Shown piece by piece: positions 1 through 64,000 of a stretch of 64,000 nt of DNA. The stretch comes from Candidatus Nanoarchaeia archaeon. GTDB taxonomy: Archaea > Nanobdellota > Nanobdellia > Woesearchaeales > JAQUVJ01. Both the position numbers and the translations under genes were made by a program. The stretch is from positions 46,387-110,386 of the forward strand of contig JAQUVJ010000001.1 of the NCBI GenBank assembly GCA_028693395.1, read 5' to 3'. The notes under the pieces were generated by a model. It worked only from the letters and a program-made list of their open reading frames with translations. It searched no databases and was not told the DNA's origin. The stretch's first letter is position 1, and each line of letters starts with the position of its first letter.

Positions 1-631
1 ATGTTTTTTCGTAATTTTCTTTTAATTCTTTTGCATTATTAATACTTCCTAATAATTCTCCATAATTTATTGGAATAGCATATTCTGGTTTTATTTCATT
101 GCATAAATTTGCTGCTTCATTTGCATCCATAACAAATTGACCACAAACAGGAAGAAATAAAAAATCTGTCTGAATATCTTTCATTTCATCTATAAAATCC
201 GAATCTCCTGTATAATAAAATTTTATTCCATCAATATTTATTAAATATCCAATCCAACCTCTATGTTTTTGATGAAATTTTTTTGAATTATTATACGCTG
301 GAATTGCTTTTATTCTCATTAAATTTCCATTGTATCTTATTTCTTTTGTTTCATTTACATTCATAAAGATTACATTTTCCATATCTTTTACTTTTTCTTT
401 CATACTATATGGTAAAATAAAAGTAGTTGATTCAACTTGTATTTTTTTTATGTCTTCTAAACTAAAATGATCAAAATGTTCATGAGTAATAAAAATAAAA
501 TCAACATCATGAAAATCAGTTTTCAATCTATAAGGATCTATTGCTAATTTTATATTCTCAAATTCAATCATGATAGTTGCATGACCCATTTTTTTTATTT
601 GAAATTCTTTTTCTTTATATTGAAATTTCAT
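1..631 (-). CDS. Metallo-beta-lactamase-fold metal-dependent hydrolase, partial; the C-terminus runs off the window edge
   Basis: Minus-strand reading frame opens with ATG at 629-631 (MKFQYKEKEFQIKKMGHATIMIEF...) and contains the MBL His motif ITHEHFDHF. A GGAGGAG Shine-Dalgarno-like sequence lies about 6 nt upstream, inside the RPA stop region. The frame stays open to position 1. Confidence 0.6.
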   Translation of the reverse strand, partial: MKFQYKEKEFQIKKMGHATIMIEFENIKLAIDPYRLKTDFHDVDFIFITHEHFDHFSLEDIKKIQVESTTFILPYSMKEKVKDMENVIFMNVNETKEIRYNGNLMRIKAIPAYNNSKKFHQKHRGWIGYLINIDGIKFYYTGDSDFIDEMKDIQTDFLFLPVCGQFVMDANEAANLCNEIKPEYAIPINYGELLGSINNAKELKENYEKT

Positions 632-632
632 T

Positions 633-1817
633 CTACTCCTCCATTAAAGATTCAATATCATCTAAAATTTCATCTTCTTCTAAAACTTCATCGAATTCAT
701 CTTCACTTTCTAAGGATATTTTTTCTACTTCTTTTTTATCTTTTTCATTATTCTTAGTTGTTTTCTTTTGTGTATCTTTTTCTGATTTATCAGATTTATC
801 TAATTTTTCTAATTTATTTTTTTTATCTTTTTTATTATCAACATCACTATCATCACTTTCTTTTACTTCATTTGATCTTGAAACAAATTCTTTTTCTTCA
901 GATGCAGATATATCAAAAGTAAAATCTCTTGCATTTAATTCTATTCTATCAAAAGATTGATTATAATTAACTTTAGCTTTTACTTTTATCATTTTTGCAA
1001 TTAACTCTCTTCTTTTTTCTGAAAATTCAATAGGATTTTCTTTATATTGTAAAGGATTTTCAATCATTTTTTCAACTAAATCATTAAAAAAAGTACATCT
1101 AATATTAGCCGTTCCATCATCAACTACAAAAGAAAATATGAATAAATTATTTGGTTCAACTTTTCCATGTTCTTGACATTCTTGATTTTCAATTTTTTTA
1201 TTACATTTAGGACATCTTTCATAAATTTTTATATCATAAACTTGAACTATTGGTCCTAATATTTCTACAAAATTATCATCCACTGAGATTTCACTAATTT
1301 TTCTTTTTTCATACTCTACTGATTTTACATGAACTCCTTTTGGATTAACTAAAACTTCAGTATATCTTGAAACTTGTAATTCCACCCTGTCTTGATTCAT
1401 TCTTGAGTATGCTGATTTTATATGAATAACATCTCCTGGTTTTATCTTTTCCAAAATTTCTGTTTTTTCATTCCAGAAAACAACTCTAATCATTCCAGTT
1501 TCATCTCCTATCAAAATATTACCAACTTTTCCTGTAGCAAATTCTCTTATTGGATAAACTGAAATAACATTACCATAACATTCAACATTTCTCATAGAAT
1601 CTTCAATATTTTTTATTTTTAAAACATCAGGTATTCTTTCTATTAAATCAACACCTAATTCGTTTGCAATTATATGCAATAAACCATTTTGAGAAACTTT
1701 AACAGGGAATTTCTTTTTTTTAGATTCAATCATTTCATTAATTTCTTCTTCACTTTTTTTAGATTTTTCAACAATCAACCTTAACAATTCTTCATAATTA
1801 TCTGACATTAATCCCAC
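633..1817 (-). CDS. rpa: Replication protein A-like ssDNA-binding protein with OB folds and a zinc ribbon
   Basis: 394 aa. Tandem OB-fold-like segments, a C4-type ribbon (CPKCNKK...CQEHG) and an acidic C-terminal tail (ESEDEFDEVLEEDEILDD). Typical archaeal RPA architecture. Confidence 0.65.
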   Translation of the reverse strand: MGLMSDNYEELLRLIVEKSKKSEEEINEMIESKKKKFPVKVSQNGLLHIIANELGVDLIERIPDVLKIKNIEDSMRNVECYGNVISVYPIREFATGKVGNILIGDETGMIRVVFWNEKTEILEKIKPGDVIHIKSAYSRMNQDRVELQVSRYTEVLVNPKGVHVKSVEYEKRKISEISVDDNFVEILGPIVQVYDIKIYERCPKCNKKIENQECQEHGKVEPNNLFIFSFVVDDGTANIRCTFFNDLVEKMIENPLQYKENPIEFSEKRRELIAKMIKVKAKVNYNQSFDRIELNARDFTFDISASEEKEFVSRSNEVKESDDSDVDNKKDKKNKLEKLDKSDKSEKDTQKKTTKNNEKDKKEVEKISLESEDEFDEVLEEDEILDDIESLMEE

Positions 1818-2029
1818 CTAATAATAAAAACGAACAATTATATATAATCTTTTTTAATATTAAATTACTATATTTTTCTTTTTTTATTATATATTTTTTA
1901 GGTCTACTAATATATTAATTTAACTTTAATATGTTTATAACATTTCTATTTTTGGAAAAAATATTCATTTAGAATTTCTTTTATGATATCTAAAGTAATA
2001 ATAATTGTAATATAATAATAATGATAATA

Positions 2030-2200
2030 ATAATAATAATAATTAATAAGAAAAATTAAAAAAGGAAAAAGAGAAAAGGAAAATTAAAAAAAAATTAAAA
2101 AAAATAAAAGATAATAAAAAAAAAGAAATAAAAAAAGAAATAAAAAAGAAAAAAAACATTAAAAATTAAAAGAAAAAAAAAGAAAAAAAGAAAAAAATTA
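2030..2200. repeat. Strand-biased polypurine (A/G-only) tract
   Basis: About 170 nt of the + strand consist almost exclusively of A and G (aaaaggaaaaagagaaaagg...). It lies in the rpa/dsbA-like intergenic region. Confidence 0.6.
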
Positions 2201-3547
2201 ACAAGAACCAGCAGCACTTGCTCCTGTATCACTCAATTGAGAACCACATTGAGATGGTCTACTTTCTGCATCAAAATAACTACATAAAGTATTCTTGTAA
2301 TATTCTCCTGTTCTTCCACCACCTGCTAATACTCCATCAACAAAAACTGTTGGAGAACCTGAGACTCCCATAAAGTTTCCTACCAATATTTGATCATCTA
2401 ACATTGATTGAACTCTTTCATTGTCATTAAAACATGATTTAACTTTATTTATGTCAATACCATTATCTAATGCAATAGATTCCCATTTTGAATTTATATT
2501 AGTATAACTTAAAGTTTGTTCATAATATTGATCTCTAATTTGTCCAATATATGATAAAAATTTATCTTCTTGATCTTCAAATATACATAATTGTCTAATA
2601 TTTTCTTCTAATTCTTCTACACCATGTAAAGAACAATAATATTTATCTCCTATTAATTTACAATTTCCTAAATTTGAAGTTGCAGAATTCATAACAAACC
2701 ATGGCTTATAATCAACTGTATCTCCTAAAAGTTCTAATGCTTCTAAGATTCCATCTTCTGCTTGTATTCCGTATGGACAAAAACTCATTACAAAAAAATC
2801 TATTTTTGGTTTATCAGATGTTCCTAATAATTCTAAAGCTTGTTGTCTTTTTTCTTCATATTCTGATTCAATTTCTTCTCTTACTAATGGATCTAATTCA
2901 TATAACATTTCTTGTCCATTTCCACTTAAAATTAAATCACTTAATTGATATTTATTTTCCGATTTTAATTCAAAATATTCTTCATATCCATCAATTCCTT
3001 TAAATGCTAAATTATCTGCTTTTGCTTCTAATAAAACAGCAGGTACTCTTTCTAAATTATATTCTTGAATTAATTTTTGAGCTTCTTTTGAGTTATATTC
3101 ATAAACAATATTATTTACTTTCAAATCTGTTATTTGAATAAACAATTGTTCATGAGTAGCTTTAACCATATCTAAATAATCACTACTACAATATGTACAA
3201 TCAATTGGTGGTTTTATGTAATAAAAAGTAATTTCATCTTTAAATTCTATTGGTTGATTTTTTTGATAATCAACACTACCTCTAGTTGAAAAAGCATAAA
3301 TTGTTAATATTGATAAAATTAATATAATTGATAATAATATAAATGTAGAATTTTCTTTTATAAATAATAATGTTTTTTTTACAAAACTTTCTTTAACTTC
3401 AACTTTTTTAACTTTTTCTTTTGAAACATTTTCTTTTTTTACTTCTGCAACATTTTCACTTGCAGTCTTTGTATGAACTCTTTCTATTTTTCTATGGTCA
3501 TGACCATTTTTTGTTATTTTCTTATTTATCGGTTTCTTTTCTACCAT
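2198..3547 (-). CDS. Membrane-anchored thiol:disulfide oxidoreductase with tandem thioredoxin/DsbA-like domains
   Basis: 449 aa. K-rich N-terminus, one TM helix (FILLSIILILSILTIYAF), CxxC-type motifs (CTYCS, SFCPYG) and a DsbA-like C-terminal segment (GVSGSPTVFVDG). Confidence 0.5.
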   Translation of the reverse strand: MVEKKPINKKITKNGHDHRKIERVHTKTASENVAEVKKENVSKEKVKKVEVKESFVKKTLLFIKENSTFILLSIILILSILTIYAFSTRGSVDYQKNQPIEFKDEITFYYIKPPIDCTYCSSDYLDMVKATHEQLFIQITDLKVNNIVYEYNSKEAQKLIQEYNLERVPAVLLEAKADNLAFKGIDGYEEYFELKSENKYQLSDLILSGNGQEMLYELDPLVREEIESEYEEKRQQALELLGTSDKPKIDFFVMSFCPYGIQAEDGILEALELLGDTVDYKPWFVMNSATSNLGNCKLIGDKYYCSLHGVEELEENIRQLCIFEDQEDKFLSYIGQIRDQYYEQTLSYTNINSKWESIALDNGIDINKVKSCFNDNERVQSMLDDQILVGNFMGVSGSPTVFVDGVLAGGGRTGEYYKNTLCSYFDAESRPSQCGSQLSDTGASAAGSC

Positions 3548-3782
3548 GAAATCACCATAAACATATTTTATATTCTTATAAAATGTTTATATTTTTTAAA
3601 AATTATAATAAATTATATTGTTTTATTTATAATATTTGTGATTTTTATTAAATTTTATTATTATTTAAATTTTAATATTTATGTTTTAATATTTTTTTAT
3701 TTTTGCTTTTAATATATTTTTTATTATAATAACACTATTATTTATGAAAAAACATATGAAAATAAAAAAACAAAATATATTA

Positions 3783-3816
<34 letters not shown>

Positions 3817-3886
3817 TATAATATAATATAAATTATCAAAAATTAATATAAAAATATCATTTACACTTTTTAAAATATTAAAAAGA

Positions 3887-6166
3887 TTAAGAATTATTTT
3901 TCTTTAATGGTTCTATATGTTTACATTTTGGATATCCACTACATCCATAAAATGCACCATAAATTCCCTTTCTTAAAATCAATTCTTTTCCACATTTTGG
4001 ACAAATCTTTTTTTCTTTTTCTATGTTATCTAAATCTACACCTTGATTTTTTCCAGAACAATCTTTGTTAATACAAACTTCATTTTTATTTTTTCCATTT
4101 GTAATTTTAACAATAGGATATCCACATTTTTCACATGCTTTTACATATTTGAAAACTTTTGCTTTTGGAAGTGAAACTTTTAATCCACAAGAATTACATG
4201 CTACAAAAAATCCATAAGGGCCTTTTTTTAATTCAAATGGTGCTTTACATTTTGGACATTCTCCAAAATTATTTTTTTGTTCAACGTGTTTTCTATTTGC
4301 AGATTCTAGTGATTTTCCTATTTCTTCTTCTTTTTCTTTAAATGATTTAAACATTTTATCTAAAACAATTTTTGCTTCATCAATAACATCTTGACTTGTT
4401 TTTTTATCTTTTCTAATATCTTCCATTTCTTCTTCAAAATGTCGTGTTAAATCTTCTTTTACTATCTCTTCACAATAAATTTCCATTGTTTCAGTTAATT
4501 TTATTCCTAATTTTGTTGCAGTTAAACTTTTTCCTTCAACATACTCTCTTTTAAATAATGTTTCAATAATATCTGCTCTTGTTGCTTTTGTTCCTAAATT
4601 TCTTTTTTCTAATTCTTTTAATAAGGATGCACTTGTATATCTTGATGGCGGTTGAGTTTCTTTTATATAACCAAATAAATTTTCTATATTTAATATTTCA
4701 TTTTCTTTAACTTCATACAAAGTCATATCTGTAAAACTTATTGGATAAACTTCTAACCATTTTTTTTCTTTAATTCTTGAAGCATTTGCTTGAAAACTAA
4801 CATCATTTACTATACCAATAATTGCTTGAGATTCTCTTGTCGCAGCTTCATAAAAACAAGCTAAAAATCTTTTTACGACTAAATCAAATAAATTTTGTTC
4901 TTCTTTTGATAAACTGTTTGGAATATTTCCTGTTGGATAAATAGCAGGGTGTGCTTCATCATCCTTTGGTCCTTCATTTGGATTTATTCTATTATTTTCT
5001 AATAAATAATTTGCAAATTTTTTATAATTTTGAAGTTCTGATATCTTTTGAATTATATTTTTTAAACCTAATGTTTTAGGTAATTTTTGAGAAGATGTTC
5101 TTGGATATGATATAAAACCTCCTAAATATAATTTTTCTGCTATATCTAATGTTTTTTTTGGATCATATCTAAACAATCTATGAGATTCTGTTTGGAAATC
5201 AGTTAAATTAAAAGGAAAAGGTGGATTTACTTTTGAATCTTTTTTGTTGACTTCAGAAACTTTTATTGTTTTTTTATCTTTTACTTTATCTAAAATTTCT
5301 TGACTTTGTTTTTCATCTAATTTATCCTTATATTTGAAAACGATTAAATTAGATTTTGATGTTTCAACAAAATCTTCTTCTGTGGATTCTGAATCATTTT
5401 TTTTCTTTTTTGTTTTCTTTTTTTCTTTATCTCTTTTATCAACTATTTGAAAATTATAATTTGTTTGATCTTTTGTTGCCTCTATTTCAACTTCATAATA
5501 TGTTTCTGGCTTAAAATCTAATATTTCTTTTTCTCTATCTACAATTATTTTTAGAGATGGTCCTTGAACTCTTCCCATTGATAAAAGTTTGAAAGAATTT
5601 GTTGCATTTTTCATTGCTAATGTTAGAGCTCTTGAAAAATTAATACCATAATACCAATCTAAAACGTGCCTTGTCATTCCTGCATAAGCTTGTCCATAAT
5701 CAATTGTTTTTAATTTATTTTCATATGCTTTTACAACATCAGGTTTTGTTAATGTCGAGAATTTCATTCTTTGAGCAATATCAGTATTAAAAATATGTTT
5801 TAAAATGTTGTAACCAATAACTTCCCCTTCAACATCATAATCTGTTGCAATTGTAAATTCATCTACTTCTTTTTTTAAAGATTGAAATAATTTCAAATAA
5901 GGTTTTGCATAATCTGCTCCCTTATTTACTTCACATGTTGGAGCCCATTCTACATCATATAAAGGATATTCAAAAGAATTTTTATTTTTTGATGTTAATG
6001 TAAATAAATGTCCAACACCAGATGCAACAATTATTTCTTTATTATCTCTTTTTATTTTATAATAAGGAGCTTTTCCATTTGATAACTTCGTTGAACCTTG
6101 TGTTGCAAGTGCTAATGCTATTTTATTTGCTTGAGAAGGTTTTTCACATATAATTAATTCTACCAT
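3887..6166 (-). CDS. topA: DNA topoisomerase type IA (TopA/Topo III-like) with C-terminal zinc ribbons
   Basis: 759 aa. N-terminal Toprim (MVELIICEKPSQANKIA, TDYDVEGE), a central topoisomerase IA core and three C4 zinc ribbons at the C-terminus (CPKCKAPF...CNSCG; CEKCGYP; CPKCGKEL...CSGYPKC). Confidence 0.85.
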   Translation of the reverse strand: MVELIICEKPSQANKIALALATQGSTKLSNGKAPYYKIKRDNKEIIVASGVGHLFTLTSKNKNSFEYPLYDVEWAPTCEVNKGADYAKPYLKLFQSLKKEVDEFTIATDYDVEGEVIGYNILKHIFNTDIAQRMKFSTLTKPDVVKAYENKLKTIDYGQAYAGMTRHVLDWYYGINFSRALTLAMKNATNSFKLLSMGRVQGPSLKIIVDREKEILDFKPETYYEVEIEATKDQTNYNFQIVDKRDKEKKKTKKKKNDSESTEEDFVETSKSNLIVFKYKDKLDEKQSQEILDKVKDKKTIKVSEVNKKDSKVNPPFPFNLTDFQTESHRLFRYDPKKTLDIAEKLYLGGFISYPRTSSQKLPKTLGLKNIIQKISELQNYKKFANYLLENNRINPNEGPKDDEAHPAIYPTGNIPNSLSKEEQNLFDLVVKRFLACFYEAATRESQAIIGIVNDVSFQANASRIKEKKWLEVYPISFTDMTLYEVKENEILNIENLFGYIKETQPPSRYTSASLLKELEKRNLGTKATRADIIETLFKREYVEGKSLTATKLGIKLTETMEIYCEEIVKEDLTRHFEEEMEDIRKDKKTSQDVIDEAKIVLDKMFKSFKEKEEEIGKSLESANRKHVEQKNNFGECPKCKAPFELKKGPYGFFVACNSCGLKVSLPKAKVFKYVKACEKCGYPIVKITNGKNKNEVCINKDCSGKNQGVDLDNIEKEKKICPKCGKELILRKGIYGAFYGCSGYPKCKHIEPLKKNNS

Positions 6167-6442
6167 TAAAGTTTTAGAGGAACGAATTATTATTTAAATT
6201 TAATCAAAGTAAAGTTATAATAAATTAAGATTTGTTACACTTATTTATACGATATTTTTATTTATATGAAAATCTAAAAATCATATATAAATTAACAAAA
6301 TAAAAATATAATAATAACAAAATAAGAAGGTAACAAACTATAAAATAACAAGCTATAAAATAATAAGAAATAAAATAACAAGATAAAAAAAAGATAATAA
6401 AATTATAATAATAAAATAATAAAATAATAAAAATAAAAAAAA

Positions 6443-6826
6443 TTAATTAGAAATCCATACACCATGAATATTGCATAAAATTCTAGCAGAAACACCAGTT
6501 GTTTGTGTTAATTCGAATTCTGCAACAGGTTCATCACCAGGATACAATCTTTTTCCGGCAACAACATCTCCATCTTTTAATAATTGAATTAAAGATATAT
6601 AATGATTTTCTTCCATTGGATGACTAACACTTCCAACTTTTACTTTCACAGTATTTCCATCTATTTCAATAACTGGAACATGTTTTTCTTTACCTTCCTT
6701 TTCTTGTGTTTTTTCTTCCATTAATAACATTTCTTGACCGCAACAAACTAAATCTCCACCGCCAACAACAAGTAAACTAATAGTATTTCCGCATACTTCA
6801 CATTTATAGATATTTCCTTCTTTCAT
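6443..6826 (-). CDS. dfx: Desulfoferrodoxin (2Fe superoxide reductase)
   Basis: 127 aa. N-terminal desulforedoxin-like CxxC...CC motif (CEVCGN...VCCG) and a C-terminal neelaredoxin-type centre with His/Cys ligands (HVPVIE...HPMEENHYI...CNIHG). Confidence 0.7.
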   Translation of the reverse strand: MKEGNIYKCEVCGNTISLLVVGGGDLVCCGQEMLLMEEKTQEKEGKEKHVPVIEIDGNTVKVKVGSVSHPMEENHYISLIQLLKDGDVVAGKRLYPGDEPVAEFELTQTTGVSARILCNIHGVWISN

Positions 6827-6960
6827 TTTTACACCTCTTAAATTAGATATTAACTAATTATTCAAATCAATTTATAAAGATTTCTCATTATGTTGATTTA
6901 TAATTATTAGAAATATTATATGGTATATTAAAGATTTATTAATTATTATCTTTATTTTTT

Positions 6961-7075
6961 ATTATCTTTTGTGTGTGTTTTGTTTTTTTTGTTCTTTTCT
7001 TTTTTTTTCTTTTTTGTTCTTTTTTTTGTTTTTTCTTTTTTGTTCTTTTTTTTGTTTTTTTTGTGTTTTTATTAT
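6961..7075. repeat. Strand-biased polypyrimidine tract with degenerate TTTTTTGTTC(T) tandem units
   Basis: The + strand is almost exclusively T/C/G for about 115 nt, and the unit 'ttttttgttctttt' is reiterated. The tract sits in the divergent intergenic region between dfx and the 7369 ORF. Confidence 0.6.
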
Positions 7076-7368
7076 TTTATTTTTATTATTTTTTTTCTTT
7101 GTTTAAATTTTATTTAAATTTAAACTTAAAATATTTTACTAAAATTATTTATAATTTATATTAAATTAATCTAAAGAATAGTTAAAAAATAATTAATGAT
7201 AATAATATAAATATAACAATAAATATAATAAATATTTATATAATTAACTAATTTAATAAATGATAATATTGTTTACAATAATAAAATAATTATAATGAAA
7301 AGAACAAAAAATAAAAAAATAAAAAATAAAGAAATAATTAAAAAATAATTAAAAAAACGGAAATAAAA

Positions 7369-7881
7369 ATGGAGAAATCAATAAAAAATAAATTCAGAAT
7401 TTCACATAACATCTCAAATAAAAAAATTAAATTGATTAATAATAAAAAAGGAGATTTTAATTTTTTTTTATTTCTAACTGCAGTTGTAATGTTAGTTTTA
7501 GCTATTGGATATTCTTCAATATCAAATAGCAAAGCAAAAGATAATGTTAATTTTTTTGAAAGTTTACAAAAAGAAATAACATCACTTGCATCAAATATAA
7601 AAAAAAATCATGTTTTAAATCATTTCTTATATAGAGAATTAGCAAACAAAGTTGAATCTCAAGCAAAAGATAATTTTAATAATATGATTGAAAATTGTGA
7701 TGAGAAAATATTTGAAATATGTTTGATTGATTCATTAGATTTTGAATTATATACCTCAGAAATGAATGAATATAAAAAATCAATTTTGTTTACAGGAGAT
7801 AATAATAATAGATTTGTACAAGAAAATTTATTATATGTTGAAAATGAAAATGGAGTTTTTATTATACCTCAAGAAAATTAA
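7369..7881 (+). CDS. Hypothetical membrane-anchored protein; possibly a pilin-like class III signal peptide
   Basis: 170 aa. Basic N-terminus (NKKIKLINNKKG) followed by a hydrophobic helix (FNFFLFLTAVVMLVLAIGY). No recognisable catalytic motif. Confidence 0.35.
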   Translation: MEKSIKNKFRISHNISNKKIKLINNKKGDFNFFLFLTAVVMLVLAIGYSSISNSKAKDNVNFFESLQKEITSLASNIKKNHVLNHFLYRELANKVESQAKDNFNNMIENCDEKIFEICLIDSLDFELYTSEMNEYKKSILFTGDNNNRFVQENLLYVENENGVFIIPQEN

Positions 7882-8182
7882 ATTATTGTTTCAATCTTTC
7901 TATGATGAAAATATACAATTATTAACTAAAAATACAACCTAAATGTATATAAAAAATAACAATAGAAATAATTGAAATTTTAATTAAAAATAAATTAAAA
8001 ATAAAATTCTAAATCAAAAAATAAAAAGAAAAAAAGTAAAATAAATAAAAGTAAAAATAAAAAAAAGTAAAATAAATAAATAAATAAAATTAAGAATCAT
8101 ATTTTTCTATATAATATTTTTTTAAATATATTTTTATTAATCAAAATAAATATATATTATATGTCTGAAATAAGTATACAAT

Positions 8183-9778
8183 ATGGATAGAAAATATATT
8201 GTAATTACCGGAGGAGTAATCTCTGGATTAGGTAAAGGAATCGCTGCTGCTTCTATTGGAAGACTTCTTTCTCAAAAATATAATATTGTTCCTATAAAAT
8301 GTGATGGTTATCTTAATGTTGATCCTGGAACTATGAATCCTGTTGAACATGGTGAAGTGTTTGTTCTTGATGATGGAACTGAAGTTGATATGGATTTTGG
8401 ACATTATGAAAGATTCTTAAATACAACATGTAAAGGTAATCAAAATCTAACAATGGGAAAAGTCTTTGAAGAAATCAGAAAAAAAGAAAGAAAAGGAGAT
8501 TTTCTTGGTAAAACAGTTCAATTTGTTCCTCATGTTTCTGAATTTATATTAAATTGGTGGGAAAATGTATCAGATCAAAATAAATCTGATATTACTTTAA
8601 TTGAAATTGGAGGTACTATTGGAGATATTGAAAATGAATTATATGTCGAGGCAGCAAGACTTTTACAAATAAAACATGGAAGACAAAATGTTATGTTTGC
8701 ACATTTAACTTATGTACCAATTCCTAGTGGAGTTGATGAACAAAAATCAAAACCTACTCAACAATCACTTTCACTATTAAGACAAAGAGGAATTAATCCT
8801 GATATTGTAATGTGTAGATGTAAAGAATTTCTAACAGATAATATAAAAAATAAAATTGCTTCTTTTTGTAATCTTGATATAAACAATATTATAACTGCAA
8901 TTGATGTAGATACTGTTTATAAGATTCCTACAAAATTTAACGAACAAGGAGTTTTAAAAATAATTCAAGAAAGACTAAATATTGAAAAATTTGATTATAT
9001 AGATAATTGGAATGATTTATTTGTTAAACATGAAAAAAAAATAACAATTGCAATTTGTGGTAAATATACAAACTTAGAAGATTCTTATGCATCTGTTGTT
9101 GAAGCTTTATGGCATAGTAGTTTAAGACAAAATGTAGATGTTGAAATAAAGTTCTTTGATACACAAAAATTTGAATCCAATAAAAAAGAAGAAGAATTTG
9201 AAAAATTAAAAAAATGTGATGGAATAATAATTCCAGGTGGTTTTGGTTCTAGAGGAGTTGAAGGAAAAATTGAAATTATAAAATATGCAAGAGAAAATAA
9301 CATCCCTTTTCTAGGAATTTGTTATGGACTTCAACTTGCGGTTGTTGAATTTGCAAGAAACATATGTAATTTAACTGATGCAAATACTACTGAAATAAAT
9401 CCTGAAACAAAAAACCCAATTATAACAATTTTAGAAGATAAAAAAAATGAAAAAAACATAGGAGGAACATTAAGAAAAGGTTCTTATAAGGCGATAATAA
9501 AAGAAAACACAAAAATATTTGAATTATACAATTCTAATGTTGCATATGAAAGACACAGACATAGATATGAAGTAAATCCATTATTTCATGAAACATTAGA
9601 AGAAAATGGTTTGAGTCTTTGTGCAATGAGTCCTGAAGGAAAACTTGTTGAGTTTATAGAAAACAAAAATAATGATTATTTTGTTGCAACTCAAGCACAT
9701 CCTGAATTAAAAAGTTCATTTGATAAACCTGCACCACTTTTTTGGGGGTTAATTGATGCATGTATAAAAAGAAAATGA
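8183..9778 (+). CDS. pyrG: CTP synthase
   Basis: 531 aa. Canonical N-terminus (YIVITGGVISGLGKG) and a C-terminal class I glutamine amidotransferase domain (GICYGLQ, HPE). Confidence 0.9.
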   Translation: MDRKYIVITGGVISGLGKGIAAASIGRLLSQKYNIVPIKCDGYLNVDPGTMNPVEHGEVFVLDDGTEVDMDFGHYERFLNTTCKGNQNLTMGKVFEEIRKKERKGDFLGKTVQFVPHVSEFILNWWENVSDQNKSDITLIEIGGTIGDIENELYVEAARLLQIKHGRQNVMFAHLTYVPIPSGVDEQKSKPTQQSLSLLRQRGINPDIVMCRCKEFLTDNIKNKIASFCNLDINNIITAIDVDTVYKIPTKFNEQGVLKIIQERLNIEKFDYIDNWNDLFVKHEKKITIAICGKYTNLEDSYASVVEALWHSSLRQNVDVEIKFFDTQKFESNKKEEEFEKLKKCDGIIIPGGFGSRGVEGKIEIIKYARENNIPFLGICYGLQLAVVEFARNICNLTDANTTEINPETKNPIITILEDKKNEKNIGGTLRKGSYKAIIKENTKIFELYNSNVAYERHRHRYEVNPLFHETLEENGLSLCAMSPEGKLVEFIENKNNDYFVATQAHPELKSSFDKPAPLFWGLIDACIKRK

Positions 9779-9955
9779 TTTTTTATTATTTATTATTTTT
9801 TTATTAATTCTTTTGTTTATTTTGTTTATTTTTTGTTTATTTTTTTATCTTTTTATTTTTTAATTATTCTTTGTTTAATTGTATATTTTATTTTCAAATC
9901 TATAAAAAAATAAAATAAGTTTAAATATTATATAAATAATAAAGAAATGATTTAA

Positions 9956-10942
9956 ATGCCAATAATAGAAGTAAAAAACATTCGAAAAGAATTTAAAATT
10001 CCTAAAAAAAAAGAAAATTTATCGAAATTTAAACAAAAATTAGGAATATTTTATAGAGAATGGGAAAAAAAGATTGCTGTAGATGATATTTCTTTTGAAA
10101 TAGAACAAGGAGAATTTGTTGGATATATTGGTGCAAATGGTGCAGGGAAAAGTACAACAATAAAAATGCTTACAGGAATATTAACACCAAATAGTGGAAC
10201 AATAAAAATAATGAATTACGAACCTTCAAAAGACAGAATAAAATATACTCAAAATATTGGTGTTGTTTTTGGTCAAAGAAAAAATTTAATCTATGATATT
10301 CCTATAAAAGATTCTTATGGGATTTTTAGAACTATTTACGATATTCCTAAAGATGTATTTAAAGAAAGACTTAACAATTTAGTAAAAACAATGGAAATAG
10401 AAAACATAATGGAAGTTCCTTATAGAAAATTAAGTCTAGGTGAACAAATGAGAGCAGAAATTGTTTCCTGTTTTTTACACAATCCAAAAATTGTATTTTT
10501 AGATGAACCAACTATTGGATTAGATGTATATGCTAAACACAAAATAAGAGAATTTCTAAAAAAAATAAATAAAGAAGACAATGTAACAATTATTTTAACA
10601 ACTCATGATACACTTGATATAGAAGAACTTGCAAAAAGAATAATATTAATTGATGAAGGAAAAAAAATGTTTGATGGAACATTAAATGAATTTAAAAAAA
10701 TAAATTCTAGTAAAAAGAAAATTGAAGTTTTTTGTAAAGAAAAACCAATTGATTTTTTAAATAAAAATTCTTTTATTTCAGCATGGGATGATAATGAATT
10801 AAAATTAACAATTAACATAGAAAAAACAAATAATTTTAAAGATATAATAATAAAAATTATAGAAGAAATAGATTTCATTGATATCAAAATAGAAGATGAA
10901 TCTTTAGAAGAAATGATAAAAAGAATTTACAAAAAAGAATAA
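9956..10942 (+). CDS. ABC transporter ATP-binding protein, ABC-2 type
   Basis: 328 aa. Walker A (GANGAGKST), signature/Q-loop region (LSLGEQMR) and Walker B (IVFLDEPTIGLD). Confidence 0.8.
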   Translation: MPIIEVKNIRKEFKIPKKKENLSKFKQKLGIFYREWEKKIAVDDISFEIEQGEFVGYIGANGAGKSTTIKMLTGILTPNSGTIKIMNYEPSKDRIKYTQNIGVVFGQRKNLIYDIPIKDSYGIFRTIYDIPKDVFKERLNNLVKTMEIENIMEVPYRKLSLGEQMRAEIVSCFLHNPKIVFLDEPTIGLDVYAKHKIREFLKKINKEDNVTIILTTHDTLDIEELAKRIILIDEGKKMFDGTLNEFKKINSSKKKIEVFCKEKPIDFLNKNSFISAWDDNELKLTINIEKTNNFKDIIIKIIEEIDFIDIKIEDESLEEMIKRIYKKE

Positions 10943-11025
10943 TTAATTAAAGTAGACAATTCTTTTTAAATCTCATAAAAAAATAATGTTAAATATAATA
11001 AATAAAAAAACTAAGTGTAAAACAA

Positions 11026-11802
11026 ATGAATTTTAAAAAATATAACGGATACTTTTTTTCAGGGATTAAAAAATCATTAGAATTTAAATCAGAATTTTAT
11101 TCAATAATATTATTTAATGCAATTAAATTTTTTATAATTTATCTTGTGTGGAAAATGATATTTCCTTTTTTAAATGACCCTTTATTAAATTTCAATGAAA
11201 TAATTATTTATTATTTACTGTTTATAGTAAAAGATTCAATCCCTATTTATAATATCTCAAATGGAATAATTGATGAAATAAAAAGTGGAGATATTTCCGT
11301 ATCACTCTCAAAACCAATAAGTTTTATAAAAAAAACAACTTTTAGTAATTTTGGTTTGTGTTTTTTTAACATAATTTTTTCATATTTAGTTTTCATTATA
11401 ATTTCTATTATTTTTAAATTTAATTTGAATTATTTTTATTTAATTATTTATATTATTCCATTTTTTGTTTTTGATTTCATATTGAATATTATTTATGGAT
11501 TACTTGCTTTTTGGTTTGTAGAACCTTGGGGAATTAGAAATTTTATAAGAGGAATATTCTCAATTTTTGATGGATCCTTACTTCCGCTTTTCTTATATCC
11601 TGAATTTTTTCAAAATATATCAAAATTAACACCTTTTTATCATGGTTTTTATAGTTTATCACTTGCAACAATTGGGAAATTAAATACAAAAGAAGTATTT
11701 TTTTCAATTTCAATTCTAATGATATGGTCATTAATTCTTTATTGTATTTTAAAAATTATGTATAAATTTGGAATAAAAAAAATAGAGGGATTTGGAGGAT
11801 GA
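11026..11802 (+). CDS. ABC-2 family transporter permease
   Basis: 258 aa polytopic membrane protein immediately downstream of the ABC ATPase. Confidence 0.5.
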   Translation: MNFKKYNGYFFSGIKKSLEFKSEFYSIILFNAIKFFIIYLVWKMIFPFLNDPLLNFNEIIIYYLLFIVKDSIPIYNISNGIIDEIKSGDISVSLSKPISFIKKTTFSNFGLCFFNIIFSYLVFIIISIIFKFNLNYFYLIIYIIPFFVFDFILNIIYGLLAFWFVEPWGIRNFIRGIFSIFDGSLLPLFLYPEFFQNISKLTPFYHGFYSLSLATIGKLNTKEVFFSISILMIWSLILYCILKIMYKFGIKKIEGFGG

Positions 11803-12581
11803 TAAAAAAATATTTAAATTTCTTTTGGGAAAATTTAAAAATTTCCTTTAAATCATTAGTAGAATACAAAGCATCATTTTTTGCTGGATTATTTACAGAA
11901 ATTTCTTTTTTGATATCAAAATTAATTATAATAATAATTATCCAAAATATTGGATTTTTACCAGATTGGGAAATAAAAGATTTTCTTTTATATATTGTTT
12001 TAATAACTTACTTTGATACTCTATCTGGACTTTTTTTATGGAAAGATGATTTAAAAACAATTCTTTTAGAAGGTGAATTTTCATCATATTATTTAAGACC
12101 TATAAATGCTTTTATTAATTATTCTTTAAGATTAAATAAATATTCTTTAGGGTTTTTATCATTAGATTTAACTCTTTTAATTTTTTTATTTATATATTAT
12201 AAAATAAATTTATTAAACATAATCATTATGTCTTTTTTTTCACTCTTCTTTTTATTTTTTATCATTTTATTTTATTTATTTATAGTTTCATTAGTTTTAA
12301 TTTCTTTTGGTTTTGAAAAAATAATTAATTTAACTAGATCTATTGATATAACCACTTATTCTTATCCTCCAATAATTTTTAAAAATACTTCATTAAAATA
12401 TATGTATATATTTACTATTAGTTTTTGGGTCTCATTTTATTCAATAGAAATATTAAAAGGAAATTTTAGTGTACTAAATCCATTTGTATTTTTATTTCTT
12501 ATTTTTGGAATAATTTTATTTTATTTTTTAAATATAATTATTTGGAAACATGCTATTAAAAAAAATGAAGGATACATTTAA
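11799..12581 (+). CDS. ABC-2 family transporter permease, second subunit
   Basis: 260 aa polytopic membrane protein. Its start overlaps the stop of the previous gene by 4 nt (ATGA), which indicates translational coupling. Confidence 0.5.
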   Translation: MIKKYLNFFWENLKISFKSLVEYKASFFAGLFTEISFLISKLIIIIIIQNIGFLPDWEIKDFLLYIVLITYFDTLSGLFLWKDDLKTILLEGEFSSYYLRPINAFINYSLRLNKYSLGFLSLDLTLLIFLFIYYKINLLNIIIMSFFSLFFLFFIILFYLFIVSLVLISFGFEKIINLTRSIDITTYSYPPIIFKNTSLKYMYIFTISFWVSFYSIEILKGNFSVLNPFVFLFLIFGIILFYFLNIIIWKHAIKKNEGYI

Positions 12582-12654
12582 AAAAAATCTTTATAAAATG
12601 TTAATACAAAGAAAATAAAAACAAATAAAAAATGAAAAACAAAAAATGAAAAAA

Positions 12655-12800
12655 AATAACAATAAAAATATAAAAACATAATAATAATAATAATAATAAT
12701 AATAAAATAATAATAATAATAATAATAACAATATAATAATAATAATAATAATAACAATAATATAATAATATAATAATAAATAGAATATATGAAAAACAAA
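12655..12800. repeat. (ATA/AAT)n microsatellite-like tract
   Basis: Long run of 'ataataataata...' trinucleotide repeats in the intergenic region. It produces only spurious poly-I/L/Y ORFs. Confidence 0.7.
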
Positions 12801-12911
12801 TAATAATTTTATCAATAATCAAAAAAACAATTTTAATTATATATCTTATTATATAAAAATAAAACAAAATTTAAATATGAATAAATCAAATAAAAAAACA
12901 AGTGTGATATT

Positions 12912-14948
12912 ATGACAGAAAAAGAAAAGAAAATTTCTAATGATAAAGATAAAAAAACTAAAGTTGAAAATATAAAAAATGAAAAAAATAATGTTGAAAA
13001 AAAAAACAAATCAACTAATATCAAAAAAAAAGATATAAAAATAACAACTAATGATAATAAAAATAACAAAAGTAAAAATATTAAAAATAAAAAAACTGAA
13101 AACAAAAAAACTGAAATTAAAAATACTAAAAATACTAAAATTAAAGATGATAAAAAAAATAAAAATGAAGATCCACAAAATTTACTTAATGAAAAATTAG
13201 AATCATTTTCAAAAAAAATTCAAAATAAATTAAAAGAACAAATCTTAGGAATTGCTGTCATTCCTCCTTTTGATCAAATGCCTGATGATTTAAAAGAATA
13301 TATTCTTTCAAAATCTCAAACTCCTAATTTTGAAAAAAAAGAAGAAGTTTTAAAATTCATGGAAAATAAAATTCAAGTTTTAATTACAATAGATGATTCA
13401 ATCACTGAATTAAAAAATAAAAAAGATAAGATAATAAATAATGAAGAAGCATTAAACTTTATTATATCATTAAAAGAAAATAAAGATTTTGAAAACATAA
13501 ATCCTATATTTACAACAAAATTAGAATGGTTAAATAATTCTTATATCGGAGATTCATTTATTACAAGATTAATATCATTTTCAAATTTTATTTATGAAAA
13601 AGGATTTTTCTATTCTGGTATAAAAATCGGTGAAGTCCATAAAACAATGGTTTTAAAAAAATTTGAAAAATATATTGTTTCATACGTAATCATGGGATCT
13701 TTTATGCAAGGAACTGCTACTGAAAAAAGTGATTTTGATGTTATGATTATTGTAGATGATACCGATGTTCAAAAAATGACTCGATATGAATTAAAAGATA
13801 AATTACTTAACATGATTTATTCAATTGCATTTCAAGCAGGAGAACTTACAGGAATTAAAAACAAATTACATCCTCAAGTTTACATATTAACAGATTTCTG
13901 GGACTCAATAAAAAATGCAAACCCTGTAATCTTTTCAATGTTAAGAGATGGAATTGCAATTTATGATAGAGGACTTTTTTTGCCATGGAAACAATTATTA
14001 AAAATGGGAAAAATAAAACCAACAAGAGAATCAATAAATATGTTTAAATCACATTCTCATGATTTAATAAATAGAGTTGAAACAAAACTTAGAGATTATG
14101 TTTTTGAAGACATATATTATGCAATCTTAAATCCAATGCAAGCAGCACTTATGAGTTATGGTATAAATCCAACAACTCCAAGAGAAACAATTTCATTTGC
14201 TAGAGAATTTCTTTTTAACAAAGAAAAAATATTAAATGAAGAAACTCTTAATTTTTTAGATGAAATCAATAAACTACATAAAAAAATTGAATATAAAGAA
14301 GTTTCAAAAATTAGTATTGATGAATTAAAAAAAATTATTGAAAGTTCTGAAAAATACTTAAAAGAAATGGATAAAGTATTCAAAACATTAGATAAAAATA
14401 AATTAAAAGAAGATTATTATTCCTTATTTGATAAATTAAATGAAACATTAAAAGAAGCTTTAGAATTTAGATCCATTTCAACAAAAGATTTGAAAAAAGA
14501 CTTTGAAGAATCTTATATAAAAGATGGAAGTATAAAAGTTTCACAAAAAAATACTTTAGATAAAATATATAATCTTGAAACAAAAGCAAAAAATAATACT
14601 TTAACTGATGTTGAATTAGAATTCGTAAAACAATCATCATCAACTATAATTAAAGAAATTACAAGTGCAATAGGAAATGAAAAAATAAAAATATATAACA
14701 AAAAATTAAGAACAGCATCAACAAGTAATGGACAAATTAATTTTTGTCAAATAAAAAATTACATTTATATAAAAGAAAAAGATAATATTTTAAAGATATC
14801 TTTAACAAAAGATAATAAATTATCAAAAGAAACAATCATAAAAATAAATGAATTTGAAAAAACTATTAAAGAAAATGAAACAAAACCAATAAAATTCGAA
14901 GTTTTAGTAGAAATTTCAAATAAATTTAAAAACTTCGAACTATTATAA
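12912..14948 (+). CDS. Large Pol-beta-superfamily nucleotidyltransferase with a Lys-rich N-terminal tail and a long helical C-terminal region
   Basis: 678 aa. Residues 1-95 are K/N-rich low complexity. The core carries the MNT/TUTase/CCA-type NTase signature GSFMQGTATEKSDFDVMIIVDD (GS...SDxD). About 370 aa of predicted helical, K/E-rich sequence follows. Confidence 0.5.
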   Translation: MTEKEKKISNDKDKKTKVENIKNEKNNVEKKNKSTNIKKKDIKITTNDNKNNKSKNIKNKKTENKKTEIKNTKNTKIKDDKKNKNEDPQNLLNEKLESFSKKIQNKLKEQILGIAVIPPFDQMPDDLKEYILSKSQTPNFEKKEEVLKFMENKIQVLITIDDSITELKNKKDKIINNEEALNFIISLKENKDFENINPIFTTKLEWLNNSYIGDSFITRLISFSNFIYEKGFFYSGIKIGEVHKTMVLKKFEKYIVSYVIMGSFMQGTATEKSDFDVMIIVDDTDVQKMTRYELKDKLLNMIYSIAFQAGELTGIKNKLHPQVYILTDFWDSIKNANPVIFSMLRDGIAIYDRGLFLPWKQLLKMGKIKPTRESINMFKSHSHDLINRVETKLRDYVFEDIYYAILNPMQAALMSYGINPTTPRETISFAREFLFNKEKILNEETLNFLDEINKLHKKIEYKEVSKISIDELKKIIESSEKYLKEMDKVFKTLDKNKLKEDYYSLFDKLNETLKEALEFRSISTKDLKKDFEESYIKDGSIKVSQKNTLDKIYNLETKAKNNTLTDVELEFVKQSSSTIIKEITSAIGNEKIKIYNKKLRTASTSNGQINFCQIKNYIYIKEKDNILKISLTKDNKLSKETIIKINEFEKTIKENETKPIKFEVLVEISNKFKNFELL

Positions 14949-14975
14949 ATCATATAAAATTATTATAAGATAAAA

Positions 14976-16190
14976 ATGGTAGCAAAAACAATTCCGGAAT
15001 CAAGAAATGCAGGAGCAGTTCTTGTAATATTTATTTTAGGATTAGTATTGATAATGTATATTTTATCAATTTCTCCTGAAGAAAGAGAAAATCTTTTAGA
15101 ACAAGATAGTATTAATTCTTATGATTTTAAAAAAGTAACTATGGGATACATATATCCTGATGATAGGACATACAAACATGAAATAGCACCTGTAAATATA
15201 ATAGTAAATAAAAATGATGAACAAATTTTTTCATATAAAAACCTAGAAATAAAACAAAGTATTTTTTATAAACAAGAATTTAATTTAAATACAACTTTAT
15301 TAAAAAATTTTGATTATTTAAATTTATTAATAAGTTTTAGCGAAAAAATTGGACCACAAGATGCTTATTTAATAGTTAATAATAAAGAAATCGAATTCCC
15401 AAACAATTTACCTGTTAAAAGTATTATTATTCCAAAAGAATATTACGAAGGAAACAATATTAATATAAAAATAAAATTTAAAAATGATTATTTGAATCTT
15501 TTTACAAAGAGATCATATAAAATAAATGAAGTTTCTTTAGTAGGAACTATTTTAGACAAAACAAGTAGTTCAACATCAAGAAGTTTTTCTCTAAGACCAC
15601 AAGAAGAACAATTTTTAGATACAAGTGTTGCAACATTTGTTGTTGCATGTAGTGAAGATTCTATTATAAACATAAAATTAAATGATTTTACTGTATTAAA
15701 TGAAGAAATTTCATGTAAAATGACAAGAAGTTGTAATACATATAATGGAAGTGAAACTTGTTTAGATTTACCTTTAGAAAAAGCATATAGTTTAGAATTA
15801 CCAAGACATGCTTTCAAATATAATCAAAATGAATTGATTTTTTCATTATTAAAAGGAAAAGCAAGTGTAAATAAATTTACTATATTAAATTCATTAAATT
15901 CAATTCCTATAAATACTTTTGAATTTTCAATATCAGATAGACTTCTTCCTAGTAATAATATAAATTCAAATTATAGTTTTTATCTTGAAGCTAAAATTCA
16001 AAATTATGAATCAAGAAGTAATAGTGATACTCAATTTGATTTGTATATTAATGGAAATAAAATGTTAGTTGAAACAACAACAGGTATTTTAATTCAAAAT
16101 ATAACTGAATATATTTCAAAAAACAATATCGTATGGATTGATAGTCCTGATACATTATATGTAGATTATATTAAAGCATATTTTGAATAA
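14976..16190 (+). CDS. Hypothetical secreted or surface protein with an N-terminal signal anchor
   Basis: 404 aa. N-terminal hydrophobic segment (AGAVLVIFILGLVLIMYILSI) after a short charged leader. The remainder looks beta-rich and carries several Cys. The start codon lies 28 nt after the upstream NTase gene. Confidence 0.45.
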   Translation: MVAKTIPESRNAGAVLVIFILGLVLIMYILSISPEERENLLEQDSINSYDFKKVTMGYIYPDDRTYKHEIAPVNIIVNKNDEQIFSYKNLEIKQSIFYKQEFNLNTTLLKNFDYLNLLISFSEKIGPQDAYLIVNNKEIEFPNNLPVKSIIIPKEYYEGNNINIKIKFKNDYLNLFTKRSYKINEVSLVGTILDKTSSSTSRSFSLRPQEEQFLDTSVATFVVACSEDSIINIKLNDFTVLNEEISCKMTRSCNTYNGSETCLDLPLEKAYSLELPRHAFKYNQNELIFSLLKGKASVNKFTILNSLNSIPINTFEFSISDRLLPSNNINSNYSFYLEAKIQNYESRSNSDTQFDLYINGNKMLVETTTGILIQNITEYISKNNIVWIDSPDTLYVDYIKAYFE

Positions 16191-16194
16191 TTTA

Positions 16195-16360
16195 TTTTTT
16201 GTTTCATGAAACTATACTTATTTTTTCTCTTTTTTATTTTTAAATTATATCCAATTAAAACAAATAATAAACAAAATCTTCTATGCTTTATGAAATGTTT
16301 TATAAAATGTTTCATGAAACATTAAAACTACTTTAAAAAATAAGATTGTTTCATATATAT
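16195..16360. repeat. Repeated palindromic motif TGTTTCATGAAACA in a convergent intergenic region
   Basis: GTTTCATGAAAC at 16201-16212. The perfect 18-bp palindrome AATGTTTCATGAAACATT lies at 16306-16323, with a partial third copy TGTTTCATA at 16347-16355. Confidence 0.6.
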
Positions 16361-16516
16361 TTCTTTAATATTTGTTACAAATAAAAAACAAAATATTAAT
16401 AAAAAATAAAACAAAAACATTATTAAATAAATAATTATAAAATAAACTGAAACATAATAAAATATAATAAGAATACAATAAAAACAATCAAACCAAAATA
16501 TTTATTAAAATATAAA

Positions 16517-17500
16517 TTACTTCCATGTTACATCAACATCATCAGTTCTTTCATATGGATCCATATATGCATGTTTTGCATCCATCTTAATACCTGATTT
16601 ATACATTTTATAACCTAAAATAGCAATCATTCCAGCATTATCCATTAAATATTGACCTTCTGGACAAAAATATTTTATATTTAAATCTTCACACAATTTT
16701 TTTGACATTTCTTGCAATCTTTTATTCATCGCAACACCGCCACCCAATACTAATTCTTTTATTCCAGTATGAGCAATTGCTCTTTCTGTGACTTCTAAAA
16801 GCATTGAATAAACAGTTTCTTGAATACTATAACAAATATCAGCTTTTGTTACACTTGGATCATTTAACAATCTCGTTCTTATATATGTTAAAATTCCTGA
16901 AAAAGAAACATCCATTCCTTTTACACTATATGGAAGTTTTATGAAATTTTGTGCTTTCAAAGATTCCTCATAAATTTTAGGACCTCCTGGAAATCCAAAT
17001 CCTAATAAATATCCTAAACTATCTAAAAAATTACCAATTCCTGTATCTAAGGTTTCACCAAAAACTCTATATCTTCCATTATTAAAAGCAATTATTTGAG
17101 TATTTGCACCCGATGCATACAATAAAAGTGGGTTCTCAAATTCTGAAAAGTATTTTCCAACTTCTAAATGAGCAATACAATGATTTACTGGAACTAATGG
17201 TACTTTAATCTTTTCAGATATAATCTTTGCAAACAATAATCCTATTCTTAAAGAATGACCAATACCTGGAGATGCTGAATAAGAAACGACATCTATATCT
17301 TTCAATTTTAATTCAGATTCTTTTAATGCTCTTTCTAATAACTCATAACACACTTCGATATGGTGATTCGCCATTTCTCTTGGAATTAATCCACCTTGCA
17401 ATGTTTTGTAGACATCTTTAATGTTAGATCTCACTTTTTTACCATCAAAAATAGCAATACCAAAAGTATGTGCTGTAGATTCAATTCCTAAAACAATCAT
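16517..17500 (-). CDS. kae1: tRNA N6-adenosine threonylcarbamoyltransferase Kae1/TsaD, not fused to a Bud32 kinase
   Basis: 327 aa. N-terminus MIVLGIESTAHTFGIAIFDG and the metal-binding His motif (HCIAHLE) typical of Kae1/TsaD. Confidence 0.85.
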   Translation of the reverse strand: MIVLGIESTAHTFGIAIFDGKKVRSNIKDVYKTLQGGLIPREMANHHIEVCYELLERALKESELKLKDIDVVSYSASPGIGHSLRIGLLFAKIISEKIKVPLVPVNHCIAHLEVGKYFSEFENPLLLYASGANTQIIAFNNGRYRVFGETLDTGIGNFLDSLGYLLGFGFPGGPKIYEESLKAQNFIKLPYSVKGMDVSFSGILTYIRTRLLNDPSVTKADICYSIQETVYSMLLEVTERAIAHTGIKELVLGGGVAMNKRLQEMSKKLCEDLNIKYFCPEGQYLMDNAGMIAILGYKMYKSGIKMDAKHAYMDPYERTDDVDVTWK

Positions 17501-17538
17501 ACCAAGTAAAAATACATATAATTTATAAATATTAACAT

Positions 17539-17874
17539 TTGTTTCTTTTTATGACACAAGAAAATAATAATTATAACAATAATAATAATGACAATAATAA
17601 ACTTTTATTAAAAAATAAAATTGCAGAAAAATTAGAAGAAATTTATGATCCTGAATTTCCTATGGATGTAATTAGTTTAGGATTAATTAGAGAAATTGAA
17701 ATTGATGATGATTTCAATGTAAAGATAATAATGACTTTAACAACTCCTCATTGTCCTTATGGACCGATGTTTATTGAACAAATAAAAGCTGAAATAGAAT
17801 TTTTAGAAGGAGTAAAGAAAATAGAAATCGAATTAACATTTGATCCTCCATGGTCTCCTGATATGATGAAATAA
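17539..17874 (+). CDS. DUF59/MIP18-family Fe-S cluster assembly protein (SufT-like)
   Basis: 111 aa. DPEFPMDVISLGLIREIEI...TLTTPHCPYGP matches the MIP18/DUF59 conserved core. Confidence 0.6.
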   Translation: MFLFMTQENNNYNNNNNDNNKLLLKNKIAEKLEEIYDPEFPMDVISLGLIREIEIDDDFNVKIIMTLTTPHCPYGPMFIEQIKAEIEFLEGVKKIEIELTFDPPWSPDMMK

Positions 17875-18108
17875 TTATTTCTTTCTATATCTTTCTTTTT
17901 ATCATTTTATATCTACTATTTTATTTATTTGGTTTTTAATATTTCTATTATATTTATTATGTTCTTTTTTTGTGTGTTTTTTTGTGTGTTTTTTGTATTT
18001 TTTTTATTTTTCTTGTTTATTTATTTTTAATAATTATATTTAATAATTATATTTGATAATTTATATTTATAATTTATATTTAATATCTCAACAAAATTAA
18101 TTAATTAG

Positions 18109-19359
<1,251 letters not shown>

Positions 19360-19379
19360 TTATAAAATTAATTATAAAA

Positions 19380-21545
19380 TTACATTCCCATTACACTTGA
19401 TGCTATATTTGAGAAAACTAAAGATAATATCAATCCTATTACGCAATACATAAGTGTTGCTTTTATTACACTTTTTGCTAAATATATTCTTCCTTCTACC
19501 TTATCTGAACCATCTTTTATTGAAGAATAAAGTACAGACAAAATAACTATAATTTCAACAACATAAACTCCAACAACTATTTGAAAAAAATAAGTCGGAA
19601 CTCCAACATCAAACATAGATGTCAAACCTCCAGCCATTCCATCAGTTCCCGCAAAATCATCCATGGTCTTAGTTAATGATAAAATTATCATTGATATCAT
19701 TGCAGTAATCGCAACAACAACAGATGTAATAACAGGTGCGACAAAACTAATCTGACTCTTTATGGTACTTAAAATATCACTCATTATATCCTTTAATCTT
19801 TCTTCTACTTCATGAATTCTTTTAAGATAATTCGATATATTAATCATAGCAAAAGATGAAGCAAGAGGACTTTTTTCAGACGTTTGAATTAAAATTTTCA
19901 TTGCTGTTTGTAAAATTGCAGAAGGATATCTATGAGCTGCACCATATTCTTCATCGAATATAGCATCTTTTAATCCCATTCCTAATTGATTAATGTTATA
20001 TGAAACATCTTTAAAAAATTCTCCACTAATTGTTCCATCGAGATTTTGGGCAATATTTTCAATCGCTAATTCTGTTGGTATTCCATCTCCAAGTCTATTT
20101 CCTAATTGATAAAGTGCAGAAGTAATATCACCATCAATTCCTTTACCTTTATCTTTTATTTTTTTTAAATTAATATTTTGTATATAATAATAAACTCCAA
20201 TTGCAACAGATATTCCTATTGGTATAAAATAACTTAAAAGTGTAGAAATCATACCAAATGGCCCTAAAAGAGTTCCTGATTTATCTCTTGCATAATCCAT
20301 CATCTTTAAACCTCCATAAGAAACTTCAAAAGATGGATTGATAGCATGAATAATTAAAGGTGAAAATCCTATTATAAAAAAGAAAATTAAAACAAAAATT
20401 GCTACTTTCATTGGAGTAATTTTTACAGTATTATTAGGATTTTTTTTGTCTTTTATTATTAATTTTCTTAAATCATCATATTTTGGATCATCAAAATCAG
20501 AAAAAGATCCTACAGCAATATTTCCTGTTGGTCTTGTAGATAAAATATCATAAACCAAATAAAAAATAATCAATGGTAAAATTACATCATAAAACGCAAA
20601 CAAATGATACCATCTAACTCCTCCCATAAAACTAACTGCTAAAGGTAGAATAATCATAGTAAGCATTGGTAGTATTACACCAAGCATCGTTACCATTGTT
20701 ATTGGAGAATGCAATTCTTGTGAATAATGTAGCATCTTTTCATAAGTTTCATTTAAGATTTGCTCTAAAGCTCTATCTAATAGATTTAATCTTCTTGTTT
20801 CATCTCCTTCATATAATGAACTTTCAATTAGATGAATACTTTCAATAAATTCTAAATTTGATTTTCTCCATTGTTCCAAATATTCATCAATTGCCACTTT
20901 TACTGATTGTTTTGCACCAGTTTCATAATTCCATACAATTCCCATTAAATCTAAAGAAATTGGTGGATCAATGTGATCTGCAGTAAACTTTAAAGCTAAT
21001 TCTAAATTAGAATTATGTCTCATATAAGTTGTTAAATAAAATACTGCCATTACCATTTGACTTGATGTTTTTATTTTCCATTGTTGAGCTAAATGTTTTG
21101 GGTATGTTGCTAATATAAAATAAACAAATCCACCAATAAGAAATGGAAGCATATACATTATTAAAGAACCCGTTGGAGCTACTAAAATTAATGATATAAA
21201 TCCTAATAAAATAGATGCAATAAAAGAAAAAGCAACAGTTGAACTTGGAGTTACATTTACTCTTGCAAATTTTAAATAATCTTCAATTTTTTCTTCTTTT
21301 TCTTTGGGTAAAGTTATATTAAACAACTTACCAGACCATTCACACCCTTTTATGTATAAATTTTGTTTTAAATTTGAAAATTGATTAATAAAACTTCTAT
21401 AATCATTAGTTATAACATCATTATAACCATCACTATCATTTGAATAATTAACTTTTGATCCACTATCTAATATATTAGAATTGTTTTCAAATTCTTTGTC
21501 TAATTTATTCGAATATTTTTGAATTATATCTTCGTAATTATCCAT
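19380..21545 (-). CDS. Polytopic membrane protein, possibly a type II secretion system F-domain (FlaJ/TadC-like) pilus/archaellum assembly platform
   Basis: 721 aa. Soluble N-terminal domain followed by two blocks of TM helices separated by a cytoplasmic domain, which resembles archaeal FlaJ/TadC. No adjacent secretion ATPase is seen. Confidence 0.35.
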   Translation of the reverse strand: MDNYEDIIQKYSNKLDKEFENNSNILDSGSKVNYSNDSDGYNDVITNDYRSFINQFSNLKQNLYIKGCEWSGKLFNITLPKEKEEKIEDYLKFARVNVTPSSTVAFSFIASILLGFISLILVAPTGSLIMYMLPFLIGGFVYFILATYPKHLAQQWKIKTSSQMVMAVFYLTTYMRHNSNLELALKFTADHIDPPISLDLMGIVWNYETGAKQSVKVAIDEYLEQWRKSNLEFIESIHLIESSLYEGDETRRLNLLDRALEQILNETYEKMLHYSQELHSPITMVTMLGVILPMLTMIILPLAVSFMGGVRWYHLFAFYDVILPLIIFYLVYDILSTRPTGNIAVGSFSDFDDPKYDDLRKLIIKDKKNPNNTVKITPMKVAIFVLIFFFIIGFSPLIIHAINPSFEVSYGGLKMMDYARDKSGTLLGPFGMISTLLSYFIPIGISVAIGVYYYIQNINLKKIKDKGKGIDGDITSALYQLGNRLGDGIPTELAIENIAQNLDGTISGEFFKDVSYNINQLGMGLKDAIFDEEYGAAHRYPSAILQTAMKILIQTSEKSPLASSFAMINISNYLKRIHEVEERLKDIMSDILSTIKSQISFVAPVITSVVVAITAMISMIILSLTKTMDDFAGTDGMAGGLTSMFDVGVPTYFFQIVVGVYVVEIIVILSVLYSSIKDGSDKVEGRIYLAKSVIKATLMYCVIGLILSLVFSNIASSVMGM

Positions 21546-21658
21546 TAATTAAAAATACAATTTACAGTATTTAAAAAGTTAGTTTTCACTAATTAATTAA
21601 TACAGAATACTTTTGGAATAATAAAATATAAAAAATAAGAAAACATTAAATAAAAAAA

Positions 21659-21744
21659 TGTGGGGGGGAGGATTCGAACCCCCGAACTCACTAAGAGACA
21701 GGATCTTAAGTCCTGCGCATTTGGCCAGGCTTTGCTACCCCCAC
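21659..21744 (-). tRNA. tRNA-Leu (anticodon UAA)
   Basis: Reverse complement folds as acceptor GTGGGGG/CCCCCAC, D-stem GCA/TGC, anticodon stem CAGGA/TCCTG and loop CTTAAGA (anticodon TAA). It has a long variable arm, T-loop TTCGAAT and discriminator A. No encoded CCA. Confidence 0.8.
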
Positions 21745-21794
21745 AATAATAATCTAATTCTTGGATTGATAAATGCTTTATAAATATTTTGTTT

Positions 21795-23045
21795 TTAAGC
21801 TAATATTATTTCTACTTTGTTTATTCTATTATGGTTTACATCTTTTATATAGAATTTATATCCATTTAATTCAAAATTTTCATTTTCTTTTGGAAGATAA
21901 CCTATCGAATCCAACAAATAAGAAGAAATTGTTTTAAAATCTTCTCCTTCTATTTTTATATTTGTTTTTTCGCAAATTTCACTAATCTCAACAAGACCAT
22001 TTACAATATATCCTCTTTTAGTCTTAACGATTTCGTTTTCAATAATATCAGTTTCATCATATATCTCTCCAACAATTTCTTCTAACAAATCTTCAATTGT
22101 TACAAGTCCAACAATTGTACCATATTCATCAACAACAAAAGCAATATGAATTTTTTTATTATTCATATCATAAAAAATATCATTTAATTTTCTATTACTT
22201 GGAATAATTATTGGATCTCTCATTATTTTCGCAATTGGTGTATCTTCTTTTTTCCCTATAATATCTTTTACAAAAAGTACTCCTTTCAAATCATCTAAAT
22301 CTGAATCATAAACAGGTATTCTAGAATATCCCATGTTAATTATTTGATCAATTACATCTCCTATATCATTATTTATATCAATAGCAAAAATTTCAGATCT
22401 TGGAACCATTACATTTGATACCTCTATATCATTAAAATTAAATATATTTTTTATCATTTCTTTTTCATCTTTTCTAATCGTTCCTATCTCTTCACCAATA
22501 TTAACAATATTCATTAATTCATCTTCTGTTATTAATGGTTTTTTATTATTATTTGAAACTTTATTAAAAAATTGAGTTATTTTTGAAAAGAAAAATACAA
22601 ATGGCGAAAATATTTTTGATAAAACATTTACAATAGGACTTAATTTTAATGCAATCTTTTCAGCATGAACTGTACAATAAGATTTTGGTGCTATTTCACC
22701 GAAAACTAATATAAAAAAAGTCATTAATCCTGTTGCAATTCCAACACCATAATTTCCAAAATAATCTATAGCAAGACTTGTAGCAACAGCTGACGCACCT
22801 ATATTTACAACATTGTTTCCCAACAATATTAAAATCAATAATTTATTTGGGTCGCTTTTTAATTTTTCCAATAACAAAGCATTTTTAAAGTTTTTTTTTA
22901 CAAGGTATTTTACTCTTAATTTACTTATTGATACAAAAGCCGTTTCCATTCCTGAGAAAAAAGCGGACATTAATACCAGTATCAATAATATAATAATATT
23001 TAGCATATTTTTCTGGCACCTTAAATCTGATAAATAAGATATCAT
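21795..23045 (-). CDS. CNNM/HlyC-family transporter-associated protein (DUF21 TM domain, CBS pair and CorC_HlyC domain)
   Basis: 416 aa. N-terminal four-helix membrane domain, two CBS motifs and a C-terminal CorC/HlyC-type domain. Confidence 0.7.
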   Translation of the reverse strand: MISYLSDLRCQKNMLNIIILLILVLMSAFFSGMETAFVSISKLRVKYLVKKNFKNALLLEKLKSDPNKLLILILLGNNVVNIGASAVATSLAIDYFGNYGVGIATGLMTFFILVFGEIAPKSYCTVHAEKIALKLSPIVNVLSKIFSPFVFFFSKITQFFNKVSNNNKKPLITEDELMNIVNIGEEIGTIRKDEKEMIKNIFNFNDIEVSNVMVPRSEIFAIDINNDIGDVIDQIINMGYSRIPVYDSDLDDLKGVLFVKDIIGKKEDTPIAKIMRDPIIIPSNRKLNDIFYDMNNKKIHIAFVVDEYGTIVGLVTIEDLLEEIVGEIYDETDIIENEIVKTKRGYIVNGLVEISEICEKTNIKIEGEDFKTISSYLLDSIGYLPKENENFELNGYKFYIKDVNHNRINKVEIILA

Positions 23046-23281
23046 ATTTAAATATTGCTATCATATTATTAGTTAATACTGTTATTTCAAAAATAAATTA
23101 AAAAATATAAAAATATTAACTTTTAATTCAAATAGTTATAATAAAAATAGAATACAAATATAAAAAATAAAAATAGAATAAATAATTTAAAAAACTAATA
23201 ATTAAAAAATAATGTATCAAGAAACAAAAAATTACAAACAAAAAAATAAAGAAATAAAAAAACAATAAAAAAAATAAAAAA

Positions 23282-25729
23282 TCAATTAAAAAAAACTTTT
23301 AGATAATCTAACAACTTTTTTTTATTTTGTTTTAAATCATCATAATTATCAATTATATTTTTTAAAACTTGATCTTTTACTTGTGGATTTTCTTTAGATT
23401 TCTTTAAATATAAATACATTAAAATTTCTTTTAAATTGTTATTTATTAATTTATCTAAACTTCTGCTATCCATATCTTCATAATCATTACTATGAGCTTC
23501 TAAATATTTTTTGATTTCATTTCCTATAACTTCTTTTGTTACTGATTGATTTAAATCATTTCTTTGTGAAAAATTATTTTCAACTGATTTATTTCTGTCA
23601 TTTTCAAAATTATTAAAAACATTATCATTAAAAATGAAATCATTATTTCTCTCATTGCTTTTCTGATTATTTTTTTCAAATAAAAAATCATTATTAAAAT
23701 TATTTAAATTTCCTTTATTATAATCTTCTCTTTGATTATTTTCAAAACTTTTATTATAATTTTGAGAATTTAATTCATTTAATGTTTTAGAGTAATTTTC
23801 TTCATTAACTAAATTTTCTGAACCAAAATCCATGTTTTTAAAAAAATCATTACTTTCTTTTTTATTATTACTTGATGTTAAATCAAATTCATTATTAAAT
23901 CCATTATTGTTATTTGAAAAATCTACAGAAAAGTTATTTTCTTTTTGTAAATCATTAAAAACAATATTAAATTCATTACTATTCTCATTAGTGTTTTGAT
24001 TTATATTTTGATTTATATTTTGATTTGAATTCTGATTAAAATTTTGATTAAAATTTTGATTAAAAATATCATATTCTCTTTCAATATTTTCTTTTTTTTC
24101 TTGAGTAAAATTATCAAAAGAAAAATTAAAATTATCAAAATTTTCTTTTCTTTCAGTATTTAATTCTTTTTCTTTATCATTGGAATTAAAAAAATCAAAT
24201 TCATTCTTATTTGAATTATTTTCAAAATTTTGATTATTAATATTATCAAAACTAGTTTTTCTTTCTTCAAATTTTTTCATAAATTCTTTTTCAAAATCAC
24301 TAACGTTTGTATCTTCAACTTGTGAATTATTAAAATTGTTTGCATGATTTTCTTGATTTATTTGATTTTCATTTGTAATCATAGAACTTTTAAATTGATT
24401 TTCTTGATTTCCATAATTAATATTTCTATTTTGATTTTCATTTAAATTATTTGTATCAAATATTTCTGCAATTGTTTTTCTTGCTAAATCTTTTATATTT
24501 CCTTCACAACTACCTATGATGTCTTCTAATAAATCAACATTCAAAACATATAACATATTATTTTCAAACAAATAATCTACTAGAAATATTCCATCTAATT
24601 TCCTGTAAATTCTTGAAATTTCTATTAATTCCTTATCATTTAATTTTTGATCATTTTGACTATTCATTTCTACAGATTCTGTATCAAATCTTGAATCAAT
24701 AAAAACAACTTTTTTTTCTTGTCTTCTAATATCTCTATAAACAACTTCCATTAAATTATTATCAACGATATATCTGTCAGAATGTATTTCTTCAAGTAAT
24801 CTATGTTTGTTTTTTAATACATCTCTTATTTCTGAAGATGTAAGATTGTATCCGTAATTTCCAAAGATTATTGAATTATTTATATTAACTAAATAATATT
24901 GCATTGGAGCTACATCTAAATTTTGTAATTTATAAAGTCTTGAATAATGATCACTAAAATTTTTTGTAAAATCTCCATCATTAATCAAATATAAACTATT
25001 ATCATATATCTTCTTAGATGTATTTGTTATAATAAATCCACTCTTATTTGCATTTTTTCTTTCTTGAACAATTATATTATATTTTACTTTTTCAATTAAT
25101 TCTATAAATTTATTTTTAAAGCTTACTTCATCAACTCTTATTTCTTTTTTAAATAAATCAATAAAATCATATTTTCTCATCATATTTACAAAAAACTTCG
25201 TTGTGAAAAATTCTGCAAATGATGCTTTTATATGTAAATATAAACTTTCTAATGAATTAATATCGATATAATTTGCATATCCTAATTCTTTACTAGAACG
25301 ATTATCATTTAAACTTAATTTTAAAGCAACTTCTAAATTATTTGATTTTGAATTTAAAATCTCATCAGTTGTTTTTCTTGAATTCATCGATTCATAAAAA
25401 TATTTTATATCATTCGATGTATCTTCATCAAAATTTGCACTATAAACCATTTTTTGAATAATATTTAATTTATTTTGCAATTCTGCAATCATGTAAGTCT
25501 CTGAATATGAGACATTATATTTTGTTTTCACAATATCATATAAATTTAAATATATTTTTCCTAATAATTTGTTATAAACTAAAAATTCTTTAAAGACTTG
25601 ATCTGAAATAACAAAAGTCTTTGGAACATTAACATTATCATTTTTTAATTTTGCAAGCAAAAAAGCTTTGTTTCCTATTTCTTCCATTGAATACTGTAAT
25701 CCTTCTTCTAACCAAAACATTTTTTTCAT
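23282..25729 (-). CDS. Standalone PEP-utilizing-enzyme N-terminal (PPDK_N) ATP-grasp-like domain protein with a long N/Q-rich low-complexity region
   Basis: 815 aa. The N-terminus (MKKMFWLEEGLQYSMEEIGNKAFLLAKLKNDNVNVPKTFVISDQVF) parallels the PEP synthase/PPDK N-terminus (W.LEE...GGKaanL...VPpGFvIt). About 400 aa of N/Q/F-rich repeats follow. No phosphohistidine or PEP-binding domains are present. Confidence 0.45.
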   Translation of the reverse strand: MKKMFWLEEGLQYSMEEIGNKAFLLAKLKNDNVNVPKTFVISDQVFKEFLVYNKLLGKIYLNLYDIVKTKYNVSYSETYMIAELQNKLNIIQKMVYSANFDEDTSNDIKYFYESMNSRKTTDEILNSKSNNLEVALKLSLNDNRSSKELGYANYIDINSLESLYLHIKASFAEFFTTKFFVNMMRKYDFIDLFKKEIRVDEVSFKNKFIELIEKVKYNIIVQERKNANKSGFIITNTSKKIYDNSLYLINDGDFTKNFSDHYSRLYKLQNLDVAPMQYYLVNINNSIIFGNYGYNLTSSEIRDVLKNKHRLLEEIHSDRYIVDNNLMEVVYRDIRRQEKKVVFIDSRFDTESVEMNSQNDQKLNDKELIEISRIYRKLDGIFLVDYLFENNMLYVLNVDLLEDIIGSCEGNIKDLARKTIAEIFDTNNLNENQNRNINYGNQENQFKSSMITNENQINQENHANNFNNSQVEDTNVSDFEKEFMKKFEERKTSFDNINNQNFENNSNKNEFDFFNSNDKEKELNTERKENFDNFNFSFDNFTQEKKENIEREYDIFNQNFNQNFNQNSNQNINQNINQNTNENSNEFNIVFNDLQKENNFSVDFSNNNNGFNNEFDLTSSNNKKESNDFFKNMDFGSENLVNEENYSKTLNELNSQNYNKSFENNQREDYNKGNLNNFNNDFLFEKNNQKSNERNNDFIFNDNVFNNFENDRNKSVENNFSQRNDLNQSVTKEVIGNEIKKYLEAHSNDYEDMDSRSLDKLINNNLKEILMYLYLKKSKENPQVKDQVLKNIIDNYDDLKQNKKKLLDYLKVFFN

Positions 25730-26264
25730 AAAAACACCTATTTATTCATATATTAACAAACTTATAAATCTTATGTTTTGTTATTTAAAAACAAAACTAT
25801 TTTTTATTATTCTATTATATTTTATTTTTTAAAATTATTTTATTATTAAATAGATAATCACAATAAAAATAATAATAATGATAATAATAGTAATAGTAAT
25901 AATAATAAACATATTTGCTATTTATATTTAATTATTTGTATATTTTAAGTTATAATTTTTTATTGTCTTTTTTATTTTACATATTTTTTTATTATTAATA
26001 TTCTTTTATATTTTGTATTTTTTTTATTTTTATTTTTTTTATTATTATAATTTTTTACTTTAGTATTTATTATTTTTATTTGTTATTTGTAATTATTTTA
26101 TTTATATTTCTTAATTTGTATATTTTTCTTTAATAAAATTGATTATAATTCATTTAATGTTTTTAATTTAAAATATTTGTTAAGATTATTAAATAATTAA
26201 TTAAAAAAATATTTAAAAAAATAATTAAATAAAAAAATAAGTGGAAAATTAAGTGAAAAATTTA

Positions 26265-29063
26265 CTAAAAGAAATTTTTATATTTATCAAAATCAATTAA
26301 CATATTTTTTCTTGTTTTTAAATTACATATTATAAATTTATTAACATCAGGCACAAAATCATTTAATTTTTGATAATCTGTTTCTCTTATCCAAGATCCT
26401 GAATTAATTATATCAATATTATTGTATCTTTCTAATATTGTTTTATGTAAATGTGCTGTATAAAAAATATCAATATCCTCTGGAATAAATAAGTAATCTT
26501 TTTCAGAATTTATGTATGAATATGTTGAACCATATTGCATGGCAAGATGACCTTTATTTAACAAATCTATTAAAAATTCTTTAAATCTTTTTTCTTCATT
26601 TTTAATATTATAATAATAATCTTCTTTTAGATATTTTAAAAAAGAACCTCCATGGTAATAAAATATTTTTATCATGTTTTCTTTGTTATCTTTTATCTCT
26701 ATAAAAGAAGGATTTGTAGTAAATGAAACATTTTCCAAAGAATATAATTTTTTATAATATTTTAATGGAAGTATTGGCTGTGGTTCTTCTAAGATTGATG
26801 TATCATGATTTCCTGGTGCTAAAATTATGTTTAAATCTTTTCTTAATGATTTTAAGATTTCATATAAATAATCAATTTGATTGTAAATATTTTTTATCTC
26901 CAAATCATTTTCTTGCTTTGGATAATTACCAATCCCATCTATTAAATCTCCTCCTAAAAATAAATAATCTATTGATAAACCTAATTTATTTAATTTTTCA
27001 CTTTTCGTTTTTCCATTTAAAAATTTAAAGAAATTTTTTATATCTTCGTAATTTGTATTTTTATTTCCAATATGAAGATCACTTGCAAAAGTTATTAATG
27101 AATTTGTTGTTAATGAATTTAATTTGTTTTTCTCTATTTGATTTATTATTATTTTGTCGATGATAAATAATTTTATGTTTTTATCAAAATGACCACTAAA
27201 TCCGCAAATATCATCTAAAAAGATTTTTCTTACATCAAAATCTTTACTTAAATTATTTGAAATAACTGCTTTTATATTATCTGTTTTATCTTCTAATGTA
27301 TAAACTAAATTACCTTTTTTTGACAAATGAAAATCACTAATCATTGCAACTATACTTACATCACCTAAATCAATTGTTTTTACTCTATTTATTGTATATA
27401 TATTTTTCAAATCTTTATTTTTTGATAATTTTTCATAAAAAACATCATATCTATTTCTAAAATGATCTATAAAATCTCTTGGGGTTAAATCTTTTTTGAA
27501 AGAAAAGTTTATGTTATTTATAGTTAATATATCTGGTTGATTTATTTTATTGTCTTTGTTTATTATTAATTTTTCATATATTGAATTATTAAATAGTTGA
27601 TATCTTTTTTTTATTTTTTCTATAATATTTTCATTAATGTTTCCTTTGAAAATTTCTAAATCATTATTTTTATTTTGATTAATTTTTTGATTTAATTTTT
27701 CATCATCACTAAGAAAATTATTATTATTATTATTATTATCGATATTTTTATTATCAATATTTTTATTATTTATTTTATTATCGTTATTATTGTTGTTATC
27801 ATTATTGTAATTATTTACTTCTTGAAATTTTTCTTTTTTATTTTTTTCATATTCTTCATATTTTTTATTTTCTTCATTTTCTTGATTTTCTTTATTTTGT
27901 TGATTATCTTCATTATTTTCATTATTTTCATTATATATTTTTTTTATATCTTTTTCATTAAAATATTCTTCTAAATCATCAATTGATAAAACAACTTCTT
28001 CATTATTATTATTATTTTTATTTTTATTTTTTTCGTTTCTTTTATTATTTTCAATATTTTCAATATTTTCATTAAAATCACTAAAATCAGAATCAGAATC
28101 AGAATCAGAATTCTCTAAACTTTCTTTTTGTAATTTCTCACTTTTTTTTTGATTTTTTTTGATTTTATTTTCATTAGCTTTTTTATTTGTTTTTATTAAT
28201 TCATCTATAACTTCTTCTATGTTTAAATTTAAATCTAATTTTGAAATAGTTTCTTGCATGAAATCTTTTATTTTTTCTTTATCTAAAGATAATTGTATTT
28301 GAGAATATTTTTCCCAATTTATTGATTTAATAATTATATTATTTGAAGTCCTATCAATTATATAATTTAAAAATGGTAAAAAAACAATGTCATTTTTCAT
28401 TGTTTTGAAAAACTTTTCTTTTTTTTGTTTAAAAGTTATTGTATCTTTGTTTATCTTTATTGTTTTTGCATTTTTATTTTTTTTTGAAAATTTAATAAAG
28501 AAATTAATTAACATATCAAAAAAACATTTGTCATCTATATCATATAAATGTCTAAAGATTTGAATTTCTTTTTTAGGATGCTTAGAAATTGTTTCTTCTA
28601 CTGTTGTTAAATAAAAACTTATTCTTTTTTTAAAATTACTTTTATATTTTACATAAATTTTTTTTTCAAAATCTTTATTTGTTAAACTTTCTTCTACTAA
28701 TTTTTCTATGAATTTATTATAGAATAATGTTAATATAAATGAATCTATATAAAAAAATTCAATATCTTCACTCTCACTTTTTTCTTTGTAATTTTCGATT
28801 AAATTTATTATAATATCTATTAATGTTATTTTTAATAATTTTGATATGAAATCTATTTGATAATAATTTAAAAAATCTTTTTCGTTAATTATTCCTTCAT
28901 TGAAATAAAATTTATGATTTTCTTCATCAAAGTTTTGTTGTAAATAATCCATATCGATTAAATCAATTGATAAACTTTCAATTAATTCTACAAATGAATT
29001 TAAATTACCATACAAATAATTTTTTGAATCTAATTGTTCTTCTAGATATTTTATAATTTCCAT
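26265..29063 (-). CDS. DNA polymerase II (PolD) small subunit DP1 with a long N-terminal extension
   Basis: 932 aa. The C-terminal half has an OB fold plus calcineurin-like phosphoesterase motifs (ITFASDLHIGN, LFLGGDLIDGIG, LAPGNHD, HLHK). The N-terminal ~500 aa are non-canonical and carry D/S/N/E-rich low complexity. Confidence 0.75.
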   Translation of the reverse strand: MEIIKYLEEQLDSKNYLYGNLNSFVELIESLSIDLIDMDYLQQNFDEENHKFYFNEGIINEKDFLNYYQIDFISKLLKITLIDIIINLIENYKEKSESEDIEFFYIDSFILTLFYNKFIEKLVEESLTNKDFEKKIYVKYKSNFKKRISFYLTTVEETISKHPKKEIQIFRHLYDIDDKCFFDMLINFFIKFSKKNKNAKTIKINKDTITFKQKKEKFFKTMKNDIVFLPFLNYIIDRTSNNIIIKSINWEKYSQIQLSLDKEKIKDFMQETISKLDLNLNIEEVIDELIKTNKKANENKIKKNQKKSEKLQKESLENSDSDSDSDFSDFNENIENIENNKRNEKNKNKNNNNNEEVVLSIDDLEEYFNEKDIKKIYNENNENNEDNQQNKENQENEENKKYEEYEKNKKEKFQEVNNYNNDNNNNNDNKINNKNIDNKNIDNNNNNNNFLSDDEKLNQKINQNKNNDLEIFKGNINENIIEKIKKRYQLFNNSIYEKLIINKDNKINQPDILTINNINFSFKKDLTPRDFIDHFRNRYDVFYEKLSKNKDLKNIYTINRVKTIDLGDVSIVAMISDFHLSKKGNLVYTLEDKTDNIKAVISNNLSKDFDVRKIFLDDICGFSGHFDKNIKLFIIDKIIINQIEKNKLNSLTTNSLITFASDLHIGNKNTNYEDIKNFFKFLNGKTKSEKLNKLGLSIDYLFLGGDLIDGIGNYPKQENDLEIKNIYNQIDYLYEILKSLRKDLNIILAPGNHDTSILEEPQPILPLKYYKKLYSLENVSFTTNPSFIEIKDNKENMIKIFYYHGGSFLKYLKEDYYYNIKNEEKRFKEFLIDLLNKGHLAMQYGSTYSYINSEKDYLFIPEDIDIFYTAHLHKTILERYNNIDIINSGSWIRETDYQKLNDFVPDVNKFIICNLKTRKNMLIDFDKYKNFF

Positions 29064-29242
29064 TTTAAACGTTTTTTTATTTTATTGTGATTTTTTGTAA
29101 TTTTTTGTGATTTAAAACTTTATTGTTTTTTAACATATATGGATTAATAATATATTTATAATTAAAATTTTTAAAACTTGATTATTATAAACTATTTTAA
29201 AATTTGATTATTAAATTTATTATAAAAAATTATTATAAAAGT

Positions 29243-29286
29243 TAATTACAAATATTAATTACAAATATTTTAATTTACAAATATAA
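29243..29286. repeat. Direct repeats TAATTACAAATAT (about 3 copies) between cdc6 and DP1
   Basis: gttaattacaaatattaattacaaatattttaatttacaaatat lies immediately upstream of the DP1 start codon. Confidence 0.5.
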
Positions 29287-29301
29287 ATAAAAATTGAGAT
29301 T

Positions 29302-30513
29302 TTAATTTTTAATTGATTCATCTATAAATTCTTTAATTTTTAAAAGATAATTATCTGCAAAATTTATTGAAATTTCTGTTGTTCTTCCATATCTTCCTTT
29401 TGAAATTACTTTTTGATTTATTAAACCTAAAGTGTCAAGTTCAGATATTATGTCAGAAATTCTTCTTTGAGTTAATGGTCTTATAGAAAAAATCTTTACG
29501 ATGTCAGTATAAGTTCCATAGATTTGACCAGTTTGTTGTTTTTCTTGTTTTTTTTCCATTTTGTTTTTTATTATTGCATAAATTACTGCTTGTTGTTGTT
29601 TTGGTTGTGCTTTTATTGCCTCAAAAACATTATCTTTATCTATTTTATCTCTTGCCTCATCTAAATCTTCAATTGTTACTTTATCTTTTTTACTTCTTTG
29701 GGCAATTTCTCCTGCAATTCTAAGTAATTCAATAGCTCTTCTAACATCTCCATGTTCTCTTGCTGCAAATGCTGCACATTTTGCTACAACACCTGGTGGC
29801 ACACTATCTTCAACAAACCCTTTATCAACTCTGTCTTTTAATATTGTTTTTATTTGAACTGCGTTATATGGGTCAAATAAAACTTCTTCTTCTGAAAGTG
29901 AACTTTTTACTCTTGCATCTAAAAGACTTGTAAATGTTAAGTCATTTGCAATTCCTATTAAAGTTATTTGAGCTTTTTTTAATTCTGAATTTATTCTTGT
30001 TAAATTGTATAATAATTCATCTCCTATTTTTTTTACTAATTGATCTATTTCATCAAGAATTATAATATAAATACACTCTTTTTTATCAATTAATTTATAG
30101 AAAATATCATAGATTTTGTCGGTAGGAAGTCCTGTTGTTGGGACCTGTTCTCCTAAATGTTCAATCAAAGATGCAAGCAAACGATATTCAGTATCTGCAA
30201 CTTTTTTTAATTTACAATTAATATATATCACTTTTAAAGATAGTTTTTCTTCTTGAGCAATTTCCACTAACTGTTCTGTTGTATGTTTTACTGTTAATGT
30301 TTTTCCCGTTCCTGTTTTTCCATAAATAAAGATGTTTGATGGTTTATCCATATTTAATGCAGGTGATAAAATATCAGCAATTGTATTAATCTCCTCTTCT
30401 CTATGAAAAACTTCCTCTGGAAAATAATTTGATTGTAGAACTTTTTTATTTGAAAAAATATTTGTTTCATTTAAATGAGATTTAAATATATTTTTCTTAA
30501 TAATTTCTTTCAT
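29302..30513 (-). CDS. cdc6: Orc1/Cdc6 replication initiator (AAA+ ATPase with winged helix)
   Basis: 403 aa. Walker A (GKTGTGKT), Walker B (IIILDEID), sensor regions and a C-terminal winged-helix domain (RRISDIISELDTLGLI). Confidence 0.85.
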   Translation of the reverse strand: MKEIIKKNIFKSHLNETNIFSNKKVLQSNYFPEEVFHREEEINTIADILSPALNMDKPSNIFIYGKTGTGKTLTVKHTTEQLVEIAQEEKLSLKVIYINCKLKKVADTEYRLLASLIEHLGEQVPTTGLPTDKIYDIFYKLIDKKECIYIIILDEIDQLVKKIGDELLYNLTRINSELKKAQITLIGIANDLTFTSLLDARVKSSLSEEEVLFDPYNAVQIKTILKDRVDKGFVEDSVPPGVVAKCAAFAAREHGDVRRAIELLRIAGEIAQRSKKDKVTIEDLDEARDKIDKDNVFEAIKAQPKQQQAVIYAIIKNKMEKKQEKQQTGQIYGTYTDIVKIFSIRPLTQRRISDIISELDTLGLINQKVISKGRYGRTTEISINFADNYLLKIKEFIDESIKN

Positions 30514-30637
30514 AAAAATAAGAATTGAATTATGTTATTTAAAGATTTGTTTATTGAAAAAATGGTATGATTTTCTTTTGTAAATTAGTATATATTTGTT
30601 GTATATTTTTATTAATGTTATTTTTTATTTTATTTTT

Positions 30638-30714
30638 ATTATGTTTTTATTATGTTTTTATTATGTTTTTATTATGTTTTTTATTATGTTTTTATTATGT
30701 TTTTTATTATGTTT
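30638..30714. repeat. Tandem array of about 7 units of ATTATGTTTTT (11-12 bp) in the divergent cdc6/cca intergenic region
   Basis: Units at 30638, 30649, 30660, 30671, 30683 and 30694 plus a degenerate seventh. They are head-to-tail with no spacers. Only spurious ORFs cover the array. Confidence 0.75.
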
Positions 30715-30827
30715 ATTTTGTTGTTTTCTTTATTATTTCATTATTTTATTATTAAAATTCACTAAATTAAACCTTATTAATTTTTAAAAAGATAAAAATT
30801 TATAAAAAAAAGATATTTCAAAAACTT

Positions 30828-32234
30828 ATGAACATAAAAGAAATCAAATTAGAATTGTTAGATACAATTTATTCTAACCTAGATGAAAAAAAAAATAAAT
30901 CTATAAATAGTTTTATTAAATCATTAAATAATATAATTCTAGAAAATAATCTTCCTATTTTTCTAAAAGTGGGAGGTAGTTATGCAAAACAAACATTTCT
31001 GGGAAATGATTTTGATGTTGATGTATTTCTTAGAGTTAAAAATGATGAAAAAAAAAATGAATCTTTTGATGATATAATTACAAAATTCATTGAAATATTA
31101 AAATTAAAATATCTAAAAATAAATAAGATTCATGGATCAAGAGATTATTATCAGTTTGTAAAAGATGATGTAAAATACGAATTGGTTCCTAATAAATACA
31201 TTGATGATTTATCACAGGCAACAAATACTACTGATTATAGTCCTTTTCATGTTGATTTTTTAAAAAAAGAAATGCTAAAAAACAAAAAATTAAATGATGA
31301 AATAAGAATTACAAAAATGTTTTTAAAAGCTTGCAATTGCTATGGAGCAGAATCATATATTAATTCTTTTTCTGGACATAGTCTTGATATTTTAGTTGCA
31401 TATTTTAAAAATTTTGAAAATACATTAGAATTTCTTTCTAAAATCAATATTAGTAAAAAATATTTAATTGATATTAGTGATTTTTATAAAAACGATTTTA
31501 CTAAAAATATTGATTTCTCAATTTCAAAAGAAGATTATGAAAAGATAAAAAAACAATTTGATAATAAGATTAATTCTTCTTTAATTATTATAGATCCTAT
31601 TGATAAAAATAGAATTGCATCATCAGCATTAAATAATTACAGGATTTTAAAAATAAAATATTATTCTAAATTATTTTTAGAAACTCCAAGTTCATTTTTT
31701 TTTGAAAGAAACATTAAATTCAAGAAAAAAAGTAATAATATAATTTTAAAATATGAAAAAAATAATGAAAACATGGATATTTGTGGAGCAAATGTTTTAT
31801 CAATAAAAAGAAAATTATCTAATTTTCTAAAGGAAAACGATTTTGAAGTTTTAGATAATTTTGATTTCACAAATTTTAGATTTTTTAAAAGAGTAAATAA
31901 AAGAAAAATTGATGAATTTAATTCTAAACATGAAGATGTTTTTTTTGATGGTAATCATTTTTATTTGAAAATTATTTTAAAAAAAAATAAAATTTCAAAA
32001 TACAAAATAATAAAAGGTCCTATTTTTGAAATGGAAGAAAACACAAAAGAAGAAATAAAAAATTCAATAGAATCCTTTAAAAACTCACATAAAAATACAT
32101 TCATTAAAAATGAAGAAAATAAATATTATATTTTTGCTAAGGAAAAAAGAGAGAAAAGAAAATTAAGATTTTTCATAGAAGATTTCTTTGAAAAAAGAAA
32201 GGATATTGAAAAATACGTAAATAGAGTTAAATAG
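30828..32234 (+). CDS. cca: Archaeal class I CCA-adding tRNA nucleotidyltransferase
   Basis: 468 aa. N-terminal NTase signature VGGSYAKQTFLGNDFDVDVFL (GS...D.D), and a size and architecture typical of archaeal CCA enzymes. Confidence 0.55.
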   Translation: MNIKEIKLELLDTIYSNLDEKKNKSINSFIKSLNNIILENNLPIFLKVGGSYAKQTFLGNDFDVDVFLRVKNDEKKNESFDDIITKFIEILKLKYLKINKIHGSRDYYQFVKDDVKYELVPNKYIDDLSQATNTTDYSPFHVDFLKKEMLKNKKLNDEIRITKMFLKACNCYGAESYINSFSGHSLDILVAYFKNFENTLEFLSKINISKKYLIDISDFYKNDFTKNIDFSISKEDYEKIKKQFDNKINSSLIIIDPIDKNRIASSALNNYRILKIKYYSKLFLETPSSFFFERNIKFKKKSNNIILKYEKNNENMDICGANVLSIKRKLSNFLKENDFEVLDNFDFTNFRFFKRVNKRKIDEFNSKHEDVFFDGNHFYLKIILKKNKISKYKIIKGPIFEMEENTKEEIKNSIESFKNSHKNTFIKNEENKYYIFAKEKREKRKLRFFIEDFFEKRKDIEKYVNRVK

Positions 32235-32334
32235 AAAATGAAAAGATAAATAGAATTAAAATTTTAATAATAAATAAAATTTTTAGTAATATTTATAAAC
32301 CCCCTGTTTATCTAACATTCATTGAAACTCAAAT

Positions 32335-32439
32335 GGGCCTGTAGCTTAGCCTGGTTGGAGCGCTGGTCTTATATGGCTACGTTTTAAACATAGGTTCTAA
32401 GAGAACCAGTGGTCCTGAGTTCAAATCTCAGCAGGCCCA
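32335..32439 (+). tRNA. Intron-containing tRNA with anticodon UAU (tRNA-Ile decoding AUA); intron of about 30 nt (32374-32403) at the canonical 37/38 position
   Basis: Acceptor GGGCCTG/CAGGCCC, D-stem GCTT/GAGC, anticodon stem CTGGT(32363-32367)/ACCAG(32405-32409), loop C-T-TAT-A (U33 and purine 37 conserved), T-arm CTGAG-TTCAAAT-CTCAG and discriminator A. The anticodon-loop CTTA can pair with intron TAAG to form a BHB-like helix. Confidence 0.7.
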
Positions 32440-32448
32440 GATTTTTAT

Positions 32449-32523
32449 GCCCGAATGGTGTAGTCCGGCCAATCATTCGGCCCTTTCGAGGCCGAGACCC
32501 GGGTTCGAATCCCGGTTCGAGCA
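32449..32523 (+). tRNA. tRNA-Glu (anticodon UUC)
   Basis: The D-arm GGTGTAGTCCGGCCAATCAT is identical to the conserved archaeal tRNA-Glu D-arm. Anticodon stem CGGCC/GGCCG with loop CTTTCGA, and T-arm CCGGG-TTCGAAT-CCCGG. The acceptor has one C-A mismatch at 3:70. Confidence 0.8.
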
Positions 32524-32686
32524 TTAAAATAAATTGGGATTTTTTCCCAATTTTAATAATTCTAGGTTTGCTTTGTTTATTTTAATTTATTTTAAATTTC
32601 TAAAAACAACTAAAATTTACATAAAAAATTAATAAAATTCAACAAAAAAAAGAAAATTTTATATTTAATAAAGAATATAAAAATTC

Positions 32687-33172
32687 ATGAATCTTAAAAG
32701 AACACTTATAATTTATTATTCAAGTGAACATAAAAATACTTATAAAATAGCAAAAGAAATAGGTATGACCCTAAATGCAGATATTAAAGAAGTAAGTGAA
32801 GTAAACGTTAATAATTTAAATAAATATGATATAATTGGTTTTGGTTCTGGAATTTATAATAGTAGAAGTCACCCAAGTCTTTTAAAATTAATAGATTCTC
32901 TAAAAAATGTAAAAGACAAAAAAGCTTTTGTTTTTAGTACAGCACTAATAACATATAAAACAATAAACAAACCTTTGATAACTAAACTTGAATCAAAAGG
33001 ATTCAAAGTTATTGATGATTTCTATTGTAAAGGTTTTATGGATCATAAATTTGTAAAATATTTAGGTGGTTTTAATAAAGACAGACCTAATTTGAAAGAT
33101 TTAGAAGATGCAAAAAAATTTGCACTAAAATTAAAAGATTTTCTTAATAATCCTTATAAATTTAACAAATAA
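32687..33172 (+). CDS. Flavodoxin-like fold protein
   Basis: 161 aa. N-terminal LIIYYSSEHKNTYKIA and GFGSGIYN match the flavodoxin-like phosphate-binding pattern. Confidence 0.5.
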   Translation: MNLKRTLIIYYSSEHKNTYKIAKEIGMTLNADIKEVSEVNVNNLNKYDIIGFGSGIYNSRSHPSLLKLIDSLKNVKDKKAFVFSTALITYKTINKPLITKLESKGFKVIDDFYCKGFMDHKFVKYLGGFNKDRPNLKDLEDAKKFALKLKDFLNNPYKFNK

Positions 33173-33204
33173 ATTTATATATTTTCTTAATAATAAAAAA
33201 TAAA

Positions 33205-34134
33205 ATGGATAAAAGAAGTATTCTATTCGTATGTACAGGTAACATATATCGAAGTTTAACTGCACAACTTGCTTTTCAAAAATTTTTAAATGATAATAAT
33301 ATAAAAAATTGGAATGTAAAATCCGCAGGAATCAAAGCAAATAAAGAAGAAATTCATGATGGTGTAAAAAAAACATTAAAAAAATATGGATTTGATAAAA
33401 TAAATCACAAACAAACAAAACTTACTAAAAAAATATTAAACGAATATGATTGTGTTGTTGCGATGGCACAAAATCATGTTGATTTTATTAAAAATGAATT
33501 AAAATTTAATAATGTATTATTATTTAATGAATTAGCAATTGATAAAAAAACATCAATCTTGGATATTGAAGACAATGTAAAAGATTACAAAACTAATCCT
33601 GAAGCAGTAGAGAAAGAAATGGAAAAAACTATAAAATACATTTTTAACAATATAGAAAAATTATATAAAAAAGTCTTAGAAAGATTCTATATTTTCTGTG
33701 ATTTTATTGAAAATAATATTTCTCATAGAAATGGTTTTCCTTTTATAAAACTTTACGAGACAAAAAATGCAATTTCTTTTATGTCAATTGATATTCCTCA
33801 AAAAGTTGATGGACACATACTTGTAATTCCTAAAAAAAGATATAATGATTTTAAAAAAATACCTTTAAATGTACTTAGCGAAATAATGGAAATTATAAAA
33901 AAAATAGCAATAGTAATTGAAAGAAATTATGGAGGATACAACATTTTGTTAAACAATAGTACAGATGCTGGTCAATATATTTTTCATACACATTTTCATA
34001 TTATTCCAAGAATTTCTAATGACAATATAAGAATAGAATTATGGAAAAGAAATAAAATAACAAAGGAAGACTTCATCTTATTAAACAACAAATTTAAAAA
34101 AGAAATGGAAATTATAGATAAAGAAAGAAATTAA
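33205..34134 (+). CDS. Fusion of a low-molecular-weight protein tyrosine phosphatase/ArsC-like domain and a HIT (histidine triad) domain
   Basis: 309 aa. N-terminal CX5R P-loop (LFVCTGNIYRSLTAQ) and a C-terminal histidine triad (FHTHFHIIPR). Confidence 0.6.
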   Translation: MDKRSILFVCTGNIYRSLTAQLAFQKFLNDNNIKNWNVKSAGIKANKEEIHDGVKKTLKKYGFDKINHKQTKLTKKILNEYDCVVAMAQNHVDFIKNELKFNNVLLFNELAIDKKTSILDIEDNVKDYKTNPEAVEKEMEKTIKYIFNNIEKLYKKVLERFYIFCDFIENNISHRNGFPFIKLYETKNAISFMSIDIPQKVDGHILVIPKKRYNDFKKIPLNVLSEIMEIIKKIAIVIERNYGGYNILLNNSTDAGQYIFHTHFHIIPRISNDNIRIELWKRNKITKEDFILLNNKFKKEMEIIDKERN

Positions 34135-34271
34135 TAATAATAATAATAATAATAATATGATGATTATTATCTTCTTTTCTTTTTATCTGAACATTAATAT
34201 CTTTTTTATAAAAAGATGTTTAGAAATTTTTATATATAACATAAATTCTCTTACGACTATTAGGTGACATC

Positions 34272-34679
34272 ATGGATGTAAACATTGAACAATTAAATGA
34301 ATATAAATCACTTTTCAAAGGAAAAGATTTAGGATTAATAAATCAATTAAGAGATTTTCTTAAAGAAAGAAATTTAGAATACAGAATATCAGGAGATTCA
34401 CTAAATGATTTATCTGAAGATCTGATAAGAAGATACGAAAGCATTGATATTATTGTAAAAAACAAATCACAAGTTTACAAAAAATATGAAGCAGAAAAAG
34501 AACTTTTTAGAGCTACTATTGGTTATGTTATTGAGTCAGACCCTGAATTTTTCAGTAATGTTATTTCTGTAAGAGGAAATGTTAATTATACTTATAATAA
34601 TTTAAATATAGAAACTTCTTTCAAAATATCATCAAAAAATCCAAAAACAACAATAAATTTAATCTTTGAAAAAGATTAA
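34272..34679 (+). CDS. Hypothetical protein
   Basis: 135 aa ORF in a coding-like context with no recognisable motifs. Confidence 0.3.
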   Translation: MDVNIEQLNEYKSLFKGKDLGLINQLRDFLKERNLEYRISGDSLNDLSEDLIRRYESIDIIVKNKSQVYKKYEAEKELFRATIGYVIESDPEFFSNVISVRGNVNYTYNNLNIETSFKISSKNPKTTINLIFEKD

Positions 34680-34795
34680 ATAATTATTATTCATTTTTAA
34701 TTTATTTTTTTATTTTTACTAATTTTCTATTATTATTTTATTTTTTATTATTATATTAATTATAACACTTTATTCATTTTAATTCTTTTTTTAAA

Positions 34796-35836
34796 TCAAA
34801 ATAAAATCCATATAATTAACAAAGAAATAACACATGAAATTGTTAAAGGCGGAATTGCTGGATAAAATTTTCCTTTTCTTGTAAACATAAAAAAAATAAA
34901 CAAGCCTATTGAAACAATTAAAGAACTTAAAAAAGCAGGAAATAATCCAAAAGTCTTTAATATTGCAACATTAAAAAGCAAAGGAAATGCAATATCTCCA
35001 CCACCTAATATTGCAACACCCAAATCATCTTTATTTTTATTTTCTATTTCATTATTTAAATTATTATTATCATCATCATTATTATTATTATTATTATCAT
35101 CATCATTATTATTATTATTAAGAACTTTACTAAGATTATTTAATTCTAAATTTTCATTTTTTACATTAGCATTTACATTTGTATTTTCATTTGCATTTTT
35201 TTTAAAAAAAGAACCATCAAAAAAAGATTTTTTACTAATTTTAGTTGGCATCATTATTCCCATAAATAATTTATTGTTTGTTATTTCTTTTGCCATAAAA
35301 ACCATGTGTTTTGATTTAAAGACTGCAATATAATCATAAATTGAAATTATGAAAAGTAAAAATAATGCACTTTTTATATTAATTATATCAGAAAATAATA
35401 TTGCAAACGAAGGATATATTAAAATTTCAGTAAGACTATTTATTAAAAAATTATTTCTTTTTATCTTCATATATGTTAAAAAAACAGATAAAAAAATTCC
35501 ATAATAATAATTTGTTAATTCACTTATTGTTATAAACATTGTAAGAAAAATACCTACACTAATCCAACCTTTCCACATTTTTGTTTTTTTATTTTTTAAA
35601 AGAAAAATTAAAATAATTGTTCCAAGAAACATTCCAATTAAAATATTAATAATTGCTTGCCAAACATCCATTTGCTCTCTAACAAATCCACTATTTAATT
35701 CATCATATTCAATAACTTTTTCACCTTTATCATTTGTTGAAAAAGTCATTGTTGTACTTGAAAGATATACTCCAAAGATTTGTATAATAAAAAATAAAAT
35801 TACAAGAAATATTGTTGTTTTTATTTGATGTTTCAT
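34796..35836 (-). CDS. Presenilin/signal-peptide-peptidase-like intramembrane aspartyl protease (A22 family) with a poly-N/D loop
   Basis: 346 aa polytopic protein carrying a YD motif (ISIYDYIAV), a GxGD motif (LGGGDIAFP) and a PAL-like motif (LFPAFL) in successive TM helices. The loop contains NNNNDDDNNNNNNDDDNNN. Confidence 0.5.
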   Translation of the reverse strand: MKHQIKTTIFLVILFFIIQIFGVYLSSTTMTFSTNDKGEKVIEYDELNSGFVREQMDVWQAIINILIGMFLGTIILIFLLKNKKTKMWKGWISVGIFLTMFITISELTNYYYGIFLSVFLTYMKIKRNNFLINSLTEILIYPSFAILFSDIINIKSALFLLFIISIYDYIAVFKSKHMVFMAKEITNNKLFMGIMMPTKISKKSFFDGSFFKKNANENTNVNANVKNENLELNNLSKVLNNNNNDDDNNNNNNDDDNNNLNNEIENKNKDDLGVAILGGGDIAFPLLFNVAILKTFGLFPAFLSSLIVSIGLFIFFMFTRKGKFYPAIPPLTISCVISLLIIWILF

Positions 35837-36061
35837 GTTTTTCTTTAATTTATTTTATTTATAAATTTATTGATGTTTTATGAAAAAATAAAAATAAAAA
35901 TAAAAATAAAGAAATAAAGAAATAAAGAAATAAAAAATTAATCAAAATTAAAGAGAATAAAAATTAATATAAAATTATTAAAAATATTATTAAAAGAATA
36001 AAAATAAATAAAAATAATATAAATAAATAAATAAAAATAATAATAATAATAACTAAAAAAA

Positions 36062-37498
36062 TTATATCTTGTCTACCAATTGATCTAATCCATTATCCTT
36101 TACTAAAAATCCTAATTCTTTTATTTCATCTCTATATTTATCAGATTCTTCCCAATTCTTTTCCATTCTTGACTTCTTTCTTTTTTCTAATAAATCAATT
36201 ACTTCAACTGGTAAATCTAGAATTTCTTCTTTCATTTCATTAAATCTCAAACCTAATATTTCATCGAATTTTAGTAAAGTCTTAAATTTATTATCATCAG
36301 AAATTTCTTTATCATTGATTAAATTCCACATTATTCCTAAAGATTTTGGGACATTTAAATCATCAAAAACTGATTCAAAAAATAAATTTTCATATTCCTT
36401 TGATTTTTCTATTGATTGATTATTGTTTTTATCATTATATTGATTATTCATCTTTTTAATTTCTATTATTTTTGTTTTTAATTTTTCAAATCCTAATTTT
36501 GAATTTTCAATTGCATCCCAACTAAAAGACAATTCTTTTCTGTAATGTGTATTCAAACAAAAATATCTAAAAACCAACGGATCATATCCTTTTTTCTCAA
36601 GTAAATCTACTCTTAGAAAATCTCCTGATGATTTTGACATTTTTCCATCCTTTAAAACTAAAAAATTTCCATGTAACCAATATTTTACCCATGGTTTTTT
36701 ATTTGTAGATGCTTCCGATTGAGCAATTTCATTAGTATGGTGAACATTTATATGATCAATTCCTCCTGTATGTATATCAAATTGTTCTCCTAAATATTTC
36801 ATGCTCATGGCACTACATTCAATATGCCATCCTGGATATCCTATTCCCCATGGACTGTCCCATTTCATTGAATGTGAACTTCCAAATTTTGAATTTCCAA
36901 GTGTAAACCATAAAACAAAATCTGAAAAATTTCTTTTATTATCATCTTGTTCTACTCTTGAAGAACTTTCTAGATTTTCTAATTTTAATTTTGCAAATTT
37001 TGTATAATCTTTAAATTTAGATGTGTCAAAATATACATTTCCACCACTTTGATAGGTAAATCCATTTCTTTCTAATTTACCAATCATTTTTTGCATTTCA
37101 TTTATATGTTCAGTTGCTTTACACCAAACTTGTGGTTTATGAAGATTTAATTTATTCCAGTCTTTTTTAAATTCATCTGTGTAGTATTGTGCAATTTCTT
37201 CTACTGTTTTTCCTTCTCTTTTTGCACCTTCTTCCATCTTATCATCTCCTTGATCTCCATCATCTGTTAAATGTCCAACATCTGTTATATTTATTACATG
37301 CTTAACTCTATATCCTGCAGATACTAATGTTCTATACAATATATCATTAAAAATATAAGTTCTCATATTTCCTAAATGAGCATAATTATAAACAGTTGGA
37401 CCACATGAATAAAAACCAACTTCGTTTTTATTTATTGGCTCAAATTTTTCTTTTTTCTTTGTTTTAGTATTATATAATATCAATTCCATAATTCTCAC
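36062..37498 (-). CDS. cysS: Cysteinyl-tRNA synthetase
   Basis: 478 aa. HIGH-type motif (HLGNMRTY), Zn-binding Cys residues and KMSKS (KMSKSSGD). Confidence 0.9.
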   Translation of the reverse strand: MRIMELILYNTKTKKKEKFEPINKNEVGFYSCGPTVYNYAHLGNMRTYIFNDILYRTLVSAGYRVKHVINITDVGHLTDDGDQGDDKMEEGAKREGKTVEEIAQYYTDEFKKDWNKLNLHKPQVWCKATEHINEMQKMIGKLERNGFTYQSGGNVYFDTSKFKDYTKFAKLKLENLESSSRVEQDDNKRNFSDFVLWFTLGNSKFGSSHSMKWDSPWGIGYPGWHIECSAMSMKYLGEQFDIHTGGIDHINVHHTNEIAQSEASTNKKPWVKYWLHGNFLVLKDGKMSKSSGDFLRVDLLEKKGYDPLVFRYFCLNTHYRKELSFSWDAIENSKLGFEKLKTKIIEIKKMNNQYNDKNNNQSIEKSKEYENLFFESVFDDLNVPKSLGIMWNLINDKEISDDNKFKTLLKFDEILGLRFNEMKEEILDLPVEVIDLLEKRKKSRMEKNWEESDKYRDEIKELGFLVKDNGLDQLVDKI

Positions 37499-37939
37499 TT
37501 TTTCATTTGTAATTTTTCATTTGTATTTTATATTTGTAATTTTTTAATTTAATTTTTTAATTTAATTTTTTACACTTCTCATTTCAAATTATCTTGCTAA
37601 TTTAAAATAATATAATCATTATAATTTATTACTTATAATATATATACTTTTATAAAAATATATTATTTATTTTTAAGAAAAATTATTGTTGACAGTACTC
37701 AATAAAAAAATAAGAATTTTGTTTTTTTACAATTATCATGTTATTAGTAATAATATTTTATTTATAAACTTTTTTAAAAGATAAATAATATAATAACATA
37801 AACAAATAAAATCATGAATAAATAAAATTTAAAAAATGATTATGTAATAATTTTAATAAAAATTTTATTTTTTTAAATTATAATATAACAAAGAAAGAAA
37901 AAATAAAAAGAAAAAAATTAAAAAAAATAAATTAACAAA

Positions 37940-38650
37940 TTATTTCTTTTCTTTTTTAAAACACATAAACCAATCTAAACAATAAGTGTTTTCATCTTTT
38001 GATTCTACTCTTTCTTTAGCAGTTCCACAAGAACCTGGGGGAGGAACTATTACATCATCTCCCGGTTGCCAATTTGCAGGAGTAGCTATTCCTTCTCTAT
38101 CAGCTTTTTGCATTGCAATAATTAATCTTTTTATTTCATCCATATTTCTTCCTGTTGAAGATGGATAATATAAAACTGTTCTAACCTTACCTTTCTCATC
38201 AATTATAAAAACAGCTCTTACTGCTTGAGTTGTTGATGAATTTGGTTGCACCATTCCATATTTCTTAGCAACTTCCATTTTCAAATCTTCAATTAAAGGA
38301 AACATTACTTCAACATTTTTCATTCCTTTAAATTCAATTTTCTCTTTTATTGTTCTAAGCCATGCAATATGTGCATACATACTATCAATAGACAAACCTA
38401 CTAATTCTGTGTTTAACTTTCTAAAATCTTCTTGCATTGATGCAAAAGTCATAAATTCTGTTGTGCAAACAGGTGTAAAATCTGCTGGGTGACTAAACAA
38501 TATTATCCACTTTCCTTTAAAATCTTGAGGGAAATTTATTTGTCCCATTGTCGTATTTGCAACAAAAGCTGGTGCATCATCTCCAATTAATGGCATTCTA
38601 ATTTCTTCTCTTGCTTGATATTCGTTATTTTTTATCTCATTTTGTTCCAT
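37940..38650 (-). CDS. Peroxiredoxin (1-Cys/Prx6-type thiol peroxidase)
   Basis: 236 aa. Peroxidatic Cys motif FTPVCTTE. Confidence 0.85.
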   Translation of the reverse strand: MEQNEIKNNEYQAREEIRMPLIGDDAPAFVANTTMGQINFPQDFKGKWIILFSHPADFTPVCTTEFMTFASMQEDFRKLNTELVGLSIDSMYAHIAWLRTIKEKIEFKGMKNVEVMFPLIEDLKMEVAKKYGMVQPNSSTTQAVRAVFIIDEKGKVRTVLYYPSSTGRNMDEIKRLIIAMQKADREGIATPANWQPGDDVIVPPPGSCGTAKERVESKDENTYCLDWFMCFKKEKK

Positions 38651-38713
38651 TTTTTTTACCTCTTTAAAACGTTTTATAATTAAATTAATTTAAAAAATAT
38701 TTTTATTATTATT

Positions 38714-39127
38714 TTATTCTTTAGAAATCTTACAATCTTTACATTCACCATAAAAATTTAAAGTATAATTCTTTATATCAAAATCTTTTAATTCTTTTTT
38801 TTTGTTTAAGATTTCCTTTTCAATTTCTGAAATTTCTATATCAAAAATTTTTCCACAATTTTGACATAAAAAATGCGAATGATTTTCTTGTTTGGGTTCA
38901 AAAACTTGTATACCCTTTATCTTTACTTCTTGTATTATATCTTCTTGACAAAGTAATTTTAAATTAGTATAAACTGTTTTTTTACTGATTCTTGGCAATT
39001 TTTCTTTAACAAATTTAAAAACATCATCTACACTTGGATGATTATGATTATCTTTTAAATAATCTAAAATAATTAATCTTTGATTTGTTAATTTAAAGGC
39101 TAAATTACTCATATTGTTAAATAACAT
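38714..39127 (-). CDS. Fur-family metalloregulator (PerR/Fur-like)
   Basis: 137 aa. N-terminal winged HTH, a HHSHFLC metal site and a CxxC...CxxC structural Zn site (CQNCGK...CKDC). Confidence 0.7.
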   Translation of the reverse strand: MLFNNMSNLAFKLTNQRLIILDYLKDNHNHPSVDDVFKFVKEKLPRISKKTVYTNLKLLCQEDIIQEVKIKGIQVFEPKQENHSHFLCQNCGKIFDIEISEIEKEILNKKKELKDFDIKNYTLNFYGECKDCKISKE

Positions 39128-39346
39128 TAAGTGTTATTTAAAGTTTATGATTTATCATCATTATCATTATAATAATAGAATAATAATTTAAAGTAATATA
39201 ATAATAATAATAATAATAAATAAATAAAATAAAATAAAGTAAAGTAAAGTAAAGTAAAAATGAATAAATAAATAAGTAAAATATAAAATAAATTTAAGAA
39301 ATAAAAAAAAATAATATTAAAAAAGGTGTTAAAAAACTAAAATAAA

Positions 39347-39835
39347 TCAAATATTATCTTCCTTTCTTAATAAATCTATCAAATACGTAGAATTAACAAA
39401 AGTTGGAATATCATTTTGAGTTATTCTTTGATCTTTAAAATAAGTATATGTTAAAAGATAATTCTTTAAATCTTCATTTAAACCTGTTCCATAAACAAAA
39501 ATTTTTTTTGGTTGTCTTATTTCATTTGATAAATTTATTGAAACATTATTTTCCATACATAAACAAAGTTGAATATGCACAGATTGTTTCCATGTGTATA
39601 AATCCAATTTTTCTGGTTCTATTATTTCTCTATTACAAAATGGAAGTGCATAACCCTTACATTCAATTTCTTTATTTCTTAATTTATATTGGTATTTGTC
39701 TTCTTCATTTGTTACAAAAAATATAGGAAAAAAATTTGTTCCTGTTTTTGAAAAATGTTTTATAAAGCCATCAGTAATTTCTTTATATTCTCTAAATAAA
39801 ACATTTTCCAAATTTTTTTCAACACTAAATATCAT
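39347..39835 (-). CDS. Hypothetical protein
   Basis: 162 aa with no recognisable motif. It lies between perR and dut. Confidence 0.3.
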   Translation of the reverse strand: MIFSVEKNLENVLFREYKEITDGFIKHFSKTGTNFFPIFFVTNEEDKYQYKLRNKEIECKGYALPFCNREIIEPEKLDLYTWKQSVHIQLCLCMENNVSINLSNEIRQPKKIFVYGTGLNEDLKNYLLTYTYFKDQRITQNDIPTFVNSTYLIDLLRKEDNI

Positions 39836-39942
39836 ACGTCACTGATGGACAGTAATACAATATATAAGGATTACTATATTAAAAAAACTATATTAACTAA
39901 AAAAAACACAGAATCTTTATATATCTTTAAAATAAAAAAAGT

Positions 39943-40380
39943 ATGATTAAAATGGTTGATAAATTAAAAGTTAAAAAATTAAATGAAAACGCAAACCTTC
40001 CAGAATACTCTTTGGATTGTGATATTGCATTTGATGTAAAAGCAAATGAGTCTGTGTCTTTAAATCCTACTGAACAAAAAGAAATTCACACAGGAATTGC
40101 AATGGAAATTCCTGAAGGATATATTGGACTTGTAAGAGACAGATTTGGAATAGTTACAAGATTTGGAGCACATGTCATCGCTGGAACTTTTGATCACTCA
40201 TATAGAGAAGAAGTTACTATAATGATGATAAACTTAGGAAAAGAAGAATTATATATAGAAGAAGGAATGAGAATTGCTCAAATTGTTTTAATTCCAATAA
40301 ATAAATTAGAAATAGAAGAAGTAAAAGAATTATCAAAAACACAAAGATCTGGTAAAAAAGATTTAACTGGTCTTAAATAA
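39943..40380 (+). CDS. dut: dUTP diphosphatase (dCTP deaminase/dUTPase superfamily)
   Basis: 145 aa. dUTPase-like motifs (VIAGTFDHSYREEV corresponds to GxIDxDYRGE; the C-terminal RSGKKDLTG corresponds to motif 5). Confidence 0.6.
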   Translation: MIKMVDKLKVKKLNENANLPEYSLDCDIAFDVKANESVSLNPTEQKEIHTGIAMEIPEGYIGLVRDRFGIVTRFGAHVIAGTFDHSYREEVTIMMINLGKEELYIEEGMRIAQIVLIPINKLEIEEVKELSKTQRSGKKDLTGLK

Positions 40381-40548
40381 TTTTTTTCTTTTTTTTATTT
40401 ATTTCTTATTGTATTAAATTACTATAAAATTACAAAAATTAATTATAAAATATTATTAAAAAAAAAATAAAATTAGAAATTAAAAAATAAAAATAAATTA
40501 AAACAAAAGTAAAAAAACAAAAATAAAAAAATCTTAATAAAAATTTAA

Positions 40549-41142
40549 TTAATTTTCTTTACTCATATCTTCTTGTTTTGTTTGATCTGAAACAATTTGA
40601 TCATTTACTACACTTGAATCTTTTTCTGGAGCATATTCACCTACAATTTTTACATCTTCAACTGTATAATAAGCTTTTTTATCATATTCCATTAAATAAC
40701 CTATTAATTTTGATAAATCTTTTTTATGAATAATTACATGAATAGATTTAACTTCTCCATTAGGACCATCAACACCAAGAGCTGTAAAAGTATATTTTAA
40801 TCTTCTCAAAGTTCCTACTAAATCTTTTGAATCCTTTGATGTAACTATTCTAACTATTACTTTTCCTATTAATATTTTTTGTTCTGCACATATTCCAACA
40901 TAAGTTCCAACTGCAAAACCTAAACCATAAGCAATATAAGCTACAAAATTTGAAAGATTATCCATAATTCTAGTTATTGCAAGTAACCAAATAATTACCT
41001 CAAAAAAACCTAAAATTGCAGATAATAATTTTTCTCCTTTAGAAACAAAAATCAATCTAATTGTTCCTAAACTAACATCAACAATTCTTGCACAAAATAT
41101 TAAAATTGGCAAAACCACATACATAAAAATTTGTTCTTGCAT
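40549..41142 (-). CDS. DUF2179/YitT-like membrane protein
   Basis: 197 aa. N-terminal TM helices plus a C-terminal soluble DUF2179-like segment (KYTFTALGVDGPNGE...HVIIHKKDL). Confidence 0.5.
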   Translation of the reverse strand: MQEQIFMYVVLPILIFCARIVDVSLGTIRLIFVSKGEKLLSAILGFFEVIIWLLAITRIMDNLSNFVAYIAYGLGFAVGTYVGICAEQKILIGKVIVRIVTSKDSKDLVGTLRRLKYTFTALGVDGPNGEVKSIHVIIHKKDLSKLIGYLMEYDKKAYYTVEDVKIVGEYAPEKDSSVVNDQIVSDQTKQEDMSKEN

Positions 41143-41257
41143 AAAAACACCTTAAAGATATTCTATTGCATTTGATTATAAAGATTTCTATAAACATTTA
41201 GTTAATCAGACCTAAACAACTGCAAAAATTTATAAAAAAACAAAAATAAATTCATTC

Positions 41258-41578
41258 ATGGGAAAAAAAAGAATAATTTTTATTTCAATTTTTGTAATTA
41301 TTATTATATTTGTAATATCTTTTTTAAGTGCAATTCCTAAAATAAAAGAAGAAATTATAAAAAATGAAATAAAAAAAGCAAATTATTGTGAAGAAGATTT
41401 AGATTGTATAGATGCAGGAAGTAAATGTCCTTTTGGTTGTTTTAATTATGTTAATAAAAATGAAGTTGAAAGAATTTCAAATTTAATAGAATCATATAAT
41501 TCAAACTGTGTTTATGGATGTCTTCTTTGTGAAAATGTAAAATGTGAAGATAAAAAATGTATTCCAATTTGTGATTAA
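41258..41578 (+). CDS. Small secreted or membrane-anchored Cys-rich miniprotein
   Basis: 106 aa. N-terminal signal anchor (IIFISIFVIIIIFVISFLSA), then 12 Cys in about 70 aa (CEEDLDCIDAGSKCPFGCFNY...NCVYGCLLCENVKCEDKKCIPICD). Confidence 0.45.
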   Translation: MGKKRIIFISIFVIIIIFVISFLSAIPKIKEEIIKNEIKKANYCEEDLDCIDAGSKCPFGCFNYVNKNEVERISNLIESYNSNCVYGCLLCENVKCEDKKCIPICD

Positions 41579-41698
41579 TTATATTTAATTTAGTAAAATT
41601 TCTTTTTCTTCATTTTACTTTTTTCTTGTTATTTTTCTTATTTCTTTTTTTTCTTTTTGTATCTATTTTGTATTTCTTTAATATAATAAAAATTAAAA

Positions 41699-42688
41699 TT
41701 ACAATTTCTTTATATATTCATATGCACTATATGCAGCACTTACACCTTGAGAAACACTTGTAATTGCCTGTTTAAATTTGAAATTTGTAACATCTCCACT
41801 TGCAAAAAAACCACTAATATTTGTTTTTGAATATTCATCAATTATGATTTCATTTTTTTTATTTAATTTAACATTTAAATCTTTAACTAACTCACTATTT
41901 GGACTATTTCCAATATAAACAAAAACACCATCTAAATTTATCTTTTTTGAATTTTTATATTCGTTTTTTAAAATAATTTCTTCAACAAAATCATTTCCTT
42001 TTATTTCAATTAATTCATTATTATTAATTACCTCAATTCTTTTTTCTTTTATTTTTTGATTTAAAAGTTTTAAATTTTGATGTTCAGGATGGATTTCATT
42101 TTCATTATTTACTATGTAAACTTTTTTTGCATATTCTAAGATTAAAATAGCTTCCTTTATGGCACTATCTCCTCCACCTATCACTGCTACAATTTTATCT
42201 TTTATAAATGCAGCATCACAAAGTGCACAATAAGCAACGCCTTTTCCAAAAAATTCATTTTCTCCTTTTACATTTAATTTCTTTAATTTAGATCCTGTTG
42301 CTAAAACTACTGATTTTGATTTAAATGTTTTATCATCTAAATAAACAAAAAAATTCTTATCTTTTTTCTCTATTTTATTTACAATATCATATTCAATATC
42401 TAAATCATAATCCATCATATGATTTTCTAATAATTGAGTTAAACTTGATCCTTCTATTGAAACAAATCCTGGGTAATTTTCTACTTTCCCTGTTAAACTA
42501 AGCATTCCTCCTGGTTGTTCTCCTATTATCAAAACATTTAAACCTAATCTTGAAGCATACATTGCACATGAATATCCACTTACTCCCATTCCAATAACGA
42601 TTAAATCATAATCTTTTTTTTCATTAGAAAGATAATTATATTTATTTCTAGAATCAAAAACTATTTTATCGTATTCTGTTTTTTCCAT
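41699..42688 (-). CDS. trxB: Thioredoxin reductase
   Basis: 329 aa. FAD site (GMGVSGYSCAMYASR), redox-active CALCDA and NADPH site (GGGDSA). Confidence 0.8.
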   Translation of the reverse strand: MEKTEYDKIVFDSRNKYNYLSNEKKDYDLIVIGMGVSGYSCAMYASRLGLNVLIIGEQPGGMLSLTGKVENYPGFVSIEGSSLTQLLENHMMDYDLDIEYDIVNKIEKKDKNFFVYLDDKTFKSKSVVLATGSKLKKLNVKGENEFFGKGVAYCALCDAAFIKDKIVAVIGGGDSAIKEAILILEYAKKVYIVNNENEIHPEHQNLKLLNQKIKEKRIEVINNNELIEIKGNDFVEEIILKNEYKNSKKINLDGVFVYIGNSPNSELVKDLNVKLNKKNEIIIDEYSKTNISGFFASGDVTNFKFKQAITSVSQGVSAAYSAYEYIKKL

Positions 42689-42933
42689 TTTTTTTCACTA
42701 TTTATAAATATGTTTCAATATAAAAATTTTGCATTTATTTAATAATAATTTAATTAAAAAATATAAACATATTAAAAAAATAAATTAATAAAATAATAAT
42801 GTAATAAAATAAAAAAAATAATAAATAAAAAAAATAATAAATAATAAAAACAATAAATAAAATAAATTAATTAATAATTTAATTAACAATTAAAAAAATT
42901 AATAAATAAAAAAATTAATAAACAAAAATAAAA

Positions 42934-44262
42934 TCATCTAAGTAAATGAGGAGCAAACAACAAAATTAAACCAATTATTGTCATAACAATTCCTCCTATT
43001 AACTTACAATGTTTTGCATATTTTTGCGTAAAACCACTTCCCAAAGCAAAAGCAGCCATACTAAAAATTATTATGTGATCCAACATATAAAAAAACACAT
43101 ACAAAAGTATATACAAATAATGTTGTAATGTTGAAATACCACTTAAAGCTAATAATTGAGTATAAACTGCTGGAATCGCAGCAGAACATACAAATTCAAT
43201 TGCATTTACAGCAAAAGCAAGACCTATTACTGAAAAAATAATTCCTATTGTTATTGGTTGTGCAATAATTCTTTGAATTTTATTCATAGTTTTTTCATGA
43301 GATTTTTCATCACCAACTTCACAAGTTAAATCTCCTTTTGTTGTAATCCATGTTTTTATATGTAAAATTCCACTTCCTACCGCAAATAAACCAATTATTA
43401 ATGTAACAATTCCAATATATCCCATTACTAAAAATAAATTTAACCATGCTGTCATAAATAAAAAATACGAAACTGCTGAAGCTAAAACAAAACTTCCTAC
43501 AACTAACCATATCTTCTTTTTACTTTTTTCTCCCATTAACATAGTTATTAAAAATATTAAAACCCATAAAGCACATGGATTAAAACCATCTATTAAACCT
43601 AATATAACTGTTAAAACAGGTAAAGACCATTTTGTTAAATCAACTTTTCCAAAAAATGGTAATTCATAATCTTCTAAACTTTGTTGAGTTGTTTCTTTTT
43701 CATCAGTTTTATATTCATCTCCTTTACATTGATCTACGCAATTATCTATTGCAGAAATTATCTTTTCTTTTGTTTGTAAACCAATTAAAGCATCCTTATT
43801 AATAAAAATTGCTGGGACTGCAAGCCTTGACAAATCAAGTCCTGCATCTCTTGCCATTTTATAAAATAAATCTGATCCTTTTTTGGTAGAAATATCATGC
43901 TCATACAAAACAACATCAGTTCTTTCATCTCTTATTTCATACATTATTGGTTTTTGTTGAGCACAAAAATGACATGTTGGAGAAAAAAAATAATTTATAA
44001 CAACCTTATCTAAATCATCTTCAGAAATATTTCCTTGATTTGTTGATGTTTGTATAAAAGCAAATATACCAAGAACAATTAACAATATAAATAATACTAA
44101 ATTAAATTTACTAGAAAAAAAACTTTTGATTTTTCTAAAAACAATATTTGATTCATTTTTATTTTTATATTTTTTATTTGATAATTTGTTTTTTTCATTT
44201 TTATTTTCATTATCTTTAATAATTTTGTTACTCACTTTTTTATTTTTTTTATTGTTTCCCAT
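42934..44262 (-). CDS. Thioredoxin-fold domain fused to a DsbD/CcdA-type transmembrane disulfide-transfer domain
   Basis: 442 aa. K-rich N-terminus, one TM helix, a Trx-like domain with CHFC and a second Cys pair in a CVDQC-like segment. The C-terminal polytopic domain has conserved Cys in TM helices (FNPCALW...EFVCSAAIP). Confidence 0.6.
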   Translation of the reverse strand: MGNNKKNKKVSNKIIKDNENKNEKNKLSNKKYKNKNESNIVFRKIKSFFSSKFNLVLFILLIVLGIFAFIQTSTNQGNISEDDLDKVVINYFFSPTCHFCAQQKPIMYEIRDERTDVVLYEHDISTKKGSDLFYKMARDAGLDLSRLAVPAIFINKDALIGLQTKEKIISAIDNCVDQCKGDEYKTDEKETTQQSLEDYELPFFGKVDLTKWSLPVLTVILGLIDGFNPCALWVLIFLITMLMGEKSKKKIWLVVGSFVLASAVSYFLFMTAWLNLFLVMGYIGIVTLIIGLFAVGSGILHIKTWITTKGDLTCEVGDEKSHEKTMNKIQRIIAQPITIGIIFSVIGLAFAVNAIEFVCSAAIPAVYTQLLALSGISTLQHYLYILLYVFFYMLDHIIIFSMAAFALGSGFTQKYAKHCKLIGGIVMTIIGLILLFAPHLLR

Positions 44263-44448
44263 TTTTTTTCCTCATATTTTGGTTCATTTATTTCAACCTA
44301 TTTTTTCCTTTTCTAACACTTCTAGACTTATTTTATCATAACAATCATTCTTTAATCTTTATTTACTTTTTATTATCTTAAAATAAAAAAAATAATTATG
44401 AGAAACTAAAAAACATAAAGATTCACAAACTTAAATTATTTTATAAAT

Positions 44449-44691
44449 TTATATTTCTAAATATTTTTTCATTTCTTTTATATTATATCCTATTATAATA
44501 TTTCCATCAACATCTAAAACAGGAATATTTTTTTGACCACTTTTTTCTATCATTTCATTTTTTGATTTTTCATCTTTAATTATATCAATTTCTTTAAATT
44601 GAATTTCATTTTTTTCTAAATATTTTTTTACCATTAAACAAAATGGACATCCCATAGATGTATACAAAATTACTTTTTTCATTTTTATCAC
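44449..44691 (-). CDS. Glutaredoxin-like small redox protein
   Basis: 80 aa. Active site CPFC near the N-terminus, consistent with a Grx/NrdH fold. Confidence 0.65.
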   Translation of the reverse strand: MIKMKKVILYTSMGCPFCLMVKKYLEKNEIQFKEIDIIKDEKSKNEMIEKSGQKNIPVLDVDGNIIIGYNIKEMKKYLEI

Positions 44692-44834
44692 AAATGCAAT
44701 TTAATTATCTAAGTACTATAAACTTTCTTTTTTATTATATAAATTTTATTAATTTATATTTTTTCAATATTTTACATAAAAACAAATTAAAATTAAACAA
44801 AAATAAATATAATAAAATAAAATAAATATAAAAA

Positions 44835-44912
44835 TAAATAAATATAAATATAAAAATAAATATAAATATAAATATAAAAATAAATATAAATATAAATATA
44901 AAAATAAATAAT
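44835..44912. repeat. Minisatellite: about 3 copies of a 24-bp unit (TAAAAATAAATATAAATATAAATA)
   Basis: aaataaatataaatataaatataaaaataaatataaatataaatataaaaataaataat in the intergenic region upstream of the 44983 ORF. Confidence 0.6.
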
Positions 44913-44982
44913 AATTATAATGATGATAATAATAAATATAATAAATTAAAAAAATTTATAAATTAAGATATATTATTAAAAT

Positions 44983-45336
44983 ATGAAAAATATGGAAAAT
45001 GAAAATGTTAACTCACAAAATATTAACAATGATGATAATATTGTTAATATGGCAATTCACTTATTAGGACTTTTTACAGGATTTATTGCACCTTTGATAT
45101 TTTTATTAATATCTAAAAAAGAAGAAGTAAAAAAACATGCAAAAATAGTTTTAAATTGGCAATTAACTCTTATGATATATTATCTTATTTCATTAGTAAC
45201 ATTAATAATTATTATAGGTGCCCTTGGATTTGCTGTTTTTGGAACTTTAAATATTATTTTTAGTATTGTTGGAATGTTAAAAGCAAACGATAGAATTCTT
45301 TGGGAATATCCATTATCTATTAGATTTCTTAAATAA
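44983..45336 (+). CDS. Small membrane protein (two TM helices)
   Basis: 117 aa. N-rich N-terminus followed by two hydrophobic helices. Confidence 0.35.
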   Translation: MKNMENENVNSQNINNDDNIVNMAIHLLGLFTGFIAPLIFLLISKKEEVKKHAKIVLNWQLTLMIYYLISLVTLIIIIGALGFAVFGTLNIIFSIVGMLKANDRILWEYPLSIRFLK

Positions 45337-45538
45337 TTTAATTTTTTGATAATCTTTTTTTTATTTTTTTTATCTTATTTATTTCTCTTTTTATTTCTTT
45401 TTTTCTTATGTTTTTTATAGTATTTTTATAGTATTTTTATTTTATTATATGTTATAAATAATAAATAATAAATAAAATGAATAAAATAATAATATAGTTA
45501 AAAAAATTTATATACGTATCGGGATAAAAACACACAAT

Positions 45539-47296
<1,758 letters not shown>

Positions 47297-47348
47297 TTCG
47301 ACACTTAGTAGTAGTTTTTATATATAACTCATTTTTACATTAATTAAT

Positions 47349-47852
47349 ATGGTATATAATTATAGAAAAACAGAAATACTAACACTTGAAGAAATTACAA
47401 ATTTATTATTAAATGAAGAAATTAGTATAGAAGAATCTGTTCAATTATGTAAAAAAATTAAAAAAGAAAAAAAACAAGAAAACGACGATTACAAAATCTT
47501 TATTGGAGACAATTCTGGTTCAATAATTGCATACGATGACAGTCAAAGAGAAATTGGATTTCTTGATTATTATCAATTTATTGACAATTTAAAAAAAAAT
47601 GCAATTATTATAGAAAGAGTTCAATCATATGAGCAAAATATTGGCGTCTTTAAAAAGATGTTTAAAGAATTAAAAAGATATTCTCTAAAAAATAACATAC
47701 ATTATTTCTTATTAGAAGTAAATAATTCAAATATAAATGCTATAGAAATCTATAAACATTACAATTTTCAATTTACAAATTCTCCAGAAATAATTCCTTT
47801 AAAAAGTAATCTCACATCTTGGATGATATTACCTCTTGAAGATAGACTATAA
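47349..47852 (+). CDS. Hypothetical protein, possibly a GNAT-like acetyltransferase
   Basis: 167 aa. Weak resemblance to an acyl-CoA N-acyltransferase fold (NIGVFKKMFKEL...IEIYKHYNF). A TATA-like element (tttttatatata) lies about 25 nt upstream of the start. Confidence 0.3.
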   Translation: MVYNYRKTEILTLEEITNLLLNEEISIEESVQLCKKIKKEKKQENDDYKIFIGDNSGSIIAYDDSQREIGFLDYYQFIDNLKKNAIIIERVQSYEQNIGVFKKMFKELKRYSLKNNIHYFLLEVNNSNINAIEIYKHYNFQFTNSPEIIPLKSNLTSWMILPLEDRL

Positions 47853-47884
47853 AAATATATATACTAAATATGTTTTAAAATAAT

Positions 47885-48949
47885 ATGTCAAGATTAATAA
47901 AAAATACTTTTAAAATTATTGGTGCTTCACCAGGAACTTCAGTTTTTATCGGAGATCAAAAAACAAATGAAATAAAAATTTCTTTACTACAATATAATCA
48001 ATCTGGTTTTTTAGAAAAAGAAATAAAAAATTTAAACGAATTAGAAAACATTGATGAAAAATCTTACATAAATTGGTTAAACATTGATGGATTACATGAA
48101 ATAAAAATAATTGATTATATTGGTAAAAAATACAATATCCATTCACTTATAATTGAAGATATCTTAAATACACAACAAACACCAAAAATAGAAATATTCG
48201 ATGATTATATTTATATTACATTAAAAATGTTCGATTTTAATGAAACAAAAGAATCAATAAATGTAGAACAAATTAGTTTAATCTTGAATGATAAAAATGT
48301 AATATCATTTCAAGAAAAAACTGGAGATATTTTTGAACCAATAAGAAAAAGAATAAAAGAGACCAGCAGCAGAATAAGAAAACTCGATTCTGATTATTTA
48401 TTATATTCAATCATTGATATAATTGTTGATTATTATTTTTTAATTTTAGAAAAAATTGGTGATAAAATTGAAATTCTTGAAGAAGAATTAGTTATTGAAC
48501 CAAAGAAAAATACATTAAAAGAAATCTATAAACTAAAAAGAGAACTTTTATTTTTAAGAAAATCTGTTTGGCCAATAAGAGAAAATGTTAACAAACTTGA
48601 AAAATCTGATTCCCAATTAATTAAAAAAAGTACATCTCCTTATTTAAGAGATTTATATGATCATAGTATTCAAATTATAGACACTATTGAAACAAGTAGA
48701 GATTTACTTGGTGGAATGCTTGATTTATATCTTTCAAGTATTAATAATAAAATGAACGAAATAATGAAAGTTTTAACTATAATTTCTACTATTTTTATTC
48801 CTTTAACTTTTATTTCCGGAGTTTATGGTATGAATTTTAAACATATGCCTGAGCTTGAATGGAAACTTGGATACTTTATTATTCTTGGAATTATGTTTTT
48901 GATTTCAATTTTTATGTTGTTTTTTTTTAGAAAAAAGAAATGGTTATAG
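47885..48949 (+). CDS. corA: Magnesium/cobalt transporter CorA
   Basis: 354 aa. Cytoplasmic N-domain, two C-terminal TM helices and the signature YGMNF. Confidence 0.85.
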   Translation: MSRLIKNTFKIIGASPGTSVFIGDQKTNEIKISLLQYNQSGFLEKEIKNLNELENIDEKSYINWLNIDGLHEIKIIDYIGKKYNIHSLIIEDILNTQQTPKIEIFDDYIYITLKMFDFNETKESINVEQISLILNDKNVISFQEKTGDIFEPIRKRIKETSSRIRKLDSDYLLYSIIDIIVDYYFLILEKIGDKIEILEEELVIEPKKNTLKEIYKLKRELLFLRKSVWPIRENVNKLEKSDSQLIKKSTSPYLRDLYDHSIQIIDTIETSRDLLGGMLDLYLSSINNKMNEIMKVLTIISTIFIPLTFISGVYGMNFKHMPELEWKLGYFIILGIMFLISIFMLFFFRKKKWL

Positions 48950-49059
48950 AAATTTAAAATGTTAATAATAAATTTTTAAATTATTTGAAAAATATAATTA
49001 TAAAATAAAATCTATCATATAATTTTTAAATACATTAAGTTTATCTAATAATAGATTTT

Positions 49060-50814
49060 ATGGAAATTAATTTAAAAAATAAAGAAAATGATTATAATAA
49101 TATAGATTATAACAATTTTAAGAAAAATAAAAACACCAATAATATTGACATCAATAAAAAAAATGACCAAAAAAATTATAATAAAGAAAATTATAATGAA
49201 AAAGATTATAATGAAAAAAAATATGATGTAATCTTTATAACTGCACAATATCATGATGATCATCCTCTTTGTGCAACAGAAATTTTAAAAAGAATCGTAG
49301 AAGATAATGGATTTTCTATAAAAATAATTGAGAAACCAAAAAATGATAATGATTATTTAAAATTTGGAAAACCAAATCTTGCTTTTTTTGTAACTTCTGG
49401 ACCAATTGATAGCATGTTAAATAATTTTACACCATTAAAAAAAGATAGGAATGAAGATAAATCACAAACTAAAACTGACGTCCCAAATAGGGCAATAATC
49501 AAATATTGTAATGATTTAAAAAGATTGTTTAAAGATAGTTACATAGTAATTGGAGGAATTGAAAGTTCTCTTAGAAGATTTGCACATTATGATTATTGGG
49601 AAAACAAAATAAGAAAATCAATACTTCTTGATTCAAAAGCAAACATCTTAGTTTATGGAAATGGTGAAATTCAATCTGTTGAAATATTAAAAAGATTAAA
49701 AAACAAAGAAAATATGATTGGAATAGAAGGCACATCAATTTTATCAAAAGATCTTCCAAATAATACTATTTTACTTCCAAGTTTTAAAGAAGTTTTTGAA
49801 AATAAAGAAAAATTTATTGATATGCAAAAAAAACTTAGTGTTTACTTTAACTTAGCTCAAGAATATGATAATAATTATATAATTCAATTTAAATATCCAA
49901 AATATACTAGTGAATATTTAGATTATATTTATTCTCTAGATTACACAAGAAAATTACACCCAAAATCTCAACTTAAAATGGCTCAATTTTCAATAGTAAC
50001 TCATAGAGGATGTATTGGAAATTGCAATTTTTGTTCAATTGCTATGCATCAAGGATCTAAAATAATTTCAAGAAGTGAAGAAAACATACTAAAAGAAATA
50101 GAAAAAATTACAAAAATGAAAGAATTTAAAGGAATAATTGATGATCTTGGAGGTCCTAGTGCAAACATGTATAAAATGGATTGTAAAATTAATTGTTTTA
50201 ATAACTGCATTACTTGTAATAAATTAAATAGAAGTCATCGTGAAATAATTGAATTACTAAGAAAAGCAAGAAATATAAAAGGAATAAAAAAGATATTTGT
50301 AAGAAGTGGAATTAGATATGATTTAGCTATTGAATCCGAAGAATACATTGAAGAAATTTCAAAACATCATATTTCTGGTGTTTTAAAAATAGCTCCTGAG
50401 CATTTTTCAAATGATGTATTAAAATTAATGAATAAAGAAAGTTTTTCATTTGACAAATTTAAAAATAAATTTGATAACATAAATAAAAATAAAAATCAAG
50501 AATTAAAATATTATATAATGATAGGACATCCTGGAGAAAATAAAAAAACAATAAATGAATTAATTGAAAAGAGTAAAAAATTAAAAAATATTGAAAGTTT
50601 TCAATTTTTTACTCCAACCCCTATGAGTAATTCTACATGTATGTATTACACTGGAAAGGATTTAGATAAAAATGATATTGATGTAATCTACTCTTTTAAA
50701 GAAAAAAAAGAATTTAAAAGAAAGTTCTTAAAAACAATAGAAGAAGTTCAAAATCAAAATAAAAAAAGTAATAATAGTAATAACAATAATAAAGAAAATA
50801 ATAACTATTATTAA
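49060..50814 (+). CDS. YgiQ-family (UPF0313) radical SAM protein
   Basis: 584 aa. YgiQ-like N-terminal domain (DVIFITAQYHDDHP), a CX3CX2C radical-SAM cluster motif (GCIGNCNFC) and N-rich termini. Confidence 0.7.
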   Translation: MEINLKNKENDYNNIDYNNFKKNKNTNNIDINKKNDQKNYNKENYNEKDYNEKKYDVIFITAQYHDDHPLCATEILKRIVEDNGFSIKIIEKPKNDNDYLKFGKPNLAFFVTSGPIDSMLNNFTPLKKDRNEDKSQTKTDVPNRAIIKYCNDLKRLFKDSYIVIGGIESSLRRFAHYDYWENKIRKSILLDSKANILVYGNGEIQSVEILKRLKNKENMIGIEGTSILSKDLPNNTILLPSFKEVFENKEKFIDMQKKLSVYFNLAQEYDNNYIIQFKYPKYTSEYLDYIYSLDYTRKLHPKSQLKMAQFSIVTHRGCIGNCNFCSIAMHQGSKIISRSEENILKEIEKITKMKEFKGIIDDLGGPSANMYKMDCKINCFNNCITCNKLNRSHREIIELLRKARNIKGIKKIFVRSGIRYDLAIESEEYIEEISKHHISGVLKIAPEHFSNDVLKLMNKESFSFDKFKNKFDNINKNKNQELKYYIMIGHPGENKKTINELIEKSKKLKNIESFQFFTPTPMSNSTCMYYTGKDLDKNDIDVIYSFKEKKEFKRKFLKTIEEVQNQNKKSNNSNNNNKENNNYY

Positions 50815-51392
50815 AAATAATTAATGTTTATTGGCATTTTTATAATTTTACTAGTTCTTTTTTTTTCTTCTGAAAGTGGAATCCATTCATATAATAAGAT
50901 TTCTATTGGTCTCCAAAGACTAACCCAAGCCCCTACAAATAACCCTTCAGAAATTATATTTGTTAAAATACTTTCTTTAAATAAATAACCAAAAACACTT
51001 GAAATTACTATAAAAAAAATAAAAATAAATCCAGCAATACCAAAAGTTCTTTTCCCTTTTCTTAACCTTCTTTTTAAATGTAAACAAGATTCTAAATAAT
51101 TATATTCAAAATGGTTTTTTATTGCTTTTTTTACAACATTTTCCTTTAGTAATCCATTTAACTTTTCTGGTATAAAAATTTCTAATTTAACATCATTTTC
51201 ATCTCCAAATATCTTTATTTGATTATCAATCATTGCTGAAATTTTAGAATTTAATTCTCTTTTATTTATAGGATTTGGATCATTTACGTTAAATAATTCT
51301 TCTATTGAATGAATCTTTATTTCTATTAAATAATTTCCCTCTCCATCTTTTTTATAATGTGTTAATATTGCAGTCTCCATAATAATCAACAT
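50811..51392 (-). CDS. Hypothetical membrane protein
   Basis: 193 aa. Soluble N-terminal half followed by 2-3 TM helices. Its stop overlaps the ygiQ stop by 4 nt on the opposite strand. Confidence 0.4.
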   Translation of the reverse strand: MLIIMETAILTHYKKDGEGNYLIEIKIHSIEELFNVNDPNPINKRELNSKISAMIDNQIKIFGDENDVKLEIFIPEKLNGLLKENVVKKAIKNHFEYNYLESCLHLKRRLRKGKRTFGIAGFIFIFFIVISSVFGYLFKESILTNIISEGLFVGAWVSLWRPIEILLYEWIPLSEEKKRTSKIIKMPININYF

Positions 51393-51479
51393 AAATTCTA
51401 ACGAATATATGATAATAAAAAATAAACTTCAACATTTATAAATATATATAGTCTTTATACAATTATTATCAAAATATTG

Positions 51480-52757
51480 TTAATGTTGAAATGGAGTTCT
51501 TAATAATAAAACAGATTTTTCATCTAATCTTTTATTTGGTAAATATTTTTCTGTACATTTTTTAAAATCATTAATAGTAATGGAATCTATTTCTTCGTTT
51601 ATATTCCCTATTCTTACTTTATCATCTAAACTTAATTCTATTGCAGAGATTTTTCCATCAATTGAATCAAATATATTTGAAAAAGAAAATTGTGATCTTC
51701 GTTTTAACAATTCTAATGTTTCTTCAGTTATTGGCTCTTCTTGAATTTTTCTCATTTCATCAAAGATATAATTTATTGAATCATTTGCATGAAAAGCTGT
51801 TATATTCGAATTTAAAACAATTCTTCCTTTACATAATGATTCTGATTGAAAATTTAAATTATAGATTTTCTTATTTCTTTCTAATAAATCTTTTTTAGAA
51901 ACTGGGATATCATCTCTTATTAGAATTTCTTTTATTATACTACTTATCAAATAATCTCTATCAAATTTATTTGAAAAAGGTATACCTAATCTTAATTGAG
52001 CTATACTAGAAACAGGATTACATGGATTTAATAATTCTGGAGCTAAAGATTTTAATTCTTTTTTACTAAAATTTTTTAGATCAAAATTACATTTTTGAGT
52101 ACTTTTTCCTGAACTTATAAATGAAAAAGATTCATTAACAATGTCTTCTATATTTTTTGGTAAATTTCCTACTAAAATCAACTGAGAATTATTCCCAACA
52201 TATTTTCTTGAATGAAAATCTCTTAGTTGTTCTTGATTTGTTGAAGAAATAACATATTCATCACCAAAATCTATCTTTAAAAATGGTGATTCTTTACCAT
52301 AAAATGCTTCATCAAATTTTAATTCATCAATAAAGAGTGGATCTCTTTTTTTCATTTTCATATATTTTAATACTTTTGATTTTTCTGAATTTATTAATTC
52401 TTTATCTGAAAAATCTTGATTAAAAATTTTTGAAGATATATATCTTAAAAATGATTGTGTTTCTCTTGGAGTAAATCCTAATTTATATTCAGTTTTGTCA
52501 AAAGAAACTAAAGATTTTAAAGTTCCATAAGCAAATCTTAAAGAATTTTCTTCATCTTCTGATAAATCAAATGGAGTTGAAGAAGCAATTGTTCTTTCTA
52601 ATAAATAAGACAAACCCTGTTCTCCAGAATCTTCATTTGAAATTCCACTCATAATTCTAAATTTTCCTTTTATTGCTTGTGTATCTGTATTTCTGTATGC
52701 AAAAGTTAAACCATTTTCTAATTTAACTACATTAAATTGACCATTAAAATTATCCAT
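51480..52757 (-). CDS. M16 (pitrilysin/insulinase) family protein with a degenerate zinc-binding motif, likely non-catalytic
   Basis: 425 aa. The N-terminal VVKLENGLTFAY...GEQGLSYLLERTIASST aligns to the M16 HxxEH region, but with Y and R in place of the two zinc-ligand His residues. Confidence 0.5.
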   Translation of the reverse strand: MDNFNGQFNVVKLENGLTFAYRNTDTQAIKGKFRIMSGISNEDSGEQGLSYLLERTIASSTPFDLSEDEENSLRFAYGTLKSLVSFDKTEYKLGFTPRETQSFLRYISSKIFNQDFSDKELINSEKSKVLKYMKMKKRDPLFIDELKFDEAFYGKESPFLKIDFGDEYVISSTNQEQLRDFHSRKYVGNNSQLILVGNLPKNIEDIVNESFSFISSGKSTQKCNFDLKNFSKKELKSLAPELLNPCNPVSSIAQLRLGIPFSNKFDRDYLISSIIKEILIRDDIPVSKKDLLERNKKIYNLNFQSESLCKGRIVLNSNITAFHANDSINYIFDEMRKIQEEPITEETLELLKRRSQFSFSNIFDSIDGKISAIELSLDDKVRIGNINEEIDSITINDFKKCTEKYLPNKRLDEKSVLLLRTPFQH

Positions 52758-52964
52758 CTAATGATGGATATATGTTTTATTTATAAACTTTTTCAATTGT
52801 TGTGACTACAAAGTAACACATATTCTAAAAAAGTAGTACTTACAACTAATGAAACAAATTTTTAAATAATACTAATTATAGTTTATCATAGATAATAATA
52901 TAATAATTATAATATAAAAATAATAAATATATAATTAATATAAATAATATAATAGGTAAAAAAA

Positions 52965-54680
52965 ATGGATCCAACAATTTTTATAGAATTAAGCAAAATA
53001 TTAGTAGTAACGGTAATTGTAACAGCAATAATAAGAGCACTTAAACAACCTGCACTTATTGGATATATTATTAGTGGTATAATTTGTGGACCTTATGTCT
53101 TAAATTTTATAAATTCTACTGATACTTTATCAACATTTTCACAAATCGGAGTTGCTTTACTTTTATTCTTTGTTGGATTAAATTTAAATCCAAAGGTAAT
53201 AAAGGATGTTGGGAAAATATCTCTTATTACAGGACTTGGACAAGTATTCTTTACCACTGGAGTTGGGTTTTTAATTGCAAAAATAATAGGTTTTAGTACA
53301 GTTAGTGCTTTATATTTATCAGTTGCTTTAGCTTTTAGTAGTACGATAGTAATAATGAAATTACTTTCTGATAAAAATGCACTTGAATCATTATACGGAA
53401 GAATTTCTGTTGGTTTTTTAATTGTTCAAGATTTTGTTGCTATTTTAATTTTACTTGTTATCTCTTCTTTAAGTAATGGTGCTAATTTAACTTCAATGGC
53501 TATAAAAACAGTACTTATGGGAATTGGTGGTATGGGTATTTTATTTCTAATAACAATATATGTTCTTCCAAAATTAACTCAAATTATTGCTAAATCTCAA
53601 GAATTTTTATTATTATTTTCTCTTTCATGGTGTTTTGCAATAGCATCTTTATTTCATTATATTAATTTTTCAATTGAAGCAGGTGCTTTACTTGCTGGAC
53701 TAACACTTTCAATGTCTCCTTATCATTTTGAAATAAGTTCTAAATTAAAACCTTTAAGAGATTTTTTTTTGATATTATTTTTCATTATGCTTGGAGCTCA
53801 AATGACTTTTACAAACATGTTAGCAAACTTAGGAAGTATAATTGGACTATCTTTTTTTGTATTAATTGGTAATCCATTAATAGTTATGGCATTAATGGGA
53901 TTTTTTGGATATACACTAAGAAATAGTTTTATGGCAGGGCTTACCGTAGCACAAGTTAGTGAATTTTCTTTAATTGTTATTTCAATGGGATTAAGCGTTG
54001 GACATGTTACTCAAGAATTATTGTCGATATTAACTGCAATTGCTTTAATAACATTTGCAGGATCAACTTATATGATAATTTATTCAGAAAAAATTTATCC
54101 ATTTGTTGCAAAATATTTTTTCTTTTTTGAAAAAAAAGGTAAAAAAGTTGATGAACATAATTATCAAGAAAATGATGAACATGATATCATATTATTTGGT
54201 TATAATAGAACTGGATTTGATATTGTTGAATCACTAAAAAAGAAAATGAAAAAATTATTAATCATAGATTATGATCCACAAGTAATAAAAAATCTATCAA
54301 TGGAAGGATATGATTGTAGATATGGAGATGCTAATAATTCTGAATTTTTAAATGAAATAAATTTTGTTAAAGCAAATATGATAATATCAACTGTTCCAAA
54401 TATTGAAACAAATTTACTTTTAATAAACAAAATAAAGGAATTAAATAAAAATGCCTTAATAACTGTTGTAGCAAATCAAATAAATGATGCTATTAAATTA
54501 TACAAAAGTGGAGCAACATATGTCATCATGCCACATTTTTTAGGAGGAAAACATTTTTCAACAATGCTTGAAAGCTACGAATCAAATCCTGGAAAATTTC
54601 TAGAAGAAAAATTATCTCATATAGATTACATCATAAAAAAAAAGAAACAAGATATGAATCTATTAGATAATAATCTTTAA
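52965..54680 (+). CDS. Kef-type monovalent cation:proton antiporter (CPA2) with a C-terminal RCK/TrkA-N domain
   Basis: 571 aa. About 12 TM helices (Na_H exchanger-like) followed by a Rossmann-type GxGxxG region (ILFGYNRTGF). Confidence 0.75.
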   Translation: MDPTIFIELSKILVVTVIVTAIIRALKQPALIGYIISGIICGPYVLNFINSTDTLSTFSQIGVALLLFFVGLNLNPKVIKDVGKISLITGLGQVFFTTGVGFLIAKIIGFSTVSALYLSVALAFSSTIVIMKLLSDKNALESLYGRISVGFLIVQDFVAILILLVISSLSNGANLTSMAIKTVLMGIGGMGILFLITIYVLPKLTQIIAKSQEFLLLFSLSWCFAIASLFHYINFSIEAGALLAGLTLSMSPYHFEISSKLKPLRDFFLILFFIMLGAQMTFTNMLANLGSIIGLSFFVLIGNPLIVMALMGFFGYTLRNSFMAGLTVAQVSEFSLIVISMGLSVGHVTQELLSILTAIALITFAGSTYMIIYSEKIYPFVAKYFFFFEKKGKKVDEHNYQENDEHDIILFGYNRTGFDIVESLKKKMKKLLIIDYDPQVIKNLSMEGYDCRYGDANNSEFLNEINFVKANMIISTVPNIETNLLLINKIKELNKNALITVVANQINDAIKLYKSGATYVIMPHFLGGKHFSTMLESYESNPGKFLEEKLSHIDYIIKKKKQDMNLLDNNL

Positions 54681-55128
54681 ATTTTATTCTTTTATTTCTA
54701 TTTATTTTATTTTACGTATTTTCATCTTATAAAATATTATAAATTTATAAAATATTTTTATTAAAAATCTAATTTGTTTAATCTTTTAAATTATTAAAAA
54801 TTTAAAAAATAAATGAAAAATAGAAAACATAAAAATAAAAACATAAAAATAGAAATAGAAAAATAGAAATAGAAAAATAAATAAAAAATGTAAAAATGAA
54901 AAATATAAAAAAATAACAAATACTTAATTCTTCACAAGATAATTAAAGAAAGAAAATCAAATCGAAAACAATAATATAAAATATAAATTAAAAAAAATAG
55001 TAAATTATAATATAAAAAAATAATAAATAAAATAATAATTAAAGAAAAATTAAAGAAAAAAATAAAACAAAAATTCTAAAAAAAATATAAAAAAAATAAA
55101 AGAAAAAGATAAAATAAAAGATAAAAAA

Positions 55129-57558
55129 TTAAATCTTTAAAATATAAACAGATGATATTTTATCTCCATCATTTAACTTTACAAGTCTAACTCCTTGAGT
55201 ACTTCTTCCTATTATTGACATTTGATTTGAAAATATCCTAATAGCTTTTCCTTGTTTTGTTAATATCAAGATTTCATCTTCATCACTTACACTTCTAACA
55301 TCGACAACTTTTCCAGTTTTCTCTGTTACGTTAAGATTTCTTATTCCTTTTCCTCCTCTGTGAGTATGTCTATATTCTTCAATTGCAGTTCTTTTTCCAT
55401 AACCATTTTCTCCAATTGTAAATAAACATGAACCTTTCTCACAAATTCCCATTGAAACAACTCTATCTTCATAAGCAAGTCTAATTCCTATAACTCCTTT
55501 TGCAGTTCTTCCCATTGCTCTAACTTCTGTAGAATTATAAACAATAGCTTGTCCTAAAGATGTTGTCATGAATATATCACAATCTTGTGTTTCATCTATT
55601 ATTTTTACTGAAATTAAATAATCATCTTCTAATCCTATTGCTATTTTTCCATTTGATTGAATTGATTCAAAGTGTGATAAATTTACTTTCTTAACAAAAC
55701 CTCTTCTTGTTGCAAACATAACAAATTTATTTTCATCTGTAAAATCTTTTTTGTCAACTTTTAAGATATTTGTAATTGTTTCACCTGGACCTAATTTCAT
55801 TAAATTTATTGCAGGTTTTCCTTTTGCAATTCTTGAAGATTCTGGTATCATATATGTTTTTAAAGAATATACTTTACCTAAATTTGTATAAAAATGCAAT
55901 ATATCATGAGTATCTGCAACAACTACTTCATTAATGAAATCATCTTTTTTAAGATCACCAGCACTAATACCTTTTCCTCCTCTGTGTTGTGATTGATACA
56001 ATTCTAATGGCATTCTCTTTAAATAATTTGCATCTGTTAATGTTATTACATATGTTTTATTTTCAAGAAGTTCTTCAACATTGAAATCTCCCATTGCAGT
56101 TGTTATTTCAGATTTTCTTTCATCTCCAAACATTCCATCAATTTCTTCTAACTCTTGTTTTATAATTGAATCTATTTTTTTAGAATCAGCAAGTATTGAT
56201 CTTAATTCTTCAATTAATTTCATTAAATCATTAAATTCTTCTCTTAGTTTTAAAGTCTCTAAATTTGTTAATTTTTGTAATCTCATTTCTAAAATTGCTC
56301 TTGCTTGTTCATCATCAATTTCAAAATTTTTTATTAAATTATCTTTTGCAATATTTGCATCTTCAGATTCTTTTATTAATTTTATTGCTAAATCTATATT
56401 ATCTAAACATTTAATTAATCCTTCTAAAATGTGAGCCTTACTCAAAGCTTTTTTAAGTTCATACTCTGTTCTTCTAACAACAATTAATCTTCTATGTTTT
56501 ATAAATTCTACAATTAATTCTTTTAAATTTAATACTTTTGGTGTATTATTTACTAAACATAAATTTTGAATTCCTATTGATGTTTTTAGTGCAGAATGTT
56601 TTAATAAATTATTCATTACAAATTCAGCATTTGAATCTCTTTTAATTTCTATTACTATTCTAATTCCTTCTCTGTTTGATTCATCTCTTAAATCTGAAAT
56701 TCCATTAACTACTCCATTTTTTACAAGATCTGCAATTTGTATAACTAATGTTGATTTATTTACTTGATAAGGAATTTCTGTAACAATTATTGCTTCCTTT
56801 TTTCCTATTTCTTCAAAATGATATTTTGATTGAATTGTAACAGACCCTCTTCCTGTCCTATACATTCTCATTAATCTTTCATCTTTGAAAATAATTCCTC
56901 CTGTTGGAAAATCTGGACCTCTTACGTATTTTAACATTTCATCTATTTCTACATCTTCATTTTCTAAAAATAATTCAATTGCTTTATTTATTTCTTTAAA
57001 GTTATGAGGAACCATATTTGTTGCCATTCCTACCGCAATACCACTTGTTCCGTTTATTAATAATTGTGGAATTCTTGTTGGTAAAAATTCTGGTTCTTTT
57101 AATGATCCATCAAAGTTATCTCTAAATTCAACAGTTTCTTTGTCGATATCTGCTAACATATATTCTGTTAATTTGTCCATTTTTACTTCTGTGTATCTCA
57201 TTGCTGCTGGACTGTCTCCATCAATTGAACCGAAGTTTCCTTGACCATTTACTAGTTTATATCTTAATGAGAAATCTTGAGCCATACGAACCATTGCATC
57301 ATAAACTGCAGTGTCTCCGTGAGGATGATACTTACCTAATACTTCTCCTACAACTCTCGCACTTTTTTTGTAAGGTTTATTATAATTTAATCCTAATTCA
57401 CTCATTGAATAAAAGATTCTTCTGTGAACTGGTTTTAATCCATCTCTTACATCTGGAATTGCTCTTCCTACAATTACAGACATCGCATAATCCAAATATG
57501 ATTTTTTCATTTCTTTTGTTATAGAAACATCAATGATTCTTCTATCGTCGTCTTCCAT
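55129..57558 (-). CDS. gyrA: DNA gyrase subunit A
   Basis: 809 aa. N-terminal breakage-reunion domain with AAMRYTE (active-site Tyr) and a C-terminal beta-pinwheel repeat domain. Confidence 0.9.
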
Positions 57559-57618
57559 ATAATATAAAAAAAAGCTCCTTTCTTTTTAAAGTTTTATCGT
57601 AAATTTAAATGACAATCA

Positions 57619-57897
57619 TTGGTCATTGGACGCTCTCTAATACTATTTATATTGATATTAGGCTTTTTTAACTTAAGTAAAATGATATACAAAATTGTTA
57701 GATGTCCTCATTGCAAAAAAATGGTAATGACAACTTCAGAAAAAATATTTAAATGCATGTTTTGTGGGCATATAAAAAAAATGGAAAATTTAAATGTTGA
57801 ATATTCATCAATGGATCCAACACTTGCTAGAAATTTTATGAAATCAAGAAAAAGAGACATACATTTTGAGAAATTTGATGATGTTTGGATAAATTAA
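57619..57897 (+). CDS. Small zinc-ribbon protein
   Basis: 92 aa containing CPHCKK...CMFCGH. The N-terminal 20 aa are hydrophobic, so the true start may be the internal Met at MIYKIVRCPHC. Confidence 0.4.
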   Translation: MVIGRSLILFILILGFFNLSKMIYKIVRCPHCKKMVMTTSEKIFKCMFCGHIKKMENLNVEYSSMDPTLARNFMKSRKRDIHFEKFDDVWIN

Positions 57898-58051
57898 TTA
57901 TTATCTAAATTTAATAAATATTATTAATAATCATATAATTATTAAAGATATTCAAATAATAAAATAATAAAACAATAATTGTGTCACTCTACAGGGATAA
58001 ATTTATATACTATTAATATATCTTTTATAATTATAATAATTTTATGATAAG

Positions 58052-59323
58052 TTGATAATAATGTCTTTAGAAAATAAAATGGAAAATATCTTTTCAATCT
58101 CTGAAAAGGATTTAAAAAAAGATGGAATTTTGTATACAATAGAAGAGATAACTCAATATATTAAACAATTAAAAGAAGCAAAAGTAGAATTAAAAGGTAA
58201 ATATAAAGCTGCAACATACGGACAAGGTTATGCGTTTCCTGAAGTAGAGCCAATAGGTAATAAAATCAAAATTAATAATCTTATAAATAATATTGAAAAA
58301 AATGATTATTTATCTCAAAAAGAAAATGAAGATATTTTATATGAAACAGGAAGGAGTATAAATTCATTTAAAACTCTTATAGGAATAGGAAATAGAGAAT
58401 TGAAAAAAATAGATAGGAAAAAAAAAATACTTGAAGAATTATATTTTGAAAAAAATACATTTGAAATAGGTAAAATAGGAAATAAATATTGCTTAAAAAC
58501 TAATGATAATCATCCTATTATAATTTATTACAAAAATAAATATTATCAAATATCAACAACAAACAAATTATTGCCTTTAGAAATAAATAAGATTAATGTA
58601 GATATTTCTTTTAATCTTGAAAATTTAACTTCTGGAGATGAATTAGAAAATCGTCGAGAATTGTATATATATGGAACAGAAGATAAAAAAGAATTACAAA
58701 AATCTAACACAAATAATATAGATATATATACTAGTGCGGAATTAATATCTTATAATAGTGAAAAACCTATTTTTCTAATTGAATCAATGATTATTCCTGA
58801 AGAAAAAACTGAAGAATTAAATCAGATTCTTAAACAAACTCTAAAAGGAAATCTTATTGTAGGAAGAAAAAATAATAAAAATTTAACATCTTTAGAGGAT
58901 TTATTATTAGATACTAAGGAAAACGAAATAAAAAAAAATAAACAAAAAGAAAATGAATTTAAAAAACAAAATACATACACTCCAAATAGAGAAGGTAAAG
59001 ATTTTCTTTTATCAATGCGTCCTGATGAAATATTTGAAGGAAGTATTTGTGGTGATGGTTTCTTTTATGATGCATATAGATTTGGAGATATAGTTATTGC
59101 AGAATTTGATGCAACTGAACATGCTACATATGTGTTAAGTGCTAAAGAATTTAAACCAAAAGATTATATTACAAGAAAAGAAATAAGAAAAAATCCTGAC
59201 CTATATTTTGAAAGATTTTATCATACTGATTTCTGGAAAGAAAAAATAATAGATTATATTGAATTAAGTAGAAGTAAAGATTTTAGATTTTATGAAATAA
59301 ATCCAAATCCTAAAATAAATTAA
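58052..59323 (+). CDS. Hypothetical protein
   Basis: 423 aa with no recognised motifs. The C-terminal region has conserved-looking aromatic and charged residues (FYDAYRFGDIVIAEFDATEHATY). Confidence 0.4.
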   Translation: MIIMSLENKMENIFSISEKDLKKDGILYTIEEITQYIKQLKEAKVELKGKYKAATYGQGYAFPEVEPIGNKIKINNLINNIEKNDYLSQKENEDILYETGRSINSFKTLIGIGNRELKKIDRKKKILEELYFEKNTFEIGKIGNKYCLKTNDNHPIIIYYKNKYYQISTTNKLLPLEINKINVDISFNLENLTSGDELENRRELYIYGTEDKKELQKSNTNNIDIYTSAELISYNSEKPIFLIESMIIPEEKTEELNQILKQTLKGNLIVGRKNNKNLTSLEDLLLDTKENEIKKNKQKENEFKKQNTYTPNREGKDFLLSMRPDEIFEGSICGDGFFYDAYRFGDIVIAEFDATEHATYVLSAKEFKPKDYITRKEIRKNPDLYFERFYHTDFWKEKIIDYIELSRSKDFRFYEINPNPKIN

Positions 59324-59328
59324 TTTTT

Positions 59329-60435
59329 TTATTTTTTCTTTATTTTACAAATGAAAAAACCCTCAGTATCATTATTATGAGGATAAATTCTTAAAACATT
59401 TTCAATTCTTTCATCTAATTTTTTCCCTTCGAATTCTAAAATTGGTTTGCCTTTTGTAATTGATGGTAATTCTATTTTTTCTATTTCAATATTTTTATAT
59501 TTTTTTAATAAAAAATCTATTACAAATTCGTTTTCTTCTGGTTCTAAAGAACAAGTACTATAAACTAATGTTCCACCTATTTTTAAAATATTAAATGCTA
59601 CATCAATCAATTTATATTGTGCTTTTTGCATTCTTATAATTGCTCCTTTATTCCAAATTTTTAATGTGTTTGTAGATTTTCTAATTGTTCCACTTCCACT
59701 ACATGGGGCATCTAATAAAACTTTATCAAAAAATCCATCTTCTGATGTAATATTTTTTTCATCAGATTTCATATTTTCATAAACAAAATTATTTGACCAT
59801 GATACTTTTTTTAAACTATCTTTATTTGATTTGTGAATCTTTAATTTTTCTTTATTATCATTCTTTATCATGTTTCCAAAAAAAATACCATTCATGTTTG
59901 TTATTATTGTGTTTTTTATTCCACATCTACTAATGTTAACTTTTAATGAACCCAATCTTGAAAAGGATAAATCATTTGAAAAGATAAGACCTTCATTTTC
60001 CATCATTGCAGCAATTTGTGTAGTTTTTGAACCTGGAGCTGCTGCCATATCTAAAACAATTTCACCTGGTTTTGGATCTAAAACAATAGGAGGAATCATT
60101 GATGCTGCTTCTTGAACATAAATAAATCCCATTTTATGTAACATTAGATTTCCTACATCTTTTCTTGTTTTTCCTCTTATATAATATGCATCTTTTGCAA
60201 AAGGAATTTCTTCTATCATCCATTCATCTGATAATTTTTCAATTATGTTAGAATCAGCTTTTAATGTATTTACTCTAATACATCTATCTAAATATGAGAA
60301 ATTATATTTCATAAATTTTTGATATTCTTCTTGTCCTAAAATATTTTCAAATCTATTTATGAAATCTTTTCTTAAATCTTTTGAATCATAATTAAAAGAA
60401 ACTAAGTCGTGTTGTAATTTTGTTCTTATTACCAT
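59329..60435 (-). CDS. NOL1/NOP2/Sun-family RNA m5C methyltransferase
   Basis: 368 aa. SAM motif DMAAAPGSKT and the catalytic region DAPCSGSG...TCS. Confidence 0.75.
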   Translation of the reverse strand: MVIRTKLQHDLVSFNYDSKDLRKDFINRFENILGQEEYQKFMKYNFSYLDRCIRVNTLKADSNIIEKLSDEWMIEEIPFAKDAYYIRGKTRKDVGNLMLHKMGFIYVQEAASMIPPIVLDPKPGEIVLDMAAAPGSKTTQIAAMMENEGLIFSNDLSFSRLGSLKVNISRCGIKNTIITNMNGIFFGNMIKNDNKEKLKIHKSNKDSLKKVSWSNNFVYENMKSDEKNITSEDGFFDKVLLDAPCSGSGTIRKSTNTLKIWNKGAIIRMQKAQYKLIDVAFNILKIGGTLVYSTCSLEPEENEFVIDFLLKKYKNIEIEKIELPSITKGKPILEFEGKKLDERIENVLRIYPHNNDTEGFFICKIKKK

Positions 60436-60468
60436 TATATATCTTAGAATAAATAGAAATATATAAAT

Positions 60469-63400
60469 TTAGACCCTTAAACTAACAACTTTACTTATGT
60501 TTTCTTTTTGATTCATGGTTACACCAAATAAATAATCTGCTTGCTTTATAACACCATCATTATGACTAATTACAATATATTGTGCATTTTTTGAATATTT
60601 TCTAACTAATTGACCCAATTTCTCTGCGTTTTTTTTATCTAATGCAGCATCAACTTCATCCATAATATAAAATGATGCAGGGTTAAATTCTTGAATAGCA
60701 AAAACAAAAGCTAAAGCAGTCATTGTTTTTTCTCCACCAGATAAAGATCTAATATCTAAAAATTTATTTCCTGTTATTTTTACTTTAATTAATAAACCAC
60801 CGGCAAATGGATCATTACTATCTTCTAATTCAAGATAAGCTTCTCCTTTTGTTAATAACTCACCAAATAATCTTTTAAATTTTTCTTGTATGACTTCGTA
60901 TGTTTTTAAAAATTCATATCTCTTTTTTGTCTCAATTTCGTTCATTATTATTAAAATTTCTTCTTTTTCTACTACTAGTTTATCTTTTTTAACAATTAAT
61001 TGATCAAATTTTTCTTTTATACTATCATAAACTTCAAGAGCTCTTAAATTTACTGTTCCTAAATTTCTAATAATTCCTTCAATTTTATTTAATTCTTTTT
61101 TTAATTCTCTTAAATCAGAATCTTTATATTCATTTTCTATTTTCTCAATTTTTTCTTTTGATTCTATATTTAATTGATTTATTTGTTCTTCAAATCCTGC
61201 AATTCTTCCTTTTACAGAAGCTAAGTTTATTGAAAGTGTATTTAATTCTAATTCTGTAACTTTTAGAAATTCTGATGCATCTTCTTTTTCTTTTTCTAAA
61301 TTTGCTATTTCTTCTTCTAATTGAGTTCTATGTAAAATTAAATCTTTGAATTTTTTCAAAAAGTCTTCAGATAATTTTAATTTTTCATTTAATTCTTTTG
61401 TCATTTCATCAATTGAAATTTCTAATTCTTTGATTTCTTTTTTAAATCCAATGTTTTCTTTATTTTGATTTAATACTATTTTTTCAATGTTTTTTAACTC
61501 TGGAGATAATATATTTTCAATTTGTAATATATTATTTTTAATTCTATTTTGAATGTTATTTAATTCTTCTTTTAATTGTTCTTCTTTTGTTTTTAATGCA
61601 TTTAATTCTGCTAATTTTTTAGGATCTTTTATATCTGTTAATTTATTTCTCAAATCTTGTTTTTCTATTTTTAAATTAGCTAGTTCTCTATTTCTTCCAC
61701 TTATTTGCATTACAATTTCATCAATTTTTTCGTCTATTTCTTCTAATTTGTTCTCTAAATCTTTTCTATCTTTTTCTTCTAATCCAAAATTTTCTTCAAT
61801 ATGAAGTGATTTTTCTATTTTAATAATTTCTCCTTCTAATTCTGCTTTGTTTTGTCTTAATTTTAAAATTTCTTCTTCTATTTGTTGTTTTTTATTTTCC
61901 AAAGATGATATAATTAGTCTTGTGTCACTTAATTCTTTTTCAATTCTTTGTGCATTATCATTCGATTCTTTTTCTGAAAATCCAACTCCAACTGATTCTC
62001 TTCTAAATCCTCCACGCATTGCACCTGTTCCTTCAACAACATCTCCATCAATTGTAACCATTCTTAATCTTCCAATTCCTACTTTTTGAGCTACTGTTAG
62101 ATTTTCAACTACAATTGTGTTTCCAAAAACATGTCTAAAAATAACATCTAAACTTTTATTAAATGTAATTAAATCATATGCTCTTCCTATTACTCCTGGT
62201 GTTGTTAAAATCGATTTATCTACTTCTATTGGAGAAGCTCTAATTTTGTTAATTGGTAAAAAAGTTGCTGTTCCTAATTTTAATCTTTTCAAATCTGAAA
62301 TTAATTCTTTTGCATCTTCATCTGTTTGTACAACTATGTTTTTTAACTTTCCTCCTGCTGCAACTTCTAAAGCAGTAGAATATTGTTTTTTTACATTTCC
62401 AAGCTCACTTACAATACCTATTATATTTTGATTTCTTTGTTTTTCTTTCAAAATATGACTTATAGCTCTATCTTGTGCCAAATGTGCTGATACAATATTT
62501 TGTTGAGCCATTGCTTTTGAATAATCTTTTTCTAAAGAAATCATTGTTTGTCTTGCATTATTTAATTGAGCACTAATTGAAGAATCTTCATTTATTATTT
62601 TATTAAGTTTTAAAGTTTTTTCTTTAAAATCTTGTCTTATTGATTTTAATTTTTCAAAATCTTCTTGATTTTTATCTTTAATTTTATTTACTCTTTCTTG
62701 ATTTTCGTTGAAATTATTTATTTGAATTTCTATTTTATCTTTTTCTCTTAAAAGATCTTGTTGACTTACTCTTAATTCATTAATTTGATTTGTGATTATT
62801 TCTATTTTTTCATCTAATTTATCAACTTCTTGTTCAATATCTGAAACATTTTTTATATTATTTTTTTTGTTAAATTCTTCAATTTCTTCTTTGTTTTTAA
62901 AAATTGAATCTTCAACTCTTTTTTGGTTTAATTGCAAACTAGAAACTTCTTTTTTTAGCAATTCAATTTTTCCACCAATTTCTTTAGTTGATGTTTCTAA
63001 ACTTTTATCTCTATCTTGAATTTTAATAATTTCATTTTGACATATTTCAAGTCTATTTTTATTTTTCTCGATTTCTACTTTAAGAAATTCAATTCTTTTA
63101 TTTATTTCAGATTCTGATGCTGTTCCTTTTGAATCAATTTCATTGTTTATTTTTTTTATTTCTTCTTTTTTATCAATAATTGCTTGATACATATCTTTTA
63201 TTTTATTTTGTAATTCTTCTTTTTTGTTTTCTAATGTTTCTTTTTTCTTAAAATTTTTTTCTTCACTTTTTAATATTTCTTGAATTTCTTTTTGTAAAAT
63301 TGAATATTTTAATTCTTTTGATTTCTCATCAAGTTGGATAAATTTTTCTGCTTCATCTCTTTCTACTTTTAATTCGTCTAAGTGAGTTTTTCTTTCTGCT

Positions 63401-63987
63401 AAAATAACATCTGTTTCTTTTAAATGATTTTCAACTTTCTCAAGTTCTGACATTGCTTTGTCTTTTTTATCATCATATACACTAATTCCTGCAATTTCAT
63501 CTACGATTTTTCTTCTTTCAATTGGACTCATGTCAATAATTCTAATGATATCTCCTTGTAATATTATATTATAACCGTCAGGATCTATTCCTGCTTTTGA
63601 GAATAATGTAACAATTTCTGCTCTTGTTGATCTTTTGTCATTGATTTTATAAATAGATGTTCCGTCTTGCTTTACCATTCTTGAAACTTTTATTTCATCA
63701 TCATCAATAGGAAATTCTTTTTCATAATTTGAAAAGAAAATTGAAACTTCAGCACTAGGATATGGTTTTTTTGTTTTTCCTCCGTTATAGATTAGATTAG
63801 AACTTTTTTCTACTCTCATTGATTTTGCAGAACTTTTTCCAAGTACAAAACATATTGCATCCATTACATTACTTTTTCCTGAACCGTTTGGACCAATTAC
63901 TGTATTGAAAGTTTTTCCATAAACCAATTCTGTTTTTTCTGCAAAGGATTTAAATCCTTTCAATTCTAATTTAAGAATTCTTGTCAT
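60469..63987 (-). CDS. smc: SMC chromosome segregation ATPase
   Basis: 1172 aa. N-terminal Walker A (GPNGSGKSN), long coiled coils, a central hinge, C-terminal signature (LSGGEKT) and Walker B (FYIMDEVDAALD). Confidence 0.9.
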   Translation of the reverse strand: MTRILKLELKGFKSFAEKTELVYGKTFNTVIGPNGSGKSNVMDAICFVLGKSSAKSMRVEKSSNLIYNGGKTKKPYPSAEVSIFFSNYEKEFPIDDDEIKVSRMVKQDGTSIYKINDKRSTRAEIVTLFSKAGIDPDGYNIILQGDIIRIIDMSPIERRKIVDEIAGISVYDDKKDKAMSELEKVENHLKETDVILAERKTHLDELKVERDEAEKFIQLDEKSKELKYSILQKEIQEILKSEEKNFKKKETLENKKEELQNKIKDMYQAIIDKKEEIKKINNEIDSKGTASESEINKRIEFLKVEIEKNKNRLEICQNEIIKIQDRDKSLETSTKEIGGKIELLKKEVSSLQLNQKRVEDSIFKNKEEIEEFNKKNNIKNVSDIEQEVDKLDEKIEIITNQINELRVSQQDLLREKDKIEIQINNFNENQERVNKIKDKNQEDFEKLKSIRQDFKEKTLKLNKIINEDSSISAQLNNARQTMISLEKDYSKAMAQQNIVSAHLAQDRAISHILKEKQRNQNIIGIVSELGNVKKQYSTALEVAAGGKLKNIVVQTDEDAKELISDLKRLKLGTATFLPINKIRASPIEVDKSILTTPGVIGRAYDLITFNKSLDVIFRHVFGNTIVVENLTVAQKVGIGRLRMVTIDGDVVEGTGAMRGGFRRESVGVGFSEKESNDNAQRIEKELSDTRLIISSLENKKQQIEEEILKLRQNKAELEGEIIKIEKSLHIEENFGLEEKDRKDLENKLEEIDEKIDEIVMQISGRNRELANLKIEKQDLRNKLTDIKDPKKLAELNALKTKEEQLKEELNNIQNRIKNNILQIENILSPELKNIEKIVLNQNKENIGFKKEIKELEISIDEMTKELNEKLKLSEDFLKKFKDLILHRTQLEEEIANLEKEKEDASEFLKVTELELNTLSINLASVKGRIAGFEEQINQLNIESKEKIEKIENEYKDSDLRELKKELNKIEGIIRNLGTVNLRALEVYDSIKEKFDQLIVKKDKLVVEKEEILIIMNEIETKKRYEFLKTYEVIQEKFKRLFGELLTKGEAYLELEDSNDPFAGGLLIKVKITGNKFLDIRSLSGGEKTMTALAFVFAIQEFNPASFYIMDEVDAALDKKNAEKLGQLVRKYSKNAQYIVISHNDGVIKQADYLFGVTMNQKENISKVVSLRV

Positions 63988-64000
63988 TGATTAAATTTGT

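Follow-up and report, generated by a model that had tools for sequence, protein, structure and literature searches.

The locus examined here raises the question of what a large nucleotidyltransferase (NTase) does in a Candidatus Nanoarchaeia archaeon and whether it acts together with the anchored protein encoded immediately downstream. A first-pass annotation of the window (the 64,000-nt stretch of DNA that was analyzed) had read the two genes as a two-gene module, possibly one for defense or host interaction.

The locus, its two genes and the domains of the NTase

The two open reading frames of the first-pass annotation, 678 aa and then 404 aa, were recovered on the forward strand (Table 1) with a spacer of 27 nt between them. 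Both are real coding genes; both proteins are already recorded, and a sister contig retains both. The 678-aa protein exactly matches a record named [quoted passage not shown] and it is recorded together with an identical 404-aa protein on one 125,815-bp contig; the sister contig carries the NTase at 68% identity and the 404-aa protein at 61% identity, with near-identical lengths. The long (ATA)n repeat described upstream is likewise real, an array of period 3 with 43.7 copies and 82% matches (TRF).

Table 1. Features of the NTase locus, in window coordinates
Feature	Position	Strand	Basis
A-rich intergenic region 5' of the NTase gene, with (AAT)n microsatellite at 12655-12779	12582..12911	.	TRF and direct reading
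NTase gene, 678 aa: tail–ψNTase–NTase–HEPN–HEPN–CTD	12912..14948	+	ORF list
Disordered K/N-rich tail, aa 1-95	12912..13196	+	AF2 pLDDT, charge count
ψNTase, putative catalytically dead NTase-fold duplicate, aa 96-232	13197..13607	+	hhalign, secondary structure, motif loss
NTase domain, predicted active, aa 233-365	13608..14006	+	Pfam NTP_transf_2, motif conservation, Foldseek
HEPN-like domain 1 (HEPN1), aa 366-462	14007..14297	+	Sub-profile PDB match, motif statistics
HEPN-like domain 2 (HEPN2), aa 463-598, without R-x4-H motif	14298..14705	+	PF05168 in homologs, hhalign
C-terminal α/β domain (CTD), aa 599-678, long form only	14706..14945	+	AF2 domain model
Downstream gene, 404 aa, N-terminal signal anchor	14976..16190	+	ORF list; hydrophobic peak aa 12-34

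The signal anchor proposed for the 404-aa protein corresponds to one strongly hydrophobic segment, and the protein has no match in Pfam, NCBIfam or PADLOC. Its single homolog among 5.8 billion clusters is the copy on the sister contig, at a spacing of 24-27 nt. The gene 3' of the NTase differs in 84 other loci, and membrane-anchored proteins are not enriched downstream of it (6 of 28 versus a background of 16%). The 404-aa gene is probably cotranscribed with the NTase gene in the window. The comparison of loci nevertheless shows it to be a lineage-specific neighbor outside the conserved unit and not a partner, and the idea of a two-gene module was not borne out, the linkage being kept only in the sister contig and not elsewhere.

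The K/N-rich N terminus of the NTase is as first described, with 32 K/R against 16 D/E (net charge +16). Its aa 1-85 are modeled as disordered (AF2 pLDDT < 50), and in-frame A-rich tandem repeats at 12943-13172 (TRF) encode it. Across 39 aligned sequences, the family tail has a median length of 48 aa and a median net charge of +5, and in GC-richer homologs it is mixed-charge and not strongly basic; the window tail is an expanded version of a tail common to the whole family. The net charge of the whole protein is positive in the six sequences checked (+7 to +27).

The Pol-beta-superfamily core, with its GS...DxD signature, is intact. The signature sequence GSFMQGTATEKSDFDVMIIVDD spans aa 262-283; the catalytic G262-S263...D274-x-D276 and an acidic cluster of D282, D283 and D285 together take up nt 13695-13766. 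D328 (nt 13893-13895) is a candidate third carboxylate; of 62 diverged representatives with pairwise identities of no more than 50%, 50 have an acidic residue (D or E) there. The protein carries the hG[GS]x9-13Dh[DE]h motif and a candidate for the third carboxylate of the Pol-beta superfamily/MNT fold. Over aa 250-295, it scores 24.8 bits with Pfam NTP_transf_2 (gathering score, 21), and this profile or Polbeta is matched by 38 to 39 of the 39 aligned members. The catalytic residues are invariant in these 39 sequences and at least 95% kept in the 62 diverged representatives, except D282 (55/62) and D285 (58/62).

The stretch of about 150 aa that precedes this core, initially listed as an unknown domain, is instead a degenerate, catalytically dead duplicate of the NTase fold. 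Aligned by hhalign, aa 88-232 match aa 233-365 with a probability of 99.1% (E = 1.7e-18), and in the AF2 model the secondary-structure elements of the two follow an identical order. PP stands in place of GS, and K.Q (family consensus, K.N) in place of DxD, while G113, P118, P119, D161 and D162 are invariant in the 39 aligned sequences.

The helical C terminus of about 370 aa was only partly as first described: two HEPN-like bundles are present, but aa 600-678 form a five-strand meander with two helices. The HEPN assignment, a four-helix up-and-down bundle, comes from homologs, from a PDB match and from Foldseek, which matched 2hsb with a probability of 1.0 and a TM-score of 0.62. The best PDB match of the HEPN1 sub-profile is the UPF0332 HEPN protein AF0298 (E = 0.035, motif aligned on REESDYG). 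PF05168 (Pfam HEPN) matches the HEPN2 region in 11 of 39 members, for example P0053 (aa 419-533, 28.9 bits versus a cutoff of 22), and no direct Pfam HEPN match was found in the window protein itself. The two HEPN halves align with each other at a probability of 84% (hhalign, E = 8e-6). The CTD, modeled as a domain alone with a pLDDT of 93.9, is missing from the short forms of the family, and Foldseek found nothing better than E = 1 for it in the PDB.

At the canonical HEPN1 motif position, the family consensus is RKxIEHG (extended, RKxIEHGxKK), whereas the window has HKKIEY (aa 456-461, nt 14277-14294; extended, HKKIEYKE), with H456 and Y461 where the family has R and H. The R and H are kept in about 103 of 120 close homologs, and in the 62 distant representatives R456 is kept in 41 and H461 in 44. 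The window protein thus lacks the signature of a catalytic HEPN RNase, R-x4-6-H with normally two HEPN domains per site. According to Anantharaman et al. 2013 (PMC3710099), HEPN domains fused to MNT usually lack activity and serve in binding or regulation within domesticated toxin-antitoxin (TA) systems. Because R-x4-H is retained in HEPN1 of most members, though not in the window copy, those members may have residual RNase or phosphate-binding activity.

Distribution and genome context of the family

Sequence searches returned more than 2,000 close relatives of the NTase, and a collection with one genome per species contains at least 498 matching stretches; the mean column identity of the family alignment is 61%. 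One match is labeled Planctomycetota and many are labeled "uncultured Methanosarcinales," which we take as binning or labeling artifacts. Judged from these sequences, hundreds of Woesearchaeota-type (DPANN) archaea retain the NTase–HEPN fusion as a conserved stand-alone gene, and the window gene is a fast-evolving, AT-biased and very divergent but ordinary member of this DPANN-wide family. Aenigmatarchaeota have a shorter tail–NTase–HEPN–HEPN form, which aligns over NTase–HEPN–HEPN with a probability of 100% (E = 1e-71), and in TPR-fused variants of 1,100-1,340 aa the N-terminal TPR repeats span about 700 aa. DPANN genomes are very small, so the wide retention of a 600-aa protein at about 60% column identity makes an important role likely.

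Neighbors of family members include genes for RNA polymerase, L7Ae, ribosomal proteins, RIO kinase, the proteasome, aCPSF1 and Kae1. The only recurrent neighbor is a CBS-pair/zinc-ribbon gene, which in 26 of 69 loci follows the NTase gene immediately and in the same orientation. This linkage spans the diversity of the family, with NTase identities as low as 49%, and tblastn found no homolog of the CBS/zinc-ribbon gene within the 64-kb window. The wide retention, the high conservation and the varied, often housekeeping contexts lead us to disfavor the defense or host-interaction reading of the first-pass annotation.

Comparison with characterized systems

The structure prediction and Foldseek search that the first-pass annotation had suggested placed the MNT antitoxins of HEPN–MNT complexes on top, followed by ANT/KNTase/AadA/LinB enzymes and the AF0298 HEPN protein, with every E-value above 1e-3 (full-length AF2 model, mean pLDDT of 79 and pTM of only 0.50). 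Among the profiles it had named, NTP_transf_2 was found in the window protein and HEPN in homologs only, while PAP_assoc, CD-NTase and OAS gave nothing: there was no PAP_assoc match in the window protein or its homologs and no SMODS/Mab-21/OAS1_C-type Pfam or PADLOC match at E-values up to 0.1. Matches to characterized NTases are confined to the catalytic motif of about 50 aa and fall far below the family cutoffs; none of the curated cutoffs in Pfam (beyond the generic NTP_transf_2) or NCBIfam was reached, and the PADLOC matches are equally short and local. The archaeal class I CCA enzyme was also considered and set aside, since only its generic NTase motif was matched and neither its tRNA_NucTransf2 neck nor its tRNA-binding body and tail were detected in the window protein or 39 homologs. 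Neither a CCA enzyme nor a Pol-beta repair enzyme, the examples that the first-pass annotation had named as counter-candidates, was matched with confidence, so on this point its reading was not refuted.

Among characterized proteins, the best matches in both sequence and fold are the type VII TA pair HepT/MntA and its fused form FhepTA, which have the same two folds and share GSx(10)DxD. The MntA equivalog NF047752 nonetheless scores 21.6 bits with the window protein and no more than 37.4 with homologs, against a cutoff of 60. FhepTA, a mobile-element protein of 276 aa, combines an active RφxxxH with an acceptor tyrosine (PMC13000451), whereas proteins of the present family have about 620 aa and duplicated domains, conserve the motif only partly (it is lost in the window), have no adjacent tyrosine and are not patchily distributed. 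The acceptor tyrosine of type VII TA systems (RxxxxHxY; PMC13000451) is found neither in the family nor in the window, and the stretches matched lie in housekeeping contexts and not in the patchy, mobile pattern of such systems.

By published description, not by NEQ050 sequence, the family fits cls.004259, a DPANN-specific cluster with NEQ050 as its prototype (Makarova, Wolf & Koonin 2019, PMC6393860). The cluster is unusually conserved, typically lies in a housekeeping context and is one of only four DPANN entries in the table of priority uncharacterized proteins; its architecture is given only as "MNT fused to HEPN," and its authors lean towards a TA module (PMC6393860). Compared by description only, the two agree in having MNT and HEPN on one chain, in their restriction to DPANN, in conservation and in housekeeping context, as seen for the present family in Woesearchaeota/Nanoarchaeota and Aenigmatarchaeota. 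Features of this family that go beyond the published description are a second, dead NTase copy, a pair of HEPN-like domains, a CTD, TPR-fused variants and a CBS neighbor.

ANT(4'), ANT(9), AadA and LinB likewise have an NTase followed by a helical, HEPN-derived substrate-binding domain, and Foldseek aligns 250-290 columns with them. However, the TM-scores are only 0.31-0.41, and NCBIfam ANT scores are 13-31 bits against cutoffs of 193-350 (ANT(9), 31 versus 340; ANT(4')-II, 15 versus 350; PRK13746 aminoglycoside adenylyltransferase, 14 versus 193). KNTase_C (PF07827) gave no Pfam match, and the protein is, as first noted, far larger than KNTase or the MNT antitoxins. These enzymes are also resistance genes with a patchy distribution, unlike the family here. 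Hailong HalB, an MNT-like NTase with a helical domain, was matched by Foldseek with probabilities of 0.9-0.98 and weakly in NCBIfam, but the family reaches 19 bits against a cutoff of 190, has no HalA-like partner and does not lie in defense contexts.

The regulatory nucleotidyltransferases GlnE/GlnD and DUF294 modify proteins by means of domesticated NTase and HEPN-like pairs. In GlnE, the two NTase domains and the two helical ones follow the order N–H–N–H, whereas the family here is ordered N–N–H–H and has no Pfam match to GlnE or GlnD_UR_UTase. DUF294 combines CBS pairs with an NTase, a fusion that parallels the CBS neighbor of the present family; it is weakly matched, below threshold, in 12 of 39 members, and SidM_N is weakly matched in 7 of 39.

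Activity, acceptor and alternative explanations

We favor, with a probability of about 55%, a domesticated, TA-derived MNT–HEPN fusion with one live NTase site and a housekeeping or regulatory role, as opposed to one in toxin-antitoxin function or defense. The Woesearchaeota-type long form would be a single-chain mimic of dimeric NTase/HEPN assemblies such as MntA–HepT or the kanamycin nucleotidyltransferase dimer, with one catalytic site. From the domain order we infer a pseudo-dimer packing of ψNTase and NTase, for which the KNTase dimer is the template. Nucleotidyl transfer would take place at the live site, with AMP derived from ATP as the most likely group by analogy with the closest characterized relatives. 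The HEPN pair would hold the acceptor, serving as a platform for binding or regulation and not as an RNase.

The acceptor would be a hydroxyl group of a partner protein or of the NTase–HEPN protein, with the reaction in many lineages possibly gated by the adjacent CBS-pair protein. We put the protein hydroxyl forward only tentatively, with RNA 3'-end tailing and then nucleotide-signal synthesis close behind as the activity. MntA and the fused FhepTA, the closest characterized enzymes, AMPylate their HEPN partner (PMC7641770, PMC13000451). This precedent, the protein-binding repeats of the TPR-fused variants and the CBS gene make the case for a protein target; the missing acceptor tyrosine beside the HEPN motif (RKxIEHG versus RxxxxHxY) counts against the likeness. 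The basic tail and the information-processing neighbors fit an RNA substrate equally well.

An enzyme of DPANN-specific housekeeping RNA processing, in which the tail and HEPN pair hold nucleic acid while the live NTase adds untemplated nucleotides to RNA (or DNA) 3' ends by tailing, repair or a CCA-like reaction, is unlikely but the least so of the alternatives. Many families use HEPN as an RNA-binding fold (PMC3710099), every member has a basic tail, strongly basic in the window, the whole protein is net positive in the six sequences checked, and translation and transcription genes are frequent neighbors. The MTPAP-like poly(A) polymerase palm is weakly matched by 38 of 39 members (best E = 8e-4), but these matches stay below threshold (MTPAP-like_central, at most 17.7 bits versus a cutoff of 27 in the five members scored) and cover the generic motif only. 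In none of the three tRNA genes of the window is CCA encoded, which means that the organism needs a CCA-adding activity. Against this stand the mixed-charge tails of the GC-richer homologs, a CTD that matches no known RNA-binding fold, and searches that detected no PAP_assoc, tRNA_NucTransf2 or other nucleic-acid-binding domain.

The recurrent CBS gene is what would speak for a synthase of a nucleotide signal (cAMP, another cyclic nucleotide or oligoadenylate) that in many lineages is paired with an adjacent CBS receptor for energy or stress signaling. Adenosine derivatives and cyclic dinucleotides are ligands of CBS pairs, CbpB is among the weak NCBIfam matches, and weak matches were seen to the class I adenylate cyclase N domain (26 of 39 members) and, in sequence and fold searches, to HalB, the Hailong oligo-dA synthase. 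Since the cyclase and HalB matches are subthreshold and cover the catalytic motif only, CD-NTase, SMODS and OAS are unmatched, and the CBS linkage is absent at about 60% of loci and in the window, we consider such a synthase improbable. Most improbable of all is a fused type VII TA or defense module in which a HEPN RNase is silenced by AMPylation from its own MNT, as in Shewanella FhepTA, perhaps paired, as the first-pass annotation proposed, with the secreted product of the downstream gene. FhepTA is indeed defined by the joining of MNT and HEPN in a single polypeptide, R-x4-H occurs in HEPN1 of most members, and PADLOC weakly matches the candidate systems PDC-S09 and PDC-M05A, but the PADLOC matches extend over no more than about 50 aa of the NTase motif. 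An RNase site of HEPN type as a rule takes two motifs, yet the window protein has H...Y for R...H in HEPN1 and no motif in HEPN2, the acceptor tyrosine is absent, and the downstream gene is not conserved. A family present in at least 498 stretches of a species-representative set, with high column identity and housekeeping contexts in place of mobile islands, also argues against it.

On our preferred reading of a domesticated MNT–HEPN fusion, the family would show cleanly how a toxin-antitoxin module can become a core gene by domestication, and the RNase residues of both HEPN-like domains would be dispensable. For experimenters, the analysis supplies a domain map, with live and dead NTases, two HEPN-like domains, a C-terminal domain of new fold and the short, long and TPR-fused forms of the family. 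The downstream "secreted partner" is dismissed as a false lead, and the CBS/zinc-ribbon protein takes its place as a testable candidate partner. It is possible, though we advance this speculatively, that DPANN archaea acquired a TA-derived NTase–HEPN module early in their evolution and turned it into a near-essential single-site enzyme for a modification that other archaea are not known to have, for example AMPylation of a core translation or transcription factor or untemplated RNA tailing, and that Woesearchaeota added to it a dead NTase partner, a new C-terminal fold and coupling to a CBS energy sensor. If so, ultra-small symbiotic archaea would have in the NTase–HEPN enzyme a housekeeping activity that defines their lineage.

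Domain architecture of the 678-aa protein

The NTase gene encodes a protein with the architecture tail–ψNTase–NTase–HEPN–HEPN–CTD, where ψNTase is a catalytically dead NTase-fold duplicate and CTD is a C-terminal α/β domain. We base this assignment on the duplicated NTase, the HEPN evidence for each helical half (HEPN1 and HEPN2), and the separate CTD. The AlphaFold2 model, built with 39 homologs as input, has a mean pLDDT of 79 (<50 for aa 1 to 85 and 80 to 93 for most of the remainder) and contains two successive α/β units with their elements in the same order (aa 88 to 229 and 233 to 352), a long helical region (aa 372 to 598), and five strands plus two helices at aa 600 to 678. The packing of these domains against one another is uncertain because the pTM of the model is 0.50, and every structural match of the protein has an E value of >1e-3.

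The first-pass annotation had rightly noted a domain of about 150 aa flanking the NTase core but had called it unknown; profile-profile comparison with the second α/β unit (probability 99.1%, E = 1.7e-18) identifies it as a duplicate of the NTase domain. Since an invariant P-P replaces G-S and K-x-N/Q replaces D-x-D, this copy is incapable of catalysis. The active copy carries the NTase signature quoted in the first-pass annotation (GSFMQGTATEKSDFDVMIIVDD, aa 262 to 283), and its match to Pfam NTP_transf_2 over aa 250 to 295 scores 24.8 bits, above the gathering score of 21.

Compared with each other, the two halves of the helical region show a weak similarity (probability 84%, E = 8e-6). For the first, the top profile match in the PDB is the UPF0332 HEPN protein AF0298 (E = 0.035), with the family's RKxIEHG aligned onto AF0298 REESDYG, the canonical HEPN motif position. 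For the second half, 11 of 39 members match the Pfam HEPN family PF05168 (with homolog P0053 exceeding the cut-off), and JGI annotates homologs as "UPF0332 family/predicted nucleotidyltransferase." The CTD modeled alone gives a confident fold (pLDDT 94), for which no Foldseek hit among PDB structures improves on E = 1. A SAP domain was considered as a clue to nucleic acid binding and discarded, as the match in P0014, the sole member with a position, is a 16-residue piece within an NTase helix.

The K/N-rich N terminus of 95 aa described earlier is indeed present, is disordered in the model, and arises from in-frame A-rich repeats whose periods are all multiples of three. The tail is 38 aa long in the sister genome, and it was probably lengthened here by replication slippage in a genome of about 20% G+C (the value for the window). 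The triplet repeat reported upstream of the gene is also real, an intergenic (AAT)n array of ~44 copies, so that both open reading frames, the motif, the tail, and the repeats of the first-pass annotation all stand. Long poly-asparagine runs likewise break up the methyltransferase-like protein (TIGR01177/UPF0020) encoded nearby and are a further low-complexity insertion in this AT-rich genome.

Conservation and spread of the family

Among 62 mutually diverged representatives, all 62 have G262, 57 have S263, 60 have D274, and 59 have D276. The acidic residues that follow (D282, D283, and D285) are each retained by 55 to 60, and 50 carry a D or E at position 328. Constraint on the HEPN1 "RNase" positions is looser: R456 is kept in 41 of 62 (elsewhere Y, I, F, or W) and H461 in 44, with the flanking K457 and E460 kept in 54 to 55. 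Of 120 close homologs, ~103 have R…H and ~14 have Y for R (mostly Y…H); the window copy and its sister read H…Y. HEPN2 has no R…H-type motif. MntA and FhepTA AMPylate the tyrosine of RxxxxHxY (PMC13000451), whereas that tyrosine is missing from this family. Because the NTase residues are kept while the HEPN1 R/H pair is looser and both the HEPN2 motif and the tyrosine are missing, the alignments indicate that selection acts on NTase chemistry and not on a HEPN RNase site.

The family is large. There are >2,000 homolog matches at E ≤ 1e-3, and among the 120 matches listed, lengths are 587 to 678 aa and the named ones are Woesearchaeota or Nanoarchaeota metagenome-assembled genomes (MAGs). Searched against 1.84 billion representatives clustered at 50% identity, the family matched 916 clusters (282 at E < 1e-30), and in a one-genome-per-species collection, at least 498 stretches code for a relative. 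An alignment of 39 sequences averages 61% identity per column, with a core (aa 231 to 430) that is almost invariant. The window copy shares 69% identity with the protein on one sister contig (L001) and 34 to 39% with the remaining aligned members and, judged from these alignments, is a long branch of the family. Public records contain exact copies of both the NTase and the 404-aa protein, from a 125,815-bp MAG contig labeled "Candidatus Nanoarchaeia archaeon."

Two variants frame this architecture. One, of 1,083 to 1,340 aa, carries ~700 aa of N-terminal TPR repeats before the NTase–HEPN region; the other is a short form of 380 to 490 aa (tail–NTase–HEPN–HEPN, lacking ψNTase and CTD), the named ones from Aenigmatarchaeota, where it matches window protein aa 237 to 587 with 100% probability (E = 1e-71). 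"Uncultured Methanosarcinales archaeon" is the title of many species-representative MAGs with the gene, and homolog P0181 is labeled Planctomycetota; the taxonomic labels of MAG records are unreliable, and these are probably labeling or binning errors.

Genomic neighborhood and the downstream gene

The first-pass annotation had proposed that the NTase gene and the gene after it form a two-gene module with a secreted partner. The 404-aa product does have one N-terminal hydrophobic anchor, as claimed, together with four clustered cysteines, and no Pfam, NCBIfam, or PADLOC match. Its lone homolog among 5.8 billion clusters (61% identity) is encoded on the sister contig, immediately after the NTase gene and 24 nt from it. 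No linkage was seen in 84 other loci; in the three distant contigs and the 80 loci from species representatives, a different gene lies downstream. As a test for functional analogs, the downstream genes of other loci were examined for N-terminal anchors, which are not enriched among them (6/28 versus a 16% background). We thus reject the module.

The only recurrent neighbor found in the compared loci is a ~183-aa protein that combines a CBS pair with a zinc ribbon at its C terminus. Its gene is downstream on the same strand in 26 of the 69 loci with room for it, as the next open reading frame in 19, and the linked loci span the diversity of the family (NTase identity down to 49%). No homolog of it was found in the window. 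A conserved divergent gene upstream was considered and dismissed, the 212- to 248-aa genes of three distant loci having no BLASTP similarity to one another, and no neighbor conserved across phyla was found. In Woesearchaeota, the NTase gene adjoins RNA polymerase A'/A'', L7Ae, and pyrimidine genes; in Aenigmatarchaeota, ribosomal proteins, RIO kinase, proteasome, aCPSF1, and Kae1; in the window, an ABC transporter operon is on one side of it and, on the other, are genes for Kae1, for Fe-S assembly, and for a protein resembling RNA methyltransferases.

Other local arrangements were also seen. In 12 Woesearchaeota loci, two to four paralogous genes of ~170 to 190 aa, without family assignment, stand in tandem after the NTase or CBS gene. 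In three Aenigmatarchaeota contigs, a conserved gene pair of unknown function precedes the short-form gene (30 to 53% identity among contigs); one product is ~570 aa with a zinc ribbon and the other ~515 to 644 aa with a faint AP_endonuc_2/TIM-barrel match in one member, and the pair has no homolog in the Woesearchaeota loci or the window. The block from the NTase gene through the 404-aa, Kae1, Fe-S, and methyltransferase genes is collinear with L001 and the upstream pyrG/ABC transporter block is inverted there, which places a rearrangement breakpoint in the repeat-rich intergenic region between them. The 721-aa gene of the window and a 715-aa gene of L001 are alike in length, position, and strand. 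A terminator scan found none, and the promoter scan used a sigma-70 consensus, which is not applicable to archaea.

Features of the window and of compared loci (window coordinates unless a locus, L0xx, is named; P0xxx, family homologs)
Feature	Position	Strand	Remarks
pyrG/ABC transporter block	8183-12581		upstream of NTase gene
Breakpoint region	12582-12911		intergenic
(AAT)n array	12655-12779		intergenic
NTase gene	12912..14948	+	ORF, 678 aa
A-rich tandem repeats coding K/N tail	12943-13172		inside NTase ORF; periods 9, 15, 24, 30, 45
Downstream gene	14976..16190	+	ORF, 404 aa; gap to NTase gene 27 nt
Methyltransferase-like gene	18109-19359	+	poly-asparagine runs
721-aa protein	19380-21545	-	hydrophobic stretches; no Pfam or NCBIfam match
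715-aa gene	L001 11998-13869		
tRNA-Leu	21658-21745	-	
tRNA	32335-32439	+	complete by Rfam, 105 nt; next to tRNA-Glu; missed by ARAGORN
tRNA-Glu	32448-32524		
Aenigmatarchaeota upstream pair	L087 1702-4958, L088 1333-4933, L089 839-4110		same strand as NTase–HEPN gene
Tandem paralog arrays	L009, L014, L021, L040, L049, L079, L080, and others		0.1-4 kb downstream of NTase gene
TPR-fused family proteins	P0180, P0187, P0191, P0193, P0200, P0205, P0216, P0231		

Proposed mechanism and its rivals

The protein pairs a live NTase with a dead one, its two HEPN-like domains lack a conserved RNase dyad, its CTD is specific to the family, and its basic tail is disordered; the gene is widely conserved in DPANN archaea but has no conserved operon. 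From this we infer three features of a mechanism. The ψNTase/NTase and HEPN/HEPN pairs would mimic, within a single polypeptide, the dimers formed by MNT–HEPN complexes and by KNTase, a pseudo-dimeric arrangement that would leave a single composite active site; this site would transfer a nucleotidyl group, probably AMP; and the HEPN pair and CTD would position the acceptor.

The favored candidate for the acceptor, by analogy and at a probability of roughly 0.3, is a protein hydroxyl, because the nearest characterized enzymes AMPylate proteins, TPR-fused variants exist, and the CBS link parallels regulatory NTases. RNA 3' tailing is a serious rival, possible though doubtful, to which the basic tail, the information-processing genes among the neighbors, and the window tRNA genes would all lend themselves: none of the three encodes the 3' CCA (the 105-nt span of one complete tRNA implies an intron of ~30 nt). 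Synthesis of a nucleotide signal, the third in rank and improbable yet still serious, draws on the CBS neighbor and on weak adenylate cyclase and HalB similarity. A toxin-antitoxin or defense role is unlikely on the evidence given above. In curated-family tests (Pfam, NCBIfam, and PADLOC; defense, CCA, CD-NTase, PAP, ANT, MntA, and HalB), all matches were below cut-off, including MntA, the sole NCBIfam match of the window protein, and the tests place the protein in none of MntA/HepT, ANT/KNTase, HalB, CCA enzymes, CD-NTases, or PAP/TUTases. By descent, and in how it would work, the protein belongs with the MNT/HEPN proteins. Anantharaman et al. (2013, PMC3710099) argue that a HEPN domain joined to an MNT has as a rule lost its catalytic residues and takes on a binding or regulatory part in a "domesticated" toxin-antitoxin system, e.g., in KNTase and GlnE/GlnD.

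Our literature search found no paper on the duplicated architecture, the CTD, or the function. This analysis adds the domain architecture with its variants, the finding that the HEPN RNase residues are weakly conserved (the window copy has replaced both), the link to the CBS gene, and the evidence against a partnership with the downstream gene. Matched by description only, the family very probably belongs to the DPANN "MNT fused to HEPN" cluster (prototype NEQ050, cls.004259). Makarova, Wolf, and Koonin (2019, PMC6393860), who drew attention to four priority DPANN-specific uncharacterized clusters, took the unusual conservation of the "MNT fused to HEPN" cluster to suggest an important role.

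Follow-up and report, generated by a model that had tools for sequence, protein, structure and literature searches.

Judged from its sequence, the spacer upstream of orc1/cdc6 in this Nanoarchaeia genome is the positional homologue of the predicted oriC of its clade, because the order cdc6 then DP1 is shared with its relatives and the relatives' ORBs lie near cdc6, but it is ORB-less. We consider it probable that the repeats flanking cdc6 are fast-evolving AT-rich minisatellites in ordinary promoter-bearing spacers, not conserved initiator-binding sites, and that the lineage has lost canonical ORBs here. An earlier note on this DNA had read the locus as a candidate chromosomal origin; the gene context that it cited is informative by homology, but every sequence feature that it offered as evidence fails. 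Because the repeats are variable and ubiquitous in spacers, and canonical ORBs are missing, the sequence as we read it gives no positive evidence for a replication start here, and we place a start within the cdc6 upstream spacer somewhat below an even chance.

Table 1. Features of the cdc6 locus, with positions in the window
Feature	Position	Strand	Description
DP1, PolD small subunit	26265-29063	-	932 aa; Pfam DNA_pol_E_B PF04042 at aa 657-845
cdc6-DP1 spacer	29064-29301		238 bp, 9.2% GC, nearly all short repeats
Three direct ATYACAAAAA units	29072-29113	-	gene strand: AATCACAAAAA / ATTACAAAAA / ATCACAATAA; 25-60 nt upstream of the DP1 ATG
26-nt unit x2.7	29161-29227		contains AAAAYTTGATTAT twice
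TTAATTACAAATAT x3.0 (TAATTACAAATAT repeat)	29242-29284	+	TRF; second repeat set of the earlier note
orc1/cdc6	29302-30513	-	403 aa, Orc1-1 type; Pfam Cdc6_C 4.7e-25, Cdc6_lid 9e-22, AAA_22
cdc6-cca spacer	30514-30827		314 bp, 10.8% GC
Conserved block	30514-30610	-	~97 bp aligning with the 92% relative; sole conserved part of the spacer; holds the cdc6 promoter
TATA-box-like TTTAAATA	30536-30543	-	23-30 nt upstream of the cdc6 ATG; invariant in the lineage alignment
Mini-ORB-like dyad TTTCTTTTGTAAA	30572-30584	+	1 mismatch (G beside AAA) to the clade dyad TTTCYWWTGGAAA
11/12-nt minisatellite	30618-30754	+	TRF period 11, 12.3 copies, 83% match, score 156-162
Minisatellite core	30638-30714		7 near-perfect ATTATGTTTT(T)T units with degenerate flanks
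TATA-like TTTATAAAA	30799-30807	+	21-29 nt upstream of the cca ATG; putative cca promoter, from sequence
cca, archaeal CCA-adding enzyme	30828-32234	+	Pfam PF09249; divergent from cdc6
TTACAAAT-core array	37499-37572		directly upstream of cysS

The cdc6-DP1 pair and the ORBs of its relatives

The window (the whole stretch of DNA analysed) is 64 kb of a 125.8-kb contig from a Nanoarchaeia (DPANN) MAG, at 21% GC. Pfam and tblastn within the window confirm the arrangement first described for it, a single cdc6 copy followed by DP1 on the same strand. The Cdc6 protein, named by NCBI 'orc1/cdc6 family replication initiation protein [Candidatus Nanoarchaeia archaeon]', aligns over its full length to the structures 2QBY_A (6e-94) and 2V1U_A (1.3e-87), with the motifs GKTGTGKT, LDEID, LTQRR.SD and GRYGRT; it has the Orc1-1 features of AAA+ Walker A/B, lid, and C-terminal winged helix with recognition helix and wing. 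It keeps 118 of 127 clade-conserved columns, with no change in the recognition helix (LTQRR.SD) or the wing tip (GRYGRT). The lineage's Cdc6 carries the substitution R379T directly after the wing GRYGRT, where a basic residue is 92% conserved and 2QBY/2V1U have K/R; as a counterpoint to the minisatellite explanation, this change would fit altered DNA contacts. Four of nine lineage-specific substitutions fall in the winged helix, too few to call an enrichment.

The DP1 gene is placed in its family by the C-terminal calcineurin-like phosphodiesterase / Pol-epsilon-B fold of its product and by its position adjoining cdc6; its PF04042 score (30.6 bits) is narrowly over the cut-off of 29.1. It shows 26-34% identity to the product of the gene downstream of cdc6 in ~135 relatives. 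The canonical part is aa ~520-932, and relatives' DP1 align at aa ~520-930 only; the N-terminal ~520 aa are atypical, comprising a lineage-specific ~300-aa domain and then a ~200-aa linker rich in N/K/E/D.

The cdc6-to-DP1 synteny is found in essentially all 137 related loci, and the cca-cdc6 adjacency is kept only in a relative with 92% identity (L003). Upstream synteny is otherwise broken within the lineage: tRNAs lie upstream of cdc6 in L005, the 83% relative (L004) has a different cca neighbourhood, and cca has a different neighbour in L148. Our lineage comparison uses five short relatives' contigs; a metagenome scan yielded a single additional contig at 92%, whose sequence upstream of cdc6 is 51 bp long, and a genome-collection scan gave no match above 57% identity. 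The only Rfam families in the window were tRNAs, and the two spacers had none; two mechanical ORFs (30567-30755 and 30596-30787) were rejected as genes, lying inside the low-complexity array. The switch in gene direction at cdc6, from a minus-strand run (19380-30513) to a plus-strand run (30828-34679), had been described correctly, but it does not hold as a sign of an origin, since divergent junctions are common in the window (several others occur).

From Woesearchaeota/Nanoarchaeota relatives we derived a clade ORB consensus, cACCCCTTtATTTCyTaTGGAAA. Matches to its matrix of at least 14 bits number 284 in 84 kb upstream of cdc6 versus 74 in 1.23 Mb elsewhere; the two orientations are equal (150:148), and the median distance of the nearest ORB to the cdc6 ATG is 53 bp. 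Among related loci with full flanks, 81 of 82 have at least one ORB upstream of cdc6 and 74 of 82 at least two, and the typical arrangement is 2-5 ORBs in both orientations within ~400 bp of the cdc6 ATG, scoring 15-36 bits, in an AT-rich spacer similar in length to that of the window. In one subclade an ORB pair has shifted to 3.4-4 kb downstream of cdc6. The adjacency of cdc6 together with this near-universal ORB position forms a strong prior for an origin here, and is itself a counterpoint to the minisatellite explanation.

The window has the same gene pair in the same order and orientation as these predicted origins, with two spacers flanking cdc6, but neither it nor its lineage has the ORBs. 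With the clade matrix, no ORB of at least 14 bits occurs in the 64 kb (the best match, 13.5 bits, is within a gene), the cdc6 upstream region reaches ~1 bit, and L001-L005 and L086 yield no match of at least 10 bits. We found in the window no set of two or more ORBs or mini-ORBs with a TTCC...GAA core and one pair inverted, and the repeats that are present are not conserved in L001, L003, L004 or L005. Low GC does not account for the missing ORBs, since relatives at 23-29% GC retain 2-6 of them.

The dyad in the conserved block is the sole near match to the clade mini-ORB dyad, and has no C/G-string; about 0.2 such one-mismatch matches are expected by chance in both spacers (26 matches per 128 kb of strand). 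The sequence 'CATACCAT' beside it was considered as a decayed C-string and rejected, since canonical ORB polarity would put a C-string on the other side. A degenerate search for the dyad alone found no clustering, with 2-3 matches at up to two mismatches in the spacers versus ~1 expected.

Repeats in the spacers flanking cdc6

The cdc6-cca spacer runs from the conserved cdc6 promoter block through an unstable array and unconserved AT-rich DNA to the cca promoter. The 52 bp of the block nearest cdc6 are invariant in an alignment of all six lineage sequences. By the general pattern of archaeal promoters, TTTAAATA would be the TATA box of the cdc6 promoter, and its position would imply a leaderless or near-leaderless cdc6 mRNA.

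TRF confirms the two repeat sets of the earlier note, an array of about seven units upstream of cdc6 and a threefold direct repeat between cdc6 and DP1, and their description as unlike ORBs or mini-ORBs was correct. The AT-richness of the upstream region also stands (10.8% GC), but not as something extreme for this genome; among 24 spacers of at least 150 bp it ranks only 16th in AT-richness. On the gene strand the upstream array reads 7 x ACATAATAAAA, and its T5-6 tracts recur at about the helical repeat. It turns over quickly. L001, which comes from another sample and has 100% identical Cdc6, carries ~4 x A[TC]ATTACAAAA upstream of cdc6 with a different distal flank; in L003 (92% Cdc6) the array is absent and only the ~97 bp nearest the ATG can be aligned. 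Of the conservation in relatives that had been proposed as a check, then, the cdc6-DP1 synteny holds, but the ATTATGTTTTT array does not, being variable in L001 and absent in L003 despite cca-cdc6 synteny. Four of the six lineage contigs break off 60-260 bp upstream of cdc6, consistent with an unstable repeat.

The cdc6-DP1 spacer is likewise unconserved in length and content (341 bp in L003, 45 bp in L004, 287 bp in L005). Its TAATTACAAATAT repeat has three copies in the window versus four in L001, gives way in L003 to a ATTTATATTTATT-type array, and is missing from L004, the 83% relative with the 45-bp spacer, and from L005, a 76% relative.

Arrays of this kind occur throughout the window. 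TRF arrays scoring at least 50 are found in 23 of the 24 spacers of at least 150 bp, and those scoring at least 80 in 18 of the 24; in intergenic DNA we count 61 TRF rows scoring at least 80, versus 2.9 in composition-matched simulations (~20x). The cdc6 spacers, at 9-11% GC, are like all spacers in the window, and no ORBs bracket AT-rich DNA in them. The upstream and downstream features are thus real and not distinctive for the cdc6 locus.

They show the three hallmarks of minisatellites (VNTRs), namely regular head-to-tail copies, strain polymorphism and a lack of site specificity. Like AT-rich intergenic minisatellites, the cdc6-flanking repeats have head-to-tail units of 9-14 nt, vary between strains in copy number and unit, belong to a type spread genome-wide in spacers, and are unconserved at 92% protein identity; the sole difference is their position beside cdc6. 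Both sets would most likely have arisen by replication slippage or unequal exchange. Through its phased T-tracts the upstream array may bend the DNA between the divergent promoters or make it stiffer, an effect that would be sequence-nonspecific.

A possible objection is that the short repeats are transcription-factor sites for DP1, cdc6 or cca and not replication elements. The ATYACAAAAA units are the only repeat motif common to the window and L003, where ATCACAAATAC occurs two to three times in the same place, and there are 3 in the 238 bp of the cdc6-DP1 spacer versus 5-7 in 9.0 kb of intergenic DNA elsewhere; we regard them as a candidate promoter-proximal regulatory site for DP1. In the window and in L003 alike, the direct repeats ATCACAAA(T/A)A lie upstream of DP1, 25-60 nt from its ATG, despite turnover of the rest of the spacer, and the TTACAAAT-core array directly upstream of cysS would also suit this explanation. 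However, L004 and L005 lack the repeats in front of DP1, the large upstream array is wholly unconserved, and no cognate factor was identified, so that we think a regulatory role for the repeats as a whole distinctly improbable.

A second objection is that the locus is still the chromosomal origin in a lineage-specific form, in which Cdc6 would read degenerate, AT-shifted sites (the TTTACAAAAGAAA dyad at 30572-30584, together with ATYACAAA repeats lying to either side of its gene), with the T-tract array or a 130-bp AT-rich core of the cdc6-DP1 spacer as the unwinding element. The site is the positional counterpart of the ORB clusters found in 81 of 82 relatives, and the conserved block sits where relatives have their proximal ORBs. 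Two repeat clusters flanking cdc6 recall Thermococcales, which have a second ORB cluster in dp1 (PMC1904270). ATYACAAA-type motifs are locally enriched, with four in convergent orientation in the 238-bp spacer versus an intergenic density of 1.15 per kb, and their conservation in L003 is partial, as a direct-repeat version; the upstream array units of L001 contain ATTACAAAA, a core shared with these motifs; and R379T lies in the Cdc6 wing. Against these points, the repeats themselves served to define the motif post hoc, the arrays differ in unit and copy number at identical Cdc6 and vanish at 92% identity, and the cdc6-DP1 spacer is just 45 bp in L004. The dyad's sole intact half-site is mutated in L003, where the other half-site is degraded too (TTTACAAAATAAA), and a single mini-ORB gives no stable Cdc6 binding in vivo in Pyrococcus (PMC1904270). 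The unchanged recognition helix and wing tip, with 118 of 127 columns kept, argue for unchanged specificity, and the skew shows no polarity switch. We consider this origin unlikely.

The ATYACAAA-type motif could be a diverged recognition element, which is a further counterpoint to the minisatellite explanation. One form of that idea, to which we give very little credence, is that the ORB has been replaced by an AT-shifted ATYACAAA/TTTACAAAAGAAA-type element, present as convergent clusters between cdc6 and DP1 and as fast-homogenising arrays upstream, and read by the R379T Cdc6.

Strand composition and a possibly displaced origin

The skew inflection at ~30.6 kb that had been predicted for an origin vanishes once gene orientation is modelled. 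The raw GC-skew dip at 30 kb corresponds to a 4-kb plus-strand gene run, and the cumulative GC skew falls on to the window end. When gene strand enters the regression, the effect of side at 30 kb is null (t=-0.36 for GC, -0.11 for AT), and we therefore rejected raw GC skew as origin evidence. The sign of the third-position G/C asymmetry does not change across the cdc6 locus (p=5e-7 and 1e-22 for the two sides); the asymmetry keeps one polarity over 1-52.8 kb and is gone beyond. At the 52.8-kb junction there is no ORB, and the genes around it are ordinary (an M16 peptidase-like gene, a Na/H exchanger and, further on, GyrA). We use third-position skew only as absence of support, because pooled relatives show just a weak change at cdc6, unlike the bacterial pattern (+0.09±0.02 upstream, -0.02±0.03 downstream); tested over 64 kb and with this weak calibration, the skew of the window is an uncertain guide.

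If the minisatellite explanation is right, canonical ORBs would have been lost from the cdc6 upstream spacer in this lineage, and the origin would either still be here in degenerate form or lie outside the window. The latter branch, compatible with that explanation, is that the origin has moved away from cdc6 together with canonical ORBs, leaving the cdc6 spacers as plain promoter regions. Such a move would fit a Cdc6 that keeps its DNA-recognition residues, yet has no ORB of at least 14 bits in 64 kb, and the single third-position polarity over 1-52.8 kb fits replication running one way through cdc6. The lineage has already lost synteny upstream of cdc6 (the tRNAs of L005, the cca neighbour of L148), and the subclade with a downstream ORB pair shows that ORB position can shift. 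However, cdc6-proximal ORBs are missing in only 1 of 82 relatives, so relocation is rare, and the weak asymmetry polarity in relatives makes the replication reading of the skew uncertain. Relocation is, in our estimation, rather doubtful.

Known archaeal origins and significance

The oriC of Pyrococcus abyssi and furiosus (cdc6-dp1-dp2, with ORBs and 13-bp mini-ORBs) resembles the window in having dp1 after cdc6 and repeats on both sides of cdc6. The Pyrococcus repeats are bound by Cdc6 and conserved from species to species, with 'TTCC' and 'GAA' cores that do not vary (PMC1904270), whereas those of the window lack these cores, bar one degenerate dyad, and are unconserved even between strains. 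The Methanothermobacter thermautotrophicus origin has direct-repeat arrays of 13-bp mini-ORBs, which are minimised ORBs bound specifically and cooperatively by Cdc6-1. The likeness lies in many short direct repeats beside cdc6 in an AT-rich spacer (outlined in PMC1904270); in contrast, the 11/12-nt unit ATTATGTTTTT of the window has no dyad and changes between strains. Thermococcus kodakarensis is reported to replicate independently of Cdc6 and oriC (PMC5663688), an example showing that the region beside an archaeon's cdc6 is not necessarily where replication starts. It retains a canonical ORB-bearing oriC, whereas ORBs are missing in the window's lineage.

Because there is nothing unusual about the repeats that the earlier note pointed to, the origin finding taken at face value is a false lead. 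The case also warns that in genomes close to 20% GC an origin cannot be told apart by its tandem repeats, AT-richness, divergent transcription or raw GC skew. For the phylum, our literature search found no mapped replication origin; at present its genomes are simply "rotated to ORC1" (bioRxiv 10.64898/2026.05.13.725050). The ORB clusters upstream of cdc6-DP1 across Woesearchaeota/Nanoarchaeota provide a usable sequence definition of the predicted oriC. Were the replacement of the ORB by an AT-shifted element true, this would be a working archaeal origin without a canonical ORB, its initiator sites evolving in concert like a minisatellite. If the absence of ORBs holds for the complete genome, with an apparently intact Orc1, the lineage would be a natural test case for reduced archaeal genomes, one that could show origin recognition changing or becoming dispensable.

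The cdc6 locus and its repeats

The gene context given in the earlier note holds up: Pfam identifies cdc6, DP1 and the divergent cca, and the switch of transcription strand at cdc6/cca is real. The window Cdc6 is identical to the NCBI protein 'orc1/cdc6 family replication initiation protein [Candidatus Nanoarchaeia archaeon]', encoded on a MAG contig of 125,815 bp, and tblastn found no second cdc6 in the 64-kb window. DRR784990, DRR784986 and SRR22315505 are samples in which the organism occurs. The repeats are likewise present as described, both in the array upstream of cdc6, whose core is seven near-perfect ATTATGTTTT(T)T units, and in the set between cdc6 and DP1. The cdc6-cca spacer would be made up of a cdc6 promoter block and a cca promoter, with the array and unconserved DNA between them.

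Features of the cdc6 locus and of other places in the window
Feature	Position	Strand	Details	Basis
DP1-type PolD subunit	26265-29063	-	932 aa	Pfam
TTTTTGTRAT units (ATYACAAAAA, gene strand)	29072-29113		three units, cdc6-DP1 spacer	
26-nt unit			x2.7, cdc6-DP1 spacer	
TTAATTACAAATAT	29242-29284		x3, cdc6-DP1 spacer	
Orc1/Cdc6	29302-30513	-		Pfam
TATA-like TTTAAATA	30536-30543		putative, in cdc6 promoter block	
Near match to ORB dyad, TTTCTTTTGTAAA	30572-30584		within conserved block	
11/12-nt array	30618-30754		12.3 copies, 83% match, score 156	TRF
cca promoter TTTATAAAA	30799-30807		putative	
Archaeal CCA-adding enzyme (cca)	30828-32234	+		Pfam
tRNA	32335-32439	+	105 nt, 56.7 bits	Rfam
tRNA-Glu	32448-32524			
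cysS	36062-37498	-		
TTTTTTATTTGTAA array	37499-37572		x5.5, reverse complement TTACAAATAAAAAA	
gyrA	55129-57558			
SMC	60469-63987			

The window DP1 is about twice as long as in relatives, which align to aa ~520-930 only. Its lineage-specific N-terminus comprises a ~300-aa domain and a ~200-aa N/K/E/D-rich low-complexity linker; these have no Pfam match, and are 72% and 43% identical in L004 and L005, two loci of the window's own lineage. Beyond cca, the tRNA adjoining tRNA-Glu was found by Rfam at a length of 105 nt and missed by ARAGORN, and therefore probably contains an intron.

The earlier note cited the flanking repeats, the AT-richness and the divergent switch for an origin; they are not distinctive of the locus. 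TRF arrays scoring at least 50 occur in 23 of the 24 window spacers of at least 150 bp (at least 80 in 18 of the 24), and the cdc6 upstream spacer, at 10.8% GC in a window of 21.3%, ranks only 16th of 24 in AT-richness. Array-bearing spacers include 25730-26264, 42689-42933, 6827-7368 and 44263-44982; the last two are among several other divergent junctions in the window, and are longer, with comparable arrays. The intergenic arrays gave 61 high-scoring TRF rows versus 2.9 in second-order Markov simulations, a ~20-fold excess, which makes repeat formation a trait of the whole genome. The array directly upstream of cysS shares a TTACAAAT core with a repeat of the cdc6-DP1 spacer.

Nor are the repeats conserved among contigs encoding the same or a similar Cdc6, of which five were informative. 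L001, with an identical Cdc6 in a different sample, agrees with the window from the ATG to ~130 bp upstream; its array has ~4 units of A[TC]ATTACAAAA versus seven of ACATAATAAAA in the window, followed by unrelated flank. L003 (92% Cdc6 identity) retains the divergent cca and lacks the upstream array altogether, aligning with the window only over the ~97 bp next to the ATG (30514-30610); beyond L003 the cca-cdc6 adjacency is lost. All six lineage sequences are identical over the ATG-proximal 52 bp. Downstream, TAATTACAAATAT has three copies in the window and four in L001, while L003 has a ATTTATATTTATT-type array in its place, the whole spacer measures only 45 bp in L004 (83%), and L005 (76%) has nothing comparable. 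The sole shared element is a set of direct ATCACAAA(T/A)A repeats that, in the window and L003 alike, stands 25-60 nt ahead of the DP1 ATG.

The repeats singled out in the earlier note are unstable minisatellites, of a kind that occurs throughout the window genome. They would originate by slippage, and their phased T-tracts may bend DNA, presumably with no sequence-specific function. Alternatively, they may be simple transcriptional control sites.

ORBs upstream of cdc6 in relatives and their absence from the window lineage

A scan of species-representative genomes and metagenome contigs yielded 137 further cdc6 loci (49-59% identity) from Woesearchaeota, Pacearchaeota and Nanoarchaeota, essentially all with DP1 on the same strand 3' of cdc6. 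Unsupervised searching for 13-mers that recur upstream of cdc6 brought out one common dyad, independently in many loci (TTTCCTGTGGAAA, TTTCCTATGGAAA, TTTCCACATGAAA and similar). With its flanks, the dyad makes up a full canonical origin recognition box (ORB), cACCCCTTtATTTCyTaTGGAAA (reverse complement TTTCCAtArGAAAtAAGGGGTg), which shares its 'TTCC' and 'GAA' cores with the ORBs of Pyrococcus and Sulfolobus (PMC1904270); one from the low-GC relative L048 reads TACCCCTTTATTTCTATTGGAAA.

Scanning with a 23-nt matrix at a threshold of 14 bits gave 284 matches in the 84 kb lying up to 700 bp upstream of cdc6 versus 74 in the other 1.23 Mb; since the matrix was trained on cdc6-upstream regions the score distribution is somewhat circular, which does not apply to the de novo recovery or the flank contrast. 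Orientations are balanced (150:148), 206 matches are no more than 200 bp from the ATG, with a median distance of 53 bp to the nearest site. Where flanks are full, 81 of 82 loci have at least one upstream ORB and 74 at least two; typically 2-5 per locus, in both orientations, stand directly upstream of cdc6-DP1 (L006-L146, 0-700 bp). One ORB often lies ~25-35 bp before the cdc6 ATG, overlapping the promoter.

Some loci depart from this layout. Besides the window lineage, only L023 lacks ORBs altogether. A subclade (L111, L112, L117, L120, L123, L125-L129, L134 and L145) has a strong ORB pair, up to 33 bits, 3.4-4.0 kb downstream of cdc6 past a two-gene block; the pair may mark a further site bound by Orc1, or an origin that has shifted. 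For 26 of the 143 cdc6 loci the available sequence begins within 300 bp upstream of cdc6, mostly at a contig end (including L006, L012, L013, L015, L017, L028, L029, L033-L035, L040, L041, L043, L059, L067, and the lineage loci L001, L002, L004 and L086); the ORB/repeat region seems to be a favored place for assemblies to break.

These canonical ORBs, near-universal here in the clade, are missing from the window lineage. The 64-kb window has none of at least 14 bits, the best score being 13.5 bits inside the gene at 33205-34134, and L001-L005 and L086, the lineage's own loci, have no match of at least 10 bits. Upstream of the window cdc6 the best score is ~1 bit. The earlier note was right that the repeats do not resemble canonical ORBs or mini-ORBs. 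Low GC is ruled out as the cause, as relatives at 23.2-29% GC retain 2-6 ORBs of 15-36 bits. The two spacers flanking cdc6 contain a sole near match to the dyad (chance expectation ~0.2), and its remaining GAAA half-site is mutated in L003; in Pyrococcus, one mini-ORB is insufficient for stable in vivo Cdc6 binding (PMC1904270).

An alternative is that the lineage uses a diverged recognition element of its own, predicted to be of the ATYACAAA type, which is enriched in the cdc6-DP1 spacer. The window Cdc6 is a full-length initiator of the Orc1-1 type (2QBY_A 6e-94, 2V1U_A 1.3e-87). Of the 127 columns that relatives conserve at 90% or more, it retains 118, among them those of the recognition helix LTQRR.SD and of the wing tip GRYGRT. 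Nine substitutions are specific to the lineage, four of them in the winged helix; one of these four, R379T, directly follows the wing tip at a position where a basic residue is 92% conserved (K in 2QBY_A, R in 2V1U_A), and T is common to the 92%, 83% and 76% relatives. Judged from the protein sequence, altered DNA specificity is possible but not indicated.

Strand asymmetry and the site of initiation

The skew inflection expected by the earlier note at ~30.6 kb disappears once gene strand is modeled. Raw GC skew flips sign at ~30 kb, the point where gene orientation also changes, and cumulative skew declines through to the window end; per-gene regression gives a gene-strand term of 0.20 and a side-of-30.6-kb term of -0.005 (t=-0.36 GC, -0.11 AT). 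Third codon positions, read on the genes' own coding strands, show G>C in minus-strand and C>G in plus-strand genes, on the left side of 30.6 kb (p=5e-7) as well as from 30.6 to 52.8 kb (p=1e-22), and fourfold sites concur. The pattern holds in both gene orientations, and the strand asymmetry is therefore transcription-independent. The minus strand is G-rich over 1-52.8 kb, with no sign change at third positions at the cdc6 locus; there is no skew polarity switch here. Variable or absent repeats in relatives and a missing skew inflection, the two testable findings that the earlier note had itself set against an origin, are both what we observe.

Pooling ±5-6 kb around cdc6 in the 137 relatives as a calibration, we find a strand effect of +0.09±0.02 upstream and -0.02±0.03 downstream, which is weak and not bacterial-like. 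We treat skew as missing support for an origin, not as proof against one. The asymmetry is gone beyond ~52.8 kb, which could mark a switch in the direction of replication, a genome rearrangement or a joint in the assembly; the matrix scan found no ORB at this change point. Its neighbors, with gyrA and SMC beyond it, are ordinary.

Third-position asymmetry, of one polarity across 29-31 kb, would fit a single replication direction through the locus. An alternative is that the origin lies at another place in the genome and has canonical ORBs there. Because the positional prior is strong but all sequence tests were negative, we give replication starting within 29.06-30.83 kb nevertheless somewhat less than an even chance. 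Our literature search found no mapped DPANN origin, which is no proof that none exists; in a 2026 preprint on 208 complete genomes of Nanobdellota, ORC1/Cdc6 serves only for rotating the genomes, and the terms 'skew' and 'ORB' are absent from the main text (bioRxiv 10.64898/2026.05.13.725050). In Thermococcus kodakarensis, replication without Cdc6 or oriC is documented (PMC5663688).

Follow-up and report, generated by a model that had tools for sequence, protein, structure and literature searches.

An intron-containing tRNA-Ile(UAU) gene as the probable AUA decoder of a very A+T-rich DPANN archaeon

How does an archaeon with a very A+T-rich genome read its many AUA codons as isoleucine without also reading AUG? 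A pair of tRNA genes raises this question in the window, the whole 64,000-nucleotide (64-kb) stretch of DNA that was analysed, which has a G+C content of about 21%. In the 45 open reading frames of the window (17,886 codons), AUA has a frequency of 49.3 per 1000 codons, accounts for 44% of the isoleucine codons and is the eighth most used codon overall, which bears out the original prediction that AUA would be very frequent here. The first of the two tRNA genes (32335-32439) is, with high probability, a real and functional gene for the AUA-decoding tRNA-Ile(UAU) of this DPANN archaeon.

The Rfam covariance model for tRNA (RF00005) matches positions 32335-32439 of the forward strand with 56.7 bits (E = 1.4e-9, gathering threshold 29). 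The match spans model positions 1-71 of 71 and places an insertion of 31 nt in the anticodon loop. ARAGORN in its default mode missed this tRNA and detected only the tRNA-Glu(UUC) of the pair; with intron detection it calls a tRNA-Ile(tat) with a 30-nt intron, TGGCTACGTTTTAAACATAGGTTCTAAGAG, between TTATA and AACCA. This is exactly the intron proposed by the original prediction, which had noted that a canonical fold requires the removal of about 30 nt (32374-32403) at position 37/38. The UAU anticodon and the isoleucine isotype that it had assigned are also those returned by the intron-detecting search it had suggested. The gene consists of the following parts:

32335-32439, + strand: complete tRNA-Ile(UAU) gene, tRNA positions 1-73 (Rfam RF00005 and ARAGORN -i)
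32335-32373, + strand: 5' exon, tRNA positions 1-37 (Rfam, ARAGORN -i and pair list)
32370-32372, + strand: anticodon TAT, followed by A37 at 32373 (pair list and ARAGORN -i)
32374-32403, + strand: intron of 30 nt at the canonical 37/38 position (ARAGORN -i and Rfam insertion)
32404-32439, + strand: 3' exon, tRNA positions 38-73, with discriminator A73 (Rfam and ARAGORN -i)

Based on a check of the pair list, every pair in the cloverleaf stems of 32335-32439 is a standard one. Splicing at these positions leaves the anticodon loop C-U-U-A-U-A-A, with the anticodon UAU, U33 and a purine at position 37. Reading of both tRNA genes showed that neither encodes the terminal CCA. We also considered an intron-encoded box C/D guide of the tRNA-Trp type. 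It is ruled out, since the intron contains neither box C (RUGAUGA) nor box D (CUGA), with no TGATGA and no CTGA in it.

The same task, reading AUA as isoleucine without reading AUG, is performed in archaea by the TiaS/agmatidine system with tRNA-Ile2(CAU). There the decoding nucleotide is a modified C34, whereas the gene described here encodes a U34. No component of the TiaS system lies within the window: Pfam scans of the 45 ORFs, together with a lax re-scan of the ORFs lacking a hit, found no TiaS domain in the 64 kb, and neither Rfam nor ARAGORN found a CAU tRNA there. The UAU tRNA could nevertheless be a supplementary AUA decoder that coexists with TiaS and tRNA-Ile2(CAU) encoded elsewhere in the genome. 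The window covers just 64 kb of that genome, and the extreme demand for AUA decoding could favor two decoders. Against such coexistence stand the two negative searches of the window and the archaea already known to encode a UAU anticodon. ARMAN-2, -4 and -5 were reported in 2011 to possess tRNA-Ile(UAU) and to lack both tRNA-Ile(CAU) and TiaS (PMC3239211), and the textbook examples of a tRNA-Ile(UAU) ("Ile3") without tRNA-Ile2(CAU) come from Nanoarchaeum equitans and Korarchaeum cryptofilum (PMC6000648, PMC8450103). We regard coexistence as improbable. By analogy to ARMAN, N. equitans and Korarchaeum, we infer that the UAU tRNA replaces the TiaS/agmatidine system rather than supplementing it. 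Our literature search on TiaS in DPANN archaea and on TilS in CPR bacteria found no relevant papers.

The closest described counterpart of the window gene is found in ARMAN-2, a member of the Micrarchaeota. Its pre-tRNA-Ile(UAU) contains a 25-nt intron at position 37/38 within a strict hBHBh' motif and is cut in vitro by its own endonuclease; the tRNA was taken to decode AUA in place of TiaS and tRNA-Ile(CAU) (PMC3239211). Both organisms belong to the DPANN archaea and share the UAU anticodon and the 37/38 intron in an hBHBh' motif. They differ in that the window intron is longer (30 versus 25 nt), its inner helix h' is shorter and irregular, and the window belongs to a Nanoarchaeia MAG with a G+C content near 21%; in addition, splicing was demonstrated in vitro for ARMAN-2, whereas the window motif is known from its sequence. 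N. equitans and K. cryptofilum, which we set beside the window gene by description, likewise encode the UAU anticodon but belong to different lineages, and the tRNA-Ile(UAU) gene of Korarchaeum also carries an intron (PMC6000648). Among bacteria, the tRNA-Ile2(UAU) of Mycoplasma mobile has an unmodified U34, and discrimination against AUG is achieved by the cognate ribosome and an arginine residue of IleRS (PMC3575796). As in the window, a UAU anticodon reads AUA in an A+T-rich genome, which in M. mobile is reduced and lacks the C34-modifying enzyme; unlike the window gene, that of M. mobile is bacterial and has no intron. Eukaryotic nuclear tRNA-Ile(UAU) resembles the window gene in both its anticodon and an intron at 37/38, but its splicing mechanism differs from the archaeal bulge-helix-bulge (BHB) route. 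Eukaryotic tRNA splicing relies on pairing between anticodon and intron, and the endonuclease uses a different, ruler-like mechanism.

The assignment of the anticodon depends on where the intron is cut. The exon-intron junctions of the window gene are able to form a 3-4-3 BHB motif, in which a 4-bp helix is flanked by two 3-nt bulges with one splice site in each. The elements of this motif are:

32368-32371, + strand: 5' strand of the central BHB helix, C32 U33 U34 A35 (CUUA), paired with 32398-32401
32398-32401, + strand: 3' strand of the central helix, UAAG, intron positions -6 to -3 (pair list and relatives)
32372-32374, + strand: 5' bulge of 3 nt, U36, A37 and the intron U (UAU; geometry derived by hand from the pair list)
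32402-32404, + strand: 3' bulge of 3 nt, A, G and A38 (AGA; pair list)
32375-32376, + strand: 5' strand GG of the inner helix h', paired with UC at 32396-32397

The outer helix h is the 5-bp anticodon stem. The inner helix h' comprises only 2 bp (G-C and G.U) and is followed by an irregular hairpin (32377-32393), so that the motif stands between the "strict" and the "relaxed" hBHBh' type. In a BHB, cleavage by the archaeal splicing endonuclease follows the second nucleotide of each bulge. From this rule, cleavage is predicted after 32373 and after 32403, which would yield the UAU anticodon.

The relatives of this gene keep the same register. Among the 121 related pre-tRNAs listed, intron position -3 is a G without exception (121/121) and -4 is a purine in 120; A or G stands at -5 in 117, T at -6 in 94 and C at -7 in 100, while -1 is free of constraint and -2 is never a G. 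The h' pairs are found in the relatives listed as well: pairing is seen at i2:-7 in 96% and at i3:-8 in 76%, the latter exceeding the shuffled expectation. Pairing of the loop segment CTTA with the intron segment TAAG, as described in the original prediction, thus corresponds to 32368-32371 and 32398-32401, in a register that holds in the 121 relatives listed.

The proposal to confirm the motif by folding the pre-tRNA met with divided success. All pairs of the BHB are standard, but the energy model picks a shifted register: in the nearest-neighbor model, the minimum free energy (MFE) structure of the anticodon arm reaches -8.9 kcal/mol versus -4.2 kcal/mol for the BHB. A pair diagnostic of the MFE register, C32:-1, can form in only 32% of the relatives listed. 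Since the comparative data from 121 pre-tRNAs keep the BHB register, we favor the BHB over the MFE register. A thermodynamic fold, whether of the whole pre-tRNA or of the arm, was rejected as a criterion for the BHB, because the relatives do not conserve the MFE register. That MFE predictions miss a BHB is common where the bulges are stabilized by the enzyme, and the MFE is no defining criterion of the BHB in the literature.

The shifted MFE register is also one of two observations that speak for removal of the intron at other positions, in which case the mature anticodon would not be UAU; the second is that ARAGORN calls several orthologues Ser(UGA), Thr(UGU) or Ala(UGC). These alternative calls, however, all come from genes with CTTATA in the loop, and for the window gene itself ARAGORN gives UAU. 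A 3-4-3 BHB together with a loop of 7 nt containing U33 and A37 results only from the UAU register, and it is this register that is conserved in the 121 relatives listed. Other splice sites are thus very unlikely. We think equally little of the idea that the locus is a decaying or silent tRNA pseudogene: it has a perfect cloverleaf with standard pairs throughout and a high covariance model score, its orthologues are conserved across DPANN archaea, and the cell needs an AUA decoder.

If the anticodon is UAU, the tRNA should carry isoleucine. The meaning of AUA in this organism can be read from the CTP synthase (PyrG) encoded in the window. In an alignment of 120 sequences (119 homologues), the columns under the 22 AUA codons of the window pyrG gene contain I (44%), V (23%) and L (13%), similar to the AUU columns (I 56%, V 30%, L 8%) and unlike the AUG columns, in which M reaches 61%. 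AUA codons align with I, V and L in the homologues and are hence read as isoleucine. Reassignment of AUA, for example to methionine as in many mitochondria, with a UAU tRNA of another isotype, has nothing but the unusual anticodon to recommend it and can practically be dismissed, since methionine is not even among the six commonest residues at the AUA columns of PyrG.

Plain identity to other tRNAs proved uninformative as a test of the isotype, with isoleucine and asparagine bodies equally close: with two archaeal tRNA-Ile(GAU) found on related contigs the tRNA body shares an identity of 0.72-0.73, and with a tRNA-Asn one of 0.72. Because identity does not discriminate, the isoleucine assignment is based on the anticodon, the reading of AUA as isoleucine, the annotation of the family as tRNA-Ile and the presence of A73, A37 and A38. 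The gene also has C4-G69 and U12-A23, which, like A73, A37 and A38, count among the bacterial isoleucine identity elements. Position A37 follows U36, and the modification t6A37, made with Kae1/TsaD, is expected on such an A37. A Kae1/TsaD gene (16517-17500) lies within the same 64 kb as the tRNA gene, as do genes for a UPF0020-type methyltransferase (18166-19359) and an RsmB/F-like methyltransferase (59329-60435).

The original prediction had described genomically encoded UAU tRNA-Ile as known from only a few lineages. This is contradicted by the 2011 report on ARMAN (PMC3239211) and by two scans that recovered the gene across the DPANN archaea. The first scan used a degenerate Ile-like 5' half ending in YTTATA on one-genome-per-species contigs and found at least 119 stretches. 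The second used CTTATA followed by TG, the intron type of the window gene, and matched at least 120 metagenome contigs. All counts from these scans are lower bounds and not frequencies. Together, they revealed at least well over 150 intron-containing tRNA-Ile(UAU) genes across DPANN, with at least 133 distinct intron-bearing pre-tRNAs, at least 32 of which have a further intron in the T-loop.

By record title, about 50-51 of the first-scan matches listed are archaeal, with Woese-, Pace-, Nano-, Aenigm-, Micr-, Undin-, Iain- and Marsarchaeota as well as one member of the Thermoplasmata. Among 51 archaeal matches listed, 28 are interrupted after position 37 by an intron of 21-138 nt and 14 contain no intron. 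The other nine escaped the first parser; the genes inspected among them contain a T-loop intron in addition to the one at 37/38. The 37/38 intron is present in all 16 listed matches with a Woese-, Pace- or Nanoarchaeota label. The remaining 70 or so first-scan matches listed bear bacterial titles, mostly of CPR/Patescibacteria, and are intron-less with an Ile-like body. Saccharibacteria, Peregrinibacteria, Uhrbacteria, Levyibacteria and other CPR groups are represented (matches listed, L001-L119), which suggests, from the gene sequences, that TilS-independent AUA decoding may be widespread there. An intron-containing tRNA-Ile(UAU) is hence an already described gene type and the norm in DPANN, and the wide distribution in DPANN and CPR implies that surveys of cultured archaea, which call tRNA-Ile(UAU) "nearly absent", understate it.

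Some further features of these matches concern their annotation and structure. A second intron in the T-loop (at about position 58-60) is present in at least 32 of 141 parsed orthologues (L053, L058, L060, L066, L067, L091, L100, L107, L112 and more than 20 metagenome loci); the window gene has none. ARAGORN -i mis-splices the orthologues L154, L188, L187, L114 and L208 and reports them as Ser(tga), Thr(tgt), Ala(tgc), Leu(aag) or Ser(aga), and automated annotation of DPANN MAGs may consequently under-count tRNA-Ile(UAU). MAGs labelled "uncultured Methanosarcinales" carry a DPANN-type tRNA-Ile(UAU), and MAGs labelled "uncultured Gammaproteobacteria" carry the CPR type (L032, L053, L060, L082, L112 and L113; L001, L007, L046 and others); the record titles of such assemblies look unreliable.

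Besides the BHB, the intron family shows a second possible pairing between intron and exon, which we refer to as the decoy helix:

32375-32379, + strand: intron positions i2-i6 (GGCUA), complementary to exon positions 32-28 (32368 down to 32364; predicted hairpin and covariation)

This helix is mutually exclusive with the anticodon stem and with h', and i3-i5 effectively mimic positions 39-41. The segment is predicted to be able to take the place of the anticodon stem's 3' strand and so to form a decoy anticodon hairpin. Among the 112 relatives listed, intron positions i2-i5 (GGCU in the window) covary with exon positions 32-29 in the tRNA-Ile(UAU) intron family. In the 112 distinct sequences listed, the five decoy pairs are formed in 79.8% compared with 74.9 +/- 0.7% after shuffling, and the covariation score is 0.271 compared with 0.186; in neither case did any of 500 shufflings reach the observed value. 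Controls in which the helix was slid along the sequence gave at most 51% pairing and a score of 0.141. When position 30 is a C, seven of nine relatives listed have a G at i4 (Fisher p = 2e-7, relatedness ignored), and when position 29 is a C, six of seven have a G at i5 (Fisher p = 7e-5, relatedness ignored); these covarying changes at C30 and C29 probably represent few independent events. The decoy helix is absent from 17 other tRNAs with canonical introns of the same contigs, in which pairing is at chance level (0.53, 0.24, 0.35 and 0.41). A mirror-image decoy at the 3' junction, between intron positions -8 to -13 and exon positions 38-43, was discarded, as pairing in the relatives does not support it.

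The decoy helix could serve as a placeholder during transcription or as an alternative conformer recognized by a modification enzyme, or it may be a relic. In yeast, the intron of tRNA-Ile(UAU) is required for the formation of pseudouridine 34 and 36 by Pus1 (PMC9602550). By analogy, the archaeal intron could act as a conformational switch, either for an intron-dependent modification of the anticodon or for ordered co-transcriptional folding. This active role is suggested by the retention of the intron in all Woese-, Pace- and Nanoarchaeota genes listed and by the covariation of the decoy helix; we nonetheless consider it a long shot. If true, the intron would be tied to the accurate discrimination of AUA from AUG. 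Intron retention together with the decoy helix is the sole lead from this locus that might merit an experiment.

The second tRNA of the pair lies immediately downstream, in tandem and at a distance of 9 nt as the original prediction had stated. The locus around the pair contains the following features:

32292-32299, + strand: candidate archaeal TATA box TTTATAAA, 36-43 nt before the mature 5' end of tRNA-Ile (read from the sequence)
32440-32448, + strand: spacer GATTTTTAT of 9 nt between the two tRNAs, with a T5 run inside (sequence)
32449-32523, + strand: tRNA-Glu(UUC) without intron, anticodon at 32485-32487 (Rfam, 53 bits, and ARAGORN)
32531-32554, + strand: inverted repeat AAATTGGGA/TCCCAATTT with a T-rich loop, followed by T residues (9-pair stem 32531-32553)

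A tRNA-Glu(UUC) is found downstream within 120 nt in 22 of the 124 relatives listed, with spacers of 1-98 nt, so that the tandem recurs in part of the lineage. Because the 9-nt spacer leaves no room for a second promoter, co-transcription of tRNA-Ile and tRNA-Glu is the simplest reading and most likely applies here. The TTTTT run in the spacer could, however, end some archaeal transcripts before tRNA-Glu; the spacers of the listed relatives with this tandem are mostly without T runs. The TATA box candidate would imply a leader of about 13 nt. In 130 related loci listed, hexamers resembling a TATA box form a cluster between -35 and -29 relative to the start of the tRNA. The best match in the window lies about 10 nt further upstream than this cluster, within an A+T-rich background. 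Judging from its sequence, the inverted repeat after tRNA-Glu likely marks the end of the transcription unit, as a putative terminator. The tRNA-Glu(UUC) itself shows a C3.A70 mismatch in the acceptor stem, plus a U13.U22 mismatch flagged by Infernal. The tRNA-Glu(UUC) genes of relatives have C3-G70, and C3.A70 may reflect either genuine variation or a mistake in the assembly.

The archaeal origin of the window is evident from its proteins, which include the hallmarks Orc1/Cdc6, the PolD small subunit, a CCA-adding enzyme, Kae1, CysRS and others. Its PyrG matches MDD3263313.1, encoded on a 125.8-kb contig of a Candidatus Nanoarchaeia archaeon MAG, with 100% identity, and the next relatives are proteins of Nano-, Pace- and Woesearchaeota. 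A comparison of the window proteins with 239 loci listed recovered no close relative of the window, and L186 alone shares Cdc6 and PolD-small beside the tRNA. The neighborhood has several other features. The gene for the archaeal class I CCA-adding enzyme (30828-32234) ends 100 nt upstream of the two CCA-less tRNA genes. A PolD small-subunit homologue of 932 aa (26265-29063) and a presenilin/SPP-like protein (34796-35836) contain long low-complexity inserts of Asn, Asp, Lys and Glu, as expected of a genome with 21% G+C. This archaeon also has genes for a DNA gyrase A subunit (55129-57558) and a bacterial-type topoisomerase I (3887-6166), and in a fusion protein (33205-34134) a HIT domain is joined to a low-molecular-weight phosphotyrosine phosphatase domain.

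Based on these observations, we propose the following pathway. The tRNA would be transcribed from an A/T-rich promoter, most likely jointly with the tRNA-Glu(UUC) located 9 nt downstream, and RNase P together with 3' processing would free both tRNAs. The archaeal splicing endonuclease would cut at the two predicted sites, and ligation of the RtcB type would generate the loop CUUAUAA. Because no CCA is encoded, CCA would then be added, possibly by the enzyme encoded 100 nt upstream. Finally, the tRNA would be charged by IleRS and would read AUA, presumably without misreading AUG. Pfam scans of the 45 ORFs found no gene for the splicing endonuclease EndA, for RtcB or for IleRS in the 64-kb window.

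The intron-containing tRNA-Ile(UAU) is the rule across the DPANN archaea, and an intron-less version is common in CPR bacteria. The window gene is one more case of the DPANN solution, an encoded UAU instead of agmatidine, and matters little on its own; it places this solution in a genome that uses AUA as one of its most frequent codons. If the decoy helix is functional, it would link archaeal tRNA introns to the maturation of the anticodon, as in eukaryotes.
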